Shown here: piece by piece, positions 1 through 64,000 of the stretch
Layout of the letters: the number at the start of each line of letters is the position of its first letter
Position numbering within the stretch: the stretch's first letter is position 1
Position numbers and translations under genes: made by a program
Notes under the pieces: generated by a model
Databases searched by the model: none
What the model saw: the letters and a program-made list of their open reading frames with translations, nothing else
What the model was told of the DNA's origin: nothing
NCBI GenBank assembly: GCA_950097015.1
Contig: CATNEN010000010.1
Span: 372,001 to 436,000, forward strand
Length of the DNA stretch: 64,000 nucleotides
Origin: Macrostomum hystrix
Lineage: Eukaryota > Animalia > Platyhelminthes
Reading direction: 5' to 3'

Positions 1-150
1 CTAAAGAAGTCAAAAGCAAGACAAAGGAAAGAAGAAGTGCACACGAAGAAATTTAACGTTGAGAACGGAAGAAATGAATAAAACCTACGAATACTTATCA
101 ATCGAAATAAACTGACTAATTTGTGTCCGACATGTGGTAAAGGGCGGCGC

Positions 151-236
151 GGTCGACCTCACATCACGCCACAGACCGTGGATGTTGTCGGTCGACCTTA
201 CATCACGCCACAGACCGTGGATGTTGTCGGCCGACC
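151..236. repeat. 39-bp tandem duplication (about 2.2 copies) overlapping the 3' end of the first ankyrin gene
   Basis: GGTCGACCT(C/T)ACATCACGCCACAGACCGTGGATGTTGTC starts at 151 and 190, with a partial third copy at 229. Confidence 0.9.
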
Positions 237-1482
237 GGCCCGTCCGGCAGTTGCGGGCCCGCCCCTTCGCCCGTTGGCCGTCGGCGGTCCACGGTCAGGC
301 GGCAGCAGCTTCAGCACCCGGCGCCGATGGCCCATGGCTGTTGCCGTCTCACGCAGCGACCTCGGCCTGCTAGAAGGCATCGCCGCTGCTGCCCCAGCCG
401 CCACCGCCGACCCCGCAGTCCCCGCAGTTAAACTGTCAGACCGGTGGCCGCGATCGCGGATCTCGGCGTTGACGTTGCGGTTGGCCAGCAGCTGTACCAT
501 CTTTCGAGTGTCACCAGCCAGAGTGGCGTGCACGAACTCGAGTGTGGCGCGGCTGCCCTCCAGCAGGTCCACAATCAGGCTGCCGGCACCGACATGGCGG
601 GCGAAGCTGATGAGGCTCTCTCCGTCAGTGCGGGTGATGCGGACTCGAAACCAGCAGCCCAGCAGCCGATCCACCAGGAAATAGTCGCTTGCCTGCAGTG
701 GATCGGAACAGGATTAGGGACATATAAATCGACGAAAATCACGGACAGTCGGGCCTACCTTAACGGCGGCCCACAGTCCGCCTGGAGGAAACTCTTCGTA
801 TGCGCTGCGCGCAGCCTCCGCCGCTGAACGTGCTTCCTCATCTTCGGTGGTAGCAGCCTCTTCAGCAGAATCGACTAGAGCAGCAAAGTCGGCCGACGGT
901 TCCTGGCGGGCACCGCAGCGCAGGAGGGCTCGCGTTAATAGGGGAAGGCGCCGACGCAGAGCGCGACGCAAAGGGGTGTCGCCACTGGCGTCCTCGGCGC
1001 TTGGGTCCACGTGGTGATTCGAGAGGGCGTAGATGAACGGCTCGAAGGCGGTCTCTGTCTGGTGCTCCGCTGTGGATGCCACCAAGTGCAGAAAGTTCAC
1101 GCCGAAGTTGGAGTCGGTGAGTGTGACAGACTGCTGCTGACAGTAGATGGCGTGGTACAGCGCAGACAGACTGCAGCTGACAATGGCTCGGTACACCGGA
1201 GAGCTGGCGAAATCCTTTGAAAAGACATGCAGACTGAAGCTGCCGTCGTTGGGCTCTATGGCTGATAATAAAATTAAGAAAAGCGGTAATCTTTAAACAC
1301 TAAGGAGCCTGCGTATCTTATCCCATACAAATTCTCCCCACCAGCATCGGATCTTCCAAGACTGCCTTACCGGACTCCAGCGAGCTGTCGGAGCAGCTGC
1401 AGTCCTCGATACTGGGATCCTCGCCGTCCAGTATGTCACTGCCATCGCTGTCCGCAGCGTGGTTATTCCGTCTGGAAGCCAT
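198..1482 (-). CDS. Ankyrin-repeat protein with an acidic N-terminus (3 exons, about 369 aa)
   Basis: Exons 1482-1371, 1261-759 and 692-198 join in frame through GT-AG introns (phases 1 and 0). The product is MASRRNNHAADSDGSDILDGEDPSIEDCSCSDSSLES-AIEPNDG..., with ankyrin-like motifs SGDTPLRRALRRRLPLLTRALLRCGA, DGESLISFA and MVQLLANRNVNAEIRD. Confidence 0.65.
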
Positions 1483-2707
1483 GCTGTTCGCGCGGCGCCA
1501 ATGACATGGCAGGTAAGCGCGAGACGCAGAAACTCGAATGGGCCCAGGTGGAAAGACTGCGAGCAGCCAATCTGGCGCACTGGCTCGCCACTCTCTCCCT
1601 CTATCTCAACTCTTTAGCCTTCTTGCTCTCGCTCGCCTTAACACCTGCATGTGAAAGTGGGCGCCCGCACTGTACACGCCTCATTCACTCTCTGCCCTAC
1701 GAGAAGTAGTGCGGGTGATTCAATGTACGCAGACGCTTCCACTCGCATGCGGCTCATACTCAAAAGTTTGGGTGGTAAGGAGTGGGTGAGGCGAATTGTG
1801 TACGCTAGGGCAGAGCTGGCGGAGGGGTGGGGAGACAAGGTGAGATGGAGTGGACTCTATTGGCTGGGCCAGTTGCGGAGCTTAGGAAATGGAAGAAGCT
1901 ATGGGGTGTGCAAACGCTAATTTTGCTGCTTTTTAGCTTAGCAAAATGCTACTGACTTGCTACTGACTGTTGGTGAGTAGCATTGAACGGTATTGACTCA
2001 CGAATTTTAGCAGTGGGCTCACTAAGCCTAGACAGTGGGTAGGCAAGCGGATAGGTAGTGGGTAGGAAGTGGGTAGGCAGCGGGCACAACGTAAGGCATT
2101 TAATATTCGCAAGGCATTTAACGTATAGTATAGTGGACATTGCTCATTCGCGTTGTAATGTTTCTATTATTTGTATGTTACTAGGCGTAGGCTTATAGGC
2201 TAGATCGTCATGCCTGCAGTTTATCGGAAATTTACATCAAACTTAAACCCTACATTAATTAGCTTTCATTTAAATAAAATCAATGGCCTACAGCTTTGAA
2301 AGGGGCGAAAGATCAGCAAAGCTTAAAAGCTAAAATGTACATTCCAAAATGAACGGGTTCTCAAACAACTCGCTGAATTTATGTTTAGTGAAATTTAGTG
2401 AGAAATGTAAACATATTTTATAACTCGGTTCCATGAGTTTGTTATTGCCTACAACTTTTGCAACCAGAAGTTAAAAAAGTTGCGAGTTTCAATATCACAA
2501 AACGATGCAGCTTCAATATTTGCCAAACTGGCCAAGTTATCCAAATAAAATTTAATCCAAATGTGAATTTACTTTAAATCTACATTAAAGTGCGATGGAA
2601 TGGAACAGAACATGCGAACCAATTCATGGCACATATGCACATGATGCAACAGTTATGATTCAATTGAAGTATGAGTTCCTGTACAGCAGCGCAGTTTTTC
2701 CTGTACT

Positions 2708-3997
2708 TCATGGGCTTTCATAAAGTTCCTTAAGAGCCGCCAGCACGACTAGCCGTCTAACTTGAACTCCTTGAGCCGCCCAGATGCTGAAGGCAGCACT
2801 AACCGGCTTGTCAGACATTCCAGCCAGACCTACATCGCTCAGCTGTTCGTCTTGGCGAATCAGTTTGGCAAGGAAGTCCTGAGTTTGTCCACTGTGCAGC
2901 AATCGAATTTCCAGCTCGGCCATTTCCTCTGCTGAATATTCCTCGTCCAGTAAAGGCAGAGCTGTAGGGATGTTGTCGAGCACACTGGGTACAGAGGCCA
3001 CACCACTGTCGACCGAGTTCACGGGCTTCATCCATGATTCGATTCTGAAGCTTGCCATCACTGCAGGAACAACAGTGCTTTGAGTAATGGGGTCCTGCTG
3101 CTCCTCAAAGTCCATCTCAACAGCGGACTCTTCATTCTCGAGTCTGCTGAGAGACAGATCCTCGCCACTGGAGCCTTCGCTGTCCTCCTCCAACGGGTCG
3201 GCGCCGTTGTCAAGGAGGAATCGAGCTGCTTGAACCGCGCCGGCATTCACTGCTGACATCAGCGGCGTCCAGCGATTGCCGCGGTGTTGCCTCTCGTCAA
3301 GGTTGACGTTGATGCCAGTGTTGGTTGCGAAATCCAACAGCAGGCTCAGCATGTCAGTCCGGTCTCGAGTCGCCATCAGGTGAAGCACCGTGTCTCCAGC
3401 ACGGTCATTCATGTGGATGGCGGCAGCTACCTGGCCTGCCACAAGCCTGCCCTCCTCGATCAGAGTCCTTGTTATTCTCAGTCCGGCTTCGAGGACCTCA
3501 ACAGACTCCTCCAGTGCGCAGTGGTGCAGGAAGTTTCGGCCGTTGTTGTCGTACAGTCGGTGAAGCTGAGTCGGCTCTCTGACCAGCAGGCGCTCCATCA
3601 AATTCTCAGCTGAGCTGCCACTCGATGTGCTCAGCATGAGCATGGTTTCCCTACTCTGCGAGCGGTCGTCAAGAGCCTCGGGATTTTGACTAGCCGCAAT
3701 GTCCAACAGCTTCTCGGCCCGCTCGCCCTGCTGCCGCAACAGAGCAGACGCCACGGGATTGTCGCCGTCGCTGTTGCGAACTCTCAGCCTGTCGGAGCTG
3801 CTGTTAAACGCCTGCAAGAGAATTTCTTCACAGTTGGCGCCCTCGCTGTACTGGTGAATTGCAGTGGCCAGAATGCGCGGATAGTCTAGCAGCAGGCGTC
3901 GCTGAATCGCCTGTGGCAGAGCGCGGAACCTCAGGGACTCGGGCGTCTCGCCCTGGGCTTCAGAATCTAGGTTCAGCTGCTGCATTTGAAGATTCAT
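2708..3997 (-). CDS. Ankyrin-repeat protein with a putative C-terminal death-fold domain, paralog A (429 aa, intronless)
   Basis: Long single ORF with ankyrin motifs GDNPVASALL, NGRNFLHHC, AGDTVLHLMA and NRWTPLMSAVNAGAVQAARFLLDNGADP. The tail is helical (PVSAAFSIWAAQ...LVVLAALKEL). The death-fold call is by pattern only. Confidence 0.85.
   Translation of the reverse strand: MNLQMQQLNLDSEAQGETPESLRFRALPQAIQRRLLLDYPRILATAIHQYSEGANCEEILLQAFNSSSDRLRVRNSDGDNPVASALLRQQGERAEKLLDIAASQNPEALDDRSQSRETMLMLSTSSGSSAENLMERLLVREPTQLHRLYDNNGRNFLHHCALEESVEVLEAGLRITRTLIEEGRLVAGQVAAAIHMNDRAGDTVLHLMATRDRTDMLSLLLDFATNTGINVNLDERQHRGNRWTPLMSAVNAGAVQAARFLLDNGADPLEEDSEGSSGEDLSLSRLENEESAVEMDFEEQQDPITQSTVVPAVMASFRIESWMKPVNSVDSGVASVPSVLDNIPTALPLLDEEYSAEEMAELEIRLLHSGQTQDFLAKLIRQDEQLSDVGLAGMSDKPVSAAFSIWAAQGVQVRRLVVLAALKELYESP
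3173..3985 (-). repeat. 813-bp cassette, near-identical inverted copy of 9575-10387
   Basis: Both copies run from ATGCAGCAGCTGAACC to GACAGCGAAGGC and have the same length. I count about 7 amino-acid differences over 271 codons. The flanks do not match at DNA level. Confidence 0.95.
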
Positions 3998-4993
3998 TTG
4001 CTCGAGTTTAAGTTTTAAAGGACTTTTTGTGTCATAAAAACTCTTTGATGGATCTCGCCTTGCGTTTGATTTCGTCTTGAGGCTCTGCAGTATTTATATG
4101 AAATGCAGGGTCGCGGGTTACATGCGAAATAGTTTCTAGCAATTTAGTTAGCTGGGCTCGCCGTGAACAATCCGCGGGTGGAGAACGTTTCTATTTTTAG
4201 ATCTTACGAATTCGCTTCTTACTTGTCAGGCATTGGACAGTGTCTGCATACAGCAGTGCGCGCTTGCAGTTCCAGATTGGGCTGAAATCAACATTGTGCA
4301 GACGCTCACTGACTAGAGACTGGGAGTTGAGGGACAGGAAACTTAAAACTCTAGAGTTTAAGAGGCTGCTTTTGCCTAAAAATGCGCTGCGGGGACAAGA
4401 GGTTTTCAGTTTATCTGCACAAATTTAGTGACAGTTTTTGTTTGGAAGCGGATTAAGGGCTCATATTTTGATATTAGCTTTCTTCATCGATTTCTGTCAA
4501 GCTTTAAAAGCTTTCTGTCAAAGGTTTCATATCCATTTTCCGCTTCTCTACATGCTGTCCCGTGTGCGGTGTAAAATACCTATGCTCCTGAAACAACAAA
4601 ACCACTAAGAAACAAGCTATTTGTTTTCTCTAATTTGATAATCTGATCAATTATCAAATACATTTATGAATATGGAATTCAAGCCTTATGACTCGTTTAT
4701 TGTTTAAGCCCTGTCACTGTTATTAATAAAGGCCTAGTAGTGAAAAAACACGAAGATAAGGTTTTCAGAAATAAAGCTGTGTGAAATTCCTGGAAGCAAC
4801 ATGTAAGGTACATCATATGCTAATAAGAGCTTTATAGATCAGCTTACAAAAATGATGAAAATGAAAAACAAAACCATTCAATGATCTTTTAATTTTCATG
4901 TAAAAAATTCCAATCTCAATCTTTTGGTGAAAACAAGACTCACAAAATTTTTCTGAAAACGTTGCATTTGTCCTTCCACTCTTATAGGTGGAA

Positions 4994-5300
4994 GGGGGTT
5001 GTAGCCTTGTGGCTAGAGCGTCGGACTTACGACTTTAAGGTCGTGAGGCACTTACAACTCCACAGAAACAATTTGTGTCCTTTAGCAATTAGATACATCT
5101 CTGCATTGCTTCAGTTCACCCATCTGTTAAACGGGATGGGCACCAGCAGCAGTTGGAGTAATTGAGGGTGGGCGTGGCGTCCCCCCCCAGTCCATTGACT
5201 GAACAGCCGTACGCAGCATTCAGTCCATGCGCAATAGCTACGGCTGCGCTGTCGGCTGCACATCTGGCCCGATGGAGTTAAAAAACTCCTATATTTCATA
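4994..5300 (+). mobile_element. tRNA-derived SINE (family A) with a CORE-like central block; 3' boundary approximate
   Basis: tRNA-like head GGGGGTTGTAGCCTTGTGGCTAGAGCGTCGGACTT with the B box missing. The block TGTGTCCTTTAGCAA...GCTTCAGTTCACCCATCTGTTAAACGGG resembles the MIR/CORE domain. Block 5176-5206 recurs inverted at 24803-24834. Confidence 0.6.
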
Positions 5301-5417
5301 CGTAAATTTGTGTTTGTTTCACTTCCCCACAGCTATCCTATCCAGCTTCAGTGAGGGAAATACGATTCGCTTGCTGTCATTCACTTACAGATACGGATAC
5401 TGTTGTGTACACATAAC

Positions 5418-6330
5418 ATGGTGACGAGCCTGAGCATTTCCGTGCCACGCGTGTTTCTCGCCTACCCAGGACAGCCACACACGCCTTGGAATCGTTGGAT
5501 CGAAGGATTCAAGATCTACCTGGAGGCCTTGGACCTTAACGAAGCATCGGACGCACGCAAGAAGGCGATACTCATCCATCTGCTTGGCGAGGAGGGCCAG
5601 CGAATCTACGCGCTGAGGAATCTGCCAACGGCAAACGTCGGCACCTTTGACTGGTGAAAGATTTTCAGGAGCAAAGCTGGTGAAAGAGCTGAAGACGATC
5701 TTCGGCGAGTCGCATAGCACCATCAGCAACCGCTACAGATTTAAGTCACGCGCCCAGATGTCTGGCGAGCCGATCAGCCAGTTCGTTGACGCCCTTTGCG
5801 AACTCGCAGCAGACTGCGAATACGGCGCTCTTCAAGACCAGATGATCAGGGACCAGATCATAGAGAAGACCCATTCGCCACGCATCAGAGAGCGACTGCT
5901 CATGGAGAAGGTGCTCGAGCTGGAGACAGCCACAGCCCTAGCGATTCAAGTCGAATCCGCCATCAACGACGCCAAGAACCTGCGCGACGGCAAGAGCGAC
6001 AAGGAGCAGGAGTCCCGCATCCAGAAGATCAGCCAGCGTCCGCCACGCAAGGGTCCCAAGCATGCGATGCCGCAGAAATCTAGCTCGGACGCGCGATGCG
6101 GCAACTGCGGATTGGCTGGGCATGCCACCTGCGCATTGAGTGTCCAGCGAAGGACAAGTCCTGCCTGCACTGCCACCGGGTCGGTCATTTCAAGTCATGT
6201 TGCCGACAGCGACGTAAGGTCCGCACCGTCAAGGATGACGATGACGACAATGAGCCATTCGAGGTGTCTACAGTTTGCCAGGCCAAGATTTCTCACTTCC
6301 GCGACAGTGCCGAGCGGCCTGGACCAGGCT
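5418..6330 (+). pseudogene. Gypsy gag with frameshifts and two CCHC-type knuckles
   Basis: PWNRWIEGFKIYLEAL...KKAILIHLLGEEG shifts frame near 5655 into RYRFKSRAQMSGEPISQFVDALCELAADCEYG..MIRDQII. A second shift near 6135 separates CGNCGLAGH from CPAKDKSCLHCHRVGHFKSCC. Confidence 0.85.
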
Positions 6331-7058
6331 GGCAAAGAAGAAGTTGGGGGGAGAGGCCTATAGACTCAGAGTAACAACTGGGTTCTGTAGGCAAACCTTC
6401 CTTCAACGGAGCGGCCCGGAAGTGACTAAACCGAGCATCTCCAAAAACAACAGTAAGTTCAACCGGACAACAGAGGAGAAGAAGAGCGAACAGGCTAAGA
6501 ACACCAAAACAGAAGACGGAAGAAGAACGACAAAAAAAGGCAAAATGAAACAAAAACTAGTAAAAACTCTAAAGCAACCAAAAATAGAGAGCGGGGAGGA
6601 GGAACGTCGAAGAGAGCTGCCATCCAAGATTATGACCGACAACGTACCGAGCATTCGAATACCTAGTCCCTCTGGACCATCCACATCGACTCAGCGGTGG
6701 CAAGCGGCTGCAGGTCGGCCATGCCTGGCCTCGTGCGGCGGAGGTGGCGCTGTTCCAACTCGGCGAACCGCGCGCCTTTCCTGCAAGCTACCCTACACCG
6801 CTGGGGCAAGGTACCCGCTGCGTCTTGCCCCCCACTGCAACGCTCCCCAGGAGGACACGCGGAACTTCCTGCTCGACTGCCCCAGGTGGGCCGATCAACG
6901 CCGCAACATCCTCCATTCTTCTGGCTCAATGTCCCTCCTGTGGGAGGACCCACAGGGAGAGAGAATCAAGAGAATCGGGTGCGGATCTTCATCGAGGCGA
7001 CGGCGCGCTGCCCCCCATATGCCTAGCGAGGGATCCGTACGCCAACAACAACAACAAC
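6330..7058 (+). mobile_element. Internally deleted non-LTR retrotransposon (LINE 3' end, I/Nimb/Ingi-like) inserted in the gypsy element; 5' boundary approximate
   Basis: A composite of frames at 6720-6910 gives VALFQL..RAPFLQATLHRWGKVP.ASCPHCNAPQEDTRNFLLDCPRWADQRR, the typical LINE ORF2 C-terminal zinc knuckle. It ends in a (CAA)5 tail at 7043-7057. Confidence 0.7.
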
Positions 7059-7799
7059 GGGCCCCAGTTCACCAGCCACGCATTCGAGGAGTTCCTGGCC
7101 GGCCAAGGCGTGAAGCACATCAAGACTTCGCTGTACCATCCGCAGTCGAACTCGAATGTCGAGCGGCTCAACCGTACGCTGAAGGAGTCGTTGAAGGCCC
7201 ATCTCAAGGTCGGCATTAGCTTCAAGAAGGCGCTCCGCGAGTTTCTGCAGTGCTACCGGTCAACGGCGAATGCGACCACGGGCCTGACGCCTGGAGAGCT
7301 GATGATCAGCCGGCCGCTCCGAGGGCCACTCAACAAGTGGAGCCGAGGCATCCGCCAGCCGACATCGAAAGCGACATCAGCGGAGGCCACGGAGCGACGA
7401 GACCAAGCCAACAAGGAGAAGGCCAGGCTAGCCACCGATTGTCGTCGAGGCGCCCGACCTTCACGACTGCAGGCTGGCGACACTGTGCGCGTCCGCCGGC
7501 CACAGACTGCTCACAAGCTGCGACATGGCTGGGCGACGTTCGGCAAATCATTCGTCGGCTGGGCCCCGAGTCCTGGCTGCTCGAAGACGGCTCGCGATGG
7601 CACTCCGATAACCTGGACAGCGTACCCAGTACACCAGCGGCGGACCAGTGACGCGTCCGACGTTGGACTCGGCACACTGATGGCGCCGACACCATTGCCG
7701 GAGCCACCGGTGAGGCCGCCGGGCAACGAGAGGCCGCTGCCACAGCCTAGGCGAGGCAGCCGGGTCCGGAGACCGCCAAGTCGGTTCAGCCCGAGTTGA
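7056..7799 (+). pseudogene. Truncated gypsy integrase core and C-terminus
   Basis: NGPQFTSHAFEEFLAGQGVKHIKTSLYHPQSNSNVERLNRTLKESLK is the rve core from the second Asp region onward. There is a frameshift near 7525 and an RRGSRVRRPPSRFS C-terminus. Confidence 0.85.
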
Positions 7800-7900
7800 T
7801 ATGCAATTTGCAAATGAAGTTAATGAACTGTTGAATTTGCGCACCAATGGACTGTTGTTTTCCCCATCCGTTAATCCCCTTTTGCTTTCGAAGGGGGTGA

Positions 7901-8126
7901 TGCTGTGTATGCGGCTTACATGCCGCCTTAGAGTGCGCGTGGCGCTTTTTGATTGGCTGGGGGTCGGTCTGTCCAAACCAGTCTATGCCGGGATAGGGGG
8001 TAATTGTTGTTTTCTCTGACTGACTAAAATATATATTAGTGCGCAAGGCCCTTGGAGGGCTCGCGTTTTTTCAACCTTCTAACCCAGTGCTCCGTTCTTC
8101 ATTTCTTCGCTGCCTCACACATAACT
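7901..8126 (+). repeat. 3' LTR of the gypsy element (about 225 bp)
   Basis: Directly follows the polypurine tract. Its termini TGCTGTGTA and ACACATAAC match the two halves of the 18-bp remnant at 5401-5418. Confidence 0.65.
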
Positions 8127-9511
8127 AGGCCTAAATAAATTGGGGACATTTAAATAAATAAATTAAAACACGCAAAATTCACAAATGGCCTTGTTAGAAA
8201 AGCATCAATTTTGTGGATTTTCCGCGGAATTGCCGGGGCGAGAAAATTAACTTAAAACGTTCCACGGACTTGCCACGGACTGGCCGCGGACTGACCGCGG
8301 AGTCGTACACACTGCTGTAGATTAAAAGCTCTGTGCCATTTTTAGTACCTTGTTCTATGAATCTATGCTAAGTAATTATTGTTATAAGTAAATTATTTTT
8401 TTAAGTTATTGGTAATTGGTGTCACAAAAAAGAAGATAATATAACAGACGAAAAACAAAACGAAGCAATAAGTGAACATTAGTTTTTTAGGCCTAATTAT
8501 TAGTTTATTCACAGTTTAAGTAGCTAACTCATGACTGTAGGTACTAGGCTTAGCTTACACTTACAAACTAAGCCTAGCACACAGCACACACACAGGAAAA
8601 CCTGAGCAAACTGTAGTTTTTTACTTGTCTCTTAAAAACAGTTTTTATAGCTTATTAAACTATGTATCAAATCTTACATTTATAATTATCAAGTAGCTAT
8701 TATAATAATTAGGAACAAGCTCCAATCTATATATTATTAAGAGCCTATGGCCTCTGCAAATGCAGATTTCCTCTGGCCCATATTTATGCTAGTCATAGCT
8801 AGGCCCAAGCTTTCTTGAATCTTGATAGATACTTACATTTCAGCATGTAACTAGGTTAGTAGATACTTTACTAGTATAAAAATATTTTTGCAATGATTCT
8901 TGATGTTAGCAATTAGCAATATTATAAATCAGTTGCATAGTACTTCCTATAACATTTGGGAAATAGTTCTGGGAAAAAACTTTCAGCCTTACATTGTGAT
9001 AACTATATGTAGCTATAGTGTATTGAAATAGTACTGTAGCTAACTATTAAACTCATTAGAAAATATAACTTCTAGCTTATCTTAACAGTTTATTATCTGA
9101 AAAAGTAAATACAGTCATTTTCACTTTCAATTAAATTATTTTTATATCTGAAACAAGTAGGTTAGCTAGCTATTGGTTGGTTGGTTGTTAATATTTATAG
9201 GTAGGCCCCTGTAGCTAGAATTGATAATACATCAACTTATAATCTTAGGAAAGGTCATAAACATTACAATGTCAATGGTATTACCAATTGTGTGGCCTAT
9301 GTAGACCAAGAATCTGAATATAGAACCTTTGGATAAAGCTTTTTTAAAGCTAATTGATAATTACTAATTGATTTCCTTGTTGGCTATTGTTCAATATAAA
9401 ATGTCTCTAGTCTACTTTTTATACCCTAAATTCAAATGAAAAACATCAAGTTCAGTTTAAGCTGCATACTCAATATCATGAGCTTTTCATTTCTAAAATA
9501 CTTTCAGCACA

Positions 9512-10864
9512 ATGCAAGGCCAGTCACCTCGAAGTAGCAAGACCAGGCAGCAGCCTGCCAGCTTGGAGGGCCGGATGCAGCAGCTGAACCTGGATTCTGA
9601 AGCCCAGGGCGAGACGCCCGAGTCCCTGAAGTTCCGCGCTCTGCCACAGGCGATTCAGCGACGCCTGCTGCTAGACTATCCGCGCATTCTGGCCACTGCA
9701 ATTCACCAGTACAGCGAGGGCGCCAACTGTGAAGAAATTCTCTTGCAGGTGTTTAACAGCAGCTCCGACAGGCTGAGAGTTCGCAACAGCGACGGCGACA
9801 ATCCCGTGGCGTCTGCTCTGTTGCGGCAGCAGGGCGAGCGGGCCGAGAAGCTGTTGGACATTGCGGCTAGCCGAAATCCCGAGGCTCTTGACGACCGTTC
9901 GCAGAGTAGGGAAACCATGCTCATGCTGAGCACATCGAGTGGCAGCTCAGCTGAGAAGTTGATGGAGCGCCTGCTGGTCAGAGAGCCGACTCAGCTTCAC
10001 CGACTGTACGACAACAACGGCCGAAACTTCCTGCACCACTGCGCACAGGAGGAGTCTGTTGAGGTCCTCGAAGCCGGACTGAGAATAACAAGGACTCTGA
10101 TCGAGGAGGGCAGGCTTGTGGCAGGCCAGGTAGCTGCCGCCATCCACATGAATGACCGTGCTGGAGACACGGTGCTTCACCTGATGGCGACTCGAGACCG
10201 GACTGACATGCTGAGCCTGCTGTTGGATTTCGCAACCGACACTGGCATCAACGTCAACCTTGACGAGAGGCAGCACCGCGGCAATCGCTGGACGCCGCTG
10301 ATGTCAGCAGTGAATGCCGGCGCGGTTCGAGCAGCTCGATTCCTCCTTGACAACGGCGCCGACCCGTTGGAGGAGGACAGCGAAGGCGTCACCGTCGCTG
10401 AAATGGCTGCGGCAACAGGAAGTCCGGAGCTTACTGAGCTGTTCCGCGAGGGCGTGGCTGACGGCCTGGCTGCTGCTGCTGGCTCTGATCCACCGGAGCC
10501 GGAGGCGGCTGCAGCTGGAGAGGCCGCGCCATGGATGACGCAAGGCCCGCCGGTGCGCACGGTGGACAGCGGCATGGGCACCACTGGCGAGCTTCAGCAA
10601 CAGTCGGCGGCCGCCACTCCGGCGCCGGTCCGCAGCCTGTCCACCGAAGAGCAGCAGCACCTCGTCCGGAGCCTCACCCAGCGTGGCAAGGAATTGGCTT
10701 TCGTTGAGGCCTTCACCCGCAGCCACGCAGACACGGTGACTCTGGCCAGGATGTCGGAGAAGCCGATTGAGTCCCTGATCACGAGCCTGGCCCACGAGCC
10801 AGGCTTCAGCGGTCTTATTCAGCAGGCTCTGTGCAGCATTGGCGCGGAGGACCTCCTGGCCTAG
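9512..10864 (+). CDS. Ankyrin-repeat protein with a putative C-terminal death-fold domain, paralog B (450 aa, intronless)
   Basis: Same ankyrin block as paralog A. The distinct C-terminus ends LIQQALCSIGAEDLLA, which resembles the death-domain L..AL..IG..DL helix. Confidence 0.85.
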   Translation: MQGQSPRSSKTRQQPASLEGRMQQLNLDSEAQGETPESLKFRALPQAIQRRLLLDYPRILATAIHQYSEGANCEEILLQVFNSSSDRLRVRNSDGDNPVASALLRQQGERAEKLLDIAASRNPEALDDRSQSRETMLMLSTSSGSSAEKLMERLLVREPTQLHRLYDNNGRNFLHHCAQEESVEVLEAGLRITRTLIEEGRLVAGQVAAAIHMNDRAGDTVLHLMATRDRTDMLSLLLDFATDTGINVNLDERQHRGNRWTPLMSAVNAGAVRAARFLLDNGADPLEEDSEGVTVAEMAAATGSPELTELFREGVADGLAAAAGSDPPEPEAAAAGEAAPWMTQGPPVRTVDSGMGTTGELQQQSAAATPAPVRSLSTEEQQHLVRSLTQRGKELAFVEAFTRSHADTVTLARMSEKPIESLITSLAHEPGFSGLIQQALCSIGAEDLLA

Positions 10865-11320
10865 TCTGCTGCGACCAGAGCTGCTTGAGTGTGTAGATTA
10901 ATTAATCTCCTGGCCCAAGGCGTTTTGGGTGGCTTTCTTTACAATTTGAGGCGTGTAAAAAGTGCACTGCTTAGCTGTTTTATTACTCTTTTTATAAAGC
11001 AAATGAGGGAATATCTGGCAATGCGTGTTCCGACGCATTGTTGCTGGCACAAAGCTTTGGATTTGGTTTTATTTAACTGTTACTCCAGTTATCTCTACAG
11101 TTACTTTTCATAATTAGCAAAATGTGTTTGACCCAGCTTTTCTGCTTTCAGTGTAAATGGATTTTAATTAGAAGAAAAGACAACAATATTTCACCTGAAA
11201 TAAAAGAAATATATAAGAATGCAAATTTATAAATATAACTGCCAGTAAAATGTCATTACATTGCTCGGTTCTTTATTGTTTATATGGTTCAAATTAGCCT
11301 CATTCACTAAAATTCAGTGT

Positions 11321-12033
11321 AACCCCTGGTTCAAATGCACCCCATTCACTCAAATCCCCTGGTTCAAATGCACCCCATTCACTGAAATCCCCTGGTTCAA
11401 ATGCACCCCATTCACTGAAACCCCTGGTTCAAATGCACCCCATTCAGTGAAACCCCTGGTTCAAATGCACCCCATTCAGTGAAACCCCTGTTTCAAATGC
11501 ACCCCATTCAGTGAAACCCCTGTTTCAAATGCACCCCATTCAGTGAAACCCCTGGTTCAAATGCACCCCATTCAGTGAAACCCCTGGTTCAAATGCACCC
11601 AATTCAGTGAAACCCCTGTTTCAAATGCACCCCATTCACTGAAACCCCTGGTTCAAATGCACCCCATTCAGTGAAACCCCTGGTTCAAATGCACCCCATT
11701 CAGTGAAACCCCTGGTTCAAATGCACCCCATTCAGTGAAACCCCTGTTTCAAATGCACCCCATTCAGTGAAACCCCTGTTTCAAATGCACCCCATTCAGT
11801 GAAACCCCTGTTTCAAATGCACCCCATTCAGTGAAACCCCTGGTTCAAATGCACCCCATTCAGTGAAACCCCTGTTTCAAATGCACCCCATTCACTGAAA
11901 CCCCTGGTTCAAATGCACCCCATTCAGTGAAACCCCTGTTTCAAATGCACCCCATTCAGTGAAACCCCTGGTTCAAATGCACCCCATTCAGTGAAACCCC
12001 TGGTTCAAATGCACCCAATTCACTGAAATCCCC
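11321..12033. repeat. Minisatellite, 32-bp unit, about 22 copies
   Basis: Unit AAACCCCTG(G/T)TTCAAATGCACCCCATTCA(G/C)TG; period checked at 11461 and 11493. Confidence 0.97.
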
Positions 12034-12558
12034 TTGTCAGCATTCACCCCACTCGTTCACTGATTGGCACTCGCCCTATAAAGGACCAGATTCATAAGCA
12101 GAATGATTAAATAAAGAACCAATGTAAAAGTTCAGAGAAAACTATTTTTGAGAAAGTAATACCAGAACATGGCCATCCATGCAGTGCAGTAATTCAGTCA
12201 GATGTCCACAGCCGGCGCAATCAACAGCGGCACTCACAATTAATTATTTGATTTGTATTTGAAAAGATAAAATGCTGCAGAAAGCAATCAGACGAGACAA
12301 TTAAGAAGAGCGGCGACCGAAGAGGCAAAAGCAAATGGCATAACAGCACAGCAACAGTTGAAAAACCACAACAGTGGGGAGGAAAGCGCACAATGTACTT
12401 TAATCCCGCGGTTCGCTAATGAAGTCAAGTTAACGAAAGAGAAAAAATGTTCTCAAGGCGATTCGCGAACACAAATCAGTCCATGAATTGGCACTATAAA
12501 TCTGCAGGCACAGCCAGCCCCAGCTCCATGTCTGCGCCTAGCTCAGGTTCAACGGCTG

Positions 12559-13954
12559 TCACAACTCGTCTGAAATATTAAATAGGACTTAATTAAGTAG
12601 TTAAGTAAGTAGGTTAAGTAATTAAGTAGGACTTAACGAGCACATCGTCACTACCTAGGAATTTGTGCAATTCAAACTCACCCCTTTCCTCTGGGGCTGT
12701 CGACTCCGTGGAATCCCCATTGAGAGTTTCCGCGGAATCGCCGCTGGGAGTCTCCGTGGAATCTACACTTGGAGTTTCCACGGAATCACGGCGGGGAGTC
12801 TCCGCCGGTTCCGGCTCGCAGTCGCCACCAGCCGCAGGTCGCCGATAGCCAGACAAGCAGTGGCAGGCGAAGCTGCCGGGAGAGTTCACGCAGGTCTCGT
12901 GCGGCCCAGAGCACGGGCTGGTAACGGATGCGCACTCGTCCACGTCAATGCAGGTGACTCGACCGTCGGCATCGGAGGCAGTGGTGTCGGCACTGGGCTC
13001 GTAGCCAGCGGCGCAGTCGCGGCAGTCGCTGACGCCGGAGCCAGCTACGCAGCCGGCAGGTCCGCAGGCCGGATGGCAGGCGAGGCAGAGCGGCGAGCTG
13101 TCGGCCAGGTAGCGGCCCGCATCGCACTTGTCGCACAGATCGCCCCCGTAGCCGACGTGGCAGTTGCAACGACCGCTGCCTGATCGGGTGCCGTTGCCGT
13201 CGCAGTCACCGCGCAGACCGCAGGCGGGGCAGGCCGCACACTTCGGCCCAAAGGAGCCATGCGGGCAGCAGAGCTGGCCTCGATCCACGCAAAGAAGGCT
13301 GCGCAGGGTGGCGGCGGCTACGGCTGATGAGCCGGCTGGATCGCGACGGAAATCGCCGAACCACCAGGCCTCGAGGGCCTCCTCGAACTGCTCCAACAGG
13401 GCGTGGCATACAGCCGTCTCCTCCTTGCCTTCGCCCTGGCAAAGCCGCTCCTGTGGAAATCAGAATGCATGTTCCTACCATACTACTACTGCCATGCAGT
13501 ATTCATAAGTAGAGTGATCGGATCTGTCTAGTTTCTAGGATCAGGAATCGGGATCGTAGAGGATTCTGAGAATGAGCATTGGGATCCTACGACTGACATA
13601 ATTTATTCTGGGATTTGGTTTAGATAATCGGGATCGTATGATTGTGAATATATCCTGTGACTTGGTATTGGCATTGAAAAAATGAGATTATGCAACCTGG
13701 ATGTCAACCAGCCGGGTCTCGCTGTGCGCCCAGCTGCCCAGCCGGCTCTCCTCCCAGTGCGTGTTTCCGCCGCCGAAGTTGTCCTTGGCCGTACGCTGCA
13801 GGCCGTTCTCGAATGCCTCGGTCAGCTTGTTACAGACGCTGCATTTGTCTGGCGCGGCAGTTGCTAGGCTGGCCCATAGCAGCAGCAGAGCCAAAGCTAG
13901 CAGGTGCTGTTGCTGCACTGCTAAGTAGCTTCCGCGTGTAGCTTGGCGATACAT
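12559..13954 (-). CDS. CRELD: Cysteine-rich with EGF-like domains protein, soluble ER type (3 exons, 345 aa, C-terminal RDEL)
   Basis: Exons 13954-13697, 13450-12682 and 12569-12559. Signal peptide, CSVC, TAKDNFGGGNTHWEESRLGSWAHSETRLVDI, LEQFEEALEAWWF, CCPHGSFGPKC, EGF/furin repeats and a cbEGF (CIDVDEC...CVNSPGSFACHC). The spliced end reads EERDEL*. Confidence 0.93.
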
Positions 13955-16223
13955 TTCTAGTGGTCCAGAATTGCTTCAGCTGCAAGTAGAAGTGTATGAT
14001 GGATAGTGCAGAAATAAAATGTTTCAAATATTTCTTTACTGTTATTATGGAACTGTCTTAAATGTTGCAGCTACACAGCAATTTTTTAGACAGTATAGAG
14101 AAAATACAATTAGAAAACATGTTTACTTTTGGGAGCATAAAAATTGGAGTTTGAAGATATAAAAGACTATAGGTAAGCTTATGTGCTGTATTAGTTACAT
14201 TTCTAAAAAATTACTTAAATTATAGTGTAACTTTTCTCGTGTATAGCTGTATAATAAATTTTTATAGATTAATAAGACATTAGATAACAAAACCCACCTT
14301 CAGTATAAAACTAATCATAATGCATGCCCTTCATAGTGGGCAATGTATGCTTTAAAAAATAGAAAACTTATTCATTGATTTGTCGGAACCCTGTATATGC
14401 ATTCAATCAAAGAACTATAAATACGAGACATGCTCAAGGGTCGATGACACAAATTTTAGATATTCAGACATTGAAGCACAAATAAAGTTCATAAAGTTGA
14501 AGTGCCAAATTAACAATAGTAATAATAATAAAATTTATTAAGGGAGAGCTTAACACCTTAGTAATGATAACTGCTGTTTTATAAACAGGTGAATTTTTAC
14601 TTAAAACGAAAAAGATGTATCTTACATAGCTTATTATTATTGTCTAGCAGCTGGCTAGCTGAAAATTATGAATATACTTAAGCTACTTATATATGTTGCT
14701 TATAATGTTTTAAGATTGCAAAATGAAAGTTTTATAAAAAAAGTACACATTGACTTGCGAAGTTATAAAAATTGTTGACGGAACCAGAACAAACAATATA
14801 AATCCATCCATATAAGCGATATTTCAACCATTCTAGCTTGGTCATTCTTGGAATTTCAATAAATCAAAAAAATCAACTACACGTGCAAATCAAACAAACA
14901 ATTTTTTTAAAGCGTTTGATATATACCGAAAAATTTGTTATAAAATTCGATGTCTCATTTTCATAATAAATTTTATTAGAATAATTAGTATTACTAAAAT
15001 GTATTAACAATGATATTTATGATCTCTAATCAGTGTTAATTTGATACCGACTGGACTCTAGGGCGACAAAAATAGAAATTTGCGCTTAATATTTTACATT
15101 TATCTGCATCATTCATACAGCTCGGAATGTAATCAAACCACCCCAGAGGCTAAATCTAACTACTGAGTCTAAATGACTTAACTCAAGAAACAAGACCAGG
15201 TTAAGACTGCTGAATTAACAAAGAACCAATGTTCTCTTGAACAGCGGAGAGACTTGGAAGCATAGACTTAGAGTCTAGCTCGTGTTCAGTGTTAGGTTTG
15301 TGTTCAGCTGCGGCGAAATATTTATGACCATATAATTCTACTTTGCGGCACGTTTCGGTTAAAGTCTATTGCAATGTGGTTAATGAAACTAAATTTTTAA
15401 ATAGTCAAATGTCAGAACATCCATCAGGGAATCTTGGTGGATTGTGAGTGAAAAATTAACATTTGCCATCATAGGCAAAACCAAGGGCTATAATTGTATT
15501 ACATGTACAGGGACTATATACCGTATATGAATTATTATCAGAGGGACGTGTATTCTTGACAATCCATGTTAATAAAAGGGGGAAACTTAGGCAAGCAGAC
15601 ACTATTCATTTTCTTGCTACTCCGATGCGATTAGGAATTATTTAAGGAAATAATCATTTGCAGGTAGAAAGAGAATCCCATTTGAAGCTTGTGAATAATG
15701 CAATAGACTTCTACTGGAGCCTTTGGGTACTGCAAACGAACAAAAAGGAAGGTTTGCATGAATGTAAGACACGGGAGCTGGTGCATGGCAACAGGAGGGC
15801 TCAGCAACCCATCCAGCATGTACGTAACGATACTCGCGTGATTATAGCCTCAAATTATTTCTGCACTCCCCCAAGACTGCAGCCGCTGACTTCTGGTTGC
15901 CGTTTACTTCTGTTTACATTTACTGCATGTTTACTGCACGTTTGGGGGAGCCGTTACCAAGCGCCGTCCCCCAGCCATCGCCAACCAAAAGATGCGTCGC
16001 TCCTGCGCCCATTAAACTTGCAGACTGCGGGATCTAAATGAGGGGTAAACTTCATTCTGCGAGCCTTTGTGCTTCAAACACAAGGAAGTGAGCACAGCAG
16101 AGCACAAACGAAATTCTCTGCTCTGTGCAATCAGGTACAGTTTCAATTTGATTTGAGACTCAAAGTCAACCAAATTTAGTACAGAAGTCAGCTTCAATTT
16201 GTAACTGCTGCTTTAGAGACGAC

Positions 16224-17225
16224 ATGGTGCTCACTTTGCTGCTCAGCATCGGCGCTCTGGCTGCCTGCGGCACCGTTCAGTGCCAGTCGCCGCTGACCTC
16301 AGTTGCTCCCGTCTGGACGCAGGCGAGTGTGCGATGCGTGCCAGATGATGCGCCGGCTGCCATCGGTCGCTGGGACTCGCTCGGAGTGATTCACTGCATG
16401 CAGGAAGCGTCAAAGGGCAGAACAGGAGCTCTAGTTGCACAGTTTAACTCGCTCACTCGATCGTGCATTGTGTTTAACTACCAGTCCGTCTGCCGGCAAC
16501 TCTCTACCGGAGCGAGTCCCAACTGTGAAGTGTTCTTTCGATTTCCCATCGACCACCGATCGATCAGCCCGAAGCTCAGTAATTTGTGGATCGCCAGTTC
16601 TGTGAGCCGACTTGAAAATCTGGTTTGCCAGGCTGCTGAAGACATTAACCAGCTGTATCCAGCGGCTGTTCAGTGGACCAGTGATGGAGCAGTGTTTGAC
16701 GGCACCAGCTCATATGCCGTGCTGAACAAGACCAGCATCAGTTTTCTCACTGGTCTTACCTGGCTGCTTCGGATTAAGAGGCAGCCGAGAGTGCAGCCCA
16801 TCGCAGAGTTCATAGACTGCAGCACCCTCGGCACCAGCCAAATGTATGCCGTTCACATTTGGGAGTCCGGGGAGGCTAGGCAGCTGTACGCGAGGACGGG
16901 CAGCGTGACCGGAAGCGTGCTTCCATATCGTCGTTCAAGCACTAACCAGCTCTCGGCCAGCTCAGAGGATTGGCTGAACATCGGATTCACGACCACTGCT
17001 TCAGGCGACTCCGCGGACTTCTTCCTGGGAAGTGCTTTTCTTCCCAGGAGTACCATCACCTCCTCGCCTGATCCGAACACATTACCTGCAGTCAACCAGG
17101 TGTGCATGCTCTTCGGCATGCGCGTTCCCGGCGAATACTTCTCGGGAACTCTGGCTGCCTTCGGCCTGGCCAGTAGCGCAATGTCTGAGGCCGAGATCCG
17201 CGAGTTTTTCGCGTCCATCGCGTAA
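16224..17225 (+). CDS. Secreted protein with a putative PAN/apple-like domain followed by a LamG/pentraxin-like domain (333 aa, intronless)
   Basis: Hydrophobic leader MVLTLLLSIGALAACG. Cys pattern SLGVIHCMQEA...FNSLTRSCIVFNYQSVC. The second half begins VFDGTSSYAVL..LTWLLRIK and includes WLNIGFT and FSGTLAAFGL. Domain calls are by pattern only. Confidence 0.7.
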   Translation: MVLTLLLSIGALAACGTVQCQSPLTSVAPVWTQASVRCVPDDAPAAIGRWDSLGVIHCMQEASKGRTGALVAQFNSLTRSCIVFNYQSVCRQLSTGASPNCEVFFRFPIDHRSISPKLSNLWIASSVSRLENLVCQAAEDINQLYPAAVQWTSDGAVFDGTSSYAVLNKTSISFLTGLTWLLRIKRQPRVQPIAEFIDCSTLGTSQMYAVHIWESGEARQLYARTGSVTGSVLPYRRSSTNQLSASSEDWLNIGFTTTASGDSADFFLGSAFLPRSTITSSPDPNTLPAVNQVCMLFGMRVPGEYFSGTLAAFGLASSAMSEAEIREFFASIA

Positions 17226-17683
17226 TGGCTTTCTCTGACGATGGGTGCCTTGAATTGGCGTTTTAGATTGCTTAATTTTGCTAATGGTTAGATTGCTCAC
17301 AGCAGGAGCATTGTGATTTAAGACTGACAGGCATCCTGAGACCTTGGCTGTCTTTAATATACTGCGTGTACTGTCGTAATTGTTCAGCTGACATCATTTT
17401 ACATGATAATAAGAAATAGAAACAGAAAAAAACGCGAGCGTCCAACATCTGACTGTTTGTGCACGCCAATCTGCGATTTTTCATTCAAACTGCATGGTTC
17501 TTTATTCAATTTCATTAATCGATCCCTTAATCCAGGCCACCAGGCATCATGGAGCGCTGAATGTGGCGAACAGACGGCCCAGCGGCACTTCGGAACGGTT
17601 GATGCCACCTGACCTGACTCGAACCTCGGATCTGGCTGCGGCTTGATGAAACAGATTAAGCTGGATAGGGTGGGTAGGGAAAC

Positions 17684-17822
17684 TACTTCTTAGAAACCGA
17701 TAAACATGCTTCTTAGAAACCAATCAACCTACTTCTTAGAAACCAATCAACCTGCTTCTTAGAAACCAATCAATCTACTTCTTAGAAACCAATTAACCTG
17801 CTTCTTAGAAACCAATCAACAT
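17684..17822. repeat. Minisatellite, 23-bp unit, about 6 copies
   Basis: Unit CT(A/G)CTTCTTAGAAACCAATCAAC. Confidence 0.9.
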
Positions 17823-17935
17823 GGTTCTTACCCTCGTAGAAACCAATCTGGCTGCTGTACATTGTTTAAAACAATGTTAGTCTTTTTTGTTCCTTAATGT
17901 AGCGTAGTTTGAAAAATGTAACATAGCTGAAGTAC

Positions 17936-18268
17936 CTGGGCCCCGCTGGTCTGCAGCGGGTACCGCATGACAATCCATTCTGTCGGTCTGGCCGGGCCGA
18001 CCCCTCGGGGGTCCACATAGAACCAGAACTCGCCAAACCTGTCGGAGGGCGGCAGGAGCGAAGCCGGGCTGAACAAAGTCGTCAGCGAAGTCGCCAATCT
18101 GCCACCGCCAGAAGCCATCAGCTGCTTCAACGCGTGGCAGACCGGCTGCAGGCCATATTCTTCACTGCCCGCTCCGTTGCAGCCGCCGCATTCGCTGCAC
18201 AGGACGCTGATCGTCAGGGTGACGCCTGCGGTCAAGCAGTCGATCGGTGCGGTGACTCTCTTAGACAT
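17936..18268 (-). CDS. Possible exon of an unidentified gene
   Basis: GC-rich open frame MSKRVTAPIDC...CSECGGCNGAG...RYPLQTSGAQ ending at a CAG|GTACTT donor. No recognisable homology. Confidence 0.3.
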
Positions 18269-19188
18269 TTCGGTTTCATGGAAAATTCTGTTTCGTGGAA
18301 ACTTCTGTTCCAGGCCTACCTTCAGAGTCAGGTGCAGCGTCCTTCAATCGGTGAACAAAGTGGATCTGCAAAGTTGCATAGAAAAGCACTAGCCAAGTGT
18401 CTTATTAACCTTATTGCATCCCAAGCACATTATTTTTTGTAAAAACGTTTTTTGTCACCTCCAAGGGGAAGGCTTTTCCATTGATGCTGTGTCTGGTCCA
18501 GGTACCGCAGTAAAAGCTTATGTAGCTCAGGGTATAAGCGCAACACTTTGACGGGGCTATTCCAAAAATTAGAACTGAAAGTAACGATTAAAGGAATTTC
18601 ACTGGTCTGACGTCGTTCCATAGGTGTCTCTACGCTCGTATGACTCGTAGATCACATACCTCGTATCTAATCAGTGAACTCAGTCACCCTGTTATTCATT
18701 CGCACATTTTCAGTCATTAGCTCAGGTAATCAGTTACTCAGTTTCTCCGGCACTCAGTAATTAAGTCACTCTGTCACACTGAGCTCACTCTGCGACCTGC
18801 CGCACAGCAGGGAGGCAACTTCCGAGCTGCCTTTGCGAATGCTTAGCGTGGCGTCGCGCACCGACTCGTAGCAGAAGCGCAGCCGGGCCGACTTCAACTC
18901 TTCCGTCTTTTTAGCCAGGTGGGTGCAGATGTTGACCAGTCGGTGCGGGCCTGGCGTCTCTGCGAGTGGCGCACGATCTGGCGAGCGTTCCGCGAAATTA
19001 AGTGAAATGGCTTGAGAGGCTTCAATGACTCGTGACACACTTTACTGTGCTTATAGCTTGACTGTCTTGTATTTATGATATTTTTGTTAAGAAAGAATAG
19101 TTTAAACAATAGCCACTGACTGATTCGAATTCTTTCAGTAGCGTATTTATACATGAATCATTTTTCAATGTTTTCGCGAGGCAGTCGG

Positions 19189-20316
19189 TCAGCCTTCCTC
19201 CCCTAAGACAGCCCCGTCGCCAGCTTCGTCATTCTCGTCGCCGCTGCTGTCGCGGTCCAGCTGCAGCATGGCAGGCAGGGAGCCACGCCTGCTGGGGTCG
19301 TGGTCGTCAGGAGGCAGCATGCTCATCCTGCGCATGTGGCTGACGGTCTGCTGCATCGCCAGCCGACTCTGCTCGCGGCGAGCCGCCTCCGCCTGCGCGA
19401 TCTTCTTCGGATCCTTCTCGTGCGCCTCCACCATCTGCTGTAGCTCGCGGCGAAGCGCCGACTTGGAAACGGCCAAGCGAACGCGCGCCGACTCGCGCTG
19501 AGCTCCGAGTGCCGGCGGCGCATCGTACCGGAGCTGCCGCTTCCACTGAGGCATGGATGACAGCGGCATTCCAGCAGCAGCCGATGCCGCCGATTGCGCC
19601 TGACCGCCGTCCGGCGCGTCCTCGTTTGATTTTGAATCGGCGCTGAAAGTGACGCCTCGACGCTGATACTGTGCCGGTGGTTGCTGCTGCTGCTGTTGCC
19701 GCTGCTGCGGAGTCTGAGCAGCTGCTGAGGAAGTTCGCTTCTCCTTAGCCTCGGCTAGCGGCGGCAGCGGGCCCGAAGTTGCGGCTGCGGTGACAGGCCG
19801 TTGCAGTCGCTTCTGTTGTGGCTGCTTGTTCCGGCCGGCCGACTCGGAGCCCAGCGCCAGCGGCTGCTGCGGCAGACTTTCAATCTGCGAGCTCTCCGCA
19901 ATGACACCCAGGTCGATGAGCAGCCGCACCAACGCCGCCTGCTGCTCCTCCCGCTTGCGCACCTCCAGGTCCGACAGTCGCAAGTCCCGCTCTAGCAGCG
20001 CCTCCTGAACACGCCACTTTCCCATTGCACGTTCGCTCACGCGCTTGCTCGATGTAAAGTACGGGCTCTCCTTCAGCGCGCGGTCGGCGGGCAGCGGCGG
20101 CACGCTGAGCGGACTGTACCCGGTGGTGCGGCGCACTGACTCCATCTGCCTCACAATGGTCTTCCGCTCCAGGTAGCTGAGGTGGACCAGGTGGCCACAC
20201 TCCTTGTCCATGAGGCGAAGGCGCAGCTGCAGGCGCCAGGTCTCCAGGCGGTTGGCCTTCTCGGCCTTTAGCTCGCGGAAGCTCTTGAGCTTGGCTTGAA
20301 TCATCTCGCCCGACAT
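19189..20316 (-). CDS. Uncharacterised charged/coiled-coil protein with Q/A-rich linkers (375 aa)
   Basis: Long ORF with strong GC3 bias (CTG, CAG, GAG codons) between AT-rich flanks. No family recognised. Confidence 0.7.
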   Translation of the reverse strand: MSGEMIQAKLKSFRELKAEKANRLETWRLQLRLRLMDKECGHLVHLSYLERKTIVRQMESVRRTTGYSPLSVPPLPADRALKESPYFTSSKRVSERAMGKWRVQEALLERDLRLSDLEVRKREEQQAALVRLLIDLGVIAESSQIESLPQQPLALGSESAGRNKQPQQKRLQRPVTAAATSGPLPPLAEAKEKRTSSAAAQTPQQRQQQQQQPPAQYQRRGVTFSADSKSNEDAPDGGQAQSAASAAAGMPLSSMPQWKRQLRYDAPPALGAQRESARVRLAVSKSALRRELQQMVEAHEKDPKKIAQAEAARREQSRLAMQQTVSHMRRMSMLPPDDHDPSRRGSLPAMLQLDRDSSGDENDEAGDGAVLGEEG

Positions 20317-23001
20317 GGCTCACAACGCTTTGAAAATGCCAGCCTCTCCCTACTTCACTGGCTCACTCATTTTTTTATAGTCCGATTCAGCAGGCCAGGC
20401 ATTGCTCTATCTCTACGGCCGGTGGCCGCGGCTCAAGTCACTCTGCAAACGGCAAACGGCTGTTTGCGCTGCAACTGCCTCTCCCGCCACTTGCCCACCC
20501 CCTGAATAAATTTGCCGCGAGTCAACATGCATTCCCAGCTGGAAGGTACTTTCTCAGCCGGAATCGGCGCCAAAGCAGAAGCTCACCTGACTGCATCGAG
20601 CAGAGCTGCCGTAGGAGTCGGTAGTGTGCTCACCAGCTGCTGCTCAAGACTGTTGCCGTGCCTCTGCCATGCTGAACTTCAGCTCAGGTGAAGTAGTTCC
20701 TTTTTAGCAGGCTCATCAGGTGCCTCGCCCACTGCCACGCCCTGGGGTGAAGGGAAATCCGATCAGAGAGCGGCTTATCAGCTTTTAGTCAGGACTCAAT
20801 TCTGAGTATTCCATTTCATTTTCTGATCTGCAAATCTTTGCCCAGCGATAATGGCACGCACTCTGCTGCGTTGGTGGAATTGACGTTTAGAATTGACATG
20901 CCGACTAAGCCATCTTGAACCATTACCTAAAATATGCTCAATGGGGAGGCTGTCTATGTCGAGGAAATACGCTCGTAGGGAGTGGCATTTACTTGCTGGC
21001 CTAGTTGCTGGCCGCCTTTTAGAGAGAAATTATCATGATAGCTGTGACGAGCCGTGGAGCGAACGCGGCATTGTACGAGCTACTTGAAGTAGGCGGTATA
21101 GTAACACTCGTAACACTAAGGGGTTATGCCCCAATTGACAGTAAAATAAATTATGCTACGAGTACAAATTTTGGCCTCATTATAATTATTTTTTTATTAG
21201 CATTAGATTATTACGCATACGCATAACTTAACGCAATACATAATATACACAATACACACACAATACACAATACGATTACGCATAGCATTGGGGAGAACAG
21301 CGACCAATCAGGATGGAGGAAAGGATAGAGAATAAGAGATCAGCGAGCAGAGATGATGAAGAAATGATGATGATGAAAATAAATTTCTTTGCAACGACAA
21401 TCTTATGCATGTGTGTTTATATACGCAAGGAGTACATGCCGATGGATGCTCCCAAGTACGTTACGCTTGACTAAAACTTTGCTGAGCGACCAACATGCTC
21501 AGAACTAATTGCTTTAACTGTTTAGACTTAGACTGTTGGATGCAACCCAACCTGACTCCTGACACCTTATTTTGGTAATTATAACGCAAATCCTTCAGAT
21601 GATTGACCGGCGCCTGCGACGAAACAGCATAAGCCCCGGCAAACCCTAAATAAATCCATCTTGACTTATAGCTGCAGGGCGCACTGGCCGAGTGGATGCA
21701 GCTGAGGAGCCGCCCATTTCGCTATCCCCTGGCAACCAGACGACCTCTAGCGAGGTAACCTAACCGTCCTATGCAGACTTTCTTTATTTAATTACAAAAT
21801 AAATTTATTGGCAGAAGGGAAAAACTAAATTAATCGTAGAAGTACAATAGGATGCCAAGTGTGATTCGATCCATGCGTCACGTAAATGATGGGGGCTCTG
21901 CGAAAATTCGATTCAGAATAAGTCTTCATGTGGAGTTTATACAAATTGTTTCTAAACTCCTATTGCATTATTCGTGCACCCTGGTGGCTTAGAGGGTGAA
22001 ACACGTTTGACTTCAAGACGTTTTTTGAGCGAAAGTAAACAAGACTAACAAAGCTAACGAGAACAATATATTTTAAAGAAAATTGAACAAAAATAGTAAT
22101 AACTAATGCATTTAATAGTAAGTATAAAATATTTTTTAAGAACTAACTCTTCTGTGTGCGCATTTTGATTTAGAAAAATGAGGTACCGTGAAGTTTTAAC
22201 TTGGTACCTTGATATTTTCGATTTCGATCATTTTCAATCAAAAGGATATGGTGTTATTTTAAGTCAATACAAATACACAGATACAGAGCTTTGTTTTTTA
22301 AAACTTCCTAGAACACATAATGTCATGACTCAAATTCATTGGTCTCTAGCTTTTTTACTTAGCTTTTTGTTACTTTTTCACTGTATCATTATATTATCTG
22401 TCGGTATATATATAATATAAATGATATAATTAAAAAATATTATATAAAAATATGATAAAAACATATAGCATGTGCTTTCTATTTTGCAGTTATTATCTAT
22501 CATTTTATTGACTTAAAACAGTCTGTCAATTTACTTATAACATGATATATAATGTGTTACAAATAAGCTTATGCTACAAATGCTGGTGCTACAGAAGCCA
22601 GAAAATAAAAATAAATCAACGAAACATTTAAATGCAGGATAATGAATTCAGTCGGAAATTTTTAGGCTTAGTTCTAATAATATTTGAACTTTAGGGAGAA
22701 ACATATCCTTTAAAATTTAATCACTTAACAAAAATATGCAGGCAACAAGTTTTAGACACCTCTATACAAATTATTGTTCCATTTACTTTAATGACAGGTT
22801 TATGAACTTTCTCTTTCTATTAGTTGAATACCCAGTAGCAATGATTTCAAGATCACTTGAATTATACTAATATATAGTTTAAGTAGTTATAACCAAATAA
22901 TTTATGAGTGAATTCATTGTGTTTATTGCAAATTCAATCCAAAAGGTTCCTGCTCACAAAATTAATGTGAACTCAGCCTCAATCTATTGCAGCTTCATGC
23001 C

Positions 23002-23924
23002 ATGGGCCAGCAATCACCAGCCGATCTAGCCAGCCGGCTGCAGGAGGCTATCTGCAATGGCGACTCGGCTGGAGCCAAGCAGGTGGTTGGGCAGCTCTGC
23101 CGCCAGGGCGGCGCCATCCGTGTGTTCCCGCAGTCCGGGGAAGGCCTCCTTGTGAAGGTGTTCTTCCACGACAAGGATAGCGATCTGGAGAAGCCCCGCC
23201 TGTTCAAATTCAGCACAGCCAGCACCGTGGCGGAGCTGAAGATGCGCGTGGCCGCCGAGCTGGAGATTCCGCGCCAGTCGCAGTGCTGCATCGCCTGCGG
23301 CCGAATTCCAACGGACGACACGCCACTTGGCGAGCTTGAGCAGCAGCATGAGGTGGTCGTCCATCTCTACCTGCTCACCAAGGACATCTTCCGCTATCGA
23401 TGGGATCGTGAGAGACTTCCACAGGCTGCAGCCGATGCCGCCACCGCCGTGACCGCTTCTGCTGCTGCTGCCGCCGCCGCCGCTGCCGCTCAGAAAGTTT
23501 GGGCCGAGCCGCGTCCTCAGAAGCAGCCGCTGAGGCCGCAGCCTCTGCCGAAGCAGCAGCCAGAGGCACCGAAAGTGCAGGAGGTGCGTCAATGCGAGCT
23601 AGAATGTCTGCAATTTCCTACACCTGAGGAATTATTCCATTCTATGCAAGTCACAGAAGGCAGTGTCGGTGTCAATTTTAACAACCGCATGAGAGTTTAT
23701 TTTATATAGGTTTTTCAAATTAGCGCGCAGAACTGAATTTTGTTAAAATCGCTCTAATTATAATTTTCGGTTGTCCCGCCCGCACACAGCCCGGCTGGCA
23801 CTGCCCGACTTGTACTTACCGGAACCGGCCGGAGCGGCCAGGCTGCGAGATTTGCACGACGGCCCGGCCAGAGGGATTTCTGAATGCCAACGAGGAGAAT
23901 GTGTATGACGAGCCGGAATACTAG
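23002..23924 (+). CDS. SHARPIN/HOIL-1(RBCK1)-like protein: LTM + ubiquitin-like + NZF zinc finger (2 exons, 238 aa)
   Basis: Exons 23002-23583 and 23790-23924 (phase 0). [25 protein letters not shown] is LTM-like. [40 protein letters not shown] is a [29 protein letters not shown] is an NZF/RanBP2 finger. Confidence 0.85.
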
Positions 23925-24593
23925 CCTGCAAAGAACTCCTTATTCACCTCTTGCCTGCATCCAATTGTATTATGAACCAGCATTGCCGATTTCACTTGAA
24001 CCAGATGTATACAAATAAATATACTTTATTAAGAATTCTGGTTTAATTCCGATCCCGCTACTTTCAGTAGTGCTGTAAATCTGATTGCGCATGTTTTAGT
24101 AAGAATTGTTTCCCTAGAGCACAATTAGCCACAGCTGAGCCAGATGGCCTGTGCTGATCGGCCGTTAGTGGCGCCGCTTGCTCAAAGTATATTCTCAACA
24201 ACTGGAGAGTTTGTGGGACCGCTGTGCGCCACAGTGAGTCCGTGCTCAAGGCCGCGGATAATGTGCGGAAATCGACTGTGGACTGAGGCAACGGCCAATG
24301 AGATTTCCTGATGTTCAAGCATCCCAGCAGGACCAACAAATCATCATTGGTTATCTATGTTTGAATACACTCAAGCTGACAAGTGGATTAGTCTAACCTG
24401 AGCTTTGCCTAGACATTGCTGGATAAGGTGTGCTTATTGTTATCAGGTCTCTTTCAGCCAATCAGCGCTTTCAGCCAATCGCAGGCAGCCAGGCCCGGCT
24501 CGGTTTCGACTCCGCTTGCGGATCTGCATTGAAATTGTCGATGCGATTGCTGACTGCCGGGACTACCCACACACCGACAGCCGATCCCAAGGG

Positions 24594-27500
24594 ATGTGCC
24601 TGAGCGTGAAGGCTGCCGACCGGACCATCCTGGCGATGTGCGTGACCGGCTTCGCGGCGGCTGTTGTGTCCATCTCGCAGCTGGCCCGCTGGCCAGTGGT
24701 GCTGCAGGAGGACCACTCCGGCGAGCGTGAGTTGCCCGCAGATGCATCGCATGCAAGCCTTGAGTAACACCCGTTGGAAACTACACCTACAGCTTATCTA
24801 TTCTGTTCAGTCTTTGGACTGGGGGAGGGATGCCTCACGGACCTTTCTGGTACTCATTTCACAGCTGATTGAACTGCAGCTGTTAACGGTCGAAGTGTCT
24901 GTAACTGTAAAACTGTAAAAATTTTGCTCAACGATGAACTATTTCCTTTGGGCTAGATTCGAACCTCAGACCTGTCGCGGTCAGGAGTCTAAGGCTCTGG
25001 CCACTGGGCCACAAGCTATACCCCACCACTCGCAGTCAGGAGTCTAGACTCTGGCCACTGGGCCACAAGCTATACCCCACCACTCGCAGTCAGGAGTCTA
25101 GGCTCTGGCCACTGGGCCACAAGCTATATCCCAAGCTATACCTCACCACTTCAGTTTCGGATAGTCATCATTGCTAGGCACACTATTTAAATCTGCAGGA
25201 TTGCGCAGGTGGCATTTCATACTGTATTCATTGAATTCGGTCAGTCAATGAGTACAGTTGGCTTGAGTAGTCTGTGAACTTTAAACCTTGTCTTGAAGCA
25301 GCGAGATATGTACCCTGTACGTAAGGAGTGCTTTTCCGGGGCCAGACTCGCTCCAGGTGAGCTGAGGCGGATGCCGTGGGCCCAGCTGCCGGTAGCGCCC
25401 GCTGAAAGCTGCGGATCTATTCGCCTCGCCCAGCCCAGGTGGACGGCAATCTGTTGGGCCGTTTCCTCATCTGCTTCGATAGCGACTCCGGGCGTCTGTG
25501 CGATAGAGAGCAGCCTCGATCCGCCTAGGACGTCTGGGGGCTGCGAATTTAATGGCTCCCCAATGTGATCACAGTTCTCAGCCTGCATAACGGCCAGAAA
25601 GAGAGACCTACGGCTTCTGCGCATGGAGCCTGCGGGAAACCAAGCATAGATGGGATGCTCTCCGGGGGGGAGCGGGGAGAAGTGTGAGGTCGCTCCGCCT
25701 TCGCAGCTACAGCGGTCGGCAGTACTCAGCCACACGCCCGAGCTATGAGATCCTTCGCGATCCAGCTTGGCGAATTTTGACTTGCAAATTCGGCAGCGCA
25801 GCGTAGATCCCATCTAATTTTAAAATGTGCGGGCCCAGTCCAACGAAGCAAATAAGTAAATTCTCTTATTTCTTTAGCGACTCGCCAGCCCCTCTGAATA
25901 CGCTAACGTGAAGCACTCGACCCGCTTTTAGCGGCTCGGCTGACTGGCCCTGGAGTCACGCGGTCGGTTGTTGAAAAGCCGGGGAGCAGCAATCGCCTAA
26001 TTAAAGGCCTATTTTCAGGCCGCCTGTTATCGCCATGGCATTCAGCTGACATCGGCAGGCTGCGGGGTGGGGCCTGCTCGCATACAGCAACCAATTTTTT
26101 GCTCCCGAGCAGTTCTCCCAGCTTCTCCCCAAAGCCATTTGGGGCGCCGGATTTGTCGTCGCTCGAAATCCCCATGCAATCCGCGGAGAGGCGACCCGAA
26201 CGGCTGCATGCGCTAAATTGCATTGCCCGCCGGCACTTCTCATCTCAGATCTCAGCGGGGCAGCGAGCAGCAATCCAATAATAATCACTTTTAGATAGCG
26301 GATCAGCCAGCCCGGCTCCGGGGGGGGCATAAGCTCGGCTGCTGAGGGTCAATGAAGCCTTGGCTAAGCCGTGCGTACTTTGACGCAGCCTTTTTCCCTC
26401 CCTCTTATTTCGCTTGCTTAGCCGACTTTGCTAAGACCAAGGCGGCCTTCATCCTGGGGCTGGCGGCCTCCGCGGCCTCCCTGGTCATCGGACTGGTGCG
26501 GCTCAGGCTGGACAGCGCACAGCACAGCAAGACTGTGCGCCTCATGTTCGTCAGCTGCCTGCTGGCTTCTTGTGAGTGCACACGTGCTTTGCTACTGCTT
26601 GTCTTAACTAATGCATGCAGAGTTAATCGGTGCGTTGGACTGGCCTTGTCTGATGTAACTGTGCGATTGTCTGATGTAACTGTGCGATTGTCTGATGTAA
26701 CTGTGCGATTGTCTGATGTAACTGTGCGATTGTCTGATGTAACTGTGCGATTGTCTGATGTAACTGTGCGATTGTCTGATGTAACTGTGCGATTGTCTGA
26801 TGTAACTGTGCGATTGTCTGATGTAACTGTGCGATTGTCTGATGTAACTGTGCGATTGTCTGATGTAACTGTGCGATTTTCTGATGTAACTGTGCGATTG
26901 TCTGATGTAACTGTGCGATTTTCTGATGTAATTGTGCGATTGTCTGATGTAACTGTGCGATTGTCTGATGTAACTGTGCGATTGTCTGATGTAACTGTGC
27001 GATTGTCTGATGTAACTGTGCGATTGTCTGATGTAACTGTGCGATTTTCTGATGTAACTGTGCGATTGTCTGATGTAACTGTGCGATTTTCTGATGTAAT
27101 TGTGCGATTGTCTGATGTAACTGTGCGATGATTGTCTTTGGAGTGGCACTGCGATTGTCTTTGGAGTGGCACTAAGTGATGGTCATTTCGGGGGAAACTG
27201 TGCGATGGTCCTTGTTGTGTCATCGTCAGGTAGTGTACGTTTACACTGTGCCTAGAGGTTGGGGCCCTCAAGGGCGTAAATTGAGACTTTAGTGGTCCTA
27301 GCAAGCCACCCATCCCTCTCTTCGCGACTGCGCCCTCAATGTAATGTGGCCTCGATGCTGAATCGAGCTCAGGGACCTTCATGCGAGAGGCAAACGCGTT
27401 GGACCGCTCTGCCACTCACCCCCGACACTGTGTGATGGTCCAGTGTAGCATCTGTGTGATGGCATCTGTCTGAGGCTCGCCCCAGCTTCCACTTGAGTAG

Positions 27501-27733
27501 AAAATTATCAGAGCTCCACCCAACCCGGACCCGCAGTCCTGTGCCTGCTAGTCGCTGTGGCGGTCTGGGGCGACTTCGTCAGCCACGGCGAAGCGAACCA
27601 GGCGCACCGGAACTCTCTGCGCTGGTCCTACTGGGTGGCCGTGGCCGCCTCCGTGCTGCAGTTCCTGGCCTTCCTGCTCTACATCATGCGCTCGGACTTC
27701 AAGCAGGAGGAGCTACAGGAAGCCAAGCCATGA
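24594..27733 (+). CDS. Small four-TM claudin/PMP22/EMP-like membrane protein (at least 3 exons, 159 aa)
   Basis: Exons 24594-24726, 26422-26571 and 27537-27733 are all phase 1 with GT-AG introns. Four hydrophobic segments; the fourth is preceded by LRWSYWVAVAASVL, as in claudin-like proteins. Confidence 0.7.
24790..25152 (-). mobile_element. tRNA-derived SINE (family A-related) with a triplicated 5' tRNA half
   Basis: The reverse strand shows an A box TGGCCCAGTGG, a CTCCTGA loop and a B box GGTTCGAATC, then CAGCTGTGAAATGAGTACC and the block shared with 5176-5206. An approximately 53-bp head unit occurs three times. Confidence 0.7.
26647..27128. repeat. Intronic minisatellite, 21-bp unit, about 23 copies
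   Basis: Unit TGTCTGATGTAACTGTGCGAT. Confidence 0.97.
27235..27423 (-). mobile_element. tRNA-derived SINE (family B)
   Basis: The reverse complement GGGTGAGTGGCAGAGCGGTCCAACGCGTTTGCCTCTCGCATGAAGGTC...GAGGCCACATT...CAATTTACGCCCTTGAGGGCC..AACCTC..GGCACAGT aligns with 49381-49555. Confidence 0.75.
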
Positions 27734-28363
27734 AGCGACAGGTGCCCTCAGCACCGCTGCAGCCTTAGAACTTCCGCCCGCGCGATGCGCCCAGTTTGAG
27801 TCGGAGCCTGAAAAGCTGAGTGTTCAGCGATGCTTTCCTTAGAACCGGTTCCTATCGAGCGAATCAGGATTAAGGATGCATCCCTAACCCCATGCAGCTC
27901 GTACTCATACCCGAATCGCAACCAGGTCCCACATTTTGCAGATAAATTTCAGTTCAATTTTGAGTAATTGATTTCGATTCCCAATTTTTTCTTGCTTTGG
28001 ACTCGCCTTTTGACATAAAAATTGCACCATTTTTTTCTTATGACATAAGCACATTTCAACAAACGAAAAATAGGATTTTGAAACCGTTATTTGTTGCTTC
28101 ATGTCCAATAGTTGCTATAATCAATCAAATTTGTAAACAAAAAGTTATCTCTAAGGGTACCAAAATTTACAACACTCTTATCTTTGACAGACTAATGGTC
28201 GCTTCAAGTCGAAGCCGAAATTACTAATTAAGGATTACTGCATCAGCATGCTGTAATATATTATTTCTGTTCGTTAATTGTAGTAAAAATATAACGCAAA
28301 GTATTGCATAATATTTGCGCCAAACGCTTTATCTGGAGCTATTCGCTTTATTGCTGGTCCACT

Positions 28364-30899
28364 GGCACAGATGCAGGTAGCTGGGTTTGAGAGTGGAACA
28401 GATGCAGGTAGTTGGGTTTGAGAGTGGAACAGATGCAGGTAGCTGGGTTTGAGAGTGGAACAGATGCAGGTAGTTGGGTTTGAGAGTGGCACAGATGCAG
28501 GTAGCTGGGTTTGAGAGTGGAACAGATGCAGGTAGTTGGGTTTGAGAGTGGAACAGATGCAGGTAGTTGGGTTTGAGAGTGGAACAGATGCAGGTAGTTG
28601 GGTTTGAGAGTGGAACAGATGCAGGTAGTTTGGTTTGAGAGTGGAACAGATGCAGGTAGCTGGGTTTGAGAGTGGAACAGATGCAGGTAGTTGGGTTTGA
28701 GAGTGGAACAGATGCAGGTAGTTGGGTTTGAGAGTGGAACAGATGCAGGTAGTTGGGTTTGAGAGTGGAACAGATGCAGGTAGCTGGGTTTGAGAGTGGA
28801 ACAGATGCAGGTAGTTGGGTTTGAGAGTGGAACAGATGCAGGTAGTTGGGTTTGAGAGTGGAACAGATGCAGGTAGCTGGGTTTGAGAGTGGAACAGATG
28901 CAGGTAGTTGGGTTTGAGAGTGGAACAGATGCAGGTAGTTGGGTTTGAGAGTGGAACAGATGCAGGTAGTTGGGTTTGAGAGTGGAACAGATGCAGGTAG
29001 CTGGGTTTGAGAGTGGAACAGATGCAGGTAGCTGGGTTTGAGAGTGGAACAGATGCAGGTAGCTGGGTTTGAGAGTGGAACAGATGCAGGTAGTTGGGTT
29101 TGAGAGTGGAACAGATGCAGGTAGTTGGGTTTGAGAGTGGAACAGATGCAGGTAGTTGGGTTTGAGAGTGGAACAGATGCAGGTAGCTGGGTTTGAGAGT
29201 GGAACAGATGCAGGTAGCTGGGTTTGAGAGTGGAACAGATGCAGGTAGCTGGGTTTGAGAGTGGAACAGATGCAGGTAGTTGGGTTTGAGAGTGGAACAG
29301 ATGCAGGTAGCTGGGTTTGAGAGTGGAACAGATGCAGGTAGCTGGGTTTGAGAGTGGAACAGATGCAGGTAGCTGGGTTTGAGAGTGGAACAGATGCAGG
29401 TAGTTGGGTTTGAGAGTGGAACAGATGCAGGTAGCTGGGTTTGAGAGTGGAACAGATGCAGGTAGCTGGGTTTGAGAGTGGAACAGATGCAGGTAGCTGG
29501 GTTTGAGAGTGGAACAGATGCAGGTAGCTGGGTTTGAGAGTGGAACAGATGCAGGTAGTTGGGTTTGAGAGTGGAACAGATGCAGGTAGCTGGGTTTGAG
29601 AGTGGAACAGATGCAGGTAGTTGGGTTTGAGAGTGGAACAGATGCAGGTAGCTGGGTTTGAGAGTGGAACAGATGCAGGTAGTTGGGTTTGAGAGTGGAA
29701 CAGATGCAGGTAGTTGGGTTTGAGAGTGGAACAGATGCAGGTAGCTGGGTTTGAGAGTGGAACAGATGCAGGTAGTTGGGTTTGAGAGTGGAACAGATGC
29801 AGGTAGCTGGGTTTGAGAGTGGAACAGATGCAGGTAGCTGGGTTTGAGAGTGGAACAGATGCAGGTAGCTGGGTTTGAGAGTGGAACAGATGCAGGTAGC
29901 TGGGTTTGAGAGTGGAACAGATGCAGGTAGTTGGGTTTGAGAGTGGAACAGATGCAGGTAGCTGGGTTTGAGAGTGGAACAGATGCAGGTAGTTGGGTTT
30001 GAGAGTGGAACAGATGCAGGTAGCTGGGTTTGAGAGTGGAACAGATGCAGGTAGTTGGGTTTGAGAGTGGAACAGATGCAGGTAGCTGGGTTTGAGAGTG
30101 GAACAGATGCAGGTAGTTGGGTTTGAGAGTGGAACAGATGCAGGTAGTTGGGTTTGAGAGTGGAACAGATGCAGGTAGCTGGGTTTGAGAGTGGAACAGA
30201 TGCAGGTAGTTGGGTTTGAGAGTGGAACAGATGCAGGTAGCTGGGTTTGAGAGTGGAACAGATGCAGGTAGCTGGGTTTGAGAGTGGAACAGATGCAGGT
30301 AGTTGGGTTTGAGAGTGGAACAGATGCAGGTAGCTGGGTTTGAGAGTGGAACAGATGCAGGTAGTTGGGTTTGAGAGTGGAACAGATGCAGGTAGCTGGG
30401 TTTGAGAGTGGAACAGATGCAGGTAGCTGGGTTTGAGAGTGGAACAGATGCAGGTAGCTGGGTTTGAGAGTGGAACAGATGCAGGTAGCTGGGTTTGAGA
30501 GTGGAACAGATGCAGGTAGTTGGGTTTGAGAGTGGAACAGATGCAGGTAGCTGGGTTTGAGAGTGGAACAAATGCAGGTAGTTGGGTTTGAGAGTGGAAC
30601 AGATGCAGGTAGCTGGGTTTGAGAGTGGAACAGATGCAGGTAGTTGGGTTTGAGAGTGGAACAGATGCAGGTAGCTGGGTTTGAGAGTGGAACAAATGCA
30701 GGTAGTTGGGTTTGAGAGTGGAACAGATGCAGGTAGCTGGGTTTGAGAGTGGAACAGATGCAGGTAGTTGGGTTTGAGAGTGGAACAGATGCAGGTAGTT
30801 GGGTTTGAGAGTGGAACAGATGCAGGTAGTTGGGTTTGAGAGTGGAACAGATGCAGGTAGCTGGGTTTGAGAGTGGAACAGATGCAGGTAGCTGAGGGT
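28364..30899. repeat. Minisatellite, 31-bp unit, about 80 copies
   Basis: Unit GGGTTTGAGAGTGGAACAGATGCAGGTAG(C/T)T; period checked at 28383 and 28414. Confidence 0.98.
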
Positions 30900-32361
30900 G
30901 AGAGTGGGCGAGAGACGTCACTGAGGGTGAGATCAATATCATATCTATAGCATTTTGCCATCAAGCACTTGTAGATAAGCAGTCAACGGAAACATGGCTG
31001 AAGTCAGGATTATTTTATTAAGCATTTTTTGTGAAGCGCAAAGCGTCACGAAAAAATGAATAAGTAATTAGGAATCAATTCAGCGGCCTGTGACATGTTG
31101 CTTCAGGAAAGAAAAAACCGATGCCCTGTCCACCGCATTGATCACACGGGAATTAAAGTGCATTGGCTTGTCACAGATGGATTTGCATATTATTCATGCT
31201 CGGAGGGGACATGCCGAGCTGCCAGACGGTTTGACAGGCACACCGCTGCCAGTTCGGCACAATGCAACAGTCCAGAGCTCTCTCAGGGTGCAGCGGACAG
31301 GGTCGTACGCAAAAGTGCAGCCCGCGCGGCTCAGCCGATTGCCAACATCCGGTCAGGGGTGTAGGCCCACACCGCTTCATCAGTTTCGAACCATTCGATA
31401 AGAAATGAACCAGACTGAATTCGAGCTTCAGACAGTCATTCTGGACCAGCGATAGCAGAGTTCCAACTCGGAGCGGAAATTTGCCTCAGTAATTTTAATC
31501 AGAGGGGAGCTTCATTTTCCCACTGCTCGGCAGTCACTCAAGTGGCCACTTCCTCTTTCGAAATACTCGTATTATACGTTTTCTTCACATTGCTCATATA
31601 GACGTTACTGTTAGAGTTTATCCTTGATTTGACTTAGCTGTAGCGTGCATCCGACCGGCGGCTGGCTACCAGCTACGCTTCGCAGAAGAAGCAGTGCCGC
31701 TCCGATCGAGGGACCCGTCGATCTACGGTGTGCCGCAGGTATCGGCCTACCAGGTAGATGTTCTGTTGTCTGCAAGAGTTGGAGAGGTCGCTGGGTTTGG
31801 CTTGAGATACTTGAGTCTTGAGAGCCCTGGCCAAGACCGGGCAGTGGCAGATAAAGTTCTCCGCGTTTCACAGTCAAAGCTGCACAAGAGACGCAAAACT
31901 ATCCGCTAGGACTTGGCCTTGAAGGAAACAGTGGCTATACAGAATCAGCCATGCCCCGAGAGGGCCATTGCTGACTGCTCTGAGATGGCTGCGGCTGAGC
32001 TTTATGGGAGCTCTGAGCAGCTGAGGGTTTATTCTTGGTACACGAGCTAATTTAGGAGTCCTTTTAAACTGAGCTGATGAAGGGAGTAGTGGAGTTTAAG
32101 TCGGGCTGCTGAGGAATCTGTTACTCCTGCGTGCTCTGTCTGAAGAGAATATGTAATCTCTAGGTCTGTCTAGGGACCAAAACTCTATAATGGCTACTGG
32201 CAGCGTATCCTAGAAGTGTTTAGATGCGTTTCCTAAGATGCGACAATTTTAGAGTTAGCAAAATTAGATACGTAGCTGCAAAGCTTTCTAAACTGTGAGC
32301 CAAACCGACGTAACTGTGGCGGTTGCGTTGCTGCACTGAGAGTTAGGACACAGTCACAGTC

Positions 32362-32885
32362 CTCACTGTGAGTGAGGACAGTAAGGGTGAGGACAGCGAG
32401 AGTGAGGACAGCGAGAATCAGGACAGTGAGGGTGAGGACAGTGAGGGTGAGGACAGCGAGAGTGATGGTGAGGACAGTGAGAGTGAGGACAGTGAGGGTG
32501 AGGACAGTGAGGGTGAGGACAGTGAGAGTGAGGACAGTGAGGGTGAGGACAGCGAGAGTGAGGGTGAGGACAGTGAAAGTGAGGATAGGGAAAGTGAAGA
32601 CAGTGAGGGTGAGGACAGCGAGAATTAGGACAGTGAGGGTGAGGAGTGAGAGTAAAGACAGTGAGGGTGAGGACAGTGAGGGTGAGGAGTGAGAGTAAAG
32701 ACAGTGAGGGTGAGGACAGTGAGGGTGAGGACAGTGAGAGTAAAGACAGTGAGGGTGAGGACAGCGAGAGTGAGGACAGCGAGATTGAGGACAGCGAGAA
32801 TTAGGACGTGAGGGTGAGGACAGTGAGAGTGAGGACAGTGAGAGTGAGGACAGTGAGGGTGATGATGAGGACAGTGAGGCTGAGA
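32362..32885. repeat. Degenerate minisatellite, about 15-bp unit
   Basis: Unit GAG(G/A)GTGAGGACAG(T/C) with interruptions and in-frame stops. Confidence 0.9.
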
Positions 32886-33291
32886 ACAGTGAGTCAAGGA
32901 AGTGGGAGTGAGGGCGATGAGAGTAGGCGCAAAATCGCTGTAGGATCACAAGCAAACAATCACGAGGCGCTCGCAAGCATTAACAAAAAGAAAATCAACA
33001 GAAAATAATTCTTGTACCGAGAGTTCGAACACTTATTTTGCTTTGTTAGGCGTAGAAACACCGAAAAGGGTGTATTTTTCGATTTAAACTATTTAAAAGC
33101 ATTTGTTTGACAGGATATCCTTCGAGAGCATAACTTGAGAAAGCGATTGAGGCTATTATCTTATTGACTGGATTTAAAGAAATTGCTTGTTCTATGCTTT
33201 GACAAAAATAGAACTGGGGATATTTTGCTTTAAACTGTTAGACATAAAATGTTCATTGCGTCACTATCGCAAATTAGCTCCTCCAGCTTCT

Positions 33292-34680
<1,389 letters not shown>

Positions 34681-35092
34681 TTACTTGCAATTAAAAGCTC
34701 AGCTAGGAATGAAGTTTTCTTGTTAGAAAATAGGAGCTTGGTTGTAAGCGCGCTCGCCGTGGTTAGCTTTATAGTGGAGTTTTGGGGGTGCTCGCAGTTG
34801 TCTATGATTCAATCTTTATTTTTACACGCGTCGTTAGGACTACGAGTGTCTGACGTTGAATCTTGTGCGTTGGGTGGCCTTTTGGTAAGCCAATTGGAAT
34901 GGCCTGAGTGTACAAAGCCGCCCATTCTGTCACGCGCTACACGCGTGTTTGGGTGGGTTTCGGAGTTGGAGGGTCTTCGGGGTGGGGTGACGCCACGTCA
35001 ACCTCCTCCCTCTCTTTAGTCACATGATTTTCCGTCCTTCATACGCACTCAGTCCACCTTGCTTGTTGGGCATGTGGAACTTTATTTTCAGT

Positions 35093-35119
35093 TTCTCGAA
35101 ATATCGTGAGATTCGTGAA
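35093..35119. promoter_or_regulatory. Possible heat-shock elements upstream of polyubiquitin
   Basis: Two TTCnnGAA dyads (35093-35100 and 35112-35119) lie about 430 bp upstream of the ATG. Polyubiquitin genes are commonly HSF targets. Such short motifs can arise by chance. Confidence 0.35.
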
Positions 35120-37142
35120 ATATCAGTATGGAAATAAATGAATTATTCTCTCCAGTCCACAGTTAAGCGTTATGCTAAACTGATGGAAACAAAAAACATT
35201 TCAAACACAAGAATCAATATGTGAATTCTGCACTGAATCAAAGTTTTTTGCGGACTAGTTTTTTACGGACTAGTTCTCCTAATCAGAATTGTCATCGCTT
35301 CGCTACCTATCTCTATTTCTTAACTGAACTGTACCAAGACAAGTGTCTGTATTTTCTAATGCTGTTAGTTTGCTACACGTTATTTTGTAATGCAACTTGT
35401 AATACACCTTGCGCCAAATAATTTCCGCCAAATGCGCCACTGAATTCATCCATCAACCCGCAGTCGAAAATCTTGATAGTTTCAAAGGCTCAATTGTTCA
35501 TATTGCGCATATCCGGTGCAATCTTAATTTTACTAAGGACAGCGCTGACAAAATGGAGCAGCCCTAGCCCCTAGCAGTTGCAGGCCTTGCAGCAGCTTCT
35601 GCAAAGGCAGGAAGGAAGGGGGCGATAAGAAGGAAAGAATGGAGATACAGCAGACGCATTGGAGAGAAAGGGGTGAGAGGCCGGGACAGGCCGAGGCAGG
35701 GACAAAAATCGATAACGTCCCTGCTACCCTCCTGCCCGCTGCCGCACAGGGAGAAGGAGTGAGCCACTCAGCGAACAGCTGACTGCTAAGAATTTTTGTA
35801 CGTGCAGGAAAACAACGTACATGCACTCAACGTACTGCACTCAGGCCCTTCCAAGCCCTGCCCAGGCTTGTGGGTTGGATGAGACTGGGACAGGAAATGA
35901 AAATATCGATTTAATTTCATGTGACTCGAGAAAGCGAAAATGTGGGCCGTTGGCAAAGCAAGGCTTTGAATACTGTATACGCATGCGATACTGTACAGTG
36001 TATAGTGTACAATGGTCTTCACGAAAAAACCCGATATTTCTGTTGGTATGGTAACGCCGCCCAGTGCTCACAGTGTTTGCCTCCAGCCCCGCCCGTCTAC
36101 TGCCTGCCTGTCTCTATGTCTACTATTCTACGTGTATAGTTCTTATTCTCAGCCTCACACGATTTTTCGGTTGGCAGTTGTACTTGTACCTCTTTTATCT
36201 GACAACTACGTCTACGAGTTATAAGTCTAGAATTGAATGCACAGGGCATTTACATTTTCAGTTCTATTTTATTTTTGAATCGAATTTCAAAGATTTAAAT
36301 TTATTATGCTTGAATTGAAGCCAAAAAGAAAACTGTAAAAGTGATAAAACGGCCTGTCTCAGAAGTCAGAACCTTGGCAGTAGCCGACTCAAAGAGGCAT
36401 AATTATTTAATTTTCAATACCATTTGCTTTATAATTATTGTAGTACCCTCCCACCTGTTGTCTGTTGTCACGCGGCCAGGCCAGTCCAAGGGCGAAAACT
36501 GGATTAATTGGGGCAATGGCAATGCCAGGTGTCAATATTTTTGTGTCAAAAGGCGGCCCAAGGTCAAAGTACATGCAGTCACCACTGGACTCGACCCAAC
36601 TGACGATCAATCGGGCCATTTTAAACAACTATTTTAGTGAAGTGAACTCGCACTTATAAGTGCGATCAAAGCTAAGGCTAAAAGTCCAAAGTTTAAAAGA
36701 GTGAGACTGAAAATATTAAAGAGTGCTAGCGTGTGCTTTTTGCCATAGAGGCACGAGTTGGCGTTTATGAACATTCTCATTTGACTCACATCATTCTACC
36801 ATAGACACAATCAATTCTGCATGCCTCGGGGCAGGGACAACAAAAACTAAAACTGGTTCTTATTCTTTAAATTAAATACTCGACATTGCCTCGCTTTACT
36901 ATAATAAAGCCTAATAATAATAATAATAATAACCTAATAATGCCTCGCTTTATATTTAATCTAACCGATAATGCCTGATAGCAGAGAAGACTTGAAATAG
37001 CCATAGAACAATACTTTTAAGCGAGCCCCTCAGATTTTTTGCCATGAATTGGCTCGTTTCGCGTCCCGAGGGTTTTAGTTGTCCCTGCCTCGGGGTTACA
37101 AAATTAACGTAACTGTGCAACTATAGAGTATAGACCTTAGAC

Positions 37143-37527
37143 GAGGAGTCGGCAAACTCGGGCCCGTGGGCCAGATGCGGCCCTCGAAGCTATCAAATCC
37201 GGCACGTTGCCCTTCCAACACCAATAGTATTCTGTCTCATATATCCTGTCTCATCTCTCCCGTGTCTCCCACCTCTCCCCCATCTCATCTCTTCCCTTTC
37301 TCGTCTCTCCCCCGTCTCATCTCTTCCCTTTCTCGTCTATCCCCTGTCTCATCTAATCCCGTGTCTCATTTATACCGTGTCTCATCGACCCGTGTCTTAT
37401 CTCTCCTGTGTCTCATCTCCCCCTGTCTTATCTCTCTCCTTTCTCATATTCCTACAGTCAATGCGGCCCGCTGTCGTCTTTTAGGTTCTCTCCGTGGCCC
37501 GTACGCTACTAAGTTTGCCAACCCCTG
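37143..37527 (+). mobile_element. Non-autonomous hAT (Charlie/MER58-like) MITE with an internal CT-rich repeat
   Basis: Degenerate TIRs GAGGAGTCGGCAAACT and AGTTTGCCAACCCCTG, with the subterminal GGCCCGTGGGCCAGATGCGGCCC. It is an inverted homolog of 38064-38609. Confidence 0.85.
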
Positions 37528-38063
37528 CGATGGACGAAATAAATTCTACAAAATTTAGCGCGAATGATAGCCGATCCTGCTTGCTGCAGAGTCAAACGAT
37601 AATGAGAAATATTTGTCTACGCTGGTAGAACATGCTTTTGGATGAAAAATCGCTGTAACAGTCGAAAAAAGTTATGCCCTTACGAGTATTTTGATTGCAG
37701 ACGTTTGGAATATGCACAGCTTATTAAAAATTCAGTGAGCAACCTGCAGAACAATACATTATGCTCATTATACGCTAAGAAGCCTGCTCTTGTCTATCTT
37801 CTGACAATCCAGTTACGCAGGTTATTCTGCTGTTAGTAGTATCACCGAATGTATTAATTTGGTTGCCAATGTGCAACTCAATAAAAATGGGTTTGGACGA
37901 AAAAATTGAAATCCTCAGACTTAAAGTAGGTGATATTTTTTACGTGAACGCATTGACTCGATTCTCAATGATAAAGCTTGTTTTGAAAATTAATTTTATT
38001 GCCAAGCTACGTATACACTGGGGCAATCAACTGGAATATACTTTTTAAACCTACACTCTACAG

Positions 38064-38609
38064 CAGGGGTCGGCAAACTTTTTAGCGAGCGGGCCACGGA
38101 GAGAACCTATAGGACGACAGCGGGCCGTATTAACTGTAGGAATATGAGAAAGGGGAGAGATGAGACACAGGATAGATGAGATGAGAAATGGGAGAGATGA
38201 GAAATGGGAGAGATGAGAAGTGGGAGAGATGAGAAGTGGGAGAGATGAGAAATGGGAGAGATGAGAAATGGGAGAGATGAGAAATGGGAGAGATGAGAAA
38301 TGGGAGAGATGAGAAATGGGAGAGATGATAAATGGGAGAGATTGGACACAGGATAGATGAGAAATGGGAGAGATGAGACACCGGATAGATTAGACAGGGG
38401 AGGGATGAGCCAGAGATGAGAATAGATAAGACTGGAGAGAGACGGGAGACACGGCAGAGATGAGACAGGGGAGAGATAATTAGACACTGGACAGATAAGA
38501 CACTGGAGAGATGAGATAGGATACTATAGGTGGTGGAAGGGGCAACGGGCCAGATTTAGGGGCTTCGAGGGCCGCATCTGGCCCGCGGGCCGGAGTTTGC
38601 CGACCCCTG
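38064..38609 (-). mobile_element. Non-autonomous hAT (Charlie/MER58-like) MITE with an internal 16-bp GA-rich array
   Basis: Perfect TIRs CAGGGGTCGGCAAACT and AGTTTGCCGACCCCTG. The 8-bp TSD CTCTACAG/CGCTACAG matches 7/8 with a central TA. Confidence 0.92.
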
Positions 38610-39362
38610 CGCTACAGCTTAATATGGCCTGTACTGCCACTTTATCGATTCCGTTAGTTTTTTTCTGAATAAGCTCAATATTAATAGTATGGCAAAAGTG
38701 ATTCATTCATAATTCGTTTAATTTGTGAAATTGACACGTGTACACGCTCAAACTGGTAAACTGTACACCTAAGAAGTACATTTAAACATTAGTTTATAAA
38801 GAATAATTCTTTCAGGAGCTCTCTTACTATAGAATTACTGACCGGACTATTTATCCAGTCCAGCGCAATAAAAACGTCCCATTTATATTTTTTCGCATTT
38901 TATGTGCATTTTTCGAATGCACAAATTATTTATGGATGAGCTAATTGTTGTTATAATTCTGTATATGAACATATACAGCGAGGTGTTCTCATGATGCTTG
39001 TAGAATATGCAGGGGGTTTGCAACGCATGATTCGCTCTTCAAGGGGCCTCATTTAGCTATTCTAGTTTCCTTCTGAGCGCATTGCTTTCCATTGCAGCAG
39101 GTGCAGCAAGCCTAGGCAGCCTGAAATGGTTAAAAAGTGCCCACAATGCCCCAGACCCTCAAGACTAAAAATGATACCAATTGAGACTTGCTGTTGGAAG
39201 CCTCGAAGGACAATGGAGTCGCAAGAATAAGTGTGTGTCGCGTGTGCATCGTGCGTTCACCCAGTGCGCCCTACACTCATAAAATATTAGAGCAGAGCAG
39301 ACAGATCGAGCACGAGTTTGAGCTGTTTCATCTAACCCAAGACGCGCCTTGCTAAGGCAAAA

Positions 39363-42300
39363 ATGGAAGCCTCAAGTCGTTTGATGGTCAAAATTTCCGA
39401 GGAGCTTCGGCGAAGTCAGCAGAATCTAATTGCCCAGCAGGACGAGCTGCGGTCCGAAGGCAAGCTGTTCGTGGACCCGGAGTTTCCCGCCGACGACTCT
39501 GTACTGCCAGACGATGTGTACGAGGCTCTTCCGCCTGGAGCTGAAATCGTCTGGAAGCGACCTCTGGTAAGATATAAGTTGCAAAGGTTCGAGAAAATTT
39601 TATGACACTTCATATACTTTTGTTTAGAAGTACAAGGAACCTATTTGCTAACGCAACAATTTAGGAGTTTTGTGACACTGCAAAGTTTGTCAGCGATGGA
39701 ACAAGCCGATTTGATGTTCGTCAAGGTGCCATTGGTCAGTCAGAATGTTGCTCTTATGTTTCATCTGGAAATTGCAGTGTGAGATTAGATTGTGATATAA
39801 TATTTTTTCCATTGTATCAGGGGACTGCTGGTTACTGGCAGCCGTTGCTTCACTTTCGATGCACCAGGAATTGTTCAACCAAGTGGTACCAATCGATCAG
39901 GAGTTCCTTGACCAAAGCTACTGTGGTATGTTCAAATTTCGCTTTTGGATGTTCGGCGAGTGGAAGGACATCTGGATTGATGACCGGTTGCCAACCTGTG
40001 GCGACCGGTTGATCTTCATGCACTCGACAGACTCGGACGAGTTCTGGTCGGCCCTGTTGGAGAAGGCCTACGCAAAAACGATGGGCAGTTACCGAGCTCT
40101 TATTGGCGGCTCCAGCTCGGAGGCTATGGAAGACTTCACGGGCGGAATCACCGAGTTCTTTGACCTTCTTAATGCATCCCCTGCTGACCTGTTTGAGACC
40201 ATGCACAAGGCAACTAAGAGGTGTTCGTTGATGGGCTGCGGCATCAACGCAAATCCAAGTCAAATCGAAGCCCGATTGGACAATGGACTGATCATGGGGC
40301 ACGCGTACTCCATCACAGCCGTTGAGAAGGTCTGTACTCTCTGCCTGATGTTTTAATACTATTGTGCCAAGTTTTCATATTAGTCTGAATTTCGCACTTT
40401 CAGGTGGAACTTCTCTCTAGTGAGCAAGAGTCTCTCGTTAGAATCAGAAATCCTTGGGGCAATGAGGAAGAGTGGAAGGGCAGCTGGGGCGACAATTCCA
40501 GCGAATGGGAGCAGCTCAGTGACAAGGAAAAGCAACGCATCGGGTTGTCGAACGAGGACGATGGTGAGTTTTGGATGAGCTTCTCGGACTTCGTGGAAAA
40601 CTTCCACAAAGTGGAGATCTGCCACCTTGGACCGGACTCCTTGTCAAGTGGGCAGGACGGTACTGCGGGCAAGACGCGCTGGGAGGCCATCACACATCAC
40701 GGCAGCTGGACTCGCAACGTCAACGCCGGAGGCTGTCGCAAATACCTGGACTCCTTCTGGCTGAATCCACAGTTCCGTGTGAAGGTAGTGGATCCTGATG
40801 AGGGAGATGACGAGGACCTGGGGTCAATCATCATCGGTCTGATGCAGAAGAACATGCGAAAGCAAGGCGCTGCAAACAACTTCATCGGCTACATCCTCTA
40901 CCAGGTGAACGAGTCTGACCCGCCAGGTCCGAAGGACATGAACTTCTTTAAGTATCAGGCCAGTGCGGCGAGGTCGCCAACTTTTGGAGACAGCAGAGAG
41001 ATCACAGGGCGCCACAAGCTAGCACCAGGTACCTACATAATAGTGCCCAGCACCTTCGATCCCAATATGGAGGCTGAGTTCCTTCTCAGGATCTACTCCG
41101 AGCAGCCAAATGAGTCGGAAGAAGTAGACGATGTCGTGAACGTGCCGGATATCAAAGTGAGTTAAGTGATATGATCTATTAAGTCGGGATAGCTTGGGTT
41201 CATACTCGAAACCTAGCCATGTAAACTTCAACGAAATTCAGGACATGGGAATTGCCGATGGTGAGGCAGACACCGTGAAGACGGACACAAAGCTCATGGA
41301 GAGGGAAAAACTTCTCGAGGAAGCCGCATGCAAAGCGTTTGCCATTCTGATGGGCGAGCAGCCGGGCTTCGTCGTGGATGACCTGATGGAGATCCTGAAC
41401 CAGGCATTCACCAGATCAGGTATGGGCTGGGACAATCCACGCAAAGCCGTAATGACTCCGCATGCGTGTTTCACAACCTTTAATTTTCAAATCCCTTAAA
41501 TTTTATATCCCTGAAAGTTCACACCCCCAAATTACCCAACTTCAAAATTTACCATCCCTCAAATTTAATATCCTCCAAATTTCAAGAGTTAAGAGAGTTA
41601 GGGGATATGCTATTTGCGGGGTCGTGGTTAGGGTTAGGGTTAGGGTTAGGAAAGAACCCCATCTAATTTACGAGCTCGTAGCTCACTTTTAGCATTCTTA
41701 GAAGTAAAAGCAAATGTAATAACTGGCCAACTAATCTCAGGTCCCAAGGGATTCAAAGGCTTCTCCAAAGAGGCCTGTCGCTCGCTTCTGGCGTTTGTCG
41801 ATGTGGACCAGAGCGGCTATCTGCAGTTCGACGAGTTCAAGGCATTGTGGAAATGCCTTCGACTTTGGAGCGCCGTGTTCAAGGCCTTCGACACTGACAA
41901 CTCCGGAGACTTCAACAGCTTTGAGCTGCGGACCGCGCTGGGCCGCATGGGTACGATGTACTTTCGTTCTGCCGAGCTTTAGCTTCGAAGTGTATAATAC
42001 GAGCTATAGTGTAATGTTTTCAGCCAGAGTTTTAAACCGAAAGCAATAAGTACTAATTCATACGAGCTACTAATAGCTCGAAGCCTTGCAGGGCGGTCCG
42101 ATGGACACAGCGAGGAGGCGGGGGGTCGCCCATTCCGCTAGCTCGAAGCCTTTGATGCTCGTAAACTAATCGGTGAAATTTGAGCTCACTGACGCACTGA
42201 CTTAAACAAGGCCTTGATAATTGCAGGCTACAGAGTGCCCAACAAGATCTACCAATCGCTGGTGATGCGCTACGCGGACAAGTCCGGATCCATCAAGTTT

Positions 42301-42520
42301 GACGACTTTGTCATCCTTTGTGTTCGTCTAAAGACCATCCTGGAGAGCTTCAAAGCCCAGGACAGCGACAGCAAGGCCGAGGCTGCGTTTGGGCTGGATG
42401 AGGTAAGTGCTTAGACCAGCCACTGTTGCAACAACTCGACGGTTTAAAAAAAGATGTTAACTTCTATCTTTGAATTTCGCTCTTAACTTTCAGTTCCTTC
42501 AGCTGGCGCTGTACACTTAA
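39363..42520 (+). CDS. CAPN: Classical calpain (CysPc, domain III, penta-EF-hand), 8 exons
   Basis: Exons 39363-39566, 39665-39734, 39821-40329, 40404-41156, 41242-41419, 41741-41950, 42227-42402 and 42494-42520 join in frame. The catalytic triad is intact: QGAIGDCWLLAA, GHAYSIT, RIRNPWG. EF loops DVDQSGYLQFDEF and DTDNSGDFNSFE. Confidence 0.95.
41626..41650 (+). repeat. Short interstitial (TTAGGG)4 tract in a calpain intron
   Basis: GGTTAGGGTTAGGGTTAGGGTTAGG. Confidence 0.85.
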
Positions 42521-43929
42521 TGCACAGAGGACTGGCTCTGGGCGCCTGTCACTGACCATGCTAATAGAATTTAAAATTTGCTAATTAGCTCTATTTCTCT
42601 CGACTCAATTTCTCACTAGCTCAAGCCCATAGGTAACTGCACTAAGCGTTTTACCATCAGCGAATGAAAGTTCTTTGTTACGGATTTTTTTTGCGAAAAA
42701 AGCCTTTTACTCGTACTTGTATTTCGCTCAATATATGTGATTTTTACGCTCGTACTTGCCGAGTTTTAAACATTGGTTAATTGCTCAAAGTTGCTAAAAA
42801 ACTGTGAGATAAATATAATTGGCATCCTTTTATTGGTGCAGAATTGAGTATTTACTGCCTTGAAGCAATTGTTTTAGAATTTTGTTGTAGAACCGATGTG
42901 AGGTTGCCCTCGCGGATCAGTCAGTCGATGGACTCTGCGGCAGGAGATACCGCTTTAACCGGTCAGGGCCAGGAAAACTGGAACTCCTACTGCAAGCCTG
43001 TATCAACAATAATGGATGGAGGCCCTTACCATGATGGACGTGGATCATCTACTGGGATCTTAAGGCTGGGCCCATAAGGGCTGGAATTGACTAGTCAGAA
43101 GTCCGTAACTAATGCAGACAGTCTCAGATGCGGCAGATGCTTTCTGGATAGAAAGGCTGCATGTGTTAGTGCCTCCGTGATACGCATGACGCTGTTTAGC
43201 CGAAGATAGCACGGCGAGTTTCTACTTTTAGAAAATTTGCCCAACCTGAAAGCCCGCAAGTAGATCCTATCTATGAGATCTCAGACTGAAAACCCGAATT
43301 TGTCGTTGCATATGGCCATCGGAAAGGCTATCCTTGCATGTTTAGATTGGGTTGTACATGCATATTATAGAAGTTCAGATTCAGAAAAAGGATCGCAGCT
43401 CGTAAAACTAGCCGCTCAGATACACATTGGATTGCAAAGGTTTGGTGTCGAATGCGAATCTCTGCTGTTTTGTGCATACATTTACTGTCCTATTCTGCAC
43501 CTGGCAACTGTTATTGTAAACGAAAGCTTTCCACTTTGCAGCTGCAGCCACCCGAGTGTTGAACGATTATCCGGCCACTCAAACCCAGATGTGCAAGGCC
43601 TGGTTCACAGTTCTACACAGCTAAACCGACCGAATGCTAAAGCTAGAAATTCAGAGGGAGGAGAGAAAGCTACTGCAAGAGCTAAGGTGCCTGAACTTGT
43701 ACTTGCCAGTTTGTTGACTCAGCACACTCGCGCATTGCCCCAGCCTGCCCCACCTACCTCAGTTTATTTCTTATTGGCTGTCGGCCGCATCCATCCGCAA
43801 GGAGTAGCTGGGGTGGCCAGGATTCCAGGCTGCATAAAGTAAGCTGAGAGCACTCGAATCACACAGCCTGGAGAAACTGCAAGTAGCCAGACTACTCACA
43901 CTCAATTCAGTCATTCTGCAGGCTGGGAA

Positions 43930-46152
43930 ATGCAAGGTGAGTCCTCGTTTTCTCTCGCAGCTGAATTATCAATGATGACCCGCGCTGCCATCAACAACAC
44001 ACGCAGGACGCGGAGTCGAGTGCGATGCAGAGGCAACAAAGCCCAAGCAGCTGACACAGGCTGAATTAAAGCTGTGGTCCCAGCACCAGGCTGCAATGCT
44101 CAAGTACTTGCCCGTACTGCAGGAGGCCTACTACGCATTCTGCGACTCAGACGGCGATGCTGCCTGCACCATGGCACAGTTGCTCGGCAGTACCCCGGAG
44201 GTCCTGCGGTCCCCCAACCGCCACGGCCAGAATCCTTTAGCAGCCGCAGTGGCCGCCGACAACTGGTCAGCGGCCAGGTATTTCATTTCCTTGGCGGAGA
44301 CGTCCGGCAACTCGCGCTCTGCCAGGCAACGAGCGCCCGACACTGGCGAGGACGCCCTCACGCTGGCAGTTGGCGACGAGCCGGCAACTGACGAATACGT
44401 TCTTCGCAGGCTGGTGCGCCTCCAGGCCATGCACTGCGGCTGCCGATGCTGCTGTCAATGCCGAGGTGCCAAACCCAAGGCGTCCTCTGACTGCTGCCGC
44501 TTTGGCATAAATGTACATGGACGGAACGTGTTGCATGCAGCTGCTGCAGCTGCCGCTGCAGGGCGTCCGCGCGACCTTGGCCTGGTGCTAGACGAGCTAG
44601 GTGCAGTGCTCGACCTGCTGGAGCAGCGGCGGAGGGTAGCGAGCAAGAAGCCGGCATCGTCCTCTGATGCCAATCGGTTAAGGCCTTTAAAATGATTCAA
44701 TTCCCATCAGAGATTAGCTTTAGTCTATTTTAGACCATGGACCTTAAGCTCATTAATCAGCTGGATTCGTTTGAACAAGCTCATAACAGTAGAACTAGCA
44801 AGCGGCCCCGGTGAAATCTTTTTTTGCTGCGCCCGAACGGAGCAACGTAAGCACAAGAACACGGGCCAGAAACTCCGTCTTCGGTGGTAACGTCTAGATG
44901 GACAGCTGGACCTTCAAGGACTACAACAGGTGGATTTAGGCCACTATGGACACCTCTCCGATTTCACCGATCAAGCCTAAATATTAGGCGCAGCTGAACC
45001 ACAGGACACCCTCGCCTAGTCTGTCAACCAATCAGTCAACACCCAAGGCTGTTAGCATTCGGGCGCTGCCAAAATATTTTCAGGGCTGAGGGGAGAAATC
45101 GCCCTTCGTATAAAAACTTGCTGAAAAATGGCTTGGTAGTCCTACTGTAAATCCCGTGGTTCATGTATTCTACGAGCGTATTATCTAATCATTACTTTCT
45201 AACAATGTTCTCGATGTACAAAGTAATTCACATGTGACTAGCAATCCACTGACGTCCATCAAGCCCTATACTAGTGTCTTATCATAAATATTAAACGAAT
45301 TTCGTGCTTTCGTGCCTCGGTTCTGCAGTGATCAGCCTTCTTCGTTGCTCAGGCCGCCCAGCCAGTCAAGCGAGCAGCCGCAGGCAGATGAGGAGGACGG
45401 AGCCGAGGCCCAGCTGCAGAGCCTGATGGAGAGCCTGACGGAGGCGCTGAACTCAGCGGACAGCGATGGCTGGACGCCAGTGCATTGGATGGCCCGCGGT
45501 GTCGACGGCTCGGGTCTGCGCCAGCTTCTGGAGCTGTGCGGCCGGCACAGTCTGAGACCGGACTGGGAGGCTCGTCAGGCAGGCGGGCGCGGCCTCAGCC
45601 CGCTGGCTGCCGCAGCCGAAGCCGGCAACATCGAGGCTTGCAAGTTGCTGCTTAACGCCGGCCGTGCGAAGGTGAAAATTTGCTTTATTTTTACTTTAAG
45701 CATCGCGTTGCTTTATCCAACAAGTTCAAGGCCAAAGTGTTAAAAAAGGCTTCACTGAGCGAATTTGCGACACCACGCGGTTTCAGGTGGACCCAGAGGA
45801 CGACCAGTGGCTGCGAGCGGTTCCGGCCCCGACAGTACGTCGCCTGCTTTGCCATCACAGCCGGGGCCTGCTGGAGCCGATGGCCGAAGTGCCGCGGGAC
45901 AATCTGCGCCGTCTGGCCGAAGATCTCGCCGCCGGGCAGCTGCTGAGCAGCTTGCGGACCGGCCTGGAGGAGTTGATGAACGCCACGACAAGAGACTCCG
46001 AAGCCCTGCCGGAGCCGGTCGGGCAGCTGGAGGACTGGCTGGTCGCGCTGGACGGGCGCGGCGCGGCAGCTCGCTTGGCCGTGTGGCGCCAGCTGCGGCG
46101 GCTTGAGAGGCCGGACCTGGCTGGTGAGCTGGAGGTCGCACAGGACAGCTGA
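43930..46152 (+). CDS. Ankyrin-repeat and death-domain-like protein (4 exons, 461 aa)
   Basis: Exons 43930-43936, 44007-44676, 45329-45671 and 45787-46152 sum to 1386 nt in frame. Ankyrin motifs RHGQNPLAAAV, TGEDALTLAV, HGRNVLHAAA, DGWTPVHWMA and RGLSPLAAAAEAGNIEACKLLLNAG. The tail NLRRLAEDL...QLEDW...QLRRLERPDLAGEL is death-domain-like. The first exon and the 44676 donor are less certain. Confidence 0.75.
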
Positions 46153-46621
46153 GAACTGAGCTGGCTATGGGCATTCCGAGAGTTCTAAACTCATTGGCCC
46201 GCGTCAGTCAAATGCAAAATATGCTGAAATTACACTGAAATTCACTATCACAATACATTCTACTATTCGTGGTAAATAAAATAGAGAAGTTTGCAGCCAG
46301 CTACGAAAATTCTTTCGGCATAACGCCTTATTTTTTCTTCGATACTTTATTTTAGAACAGCGATAATTTGATCTCAAGCGCATTTATGATGGTTATACGA
46401 GCGTAGCTAACATAGATAGCAGTGTTGCAGCATTCGCTAATAGGCAGCGAATGAACTCGATCTTTACCCGAATAGGGGAATATCACTAGCATGGACCGCA
46501 TTCGAGTACAGAGAAACAGCATTTAGAAACACTTTTAGTAATATTACGAATTAAGTGCAAGAGAGCAGAAATATCGCATAGCAGCGATCACTTTTTACAG
46601 TTCATCCTTAGTGTACTTTGG

Positions 46622-46990
46622 TGAATCCCAGACCATCCACCCATCTGCAGATTGTCAAGAGTGTACATCGGGGAATCCAAGACCATCCACCCATCTGCAG
46701 ATTGTCAAGAGTGTACATCGGGGAATCCAAGACCATCCACCTATCTGCAGATTGTCAAGAGTGTACATCCGGGAATCCAGGACCATCCACCTATCTGCAG
46801 ATTGTCTACAGTGTACATCGGGGAATCCAAAAACATCCACCCCATCAGATAATTTCGAGTGTACATCGGGGAATCCAAAAACATCCACCCCATCAGATAA
46901 TTTCGAGTGTACATCGGGGAATCCAAAAACATCCACCCCATCAGATAATTTCGAGTGTACGTACATCAGGGAATCCAAGAACATCCACCC
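46622..46990. repeat. Minisatellite switching from a 50-bp to a 48-bp unit
   Basis: The core GTGTACATCGGGGAATCCAA is shared. Period is 50 at 46631/46681/46731 and 48 at 46811/46859. Confidence 0.93.
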
Positions 46991-47223
46991 CATCTCTAGC
47001 AGTAACTCATTGCAGTTTTCAAGACGCAAAAATAAACGTTAGGCGTAACGAAATCGAGCAGCGATTTCAAAGCATGCTAGATGGGTTTAAAGCAGTAAGC
47101 GGGATCGGTTCTTGAAAATTGATTAAGAATTTCTATGGCTGGCTCTGAAGTGCGCGACTCGGCCAGCGTGACTGAAAGACTGCGGGCCGTCATCATCGGT
47201 GCGAATAGACTTTAATAAAGTCA

Positions 47224-50200
47224 TCAAGGCTGCACCAGCACCTGGGCCAGCTCGTCGAACTCGTAGGACCGGTTGAGCAGAGTGTCCGTCAGCACCAGGC
47301 CGCTGACCGACTGCAGGCCTGGCACCAGCGGCAGCAGCTCGAGGCTGAGGCTCGTGCTCTCGCCACACCGCAGCTCCTGGAGGCTGCGAGCAACCTTGCC
47401 GCAGAACTGCATGGCCACCTGCGGCTCCGGCTGCTGCTGCTGCTGCTGCTGCACGTGTTGCCGATTGCTGGTGCTCAGGCGGAGGTTTACGGACCGGCTG
47501 CTGCAGAGGCAAAAGATTTGGAATTGGGAGGATATAGTTGTCAGGATAGGGTTGTCAGTGTCAGGATAGGGTTGCCAGTGTCAGGATAGGGTTGTCAGTG
47601 TCAGGATAGGGTTGTCAGTGTCAGGATAGGGTTGTCAGTGTCAGGATAGGGTTGTCAGTGTCAGGATAGGGTTGTCAGTGTCAGGATAGGTTTGTCAGTG
47701 TCAGGATAGGTTTGTCAGTGTCAGGATAGGTTTGTCAGTGTCAGGATAGGTTTGTCAGTGTCAGGATAGGTTTGTCAGTGTCAGGATAGGGTTGTCAGTG
47801 TCAGGATAGGGTTGTCAGTGTCAGGATAGGTTTGTCAGTGTCAGGATAGGGTTGCCGGTGTCGGATAGGGTTGCCGGTGTCAGGATAGGATTGCCGGTGT
47901 CAGGATAGGGTTGCCGGTGTCGGATAGGGTTGCCGGTGTCAGGATAGGATTGCCGGTGTCAGGATAGGGTTGCCGGTGTCAGGATAGGGTTGCCGGTGTC
48001 AGGATAGGGTTGCCGGTGTCAGGATAGGGTTTCCGGTATCAGGATAGGGCCGTTATTCAGTGCAGCTCTGAGCTGGGCGGTGGCCTGTGAGAACCTGGAC
48101 TACCAGCCCGAACCTGTTGTTGGTGACGCGGCAGACAATGCGGAAGAGCGAGTCCAGGCGGACCACGGAGGGTGCGTCCTCGACGGTGACGCGGATGTCC
48201 TCGGAGGGGGCCAACTGTGGATTGGGTTAGGGCGGTGCGGCTATGATGGCGGAAGGCTCGGAAGAAGAGGTTCACACAGAAAGGCAGTTCCTCTTGATTT
48301 CTGAGGCGCTGTGCTCTTCAGCGCAGCACTGATGCCAAGGGGCTTTGCTGCATGTCCTCTGCTCTAAGAACAGAGATGGACAGACAGATTTATATCAGAA
48401 CAGCAAAGCTAAGAAAGAAAATGGTAGGAAACACTGACCAGAATAGACCGAGAGCGGCGAGTGAATCAGAGGACAGACAGAGTAAGAGGACAGACAGAGT
48501 AAGAGGACAGACAGAGTAAGAGGACAGACAGAGTAAGAGGAGAGGCAGTGTAAGAGGAGAGACAGTGTAAGAGGACAGACAGAGTAAGAGGACAGACAGA
48601 GTAAGAGGACAGACAGAGTAAGAGGACAGACAGAGTAAGAGGACAGACAGAGTAAGAGGACAGACAGAGTAAGAGGAGAGGCAGAGTAAGAGGAGAGGCA
48701 GAGTAAGAGGAGAGGCAGTGTAAGAGGAGAGGCAGTGTAAGAGGACAGACAGAGTAAGAGGACAGACAGAGTAAGAGGACAGACAGAGTAAGAGGACAGA
48801 CAGAGTAAGAGGACAGACAGAGTAAGAGGAGAGGCAGAGTAAGAGGACAGACAGAGTAAGAGGACAGACAGAGTAAGAGGACAGACAGAGTAAGAGGACA
48901 GACAGAGTAAGAGGACAGACAGAGTAAGAGGAGAGGCAGAGTAAGAGGACAGACAGAGTAAGAGGAGAGGCAGAGTAAGAGGACAGACAGAGTAAGAGGA
49001 GAGGCAGAGTAAGAGGAGAGGCAGTGTAAGAGGAGAGGCAGTGTAAGAGGACAGACAGAGTAAGAGGACAGACAGAGTAAGAGGACAGACAGAGTAAGAG
49101 GACAGACAGAGTAAGAGGACAGACAGAGTAAGAGGACAGACAGAGTAAGAGGACAGACAGAGTAAGAGGAGAGGCAGAGTAAGAGGAGAGGCAGTGTAAG
49201 AGGAGAGGCAGTGTAAGAGGACAGACAGAGTAAGAGGACAGACAGAGTAAGAGGACAGACAGAGTAAGAGGAGAGGCAGAGTAAGAGGAGAGCCAGAGTA
49301 AGAGGAGAGCCAGAGTAAGAGGAGAGGCAGAGTAAGAGGACAGACAGAGTAAGAGGAGAGCCAGAGTAAGAGGAGAGGCAAGGGGTCGGTGGCAGAGCGG
49401 TTATCGCGTTTGCCTCTCGCACCAAGGTCACTAAGTTTGATTCCACGGCGAGGCCACATTTATTTGGGGCGCAGCCGCGGAGAGAAAGCTTGGGGGCTTG
49501 TCGTGCAATTTACGCCCTTGAGGGCCAACCTCAAAGGCACAGTAAAATGTACGAGCCTCGTACAAAATGTACGATGAGAAAGTCAGGGCAGATGTACACA
49601 CCTGTGTGAGCGTATGCCTGCGTACAGTATCTGTGTACGTGTATGCTCAGGAGTCAGCGAAATGGGCAGAATTGCCTCCTCGCTGGCTGCGGGTCTAGTG
49701 TCACTAAATGATGTGCCACTGCCCGCAGCCCTCCTGCAATTATTATCATTATTTAAGAGGACAGACAGAGGGAGTGAGAGGAGAGACAGAGACAGATAGA
49801 GTGAGGAGAGACAGAGAGGGTGAGAGGAGAGGCAGAGAGGGTGAGAGGAGAGACAGAGAGGGTTAGAGGAGAGGCAGAGAGGGTGAGAGAGAGGCAGAGA
49901 GGGTGAGAGGAGAGGCAGAGAGGGTGAGAGAGGCAGAGAGGGTGAGAGAGAGGCAGAGAGGGTGAGAGGAGAGGCAGAGAGGGTGAGAGGAGAGGCAGAG
50001 AGGGTGAGAGAGGCAGAGAGGGTGAGAGAGAGGCAGAGAGGGTGAGAGGAGAGACAGAGAGGGTGAGAGGAGAGGCAGAGGGTGAGAGAGAGAGGCAGAG
50101 AGGGTGAGAGGAGAGACAGAGAGGGTGAGAGGAGAGGCAGAGAGGGTGAGAGAGAGGCAGAGAGGGTGAGAGGAGAGGCAGAGAGGGTGAGAGAGGCAGA

Positions 50201-53200
50201 GAGGGTGAGAGAGAGTCAGAGAGGGTGAGAGAGAGGCAGAGAGGGTGAGAGAGGCAGAGAGGGTGAGAGAGAGGCAGAGAGGGTGAGAGGAGAGACAGAG
50301 AGGGTGAGAGGAGAGGCAGAGGGTGAGAGAGAGAGGCAGAGAGGGTGAGAGGAGAGACAGAGAGGGTGAGAGGAGAGGCAGAGAGGGTGAGAGAGAGAGG
50401 CAGAGAGGGTGAGAGAGAGGCAGAGAGGGTGAGAGAGAGAGTCAGAGAGGGTGAGAGAGAGGCAGAGAGGGTGAGAGGAGAGGCAGAGAGGGTGAGAGGA
50501 GAGGCAGAGAGGGTGAGAGAGAGAGGCAGAGAGGGTGAGAGGAGAGGCAGAGAGGGTGAGAGGAGAGGCAGAGAGGGTGAGAGGAGAGGCAGAGAGAGCA
50601 GAGACAGACAGGAGTGAAGTCAGTGTGGAAGTGATCGCGAAGAAACAAAAAAGTGCACAAAATGAAGGAAAAAGAGGCCCGAGGCAGTATCTGGGCACGT
50701 TGGTTTCGTCAAAAAAGACATTTTCAAAGGACTCAGTTGTCTTAATTGTTTTGTCAGGGAGGTCCGTTAACTTCAGAAAACTTCAACAAAAAAAATTTCC
50801 CCAAACGCGTCCCGCCAGCCACCGATAAAAACCTTCAGTTATAAAAAACAAGCGGAAATTTGACAGCAGTCTCAGTTGTGACTACTGCAAGTAGTGACAA
50901 AAGACAGATTTTTACCTTCAAACTTTGACACTTCTTAATGCAAAGAAAAGTATTGAAAATTGTGAGAAAAAAATGTAAAAAGGAAAATCGAATGAAATGT
51001 GAGCAGTGGAGCTCTCTGTGAGTTTCGAACAAGGGCCGCCTCAAACTGACCTTCCTGCCCGGGTCAGCCTACAAGGTTGAGGGAGCGAAGTGAGACTCAG
51101 AGTGAGTCCTTTTGAAACTCAAATCTGACTTAGACAAAATCTATCCGAGTATTGCTGAGGCAAAAGGCACGCCACACTGAAGTAACCGACAAATAAACTC
51201 ATGAGATCACTCACGTAGGCCTGTTGGTGTTGTGAGCATTTGCGTGAAAGGAACGGGTTGTGCGCTTTAAACATGCTCAAATGTCAAGAAATCTGTCAAA
51301 CAATAGGCTCAACCGACTCTATCCCCAATACACTGGATATTGAAATCCCCACTACCCCAATACACTGGATATTGAAATCCCCACTACCCCAATACACTGG
51401 ATATTGAAATCCCCACTACCCCAATGCAGTGGATATTGAAATCCCCACTACCCCAATACACTGGATATTGAAATCCCCACTACCCCAATGCAGTAGATAT
51501 TGAAATCCCCACTACCCCAATGCACTGGATATTGAAATCCCCACTACCCCAATGCATTGGATATTGAAATCCCCACTACCCCAATACACTGGATATTGAA
51601 ATCCCCACTACCCCAATACACTGGATATTGAAATCCCCACTACCCCAATACACTGGATATTGAAATCCCCACTACCCCAATGCATTGGATATTGAAATCC
51701 CCACTACCCCAATACACTGGATATTGAAATCCCCACTACCCCAATACACTGGATATTGAAATCCCCACTACCCAATTACACTGGATATTGAAATCCCCAC
51801 TACCCCAATACACTGGATATTGAAATCCCCACTATCCCAATACACTGGATATTGAAATCCCCACCACCCCAATACACTGGATATTGAAATCCCCACCACC
51901 CCAATACACTGGATATTGAAATCCCCACTACCCAATTACACTGGATATTGAAATCCCCACTATCCCAATACACTGGATATTGAAATCCCCACTATCCCAA
52001 TACACTGGATATTGAAATCCCCACCACCCCAATACACTGGATATTGAAATCCCCACCACCCCAATACACTGGATATTGAAATCCCCACTACCCAATTACA
52101 CTGGATATTGAAATCCCCACTATCCCAATACACTGGATATTGAAATCCCCACTACCCCAATACACTGGATATTGAAATCCCCACTACCCAATTACACTGG
52201 ATATTGAAATCCCCACTACCCCAATACACTGGATATTGAAATCCCCACTACCCCAATGCATTGGATATTGAAATCCCCACTACCCCAATACACTGGATAT
52301 TGAAATCCCCACTACCCCAATACACTGGATATTGAAATCCCCACTACCCAATTACACTGGATATTGAAATCCCCACTACCCCAATACACTGGATATTGAA
52401 ATCCCCACTATCCCAATACACTGGATATTGAAATCCCCACCACCCCAATACACTGGATATTGAAATCCCCACCACCCCAATACACTGGATATTGAAATCC
52501 CCACTACCCAATTACACTGGATATTGAAATCCCCACTATCCCAATACACTGGATATTGAAATCCCCACTATCCCAATACACTGGATATTGAAATCCCCAC
52601 CACCCCAATACACTGGATATTGAAATCCCCACCACCCCAATACACTGGATATTGAAATCCCCACTACCCAATTACACTGGATATTGAAATCCCCACTATC
52701 CCAATACACTGGATATTGAAATCCCCACTACCCCAATACACTGGATATTGAAATCCCCACTATCCCAATACACTGGATATTGAAATCCCCACCACCCCAA
52801 TACACTGGATATTGAAATCCCCACTATCCCAATACACTGGATATTGAAATCCCCACTACCCCAATACACTGGATATTGAAATCCCCACCACCCCAATACA
52901 CTGGATATTGAAATCCCCACTATCCCAATACACTGGATATTGAAATCCCCACTACCCAATTACACTGGATATTGAAATCCCCACTATCCCAATACACTGG
53001 ATATTGAAATCCCCACTACCCAATTACACTGGATATTGAAATCCCCACTATCCCAATACACTGGATATTGAAATCCCCACTACCCAATTACACTGGATAT
53101 TGAAATCCCCACTACCCCAATGCACTGGATATTGAAATCCCCACTATCCCAATACACTGGATATTGAAATCCCCACTACCCAATTACACTGGATATTGAA

Positions 53201-55181
53201 ATCCCCACTACCCCAATGCACTGGATATTGAAATCCCCACTACCCCAATACACTGGATATTGAAATCCCCACTATCCCAATACACTGGATATTGAAATCC
53301 CCACTACCCCAATACACTGGATATTGAAATCCCCACCACCCCAATACACTGGATATTGAAATCCCCACTACCCCAATACACTGGATATTGAAATCCCCAC
53401 TATCCCAATACACTGGATATTGAAATCCCCACTATCCCAATACACTGGATATTGAAATCCCCACCACCCCAATACACTGGATATTGAAATCCCCACTATC
53501 CCAATACACTGGATATTGAAATCCCCACTACCCCAATACACTGGATATTGAAATCCCCACTACCCCAATGCACTGGATACTCAAATCCCCACTACCCCAA
53601 TACACTGGATATTGAAATCCCCACTACCCCAATACACTGGATACTCAAATCCCCACTACCCCAATACACTGGATATTGAAATCCCCACTACCCCAATACA
53701 CTGGATACTCAAATCCCTAATATTTAAATACATTTAGAGCTGAACTCCCTACGTCCTAGACTAACAAGGCAAATATAATTCCAAAATGCACTTTAAAGGT
53801 TCAAATCCCATTCGTCAAGGTAGCGTGGGGCACTCACAGCAGTGGACAGTGGGCTGGTCTGCAGCCGAGCACGCTGGCCCATCTGGCTGCGCCACGTGAT
53901 GTCCAGCTTCCCCACAGTGACCGAGGCACCCACGGTCTGCTGCTGCTGCTGCTCCTGTTCCTGTGATTCTACGGAACTGATCGGCCGCAGGCGGTAGAGA
54001 AACTGGCGAATCTCCTGCTCGCGCAGGCACTCCGGGACGCGCACTCCGCTGTCACTGGACGGGCGGGCAAAGAAGGCCGGGCATGTCTGACTGGGTCCAG
54101 AATGCGGAACTGCCGCCACAAGACATGCATAGCATCTAATAACCACTCCTCAGTAACTCCCCTACCAAATTTCACTCCTCAGTCATTCCCCGACCAAATT
54201 TCACTCCTCAGTCACTCCCCGTCCAAATCACTCCCTGACCCAATGTCACTCCTCAGTCACTCCTCTACCAAATTTCACTCCTCAGTAATTCCCCGTCTCA
54301 ATGTCACTCCTCAATCACTCCCCGACCAAATGTAAATCCTCAGTCGCTCCCCACCTACTCACTCCTCAGTCACTCCCCTACCCAACATCACTCACTCCTC
54401 TCTGTCAGAGGGCGTGTCTAGAAGCTGGAAGTTGGGCGCGGGCTCCAGGAAGACCCGCTCGAGAAAGATCGGGCCCGAGGTGATGTTCTGGATCTTTGCC
54501 TCTAGGAACACTTCGTCGGTCTCCGTAGTGCGAAAGTCAGTCTTCACATCCAGCGGTCGCTGAACCTGAGAATATTTAACGTGCATGAACTGATAGTGCA
54601 AGATAAAAGCCAACGTGAAGGGCTCTCAGACGATCAAGCAATTACAATTGTGCAGCGCGAGGCCTGCCAAAACTAACCTGGAACTTAAAGTACTTTTTAA
54701 AGTACAGCTTCTCAGACGAGTGCGAAGTGTAGGAGACGGTACAGACCAGGATGTGCGGGCCAAGCTCCTTGACCTCGTGAGTGAGCACCTCGTCAATGGA
54801 GCGGTCCGGAGGCAGCTCGGACACAGGCTCGGCGCTACCGGCAGTCATGGCCACCTTGCTGGAGTTGGTCTGCAGGTCCGCCTTGACGATGATGTCGCGG
54901 CAGAGAAAGTTGCAGTCGTTGTGGACCGACACGTAAGCCGAGAAGGTCTCGCCCAGGTAGATGTTGCCAAAGTTCTGCGGCAGGCTCAGCATGTCAGTCA
55001 GGTTTATCTTCTGATGCCCGGCACCCTCGGTAATGTCGCGCTGGTTGGCGGCGCATTTCTGCGGCGACAGTTCGGGAGCGGGCTGGGCAAACAGGTCGCG
55101 CGGGTCGTACGTCACCAGAGGCGTCTCCGTGACAAAGGAGGGCCGGGTCAGGCGCATCACTACAAGGTAGAGGCGTTCCAT
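47224..55181 (-). CDS. TRAPPC13: Trafficking protein particle complex subunit 13 (5 exons, 449 aa)
   Basis: Exons 55181-54678, 54565-54396, 54135-53838, 48214-48114 and 47500-47224 join in frame. Motifs [87 protein letters not shown] and [12 protein letters not shown]. Confidence 0.95.
47539..48048. repeat. Intronic minisatellite, 20-bp unit
   Basis: Unit TCAGGATAGG(G/T)TTG(T/C)C(A/G)GTG. Confidence 0.97.
48468..49378. repeat. Intronic minisatellite, 17-bp unit
   Basis: Unit AGTAAGAGGACAGACAG with the variant AGTAAGAGGAGAGGCAG. Confidence 0.97.
49381..49555 (+). mobile_element. tRNA-derived SINE (family B)
   Basis: GGGGTCGGTGGCAGAGCGGTTATCGCGTTTGCCTCTCGCACCAAGGTC... is homologous to the minus strand of 27235-27423. 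Confidence 0.75.
49760..50610. repeat. Purine-rich variable-unit minisatellite (about 17-23 bp)
   Basis: GAGAG(G)AGAGGCAGAGAGGGT with a variable number of GA dinucleotides. Confidence 0.95.
51322..53717. repeat. Intronic minisatellite, 32-bp unit, about 75 copies
   Basis: Unit ATCCCCACTACCCCAATACACTGGATATTGAA with several recurring variants. Confidence 0.98.
54143..54395. repeat. Degenerate pyrimidine-rich tandem repeat (about 31 bp) filling TRAPPC13 intron 2
   Basis: Recurring CACTCCTCAGTCACTCCCC...ACCAAAT. Confidence 0.8.
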
Positions 55182-57194
55182 AGTCGGTTGGCTTTCTGTG
55201 CGTCTCTGACCGCCTTGGTCTCTAGCTTTATTCGAATTTCTGTACGCGTCACTGCGGCCCACTCGGAGGGGACGGCCGGAAGATAGCCGAATTGAGATGA
55301 AGAGACGAGAGTGCCTGTTGGCGGCTGAGGCGATCCCCTCCAACCCTCCAAGATCCCGCTCTGATCCGGGCCCCAGGGCCCGCAGCCGACTATTTTACTC
55401 CCCACGACCGGCATTCCTAATCCGACAGTTTATAGCCCAGCCGGGCATCCCCCAGCGCCAGCCCTTGTATCTTGGCTGCCCCGCTTCTCTCGCAGCTCGC
55501 GGCGCCTAGTGATTGCGATTGTGGATAGAGAGACGGCAGAGGCTGGGAAGAGAGCGGCTCGCAGGCTTGCCAGAATGTGATTAACGGTCAGTCTGTGCGT
55601 GTTGCATGCAAATCAACACTTTGAAACCCTGCTTGTGGCTGTGACTGACACACAACACTTATCAGCTCGAAAGCTGTCTATCGCAAAAGTGAGAATAAAA
55701 CACCATCGCGGAATATATGTCAAAGCCTCGTACAAGCCGATTCTGTCTGATAGAGTGATAAACTAGCTTCAATGGCACTAAGTTTCACGATTCACCGTTG
55801 AAAGATTGCGACTATAGTTTGCTTCTGTGACAGCACAGTTGCGGTCAGCTATTGCCCGCCGGCGCAGGAATCTGGTTGCGTTCATAGAATATTCAGAGTG
55901 GTAGAGAAAAGCGTGTGTATCTGCACAGCTTGGGGGACGCGCCGAGCACAGATCGAAATCGATTGTTGCAAAATCGTCCGCCCCACTGAAGACGAGGACC
56001 AGTTTTATGCCCGCAATTAAGGCGCTGAATAAATTAGAGGCTTCATAAGGTAGGCGGACTGGCGAGCTGAGTCGCATGGTGAAGTGCATGAGAAGGCTTG
56101 ACTGACAGAGCATGACGGGACCCAAATCATGCAGGCGGGCAGTCGGGGACTTGAGCTCATTGGAGCAATGTCACGGCTGCACTGCTCCCTCGTCTGACTG
56201 GCTACACTCTTCAGCAGCTGCGCACATCATTTTCCATTCATTTCAGCCCGACTTTGAAGCGCGGAAAATTGAACGCCGAGAACGGACAGACGCCAAGGCA
56301 ACGGGAAGGTAAAGAAAAGCGACTGAGAATTTCCGGCCGCTCAAAAGAGTGAAAGACGGAGAGAAAGGTCTGGAACTGAAAGGCCCTTAGGGGAAGCATG
56401 CCGGACTGTGTCCGGGGGACATGTGCCTCCTTTCTATCTTTAATTTAGCATTGCTGCAGTCCCGCATCAAGGGAGAATGCGTAATGCCCCCCTCTGATCT
56501 GAGCTTCGGTGCAGCGATTGAACTGGACAGCCTCGCAGGCTCTTGCAGCAGGCAGCCTCAGTGACATTTTCCTGGAATGAAACGTGCTGCTTTCAGAATC
56601 AGAATGAACGCCTCACAAAGGAAAAAAGAATGGCCAGACATCGATACTGTTAAGGGGCACGCCATGTAGCTGAAGTCGGCTCAGCTGCCACTGACTGGCT
56701 GAATATTAAAGCCGAAGCTGTGACGCAGGCCTCAGTAAGCAGGCCATGTGGGCCATTCGGAACTCAGCGTACAGAGGGGAGAGGTGGATGGCGACCGAGG
56801 GAACGGGGAATCCAGCCGCCTCCAATAAACGTCGGGGAGCAGAAGAGGCTGCGTTGAGGCTAGATGAAAATGGACAGGGAATGAAAAGCGCGGCAATCCG
56901 GATGACGGACATACCGGACAGACAGCCTGTCCCTTTGGACGCAAAACTCTGCTCTTGTCTGCGCTAGCGTGCGCGTGCTGTTGTTTGGCGATTTCCTTGG
57001 CACAACTTCAGGATACGACGGCGGGTCAGAAGGCGCTTAGCCAGCAGAGTGCAAAGTAAGTCTGGCCGAATGATGGCAGCTCACTGACACTAAAATCAAA
57101 GATTCTGACTTAAAATGCTATATGACACGTCCTCAGACATACTCAGACGTTCCTCATTCCTCAGACATACGAGTACGCAGAGAGCAAAGCGAAA

Positions 57195-60100
57195 ATGCAA
57201 CTGACGCTGCTTCTATTGCTTATTTGGCTCTGGCAACCCACGGCAGCAATTGAAGATGCCTGCGAACTAACGGCAGTCCCGGCAACTGTGATGGGCCTGA
57301 CCGTAGGCCGCTACCAGCGGCTGCAGTGGAACTGCTCCTGCTGCCCCGAGCTGATGCGCCGCGGCTACCGGCTCGGCACCCGAGCCATGGTCAGCAACGC
57401 GCAGATCGTCGCTGTCACAGCCAGCGGACGGCGCGAACGGCAGCAGCACGCCACGCCAAAGAGAAATTGTGGCGGCGACTTCGGTGGCGACCTCTGCACC
57501 GCCAAGGACTTCCCGGCCGCCACGCCGATCTACATTGAGGCCAATAACGTGGGCCGCACCGCGGTGCTGCTGCGCCTGGTGGCTTGGAACTCCAGCACCA
57601 CCGAGGCCAGTGAGAATCCCACGGCTCCGGAGGAAATCGCACTGGGCGGCCTGCACCCCAAAACAGTGGCCGAACGGCAAGTGGCCGTCGTGACACTGCG
57701 AAAGCCACGACTAATCGACGCTGCATTCGACTGGGCCATCGGCCTGGTGGCCTGCACCCTGGCCATGTGCATGGGCTGCATGACAGACCTGCGACTGGCT
57801 CGGCCGCATTTCACCAGCCCGCTGGGTCTCGTCTGCTGCCTGCTGGTGCAGCACGCGCTGCTGCCCCCGGTGCGTTGGGCCATTCTAAAGTGGAAAGTCT
57901 TAGCGGGTTAATCACACCCTCCAGTTTTAATCCAAGCACCTATGATCCTATCTCAGTTTTGCTCTCAGGAGAGGGGAGTTAGTTCCTCATGGCAAAACCT
58001 GTTCAAAAGTCCTCAGGGGCACCGATAATTCAGGCACAGGGCTCATGTAAATAGCTTCGATAGGCAGGCCAACTGAAGTGGACAGCCTAAAATTATTTTT
58101 AAAGCCATACAAATAAAGGGCTAGAGAGCTCAGATCGAAATGGAAGGGGCATACTCGAGCAGGCCAATCACATTGAGTTGTCAGTTTGCCCAGTGTAGCT
58201 GCACTGGCCCCTTTAAGTGTCATTGAGTTTGAGGCCTAAAGCTAACTTAATAATAAAACAAAAGCGAAAATGATCAAGCCAGAGCGGCAAGAATATTTGC
58301 CTCAGTTTTTGTTATAACACTGCGCTGCCCAACCCGGACACTGAGGGGGGCAACTGTCCAAGATCGCACAGCAGCAAGATAATGGATGGGACGCGATGAG
58401 CGGGCGGGGGTGCTTCGCGAGCCGGTCAGTTTCTTATGCCCTCTGGAGCCGACACACAGGCGAGTGCGACTGTCGCGCAGCCCAGCCCGGAGTTGCACAA
58501 TTTTCTGGCATTCGCACTTAATCACAGTGGCCCCGCGGGCAGGGGACAGGGCGGGCGCCGCGGAAATCCAATTACCGGTGGCCGGCACTAATGGCTGCGA
58601 GTCCCCACAGTCGGGACCGGCAACTGGAAATGACGAGGAAAATCGCAGAGTGAGCTGGCCAGCCGAGAGATAGAGAAAGGGATTAGAGGCTGAACAATAA
58701 CTGCCAAGGAGGGCAGGGCAGCTTTGCCTGCGCCAGAAATGTCGGGGAAACTTTTAGCAAAGCCTCCACAGCCCCAGAAATTGCGAGCTAATCGAGGCTG
58801 TAGGTTATAGAAGAATGGAGAGCAAATGCCTTCTCTGAGGCCTCTGAAGACAGCAAGGAAAATCAAGGCCCCTGCCAGCCTCGTGAGCTTATCCCCTTCA
58901 TTCTTCAAACGCCTGAGCTGCTCCAGTGGTACGCATTGAGCAGCATCACAGAGGCCGAACTTTCTCTCTTCTTGTGTTTCCAATCGACTGTCTGCCGTGG
59001 CCAAACGCACCGCCCACAGATCAGATCCCGGAATCTCGAAATCGCAAAGCCAGATTCCGCCGCCTTCCTCATTCTTCTCTCTCATCTCCCGAGCCGTTTC
59101 TCCCGCCCTCATTTGCTTCCAGCTCCATCTGGGATTTGACAGATGGCTTGGGAAGGCAGGGGCTGTCAGAAATTCTGCAAAACATCTCTCACCCTCCGCT
59201 CCGGGGATTCGCGGCATCAAAAGCCCCCAGCATTGCCGCGGAAACAACACTGAGGAGCGCCGCATGCGTCAGCGTCATCCCGGACTGCGCGGCAAGCTGA
59301 TTTCCTCGGGGGATGCAGGGAAGAGTCAAGAGAAAGAAATCCCGAAACAAACGCGCGCGCGCGCAATTAACGGCTGGAGCAGGGATTAGCACGCCACTTC
59401 AATGGGGACACAGGCCGTGTCCTCCTCTCCTTGTGAAAAAGTGCAACTAATTGTCATGCGCCAGCGCTGACTCCGGCCACTTCAGCGAGAGCTGCGCGCG
59501 ACCCATTTTTGTTAGAAAAAAATTGCACAATAAGAGCGAAGCCCGCGCAAACGCTTCTCACAGCATCCTCGCTTTGCCGTTGGCAAGCCCGGTGAGGACT
59601 GTAGCGAAGGGATTCAGCTCACTTATCTAGCACGGGTTCTATTTAAAACGGATGAAGGGCGCAGCGCCATGCCTTTTAGAGCATTGTTAGCTCTATCCTT
59701 CGAATTCTATAGGAAAAATATAAAAAGAAGTGACAAATGGAGTGGAAGCGGTGGGAGACAGAGATGGAGCGGCTGGGAGAGACAGAGATGGAGCGGCTGG
59801 GAGAGACAGAGATGGAGCGGCTGGGAGAGACAGAGATGGAGCGGCTGGGAGAGACAGAGATGGAGCGGCTGGGAGAGACAGAGATGGAGCGGCTGGGAGA
59901 GACAGAGATGGAGCGGCTGGGAGAGACAGAGATGGAGCGGCTGGGAGAGACAGAGATGGAGCAGGTGGAGAGACAGAGATGGAGCGGGTGGAGAGACAGA
60001 GATGGAGCGGGTCGGACAGACAGAGATGGAGCGGGTGGAGAGACAGAGATGGAGCGGGTCGGACAGACAGAGATGGAGCGGGTCGGACAGACAGAGATGG

Positions 60101-62586
60101 AGCGGGTCGGACAGACAGAGATGGAGCGGGTCGGACAGACAGAGATGGAGCGGGTCGGACAGACAGAGATGGAGCGGGTCGGACAGACAGAGATGGAGCG
60201 GGTCGAACAGACAGAGATGGAGCGGGTCGAACAGACAGAGATGGAGCAGGTGGGAAATCGGGAAGGGGCAGGAGATATCGGTCCAGGGCCTGGGTCAGAC
60301 AGGGATCAGAGCCATAGGGCATTAGGCACGCTCTGTTCACATGCATTGGGCTGTGGATGTAATAATTGACCAGGAGAGTCCCGAAGAGCAAGGCGAAAGT
60401 CACGCCCCGGACCCATTCATTCTGTCCCTTTGCAACTTTACGCATTTGAGAGCAGCCGGCACTGGGGCAGGCTGGGGGCGGCCTTCGCAACTCGCGATCT
60501 TCAGGAGCTGCCGCGCACGCCAATGTCGAAAGGCCAAACGCTTGCTGGCAGTTTGTGCATGGAGGGGCGACATTCCCCATTTCCATTTCAATTCCCTGAA
60601 GGCACCAGAAAACCCGGACCACTCGGATTCCGATACGGCCGCCCTGATATCAAAACCTGATACTCCCATTGCAGCCTGTTGGAGCGGAATTTCAGTCCGA
60701 AACTCCACTTCCACACAGCGAACAGATTGCTTAACGATGGCAAAGCTTTCTACCGGCTTAGGGTTAATACTGTGTGTGAAATTCATTTTGAACAAACCTT
60801 CAACTTAGATTCTGACCATGACATTGTCATACACAGACTGCCCTCGGCCTGTACAAACTGTTCGGCCTGGAGGAGGACACTGGCCTGGGCCTCGTTGCCA
60901 TAGCAACCATGCCAGGTGGCGGTCTGGCCCATCTAACTGTCTACCTGATGGAGGGGGACAGGAATCTGTCCGCTGCAATCTCGCTGATGAACGCCCTGCT
61001 CAATCTGGGTGAGTACGGGGGGAACACGGCAGGATGGGGCGAGGCAGGCTGGCAGGGCCTTCCTGAAGTTTTGCAATGGGCCTGGCTGGCTGAGTTCCAG
61101 CAAACTGGGGGCATCCCTACAGACTCCCTGCAAACTGGGGGCATCCCTATAGACTCCCTGCAAACTGGGGGCATCCCTACAGACTCCCTGCAAACTGGGG
61201 GCATCCCTACAGACTCCCTGCAAACTGGGGGCATCCCTATAGACTCCCTGCAAACTGGGGCCATCCCTATAGACTCCCTGCAAACTGGGGCCATCCCTAC
61301 AGACTCCCTGCAAACTGGGGCCATCCCTACAGACTCCCTGCAAACTGGGGCCATCCCTATAGACTCCCTGCAAACTGGGGCCATCCCCATAGACTTCCTG
61401 CAAACTGGGGCCATCCCTATAGACTCCCTGCAAACAGGGGGCATCCCTATAGACTCCCTGCAAACTGGGGGGGCATTCCTACAGACTCCCTGCAAACTGG
61501 GGCCATCCCTATAGACTCCCTGCAAACTGGGGCCATCCCCATAGACTTCCTGCAAACTGGGGCCATCCCTATAGACTCCCTGCAAACAGGGGGCATCCCT
61601 ATAGACTCCCTGCAAACTGGGGCCATCCCTACAGACTCCCTGCAAACTGGGGCCATCCCTATAGACTCCCTGCAAACTGGGGCCATCCCCATAGACTTCC
61701 TGCAAACTGGGGCCATCCCTATAGACTCCCTGCAAACTGGGGGGGCATTCCTACAGATTCGAGGTTTCAAACAGCCTACTAACAGGCCGAACAGGCCAGT
61801 AGTCACTAGTGCGCATTCCAACTGGCCCAAGCTAATTTCGGGCCGCAAACCAACGTTTTCGCCGCAGGCCTCTGCCCGGCCTGGCTGGCCCTGCTCTCCA
61901 GCTGGCTTGGCTTCCGCATGCGGCTGCACAGGGCTGCCCTGTGGCTGCTGCCGCTGCTGGGCGCTCAGCTGACTGGCGCCCTGCTGGCCACCTGCCGGCC
62001 CAGCCTGGCCCAGGCAGCGCTGAACTGGGCTGGCAGGCCCCTGCTGCTGCTGGCCGCCATCCTCATGGTGACGCTGGGCATCTACATCAACCATTACGCC
62101 ATCGACCACCTGGACGCCCGGGCGCTCTGCTGCGTCCTCGTCTTCATAGGCATCGGCTTCAGCGCGGGCGGCCTGGCCGGACTGGCGGCCAAGCAGGCCA
62201 AGCCGAGACGGAAGGCCATGGCCGCCGAGGCCGCCGCCTCCGCCTGCCTCATCGCCATTCCGGCCGTGCGTTCGGCCTGCGAGCCGCCAACGTCCGACCT
62301 GGCCACGGTGCTGCCGCTGGCCGCTGCCATCCTGACCCCAGCGCCGATAGTCATCTACGTGGTGGCGCACCGGTTGAAGGGCTGGGTGGCCGGCTTTATC
62401 GATAGGCGCAAAGAGAAGCAGAGCCGGCAGTTCAGCATAGTCAGCAGTCTGGCCCGCATGGCCGAGGACGTGGCCGCAGTGTCGGCGCCGCTAGCCATCG
62501 AGGAGGCGACCGCGGGCGCGACGGCAGTCAAGGAAGAGACGACGGCCAAGGCGGCCACTGAGAAGCAGAAGGTCACGACTCTCTGA
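57195..62586 (+). CDS. SLC10 sodium/bile-acid symporter family member with a long N-terminal ectodomain (P3/SLC10A3/A5-like), 3 exons, 521 aa
   Basis: Exons 57195-57869, 60837-61008 and 61868-62586 join in frame. Signal peptide, IYIEANNVGRTAVLL, MCMGCMTDL, VQHALLPP|TALGLYKLF and ATMPGGGLAHLTVYLMEGDRNLS (SBF-domain PGG motif), followed by further TM helices. Confidence 0.85.
59748..60250. repeat. Intronic minisatellite, 24-bp unit, two subtypes
   Basis: GAGACAGAGATGGAGCGGCTGGGA followed by CAGACAGAGATGGAGCGGGTCGGA. Confidence 0.95.
61098..61755. repeat. Intronic minisatellite, 30-bp unit
   Basis: Unit CAAACTGGGG(G/C)CATCCCTA(C/T)AGACTCCCTG. Confidence 0.96.
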
Positions 62587-64000
62587 CCTGCTTGTTGGAA
62601 AACTGCTGCTTCGATGTCCAAGACTGACTGCACCCTCTGGCAGGGCACCCTCAGACAGTTACATTGAGAATGTGTGTGAAAGGGTTTAACCAGAAGTTTT
62701 ATTAGATCTTTAACGGCTGTCGATGCCTGCTTTTCATTGATGCTTTGTGATTTTGTGAGATGTTAATACCATGCATATAACACTCACTTATTGTAACGTT
62801 ACCACAAATATACTACTCAGTGAAAATAGCATTAGAATATGTTTACACAACTGCTCAAAGTGAATGCTTATCTTTTGATTGATTGTACATTTAATGCATA
62901 AATGAAGAATTATATTTGAATTAAATGGTATCCTAACTTACTAAGCTCTATTTAATGAAACTAACAGGATATTCAAAGTGTTTTGCAATGAGCATCATTA
63001 TTTTTAATACAAAAGGTTTCTAGCTTGTATTTTATTTATTGCTATGTGAAAGTTCATAAAAGATATGACACATATGTGGTAATAAAGACAGAAATAAAAT
63101 GATTCTGCATTAAACTTTTAAGAGGCTGTCCTCTGTGAGGAACCAGAAAATATATAACAAATATGAGTTTATGCCTAATAAATGCATTCATTTTTCATTT
63201 ATTCATTCTGAACAGATCCTTCTAAATGCATTCATTCTAAACAGATAAATTAGTTAGGTCTATACAGCTAATAGTGCAATAAAAAATATATATATAACAA
63301 ACACATTGTAGTAATGTCAGAAATGTATTTTGATTAAAAGTTGAGAAAGGAAATAATTTTAATGATATGGATACTTGACAAAGTTATATTTTTGGTTGCT
63401 TTCTCAAAATGTTTGATTCAATATAAAGTACAATTGTCATTTTTGAGACTCTGGAACTTTGCAAACCCGATATTGGCCAAAAAGAGACCAAGAAATTTAT
63501 ATAGAAACCAAAAGCACAAAAAAATGCTAATGTAAAAAAACTAATGTTTTAAAATTACAATTCTCATTCCTAAAGAATCACTGTTTTATTGAAAATAGCT
63601 CATAATTTGAAAAAAAAACAATTTAATATTTCTTAAATGTACAAAATATTTGTAACAAGAAAGTGGAAATGCAAATAGGCCTATAATAATCGCATAGGTA
63701 AGATGCTTATAATTTATTGAGAAAAAGCTAATATTATTTGCTTAATCAATGCCAATGTCAATCAAAGCATCTAAATGTAAACAAGAACTGCTTAGATTAA
63801 CTAGGCTATTAATTATTGCCAAAATTTAATAATAAACAAGTTTCCTTAGAATGTCTACATTATATATTTCACAAATAAATTTGTTCCTCTTTCATTAAAT
63901 AGCTTGATGATTTTAGACTGGTATTAAATTAAAATGTACCCACCAATCTATAAACAAATGCAGAAGTATAGCAATGAAAAATATGGTTATATCCGTAGTG

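Follow-up and report, generated by a model that had tools for sequence, protein, structure and literature searches.

Our results support a model in which two adjacent Macrostomum genes, here called A and B, are old paralogs whose 5' 813 nt have very probably been overwritten, copy to copy, by interlocus gene conversion at least once in each of two lineages. Both genes lie in the window, the whole 64-kb stretch of DNA that was analysed and in whose numbering all positions are given (Table 1). The shared part, or cassette, encodes most of an ankyrin-repeat domain, and beyond it each gene continues into a tail of its own.

Table 1. Coordinates of the features of genes A and B and of the spacer between them.
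Feature	Position	Strand	Evidence or remark
Gene A ORF, 429 aa from ATG 3997, conserved start MQQLNL at 3985; intronless, transcribed	2708..3997	minus	ORF list; Pfam Ank_2/Ank/Ank_5; RNA contig
Cassette copy A, 813 nt = 271 codons, ankyrin-repeat domain up to EEDSEG	3173..3985	minus	11 mismatches to 9575-10387
Tail A, 154 aa + stop: degenerate last ankyrin half-repeat, acidic disordered linker, C-terminal helical domain	2708..3172	minus	
DSGVAS motif, gene A; DSGxxS is the beta-TrCP-type phosphodegron consensus	2993..3010	minus	sequence; putative function
C-terminal helical domain, gene A, 77 aa	2711..2941	minus	aligned with B domain; model built on B sequence
Frameshifted LTR-retroelement remnant, gag with zinc knuckles + integrase piece	5400..7800	plus	ORFs; weak Pfam PNMA (E 0.0025), rve_3 (E 0.0076)
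AG acceptor, spliced-leader trans-splicing of gene B	9506..9507	plus	loose RNA-contig end before 9507
Gene B ORF, 450 aa from ATG 9512, conserved start MQQLNL at 9575; intronless, transcribed	9512..10864	plus	ORF list; RNA contigs
Cassette copy B, 813 nt	9575..10387	plus	inverted repeat with gene A copy
Tail B, 158 aa + stop: intact last ankyrin half-repeat, Ala/Pro-rich disordered linker, C-terminal helical domain	10388..10864	plus	
DSGMGT motif, gene B	10565..10582	plus	within segment of pLDDT about 30
Predicted death-fold domain, gene B, 5-6 helices	10622..10861	plus	AF2, VIA-align

Compared base by base, the two cassette copies (3985-3173 and 9575-10387) are of equal length and 98.6% identical, with 4 synonymous and 7 nonsynonymous changes among their 11 mismatches. 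A repeat search of the window returned a single inverted pair with arms of 834 nt (3152-3985 and 9575-10408; 97%), and no third copy of the cassette was found in the 64 kb. The 5' edge of the cassette coincides with the ATG of MQQLNL, upstream of which the flanks of A and B cannot be aligned, and the 3' edge, after EEDSEG, is equally sharp, with 10 mismatches within the 21 nt past position 813. A preliminary description of this DNA had thus been right about the equal length, the near-identity and the start at the ATG, but it had put the end of the tract right after the last ankyrin repeat, whereas the boundary actually falls inside that repeat. EEDSEG is followed in gene B by further Pfam Ank_4/Ank_5 coverage and a pair of modelled helices (VTVAEMAAATGSPELTELF), so the tract ends in the loop that leads into the helices of the final repeat. 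The corresponding stretch of gene A is degenerate.

Both genes are transcribed. An RNA contig links the end of the cassette to the A tail and extends about 749 nt, to about 2424, and RNA-type runs contain a fraction of 0.96 of the words of 2400-3172, on the tail side of gene A. Gene B is covered by RNA contigs spanning 9507-10387 and 10358-11184 with 0 differences and no joints. In RNA contigs from two organisms, 9507 is preceded by the loose end GAAGACTCAATTTATTGCAT, which equals the 3' end of the published M. lignano spliced leader (PMC8629364), and the mature gene B mRNA starts at 9508, 67 nt upstream of the cassette. The 5.6-kb spacer that separates the two genes contains a remnant of an LTR retroelement.

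The history of the two genes becomes clearer when two well-sampled species are compared, the window species (w) and M. lignano (m), with A or B denoting the gene type. The gene pair is also present in M. lignano, with the same neighbours: the order AnkX-A-B-EGF (EGF_CA) is kept in both species, with the pair in tandem in M. lignano and head-to-head in the window species. The A and B cassettes of M. lignano are 99.1–100% identical to each other, whereas identity between species is 78.6–79.1% in all four A/B combinations (78.6–78.8% for window cassette A against all M. lignano copies). The tract shared in M. lignano spans about 870 nt, beginning at CAAATG and ending at ELKEL, and contains 2 mismatches; it has the same start as the window tract and ends 57 nt further on. 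All 161 of the 161 informative sites in the cassette quartet group by species and 0 by gene type, and an AU test rejects grouping by type (p = 7e-72) when done on cassette DNA, the protein level being uninformative because A = B there in M. lignano. Synonymous sites follow the same pattern: cassette dS is 0.021 (4 of 197 sites) for A against B in the window and 0.76–0.84 between species.

The tails group differently. As the preliminary description had suggested, separate trees were made for the cassette and the C-termini, and in these two species the cassette sorts by species and the tails by type, with support of 99/98 for wB+mB and 72/77 for wA+mA; a grouping of wA with wB is rejected by the AU test (p = 0.0002). 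Tail A differs from tail B with a dS of 1.5–2.6 and a dN of 0.7–0.97. Between species, the B tails share 54% amino acid identity and have a dS of 0.80, equal to the between-species value of the cassette. The A tail is closest to the A-type tail of M. lignano (38% identity), with shared indels and an SIW..G motif; dS between the A tails is saturated (about 2.3) and lies above the 0.8 expected. GC3 is lower in the A tail than in the B tail both in the window species (0.53 and 0.74, with 0.71 in the cassette) and in M. lignano (0.64 and 0.86, with 0.81–0.82 in the cassette). Orthology of the A tails is moderately supported, by moderate branch support together with shared indels, composition and position. 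Judging from these sequence comparisons, the two kinds of tail have been diverging since before the split of the two Macrostomum species. The proposal in the preliminary description of old paralogs with an ankyrin block homogenised by conversion therefore gains support from M. lignano.

Under the model that we favor, A and B would be an old adjacent paralog pair in Macrostomum, each a single-exon gene for a stand-alone IkB-like protein. By non-allelic conversion, one copy would have received the other's sequence between the start codon and the loop that precedes the last ankyrin half-repeat, with at least one such event in each of the two lineages; one per lineage suffices. The cassette would then evolve in concert within each species, and the 5' flanks and tails would keep separate, much older histories. 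The limits of the tract probably reflect a heteroduplex that could not spread upstream, where the flank is non-homologous, and could enter the diverged tail for only a short distance; selection against conversion of the tail may add to them. Two variants of this process were considered and rejected. GC-biased conversion is not indicated, since the GC3 of the cassette is intermediate between those of the A and B tails and the converted block has no GC excess. For RNA-mediated homogenisation, the identical tract begins 67 nt downstream of the trans-splice acceptor of gene B, so the mature 5' UTR is not in the shared tract.

We infer conversion rather than another kind of exchange, and the alternative that fares best, although we consider it quite unlikely, is reciprocal unequal crossing-over in the cassette at a time when A and B still lay in tandem, with hybrids replacing the original in a single event per lineage. 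In the window species, such an event would predate the inversion of gene A. This scenario draws on the tandem arrangement in M. lignano and on an extra hybrid copy on M. lignano contig L002, in which an A upstream region and cassette (99.9% to L002:3975-5252) are joined to a B tail (99.7% to L002:10084-11431). However, L002 is a single contig of an assembly with known ambiguities, and the 3' junction of the hybrid runs into satellite, which simple unequal crossing-over does not predict. Variants at discriminating sites in M. lignano speak for conversion and may reflect repeated exchange: the B copy on L002 (mB2) bears the letters of the neighbouring A at both of them (columns 30 and 786), and an A copy on contig L003 (mA3) is mixed, in an assembly known to be redundant and ambiguous (PMC10468722).

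Two close relatives of the window species also bear on the timing. The divergence between the A and B cassettes of the window (1.35%) is about equal to the divergence from these relatives (about 1%), and the B-specific letters at 9630 and 9750 are common to one of them; thus, there is no proof of exchange after the inversion. Gene B contigs of the two relatives carry wA letters at 10238 and 10273 and wB letters at 9630, 9750 and 10329, a mosaic that comes from de Bruijn contigs, which can mix copies, and in which gene A of the relatives was unseen. Nonetheless, several features of the locus are difficult to reconcile with a reciprocal event. A crossover leaves one hybrid and alters copy number, but both species keep one A and one B gene. 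Type-specific 5' flanks on both genes in both species need a non-reciprocal patch bounded at both sides. In inverted orientation, moreover, crossing-over inverts the spacer without homogenising the copies. The head-to-head arrangement could have a different consequence, in that crossing-over in the inverted cassettes might turn the 5.6-kb spacer around and so exchange the promoters and trans-splice sites of the two tails.

Near-identical 813-nt repeats that lie 5.6 kb apart are prone to homogenisation by short-read polishing, and the sequence of one copy might in principle have been imposed on the other during assembly or polishing. The sequencing data make such an artefact very improbable. 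In Logan contigs, DNA k-mer depth rises from 85 in the flanks to 161–206 over the cassette; the contigs have loose ends at 9575 and 10387 that continue into the flanks belonging to gene A; and A-type letters occur at 9630, 9750 and 10047. This evidence for the two copies comes from contigs, and because Logan DNA contigs pop bubbles, they cannot exclude further differences between A and B; in the DNA run, even the cassette contig combines letters of A with letters of B. An independent RNA run, from a separate 2020 study, yields an 881-nt stretch of the B cassette that shows 0 differences, and another of its contigs leads from the end of the cassette into the A tail. The same pattern also occurs on three contigs of the independent M. 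lignano assembly. Thus, the possibility of an assembly artefact, raised when the locus was first described, was checked on contigs, and DNA and RNA contigs hold both junctions.

The chance that no exchange took place, with either very strong purifying selection on the cassette or a recent whole-gene duplicate with fast-diverging tails, is close to negligible: although the cassette is constrained between species, with a dN/dS of about 0.16, and dN is 0.37–0.57 in the faster-evolving tails, synonymous sites are homogenised within species but not between them, which purifying selection alone cannot explain, and each tail has its ortholog in the A or B type of M. lignano, with the B tail at the dS of the species divergence and a species grouping rejected by the AU test. 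The initial judgement that a simple recent duplication is inadequate is thus borne out by dS, by the cassette site pattern and by the AU test on the tails.

Although their DNA does not match, the tails are homologous at the protein level. BLASTP of the tails alone gives E = 7e-07 with 31% identity over 81 aa, and the whole-protein alignment of A and B reaches residue 407, which upholds the original observation that the proteins align past the cassette and disposes of the contrary case, C-termini without homology, that was named along with it. Residues common to both tails include WM..V.(S/T)VDSG, LS.EE and LA.MS(D/E)KP. The D-S-G triplet is invariant in 5/5 family members, inside an otherwise unconserved linker, as DSGVAS, DSGVSS or DSGVQS in the A type and a third paralog and as DSGMGT or DSGMCT in the B type.

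The C-terminal domain of gene B is modelled by AF2 with a pLDDT of 80–86 in the full model and 82.5 when modelled alone, and its fold resembles that of death domains. In VIA-align, the top 38 rows are all death-fold, led by the death domains of TRADD (Z 8.8), ankyrin (8.3) and p75NTR (8.1), with those of NF-kB p100 (Z 7.7, 22% identity) and p105 (Z 7.5), and of Pelle and UNC5, within the range of 7.3–8.8; the prediction derives from a 5-sequence alignment, and such Z values are only middling for helical bundles. Foldseek matches the tail domain to death folds with TM 0.58–0.68, but with E about 1. Pfam searches of the five tails at E up to 10 gave no match to Death (PF00531), CARD, DED, Pyrin or SAM. 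A five-tail profile searched against 1.84 billion representatives matched only two other M. lignano clusters and nothing outside Macrostomum, and a whole-protein search returned three M. lignano clusters and generic ankyrin proteins. An ankyrin-SAM identity, raised by an ESM Atlas feature search, was rejected: just 124–137 of 256 features were shared, which was judged uninformative, and there was no SAM match in Pfam and no SAM structure among the fold matches.

As modelled, tails A and B are two old versions of one architecture, a DSG linker followed by a predicted death fold. The preliminary description had regarded them as distinct effector ends; they are indeed old and separate, but they share this architecture and do not appear to be different effectors. 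That a common binding module might serve two outputs is a plausible hypothesis. We consider it doubtful that homogenisation of the ankyrin domain is kept by selection instead of simply following from the proximity of the genes, with the domain co-evolving with a shared partner, for example a Rel-type factor, and the two tails and their DSG linkers coupling it to two different upstream signals. If this were true, the restriction of concerted evolution to this one domain would have lasted longer than the Macrostomum radiation.

The A and B proteins most resemble the NF-kB precursors and the IkB family. In a Foldseek search of Swiss-Prot structures with the full model, the best match was p100, over query residues 7–429, tail included (E 1.9e-9), followed by IkB-beta, p105 and BCL3, the set spanning E 1e-9 to 1e-6 and TM 0.41–0.52, with the N-terminal ankyrin repeats of the query modelled at low confidence (pLDDT 50–66). 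An ankyrin domain of about 6–7 repeats is common to A and B, the IkB family and the C-terminal half of p100/p105 (IkB-delta/IkB-gamma); further features in common with p100/p105 are a death-fold domain at the C-terminus, predicted in A and B, and a DSGxx(S/T) motif. In p105, the DSG follows the death domain, whereas in the Macrostomum proteins it comes after the ankyrin domain and precedes the predicted death fold. Unlike p100/p105, the ORFs of A and B begin at the ankyrin domain, without a Rel homology domain: a Pfam scan of both proteins found Ank families only, and the trans-spliced, intronless gene B mRNA, starting 67 nt before the ATG, leaves no Rel homology domain on the same polypeptide. 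There is no Rel gene in the window. The modelled A and B proteins are IkB-like, with putative Rel binding. Stand-alone proteins that combine ankyrin repeats, a DSG motif and a predicted death fold may be of interest for the evolution of NF-kB/IkB signalling, their putative field of action.

Our findings have practical implications as well. Trees or orthology calls based on the ankyrin half in Macrostomum would wrongly suggest recent species-specific duplications, and short-read or k-mer assemblies will mix A and B copies, as one DNA contig visibly does. A literature search found no paper linking Macrostomum with such conversion. Domain-confined conversion, confirmed here in two species, seems not to have been reported before from this phylum.

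Concerted evolution of duplicates is familiar from the inverted Drosophila hsp70 pair and from the gamma-globin genes. In mammalian gene pairs, it can be long-lasting, with similarity between paralogs exceeding that between orthologs and maintained over speciation, and conversion between duplicates occurs in inverted or direct orientation, with sharp tract ends where homology ends (PMC2720389, PMC3924837). Genes A and B are the same in kind, at a new locus and in a new phylum. The closest precedent is mammalian TLR1/TLR6, adjacent paralogs in which a region of about 300 aa is closer between paralogs than between orthologs; conversion took place independently per species, with almost the same converted regions everywhere, and the remainder groups by orthology (PMC2077338). 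As in A and B, conversion is confined to one domain of adjacent paralogs. The converted part of TLR1/TLR6 is C-terminal (LRR16-19, TM, TIR), whereas in A and B it is the N-terminal ankyrin domain from the start codon; TLR1/TLR6 are in tandem, an arrangement that A and B have in M. lignano but not in the window species, where they are head-to-head; and TLR1/TLR6 were sampled in nine species, compared with two for A and B. Kruithof et al. (2007) concluded that the divergence of one functional region is held in check by conversion, whereas the remaining domains diversify (PMC2077338), which is the same idea that the preliminary description had put forward for the Macrostomum pair. Genes A and B are a clean new example of this well-known, domain-limited concerted evolution.

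Two intact ORFs in the window that point apart, the adjacent IkB-like paralogs A and B, share a near-identical ankyrin cassette followed by diverged 3' coding parts, the tails. A base-by-base comparison of 3985-3173 with 9575-10387 found 11 mismatches in 813 nt (4 synonymous and 7 nonsynonymous) and then 10 mismatches within the 21 nt directly past the cassette end, and the flanks upstream of the common ATG (MQQLNL) gave no alignment. Ankyrin families were matched in both proteins (Pfam), and the tails alone retain detectable homology (BLASTP E = 7e-07), bearing out the preliminary description of a near-identical cassette beside diverged yet alignable tails. The tract does not, however, end right after the last ankyrin repeat, as that description had it, but at the loop that precedes the helices of the final ankyrin half-repeat. 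That half-repeat is retained in gene B (VTVAEMAAATGSPELTELF) as well as in M. lignano genes A and B and is degenerate in gene A of the window. Within the first 14 kb of the window, 3152-3985 and 9575-10408 are the arms of the sole long inverted repeat, and a search of the whole window found no third cassette copy. Composition is eukaryotic, with GC-rich exons and AT-rich spacers; the spacer between A and B holds a retroelement remnant (table).

Features of the A/B locus in the window and of its counterparts on Macrostomum lignano contigs (L001-L004)
Feature	Position	Strand	Description
AnkX	window 198-1248	-	ankyrin-repeat gene; tblastn shows no relationship to the A/B family
Satellite remnant	window 2029-2084		22-nt repeat
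Gene A	window 2708-3997	-	429-aa ORF
LTR-retroelement remnant	window 5400-7800		frameshifted; gag, its two zinc knuckles in separate reading frames; integrase fragment
Gene B	window 9512-10864	+	450-aa ORF
Minisatellite 3' of B	window 11258-12165		~22-28 copies
EGF gene	window 12614-13860
M. lignano AnkX	L003:4847-6109		CLPA/CLSV simple-repeat insertion in ORF
M. lignano minisatellite 3' of B	L001:11552-12706		~38 copies
Hybrid gene	L002:800-2541		A upstream region and cassette joined to B tail
Split B-type copy	L003:15613-17063		one-base deletion in cassette (alignment column 587); 247-aa and 239-aa ORFs
P0003	L004:6001-7722		third M. lignano family member, 412 aa

Close protein relatives are limited to three M. 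lignano clusters (64, 61 and 44% identity). The same neighbourhood occurs on L001-L003, in the order AnkX, A-type gene, B-type gene and then an EGF_CA gene on the opposite strand, with A and B in tandem; AnkX lies next to A both there and in the window. Relative to M. lignano, gene A alone is inverted in the window (comparison of 1-4000 with L003:4800-11400 and L001:1-5800), an arrangement that rests on the assembly; orientation is unchanged for AnkX, gene B, the EGF gene and the satellite remnant lying between AnkX and A. The remnant resembles a long satellite of 21-nt units located upstream of A in M. lignano. In both species gene B is followed, after a few hundred bases, by a minisatellite of 31-32-nt units, which are unlike between species. 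M. lignano A and B share a near-identical 5' block of ~870 nt, from CAAATG to the ELKEL codons, with 0-2 mismatches between A and B on one contig, and their tails are as different from each other as those of the window. P0003 (44% identical) is more distant and has an A-like tail with DSGVQS; its gene range of 1722 nt probably includes an intron, unlike A and B. For the split B-type copy on L003, the cause is either pseudogenisation of a homeologue or a sequencing error.

Tests of concerted evolution (wA and wB, window genes; mA and mB, M. lignano A- and B-type genes)
Comparison	Result
Cassette identity, wA vs wB	98.6%
Cassette identity among M. lignano copies	99.1-100%
Cassette identity, all between-species pairs	78.6-79.1%
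Informative quartet sites, cassette	by species 161, by type 0
AU test, cassette	type grouping rejected, p = 7e-72
Cassette dS / dN, wA vs wB	0.021 / 0.011
Cassette dS / dN between species	0.76-0.84 / 0.13
B tail dS between species	0.80
A vs B tails dS / dN	1.5-2.6 / 0.7-0.97
Tail tree, wB+mB	support 99/98
Tail tree, wA+mA	support 72/77
AU test, tails	wA+wB rejected, p = 0.0002

The cassette groups by species whereas the tails group by type, and the mechanism first proposed, old paralogs with an ankyrin block homogenised by gene conversion, is thereby upheld. Between species, the dS of the B tail equals that of the cassette, which fits the expectation for orthologues. The least secure step is the orthology of the A tails, whose dS is saturated (~2.3) and whose support is only moderate; in its favour are shared indels, an SIW..G motif, a position beside AnkX and lower GC3 (in the window and M. 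lignano, respectively, 0.53 and 0.64 for A tails, 0.74 and 0.86 for B tails). Taken together, these sequence comparisons indicate that the A/B split is older than the two species and that the cassette was homogenised independently in each lineage.

Sequencing runs represent both copies. DNA-run contig depth was 161-206 over the cassette vs 85 in the flanks, loose ends at 9575 and 10387 lead into the upstream flank and tail of gene A, and A-type letters occur at 9630, 9750 and 10047. A 2020 RNA run from a separate study recovered 9507-10387 and 10358-11184 with 0 differences, along with a separate contig that joins the cassette end to the A tail (depth 23 vs 166 for the B tail), and 0.96 of the words of 2400-3172 are present in RNA-type runs. 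Depth, junctions and RNA contigs thus indicate that both genes are real, intronless and transcribed. The RNA contigs bear the terminal 3' sequence of the Macrostomum spliced leader; in both the window organism and a close relative, gene B mRNA receives this leader by trans-splicing at the acceptor AG 9506-9507. An AUG at the very end of the leader starts a 10-codon out-of-frame uORF (stop 9535-9537), and two in-frame candidate starts of gene B, 9512 and 9575, lie downstream of that AUG.

Several observations bear on whether exchange is ongoing. Two sites tell A from B on L001; the B copy on L002 carries A letters at both, and the A copy on L003 has mixed letters. The L002 hybrid, which enters the 21-nt satellite ~12 nt past its stop, may have arisen by true recombination inside the cassette or be an artefact of the assembly of this polyploid genome, which has known ambiguities. 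Of the 11 window differences, A has the derived letter at 5 (all G>A) and B at 3, and polarity is ambiguous for the other 3. In two close relatives (~1% divergent), RNA contigs that appear to stem from gene B share its specific letters at 9630 and 9750, so these differences predate the split from those relatives. Derived A letters at 10238 and 10273 in the same contigs make a mosaic that points to further short exchange, but this is only suggestive because a Logan DNA contig of the same kind (window 9593-10016) has A letters at 9630 and 9750 and B letters at 9871-9958; de Bruijn contigs thus blend copies and are unusable for phasing.

The AF2 model of B comprises a helical repeat domain (confident at residues 150-290, weaker N-terminally), a disordered linker (297-352) containing a conserved Trp and the invariant DSG motif, and a confident C-terminal bundle (357-428). 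In Swiss-Prot, the complete model was structurally closest to NF-kB p100, aligned through the tail, followed by IkB-beta, p105 and BCL3. Modelled alone (pLDDT 82.5), the tail domain matched only death-fold domains, with Z scores (TRADD 8.8, ankyrin 8.3, p75NTR 8.1, p100 7.7, p105 7.5) that are middling for a helical bundle; sequence profiles detected no death domain in the tails. The A and B proteins lack a Rel homology domain, which rules out p100/p105 membership and makes them at most like stand-alone IkB/p100-C-half proteins. The tails of A and B represent two old variants of a single predicted architecture rather than distinct effectors.

Exchange by conversion is familiar for inverted duplicates, for example Drosophila hsp70 and palindrome arms. 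For Macrostomum, no case of domain-limited concerted evolution turned up in the literature searched. The A/B pair represents a known process at a new locus, a neat example that is unsurprising to specialists and of use in comparing flatworm genomes and perhaps in tracing how IkB proteins evolved. Concerted evolution has been described more generally for long-lived mammalian gene pairs (PMC2720389). In mammalian TLR1/TLR6 it is domain-limited and the tract is almost the same from species to species (PMC2077338), and this is exactly the pattern of the A/B cassette.

Follow-up and report, generated by a model that had tools for sequence, protein, structure and literature searches.

An expressed, intronless ankyrin-repeat gene pair of Macrostomum hystrix with an invariant DSG motif and a predicted death-fold tail, similar in architecture to the C-terminal half of p105

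Introduction

Two neighboring genes of the flatworm Macrostomum hystrix encode proteins that are almost identical in their ankyrin repeats and strongly diverged in their C-termini, and both C-termini retain a DSGxx(S/T) motif followed by a small helical domain. Does this combination represent an inhibitor of the IkB/p105 type, as an earlier note made from the sequence alone had proposed, or does the motif serve another purpose? We addressed this question computationally for a stretch of 64,000 nucleotides (hereafter, the window; contig CATNEN010000010.1, positions 372,001 to 436,000). All coordinates below are positions within the window.

Results

The two genes lie in inverted orientation, each as a single-exon ORF (ORF list and sequence). 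Paralog A occupies 2708-3997 on the minus strand and encodes 429 amino acids, while paralog B occupies 9512-10864 on the plus strand and encodes 450 amino acids. The first in-frame ATG of the B mRNA is at 9512, and the methionine common to both proteins is at 3985 in A and 9575 in B. Both paralogs are transcribed and intronless: in contigs of public RNA runs, the B transcript follows the genome without a single joint between 9507 and 11184, and for A an RNA contig forks out of the shared cassette into the A tail. The possibility that the tails arise by intron read-through past a splice donor at the identity break was ruled out, because the RNA contigs run colinearly through the break into both tails. 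Furthermore, the contigs of runs X4, X5 and X2 begin at 9507 with 20 non-genomic letters ahead, and these letters together with the G at 9507 match the 3′ end of the 35-nt Macrostomum spliced leader (PMC8629364). Comparison of the RNA contigs with the genomic sequence places the trans-splice acceptor AG at 9506-9507 (plus strand), preceded by a pyrimidine-rich tract. The mRNA of gene B thus bears the Macrostomum spliced leader. Between the genes, at 5400-7800 (plus strand), the spacer contains decayed retroelement ORFs, gag/PNMA-like and integrase-like, with weak, sub-threshold Pfam matches (PNMA, E 0.0025; rve_3, E 0.0076).

No animal homolog outside Macrostomum was found in a word search or in an exhaustive search with the tail profile; the latter (hmmsearch against 1.84 billion representatives) returned the Macrostomum family only. 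A and B are thus members of an expressed, intronless, Macrostomum-restricted family, and the comparisons below cover five members, two at this locus and three from M. lignano, which represent three old lineages.

The ankyrin cassettes, delimited by the inverted repeat, by windowed identity and by Pfam Ank families, extend over 3173-3985 in A (minus strand) and 9575-10387 in B (plus strand). They are 813 bp long and about 98% identical, and the corresponding inverted repeat, 3152-3985/9575-10408, is 97% identical. In 60-bp windows, identity between A and B is 97-100% inside this common tract vs. 30-50% outside. In both species, M. hystrix and M. lignano, the cassette stays 97-99% identical, whereas the death domains beside it are now only 26% identical. 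This pattern indicates that the cassette has been homogenized by gene conversion in both species, and the locus illustrates domain-limited gene conversion in clear form. The A-type and B-type tails are older than the species split.

A capping, last ankyrin repeat follows the tract in B (10388-10465, plus strand; Pfam Ank_4, residues 264-311; model helices 274-281 and 284-302). According to the alignment, it is retained in B and in every M. lignano member and is degenerate in A. The AF2 model of full-length B comprises an N-terminal helical cap and six helix-pair repeats (residues 77-302), a predicted number within the six to seven ankyrin repeats of the IkB family and of the p105 C-terminal half. 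Pfam scans of the whole proteins and of the tails detected ankyrin families only.

Downstream of the repeats, the two proteins part. The A linker (2963-3172, minus strand) is acidic and poorly conserved, and contains the degenerate capping repeat; the B linker (10466-10636, plus strand) is predicted to be disordered (pLDDT <50). Low confidence extends over residues 297-352 in the full-length model and 24-77 in the tail model, with pLDDT <50 around the motif. Translation and alignment bore out what the earlier note had read in this region: DSGVAS (2993-3010, minus strand) and DSGMGT (10565-10582, plus strand), each preceded by V, occupy the same alignment column ahead of the C-terminal helical domain, within linkers that are 21% identical between A and B, vs. 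97% for the ankyrin part.

The note had also made its reading depend on conservation of the motif in homologs, and this expectation held. The pattern (V/I)DSG(V/M)x(S/T) is invariant in all five members, with one match per protein and in a single alignment column, and the beta-TrCP phosphodegron pattern D-S-G-x(2,3)-[ST] is present in 5/5 members at that same column. DSG is the sole 3-mer common to all six distinct linkers, so that the motif stands out as conserved against a variable background in a predicted disordered region. Shuffling one such protein yields a DSGxx[ST] string by chance in about 1.6% of cases, while shuffling three independent linkers gave 0/20,000 cases of a common 3-mer followed by hydrophobic-x-[ST]. 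At the DNA level, identity around the motif is 0.38-0.45, the background level outside the conversion tract, and the motif codons show synonymous differences. Of the accessory motifs sought (IKK docking, TRAF6, TRAF2, an upstream lysine, the caspase consensus), none is conserved at the site, and the aligned flanks show no consistent S/T ladder for CK1/GSK3 priming downstream. A degron function of the DSG motif is a plausible inference.

The C-terminal domains occupy 2711-2962 in A (minus strand; A-type tail, ortholog M. lignano P0002) and 10637-10861 in B (plus strand; B-type tail, ortholog M. lignano P0001). The fold was predicted on the B tail, and the A tail is placed in the same fold through profile alignment (hhalign of A-type vs. 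B-type profiles: probability 95.8%, E 8e-9, 76 columns). The AF2 model of the B tail has six helices in about 72 residues, i.e., the compact antiparallel six-helix bundle of roughly 70-90 residues that is typical of the death-fold superfamily (DD/CARD/DED/PYD). In an exhaustive structural scan with this model (VIA), 49 of the best 50 matches were death-fold proteins, with DD, CARD and DED chains tied in Z. The tail profile searched against the PDB gave p75NTR death domains as its four best matches, all in register over helices 5-6, at E ~0.09. The six-helix death fold anticipated in the earlier note is thus what the models predict, and the death-domain subclass is the most likely assignment. 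By sequence, the tail is an orphan: the Pfam Death, CARD and SAM models match neither the whole proteins nor the tails, phmmer with the A tail against PDB sequences returned nothing useful, and in the Atlas shape search no TM score exceeded 0.31, too low to be informative.

Discussion

The proteins described here consist of an N-terminal helical cap, about six ankyrin repeats, a disordered linker with one invariant short motif, and a predicted death fold. The closest architectural parallel is the C-terminal half of p105/p100 (IkB-gamma), which likewise unites ankyrin repeats, a DSG motif and a death fold, although the Macrostomum pair has neither the Rel-homology domain nor the glycine-rich region. 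To this extent the earlier claim of a p105/IkB-like architecture stands. The order of the modules differs: all family members carry the motif after the ankyrin block and ahead of the death domain, whereas it follows the death domain in p105/p100 and precedes the ankyrin block in IkB, so that neither canonical order is reproduced. Nor did the ankyrin part give a signal specific for IkB. Among the best 60 phmmer matches in the PDB, which were ankyrins, NOMPC and DARPins, there was no IkB; Foldseek with the full-length model placed IkB-beta at ranks 2 and 5, and after VIA re-ranking it stood at rank 48, tied with generic ankyrins. The ankyrin part appears generic, IkB-beta fitting it no better than generic ankyrin proteins and DARPins do. 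The architecture is real and p105-C-terminus-like, but with the tail an orphan, and with no sequence homology to p105/p100 detectable by word search, tail-profile search or Pfam, descent from, or membership in, the IkB/p105 family is not established. Platyhelminthes have been reported to be devoid of p50/p105 (PMC11432056), and in planarians clear homologs of NF-kB have proved difficult to identify (PMC11432056, PMC13563047).

Other known proteins share part of this make-up. Classical IkB proteins (IkB-alpha/beta/epsilon and Drosophila Cactus) likewise combine about six ankyrin repeats with DSG-hydrophobic-x-S, a phosphodegron that is read by SCF-beta-TrCP/Slimb. The N-terminal degron of beta-catenin, an otherwise unrelated protein, carries a hydrophobic residue at -1; it has the same hydrophobic-DSG-hydrophobic-x-S consensus as the Macrostomum motif, including the hydrophobic residues at both -1 and +3. 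Flatworm beta-catenins that retain these sites bind beta-TrCP (PMC5643146). ANKDD1A and ANKDD1B are stand-alone proteins with ankyrin repeats and then a C-terminal death domain, according to PMC6318269. The Macrostomum pair has this same ankyrin-then-death-domain make-up, and sequence homology to ANKDD1 was not found in the word search, which gave three M. lignano proteins and otherwise generic ankyrin matches, or in the exhaustive tail-profile search. To our knowledge, ANKDD1 has no conserved DSG degron between its ankyrin part and its death domain.

The data are best explained by an ankyrin solenoid, a beta-TrCP phosphodegron and a docking death domain acting together according to the IkB/p105 logic, a reading to which we assign a probability of roughly 40%. 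The death domain would dock the protein into a death-domain signaling complex, possibly with a death-domain kinase, while a partner would be held by the ankyrin solenoid. Upon a signal, phosphorylation of both hydroxyl residues in the motif would create a phosphodegron for an SCF of the beta-TrCP (Slimb/LIN-23) type, and the ensuing ubiquitination would lead to degradation or processing and thereby release the partner. Each of the old tail types, A and B, probably has death-domain partners of its own, and gene conversion would keep the partner-binding ankyrin cassette identical between them.

How far this explanation reaches depends on what the tail and the motif are. If the C-terminal domain were another small helical module, e.g., SAM, the proteins would be ANK-SAM scaffolds and the analogy to p105 would no longer hold. 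Language-model neighbors in the ESM Atlas feature search do point there, with ANK+SAM clusters for the whole protein (scores 0.96-0.97) and SAM-like clusters for the tail alone (0.82-0.84, the leads being SAM-like or EcoEI-like), and the Pfam Death model finds nothing in the tail at E up to 10. However, these matches share few features (124-137/256), the tail scores are below the 0.9 lead threshold, and the Pfam SAM models likewise give no match up to that same E of 10. There is no SAM structure in the VIA top 50, SAM has five helices vs. six in the tail model, and the best sequence matches of the tail are the p75NTR death domains. We rejected the SAM-like leads on structural grounds and regard such a fold as very unlikely. 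Least probable of all, in our estimation, is that the motif is a neutral remnant that owes its conservation to chance or to recent gene conversion. All sequences do come from one genus and conversion is active at the locus, but the motif lies outside the converted tract at background DNA identity, its codons differ synonymously, the tail types were distinct before the species split, and the shuffle test speaks against chance.

A functional motif may still be read by something other than beta-TrCP. As the earlier note had suggested, the invariant Asp could be P1 of a caspase-type site, x-x-(V/I)-D|S-G, cleavage of which would free the death domain from the ankyrin module, in the way that Dredd cuts Relish. 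The Asp is indeed invariant, with V/I at P2 and small residues at P1′ and P2′, and its position is in the exposed, disordered stretch that joins two domains. Yet P4 (R/N/G/S) and P3 (T/S/Y/L) vary, P4-P2 as a whole is not caspase-like ([DE]xxD fits no member and [DE]xxD[GSA] has no match at the site), and cleavage gives no reason for the strict conservation of the other positions: the Ser, the Gly and the +5 S/T, which are as invariable as the Asp itself, and the hydrophobic residue at +3. We consider cleavage unlikely. It is a possibility to be taken more seriously, though still a tentative one, that the motif is another short linear motif, either for kinase or phosphatase docking (phospho-dependent or not) or for binding the protein's own ankyrin groove, like autoinhibitory ankyrin segments; the protein would then be an ANK-DD scaffold with a stability independent of beta-TrCP. 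Conservation and disorder argue for function only and not for a particular reader; ubiquitin-acceptor lysines at the usual distance and an IKK docking motif are absent; and an ankyrin groove kept identical between the paralogs by gene conversion would suit a common ligand, intramolecular or intermolecular. On the other hand, the motif agrees with the beta-TrCP consensus throughout (Asp, Ser, Gly, hydrophobic at +3, S/T at +5), with the hydrophobic residue at -1 as in beta-catenin. In the AF2 model the linker does not dock onto the ankyrin part, with confidence in this region too low to count.

The phosphodegron reading also has a far-reaching version, which we put forward as a long shot. The pair would be working IkB/p105-type inhibitors in a phylum reported to be without p105, recruited by their death domains directly to a Pelle/IRAK- or RIPK-like kinase; phosphorylation of the DSG motif and destruction through beta-TrCP would free a divergent Rel-homology factor or another transcription factor. 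The two ancient tails would wire one conversion-maintained, cargo-binding cassette to two upstream death-domain pathways.

Conclusions

Innate-immune and cell-death signaling in flatworms is poorly mapped. A genus-specific, expressed family with ankyrin repeats, a full-consensus beta-TrCP-type motif and a predicted death domain provides a concrete handle on it, testable in M. lignano, which the literature describes as a model species. Should the motif prove to be a working degron, the family would represent an independent or relict IkB/p105 switch with a new order of modules.

Results

Two paralogous single-exon genes lie head-to-head in the window, about 5.5 kb apart: gene A (2708-3997, minus strand; an ORF of 429 aa) and gene B (9512-10864, plus strand; 450 aa). 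Each encodes an ankyrin cassette, a linker with a DSG motif and a C-terminal tail, the ankyrin repeats being the sole Pfam families matched in both proteins. The spacer carries decayed retroelement ORFs with weak Pfam matches (PNMA-like, E 0.0025; rve_3, E 0.0076). Among 5.8 billion clustered proteins, the only homologues were three hypothetical proteins of M. lignano (P0001, P0002 and P0003, with identities of 64%, 61% and 44%), and beyond these the search gave generic ankyrin similarity alone. In M. lignano, A-type and B-type genes stand in tandem on one strand (locus L001, 4364-5716 and 9938-11419) upstream of an opposite-strand EGF_CA gene; one contig (L002) bears three copies (B, A, B) at 1162, 4337 and 9938. 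The calcium-binding EGF-domain neighbour (Pfam EGF_CA) is common to both species (window 12614-13954, minus strand), gene A being inverted in the window. This neighbour looks CRELD-like; it apparently has two exons, the upstream one encoding a signal peptide.

Contigs from two public RNA runs (X4 and X5) span 9507-11184 only, with neither flanks nor joints, and 20 non-genomic letters precede 9507. Followed by the G at 9507, they are identical to the 35-nt Macrostomum spliced leader (sequence printed in PMC8629364) at its 3′ end, and the genomic acceptor shows a pyrimidine tract and AG at 9506-9507. The B mRNA is thus trans-spliced to the leader and intronless. The assembly graph forks at 10387, one contig running into the B tail and another beginning with A tail sequence, so that in RNA both tails follow the ankyrin cassette without a break, which rules out the tails as intron read-through. 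The leader's terminal ATG, joined at 9507/9508 (within 9480-9545), does not share the frame of the main ORF and opens a 10-codon upstream ORF overlapping the first in-frame ATG at 9512; B translation may therefore start at 9512 or, via leaky scanning, at the conserved Met at 9575.

Translation of 2993-3010 (minus) and 10565-10582 (plus) gave DSGVAS in A and DSGMGT in B, as the earlier note had read them, and the motif is kept in the homologues as well: D-S-G is invariant across the alignment of all family members, with V/I before it, V/M at +3 and S/T at +5. The linker around it shows only 21-45% identity, and its distances to the last ankyrin repeat and to the first tail helix vary. The motif codons differ synonymously (AGC/AGT, GGC/GGT), and the surrounding DNA is at the background level of identity, so the conservation does not come from recent gene conversion. 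Shuffling one protein produced a DSGxx[ST] string in ~1.6% of cases. No 3-mer other than DSG occurs in every linker, and when three independent linkers were shuffled 20,000 times, a 3-mer shared among them with hydrophobic-x-[ST] after it never arose. AlphaFold placed the motif in a segment with pLDDT <50, presumably disordered. On these grounds it is a conserved short linear motif.

The tail was modelled with AlphaFold2 on a five-sequence tail alignment. The last ~75 residues were predicted as six short helices (pLDDT ~90), and the full-length model agrees. An exhaustive VIA scan of 48,161 PDB representatives placed death-fold proteins in 49 of the 50 top positions, the sole other entry being a de novo design, which upholds the six-helix death fold proposed in the earlier note. 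Leading the ranking, by Z, were the PIDD/RAIDD oligomeric complex death domain (2of5_A; 8.1), the CARDs of NLRP1 (8.1) and Apaf-1 (8.0), and the death domains of NF-kB p100 (8.0; 79 residues aligned, 23% identity) and p105 (7.8). The best Foldseek matches were the UNC5H2, TRADD, p75NTR, Pelle/Tube and p105 death domains (TM by target 0.57-0.62, E >1). The four best PDB matches of the tail-domain profile were all the p75NTR death domain, aligned in register over helices 5-6 with E (~0.09) short of significance. With HMMER, the tail profile had no match outside the Macrostomum family among 1.84 billion representatives.

Measured in 60-bp windows, A and B are 97-100% identical in DNA across 3985-3173 / 9575-10387, a figure that drops to 30-50% on either side. 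The ankyrin parts are 97% identical at the protein level within the window species, 99% within M. lignano and 77% between the two. In the death-fold part, B groups with P0001 (58% identity) and A with P0002 (42%), the A-type and B-type being 26-28% identical; the two tail types remain homologous across their full length (hhalign probability 95.8%, E 8e-9, 76 columns). Because the tails group by type across species and the cassettes by species, the two tail types are older than the species split, and gene conversion has homogenised the ankyrin cassette alone, separately in each species.

Elsewhere in the window, a 457-aa ORF (33292-34665, minus) coincides with a 228-bp tandem repeat in six copies of 99% identity; since the unit equals 76 codons, it looks like a polyubiquitin gene. 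A ubiquitin-like-domain ORF (22987-23706, plus; Pfam ubiquitin E 2e-5) falls just under the cut-off, and a calpain exon (40404-41162, plus) covers the end of the protease domain and domain III (Pfam E 1e-41, 3e-26). Large satellite arrays at 28363-30907 (31-bp unit x 82), 48468-49374 (17-bp x 53), 49756-50596 (21-bp x 41) and 51323-53717 (32-bp x 75) explain why GC skew is extreme and long pseudo-ORFs overlap at their positions. Two edge ORFs with ankyrin-like stretches (198-1196, minus), having no Pfam match at E 0.01, may belong, as exons, to a further divergent ankyrin gene that the window end truncates.

Discussion

The beta-TrCP recognition pattern of the ELM type is D-S-G-x(2,3)-[ST], and the motif, as read from sequence, fits this consensus at every position. 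In IkB-alpha the phosphodegron comprises S32/S36; in p105 IKK is recruited by the death domain, the phosphodegron being read by beta-TrCP (PMC8286839). Those beta-catenins of planarians whose GSK3 sites are conserved bound beta-TrCP on co-expression in human HEK293T cells (PMC5643146); degrons of the beta-TrCP type thus do occur in flatworm proteins. A conserved lysine upstream of the motif was sought in the family members and not found. A linear motif of another kind is a possible, if tentative, explanation, and a caspase site, which the earlier note had considered, is rather unlikely. Given the predicted six helices and the VIA ranking, a tail of some non-death fold seems improbable; against the shuffle counts, a neutral remnant is the least credible.

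The data establish the domain anatomy, the conservation of the motif, its predicted disorder, the predicted tail fold, gene conversion and expression; as to mechanism, which is inferred, we tentatively favour a working degron. The death domain would dock the A or B protein onto a death-domain complex, a kinase in that complex would phosphorylate the motif, SCF-beta-TrCP would ubiquitinate the phosphorylated protein, and the ankyrin-bound partner would then be set free.

The p105/IkB-like character suggested earlier holds for the architecture, since ankyrin part, degron-type motif and death domain parallel the C-terminal half of p105/p100. Kinship does not follow from it: in sequence the ankyrin part resembles ankyrins, NOMPC and DARPins, no IKK docking motif was found in the family members, and the motif lies after the ankyrin block and before the death domain, whereas the IkB degron is N-terminal and that of p105 follows the death domain. 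As Platyhelminthes are reported to be without p50/p105 (PMC11432056) and planarians have RHD proteins of divergent sequence (PMC13563047), the A/B genes could be either a relict stand-alone inhibitor or a product of convergence. The family presents a known design, which combines ankyrin repeats, a degron-type motif and a death domain, in a new form confined to one lineage.
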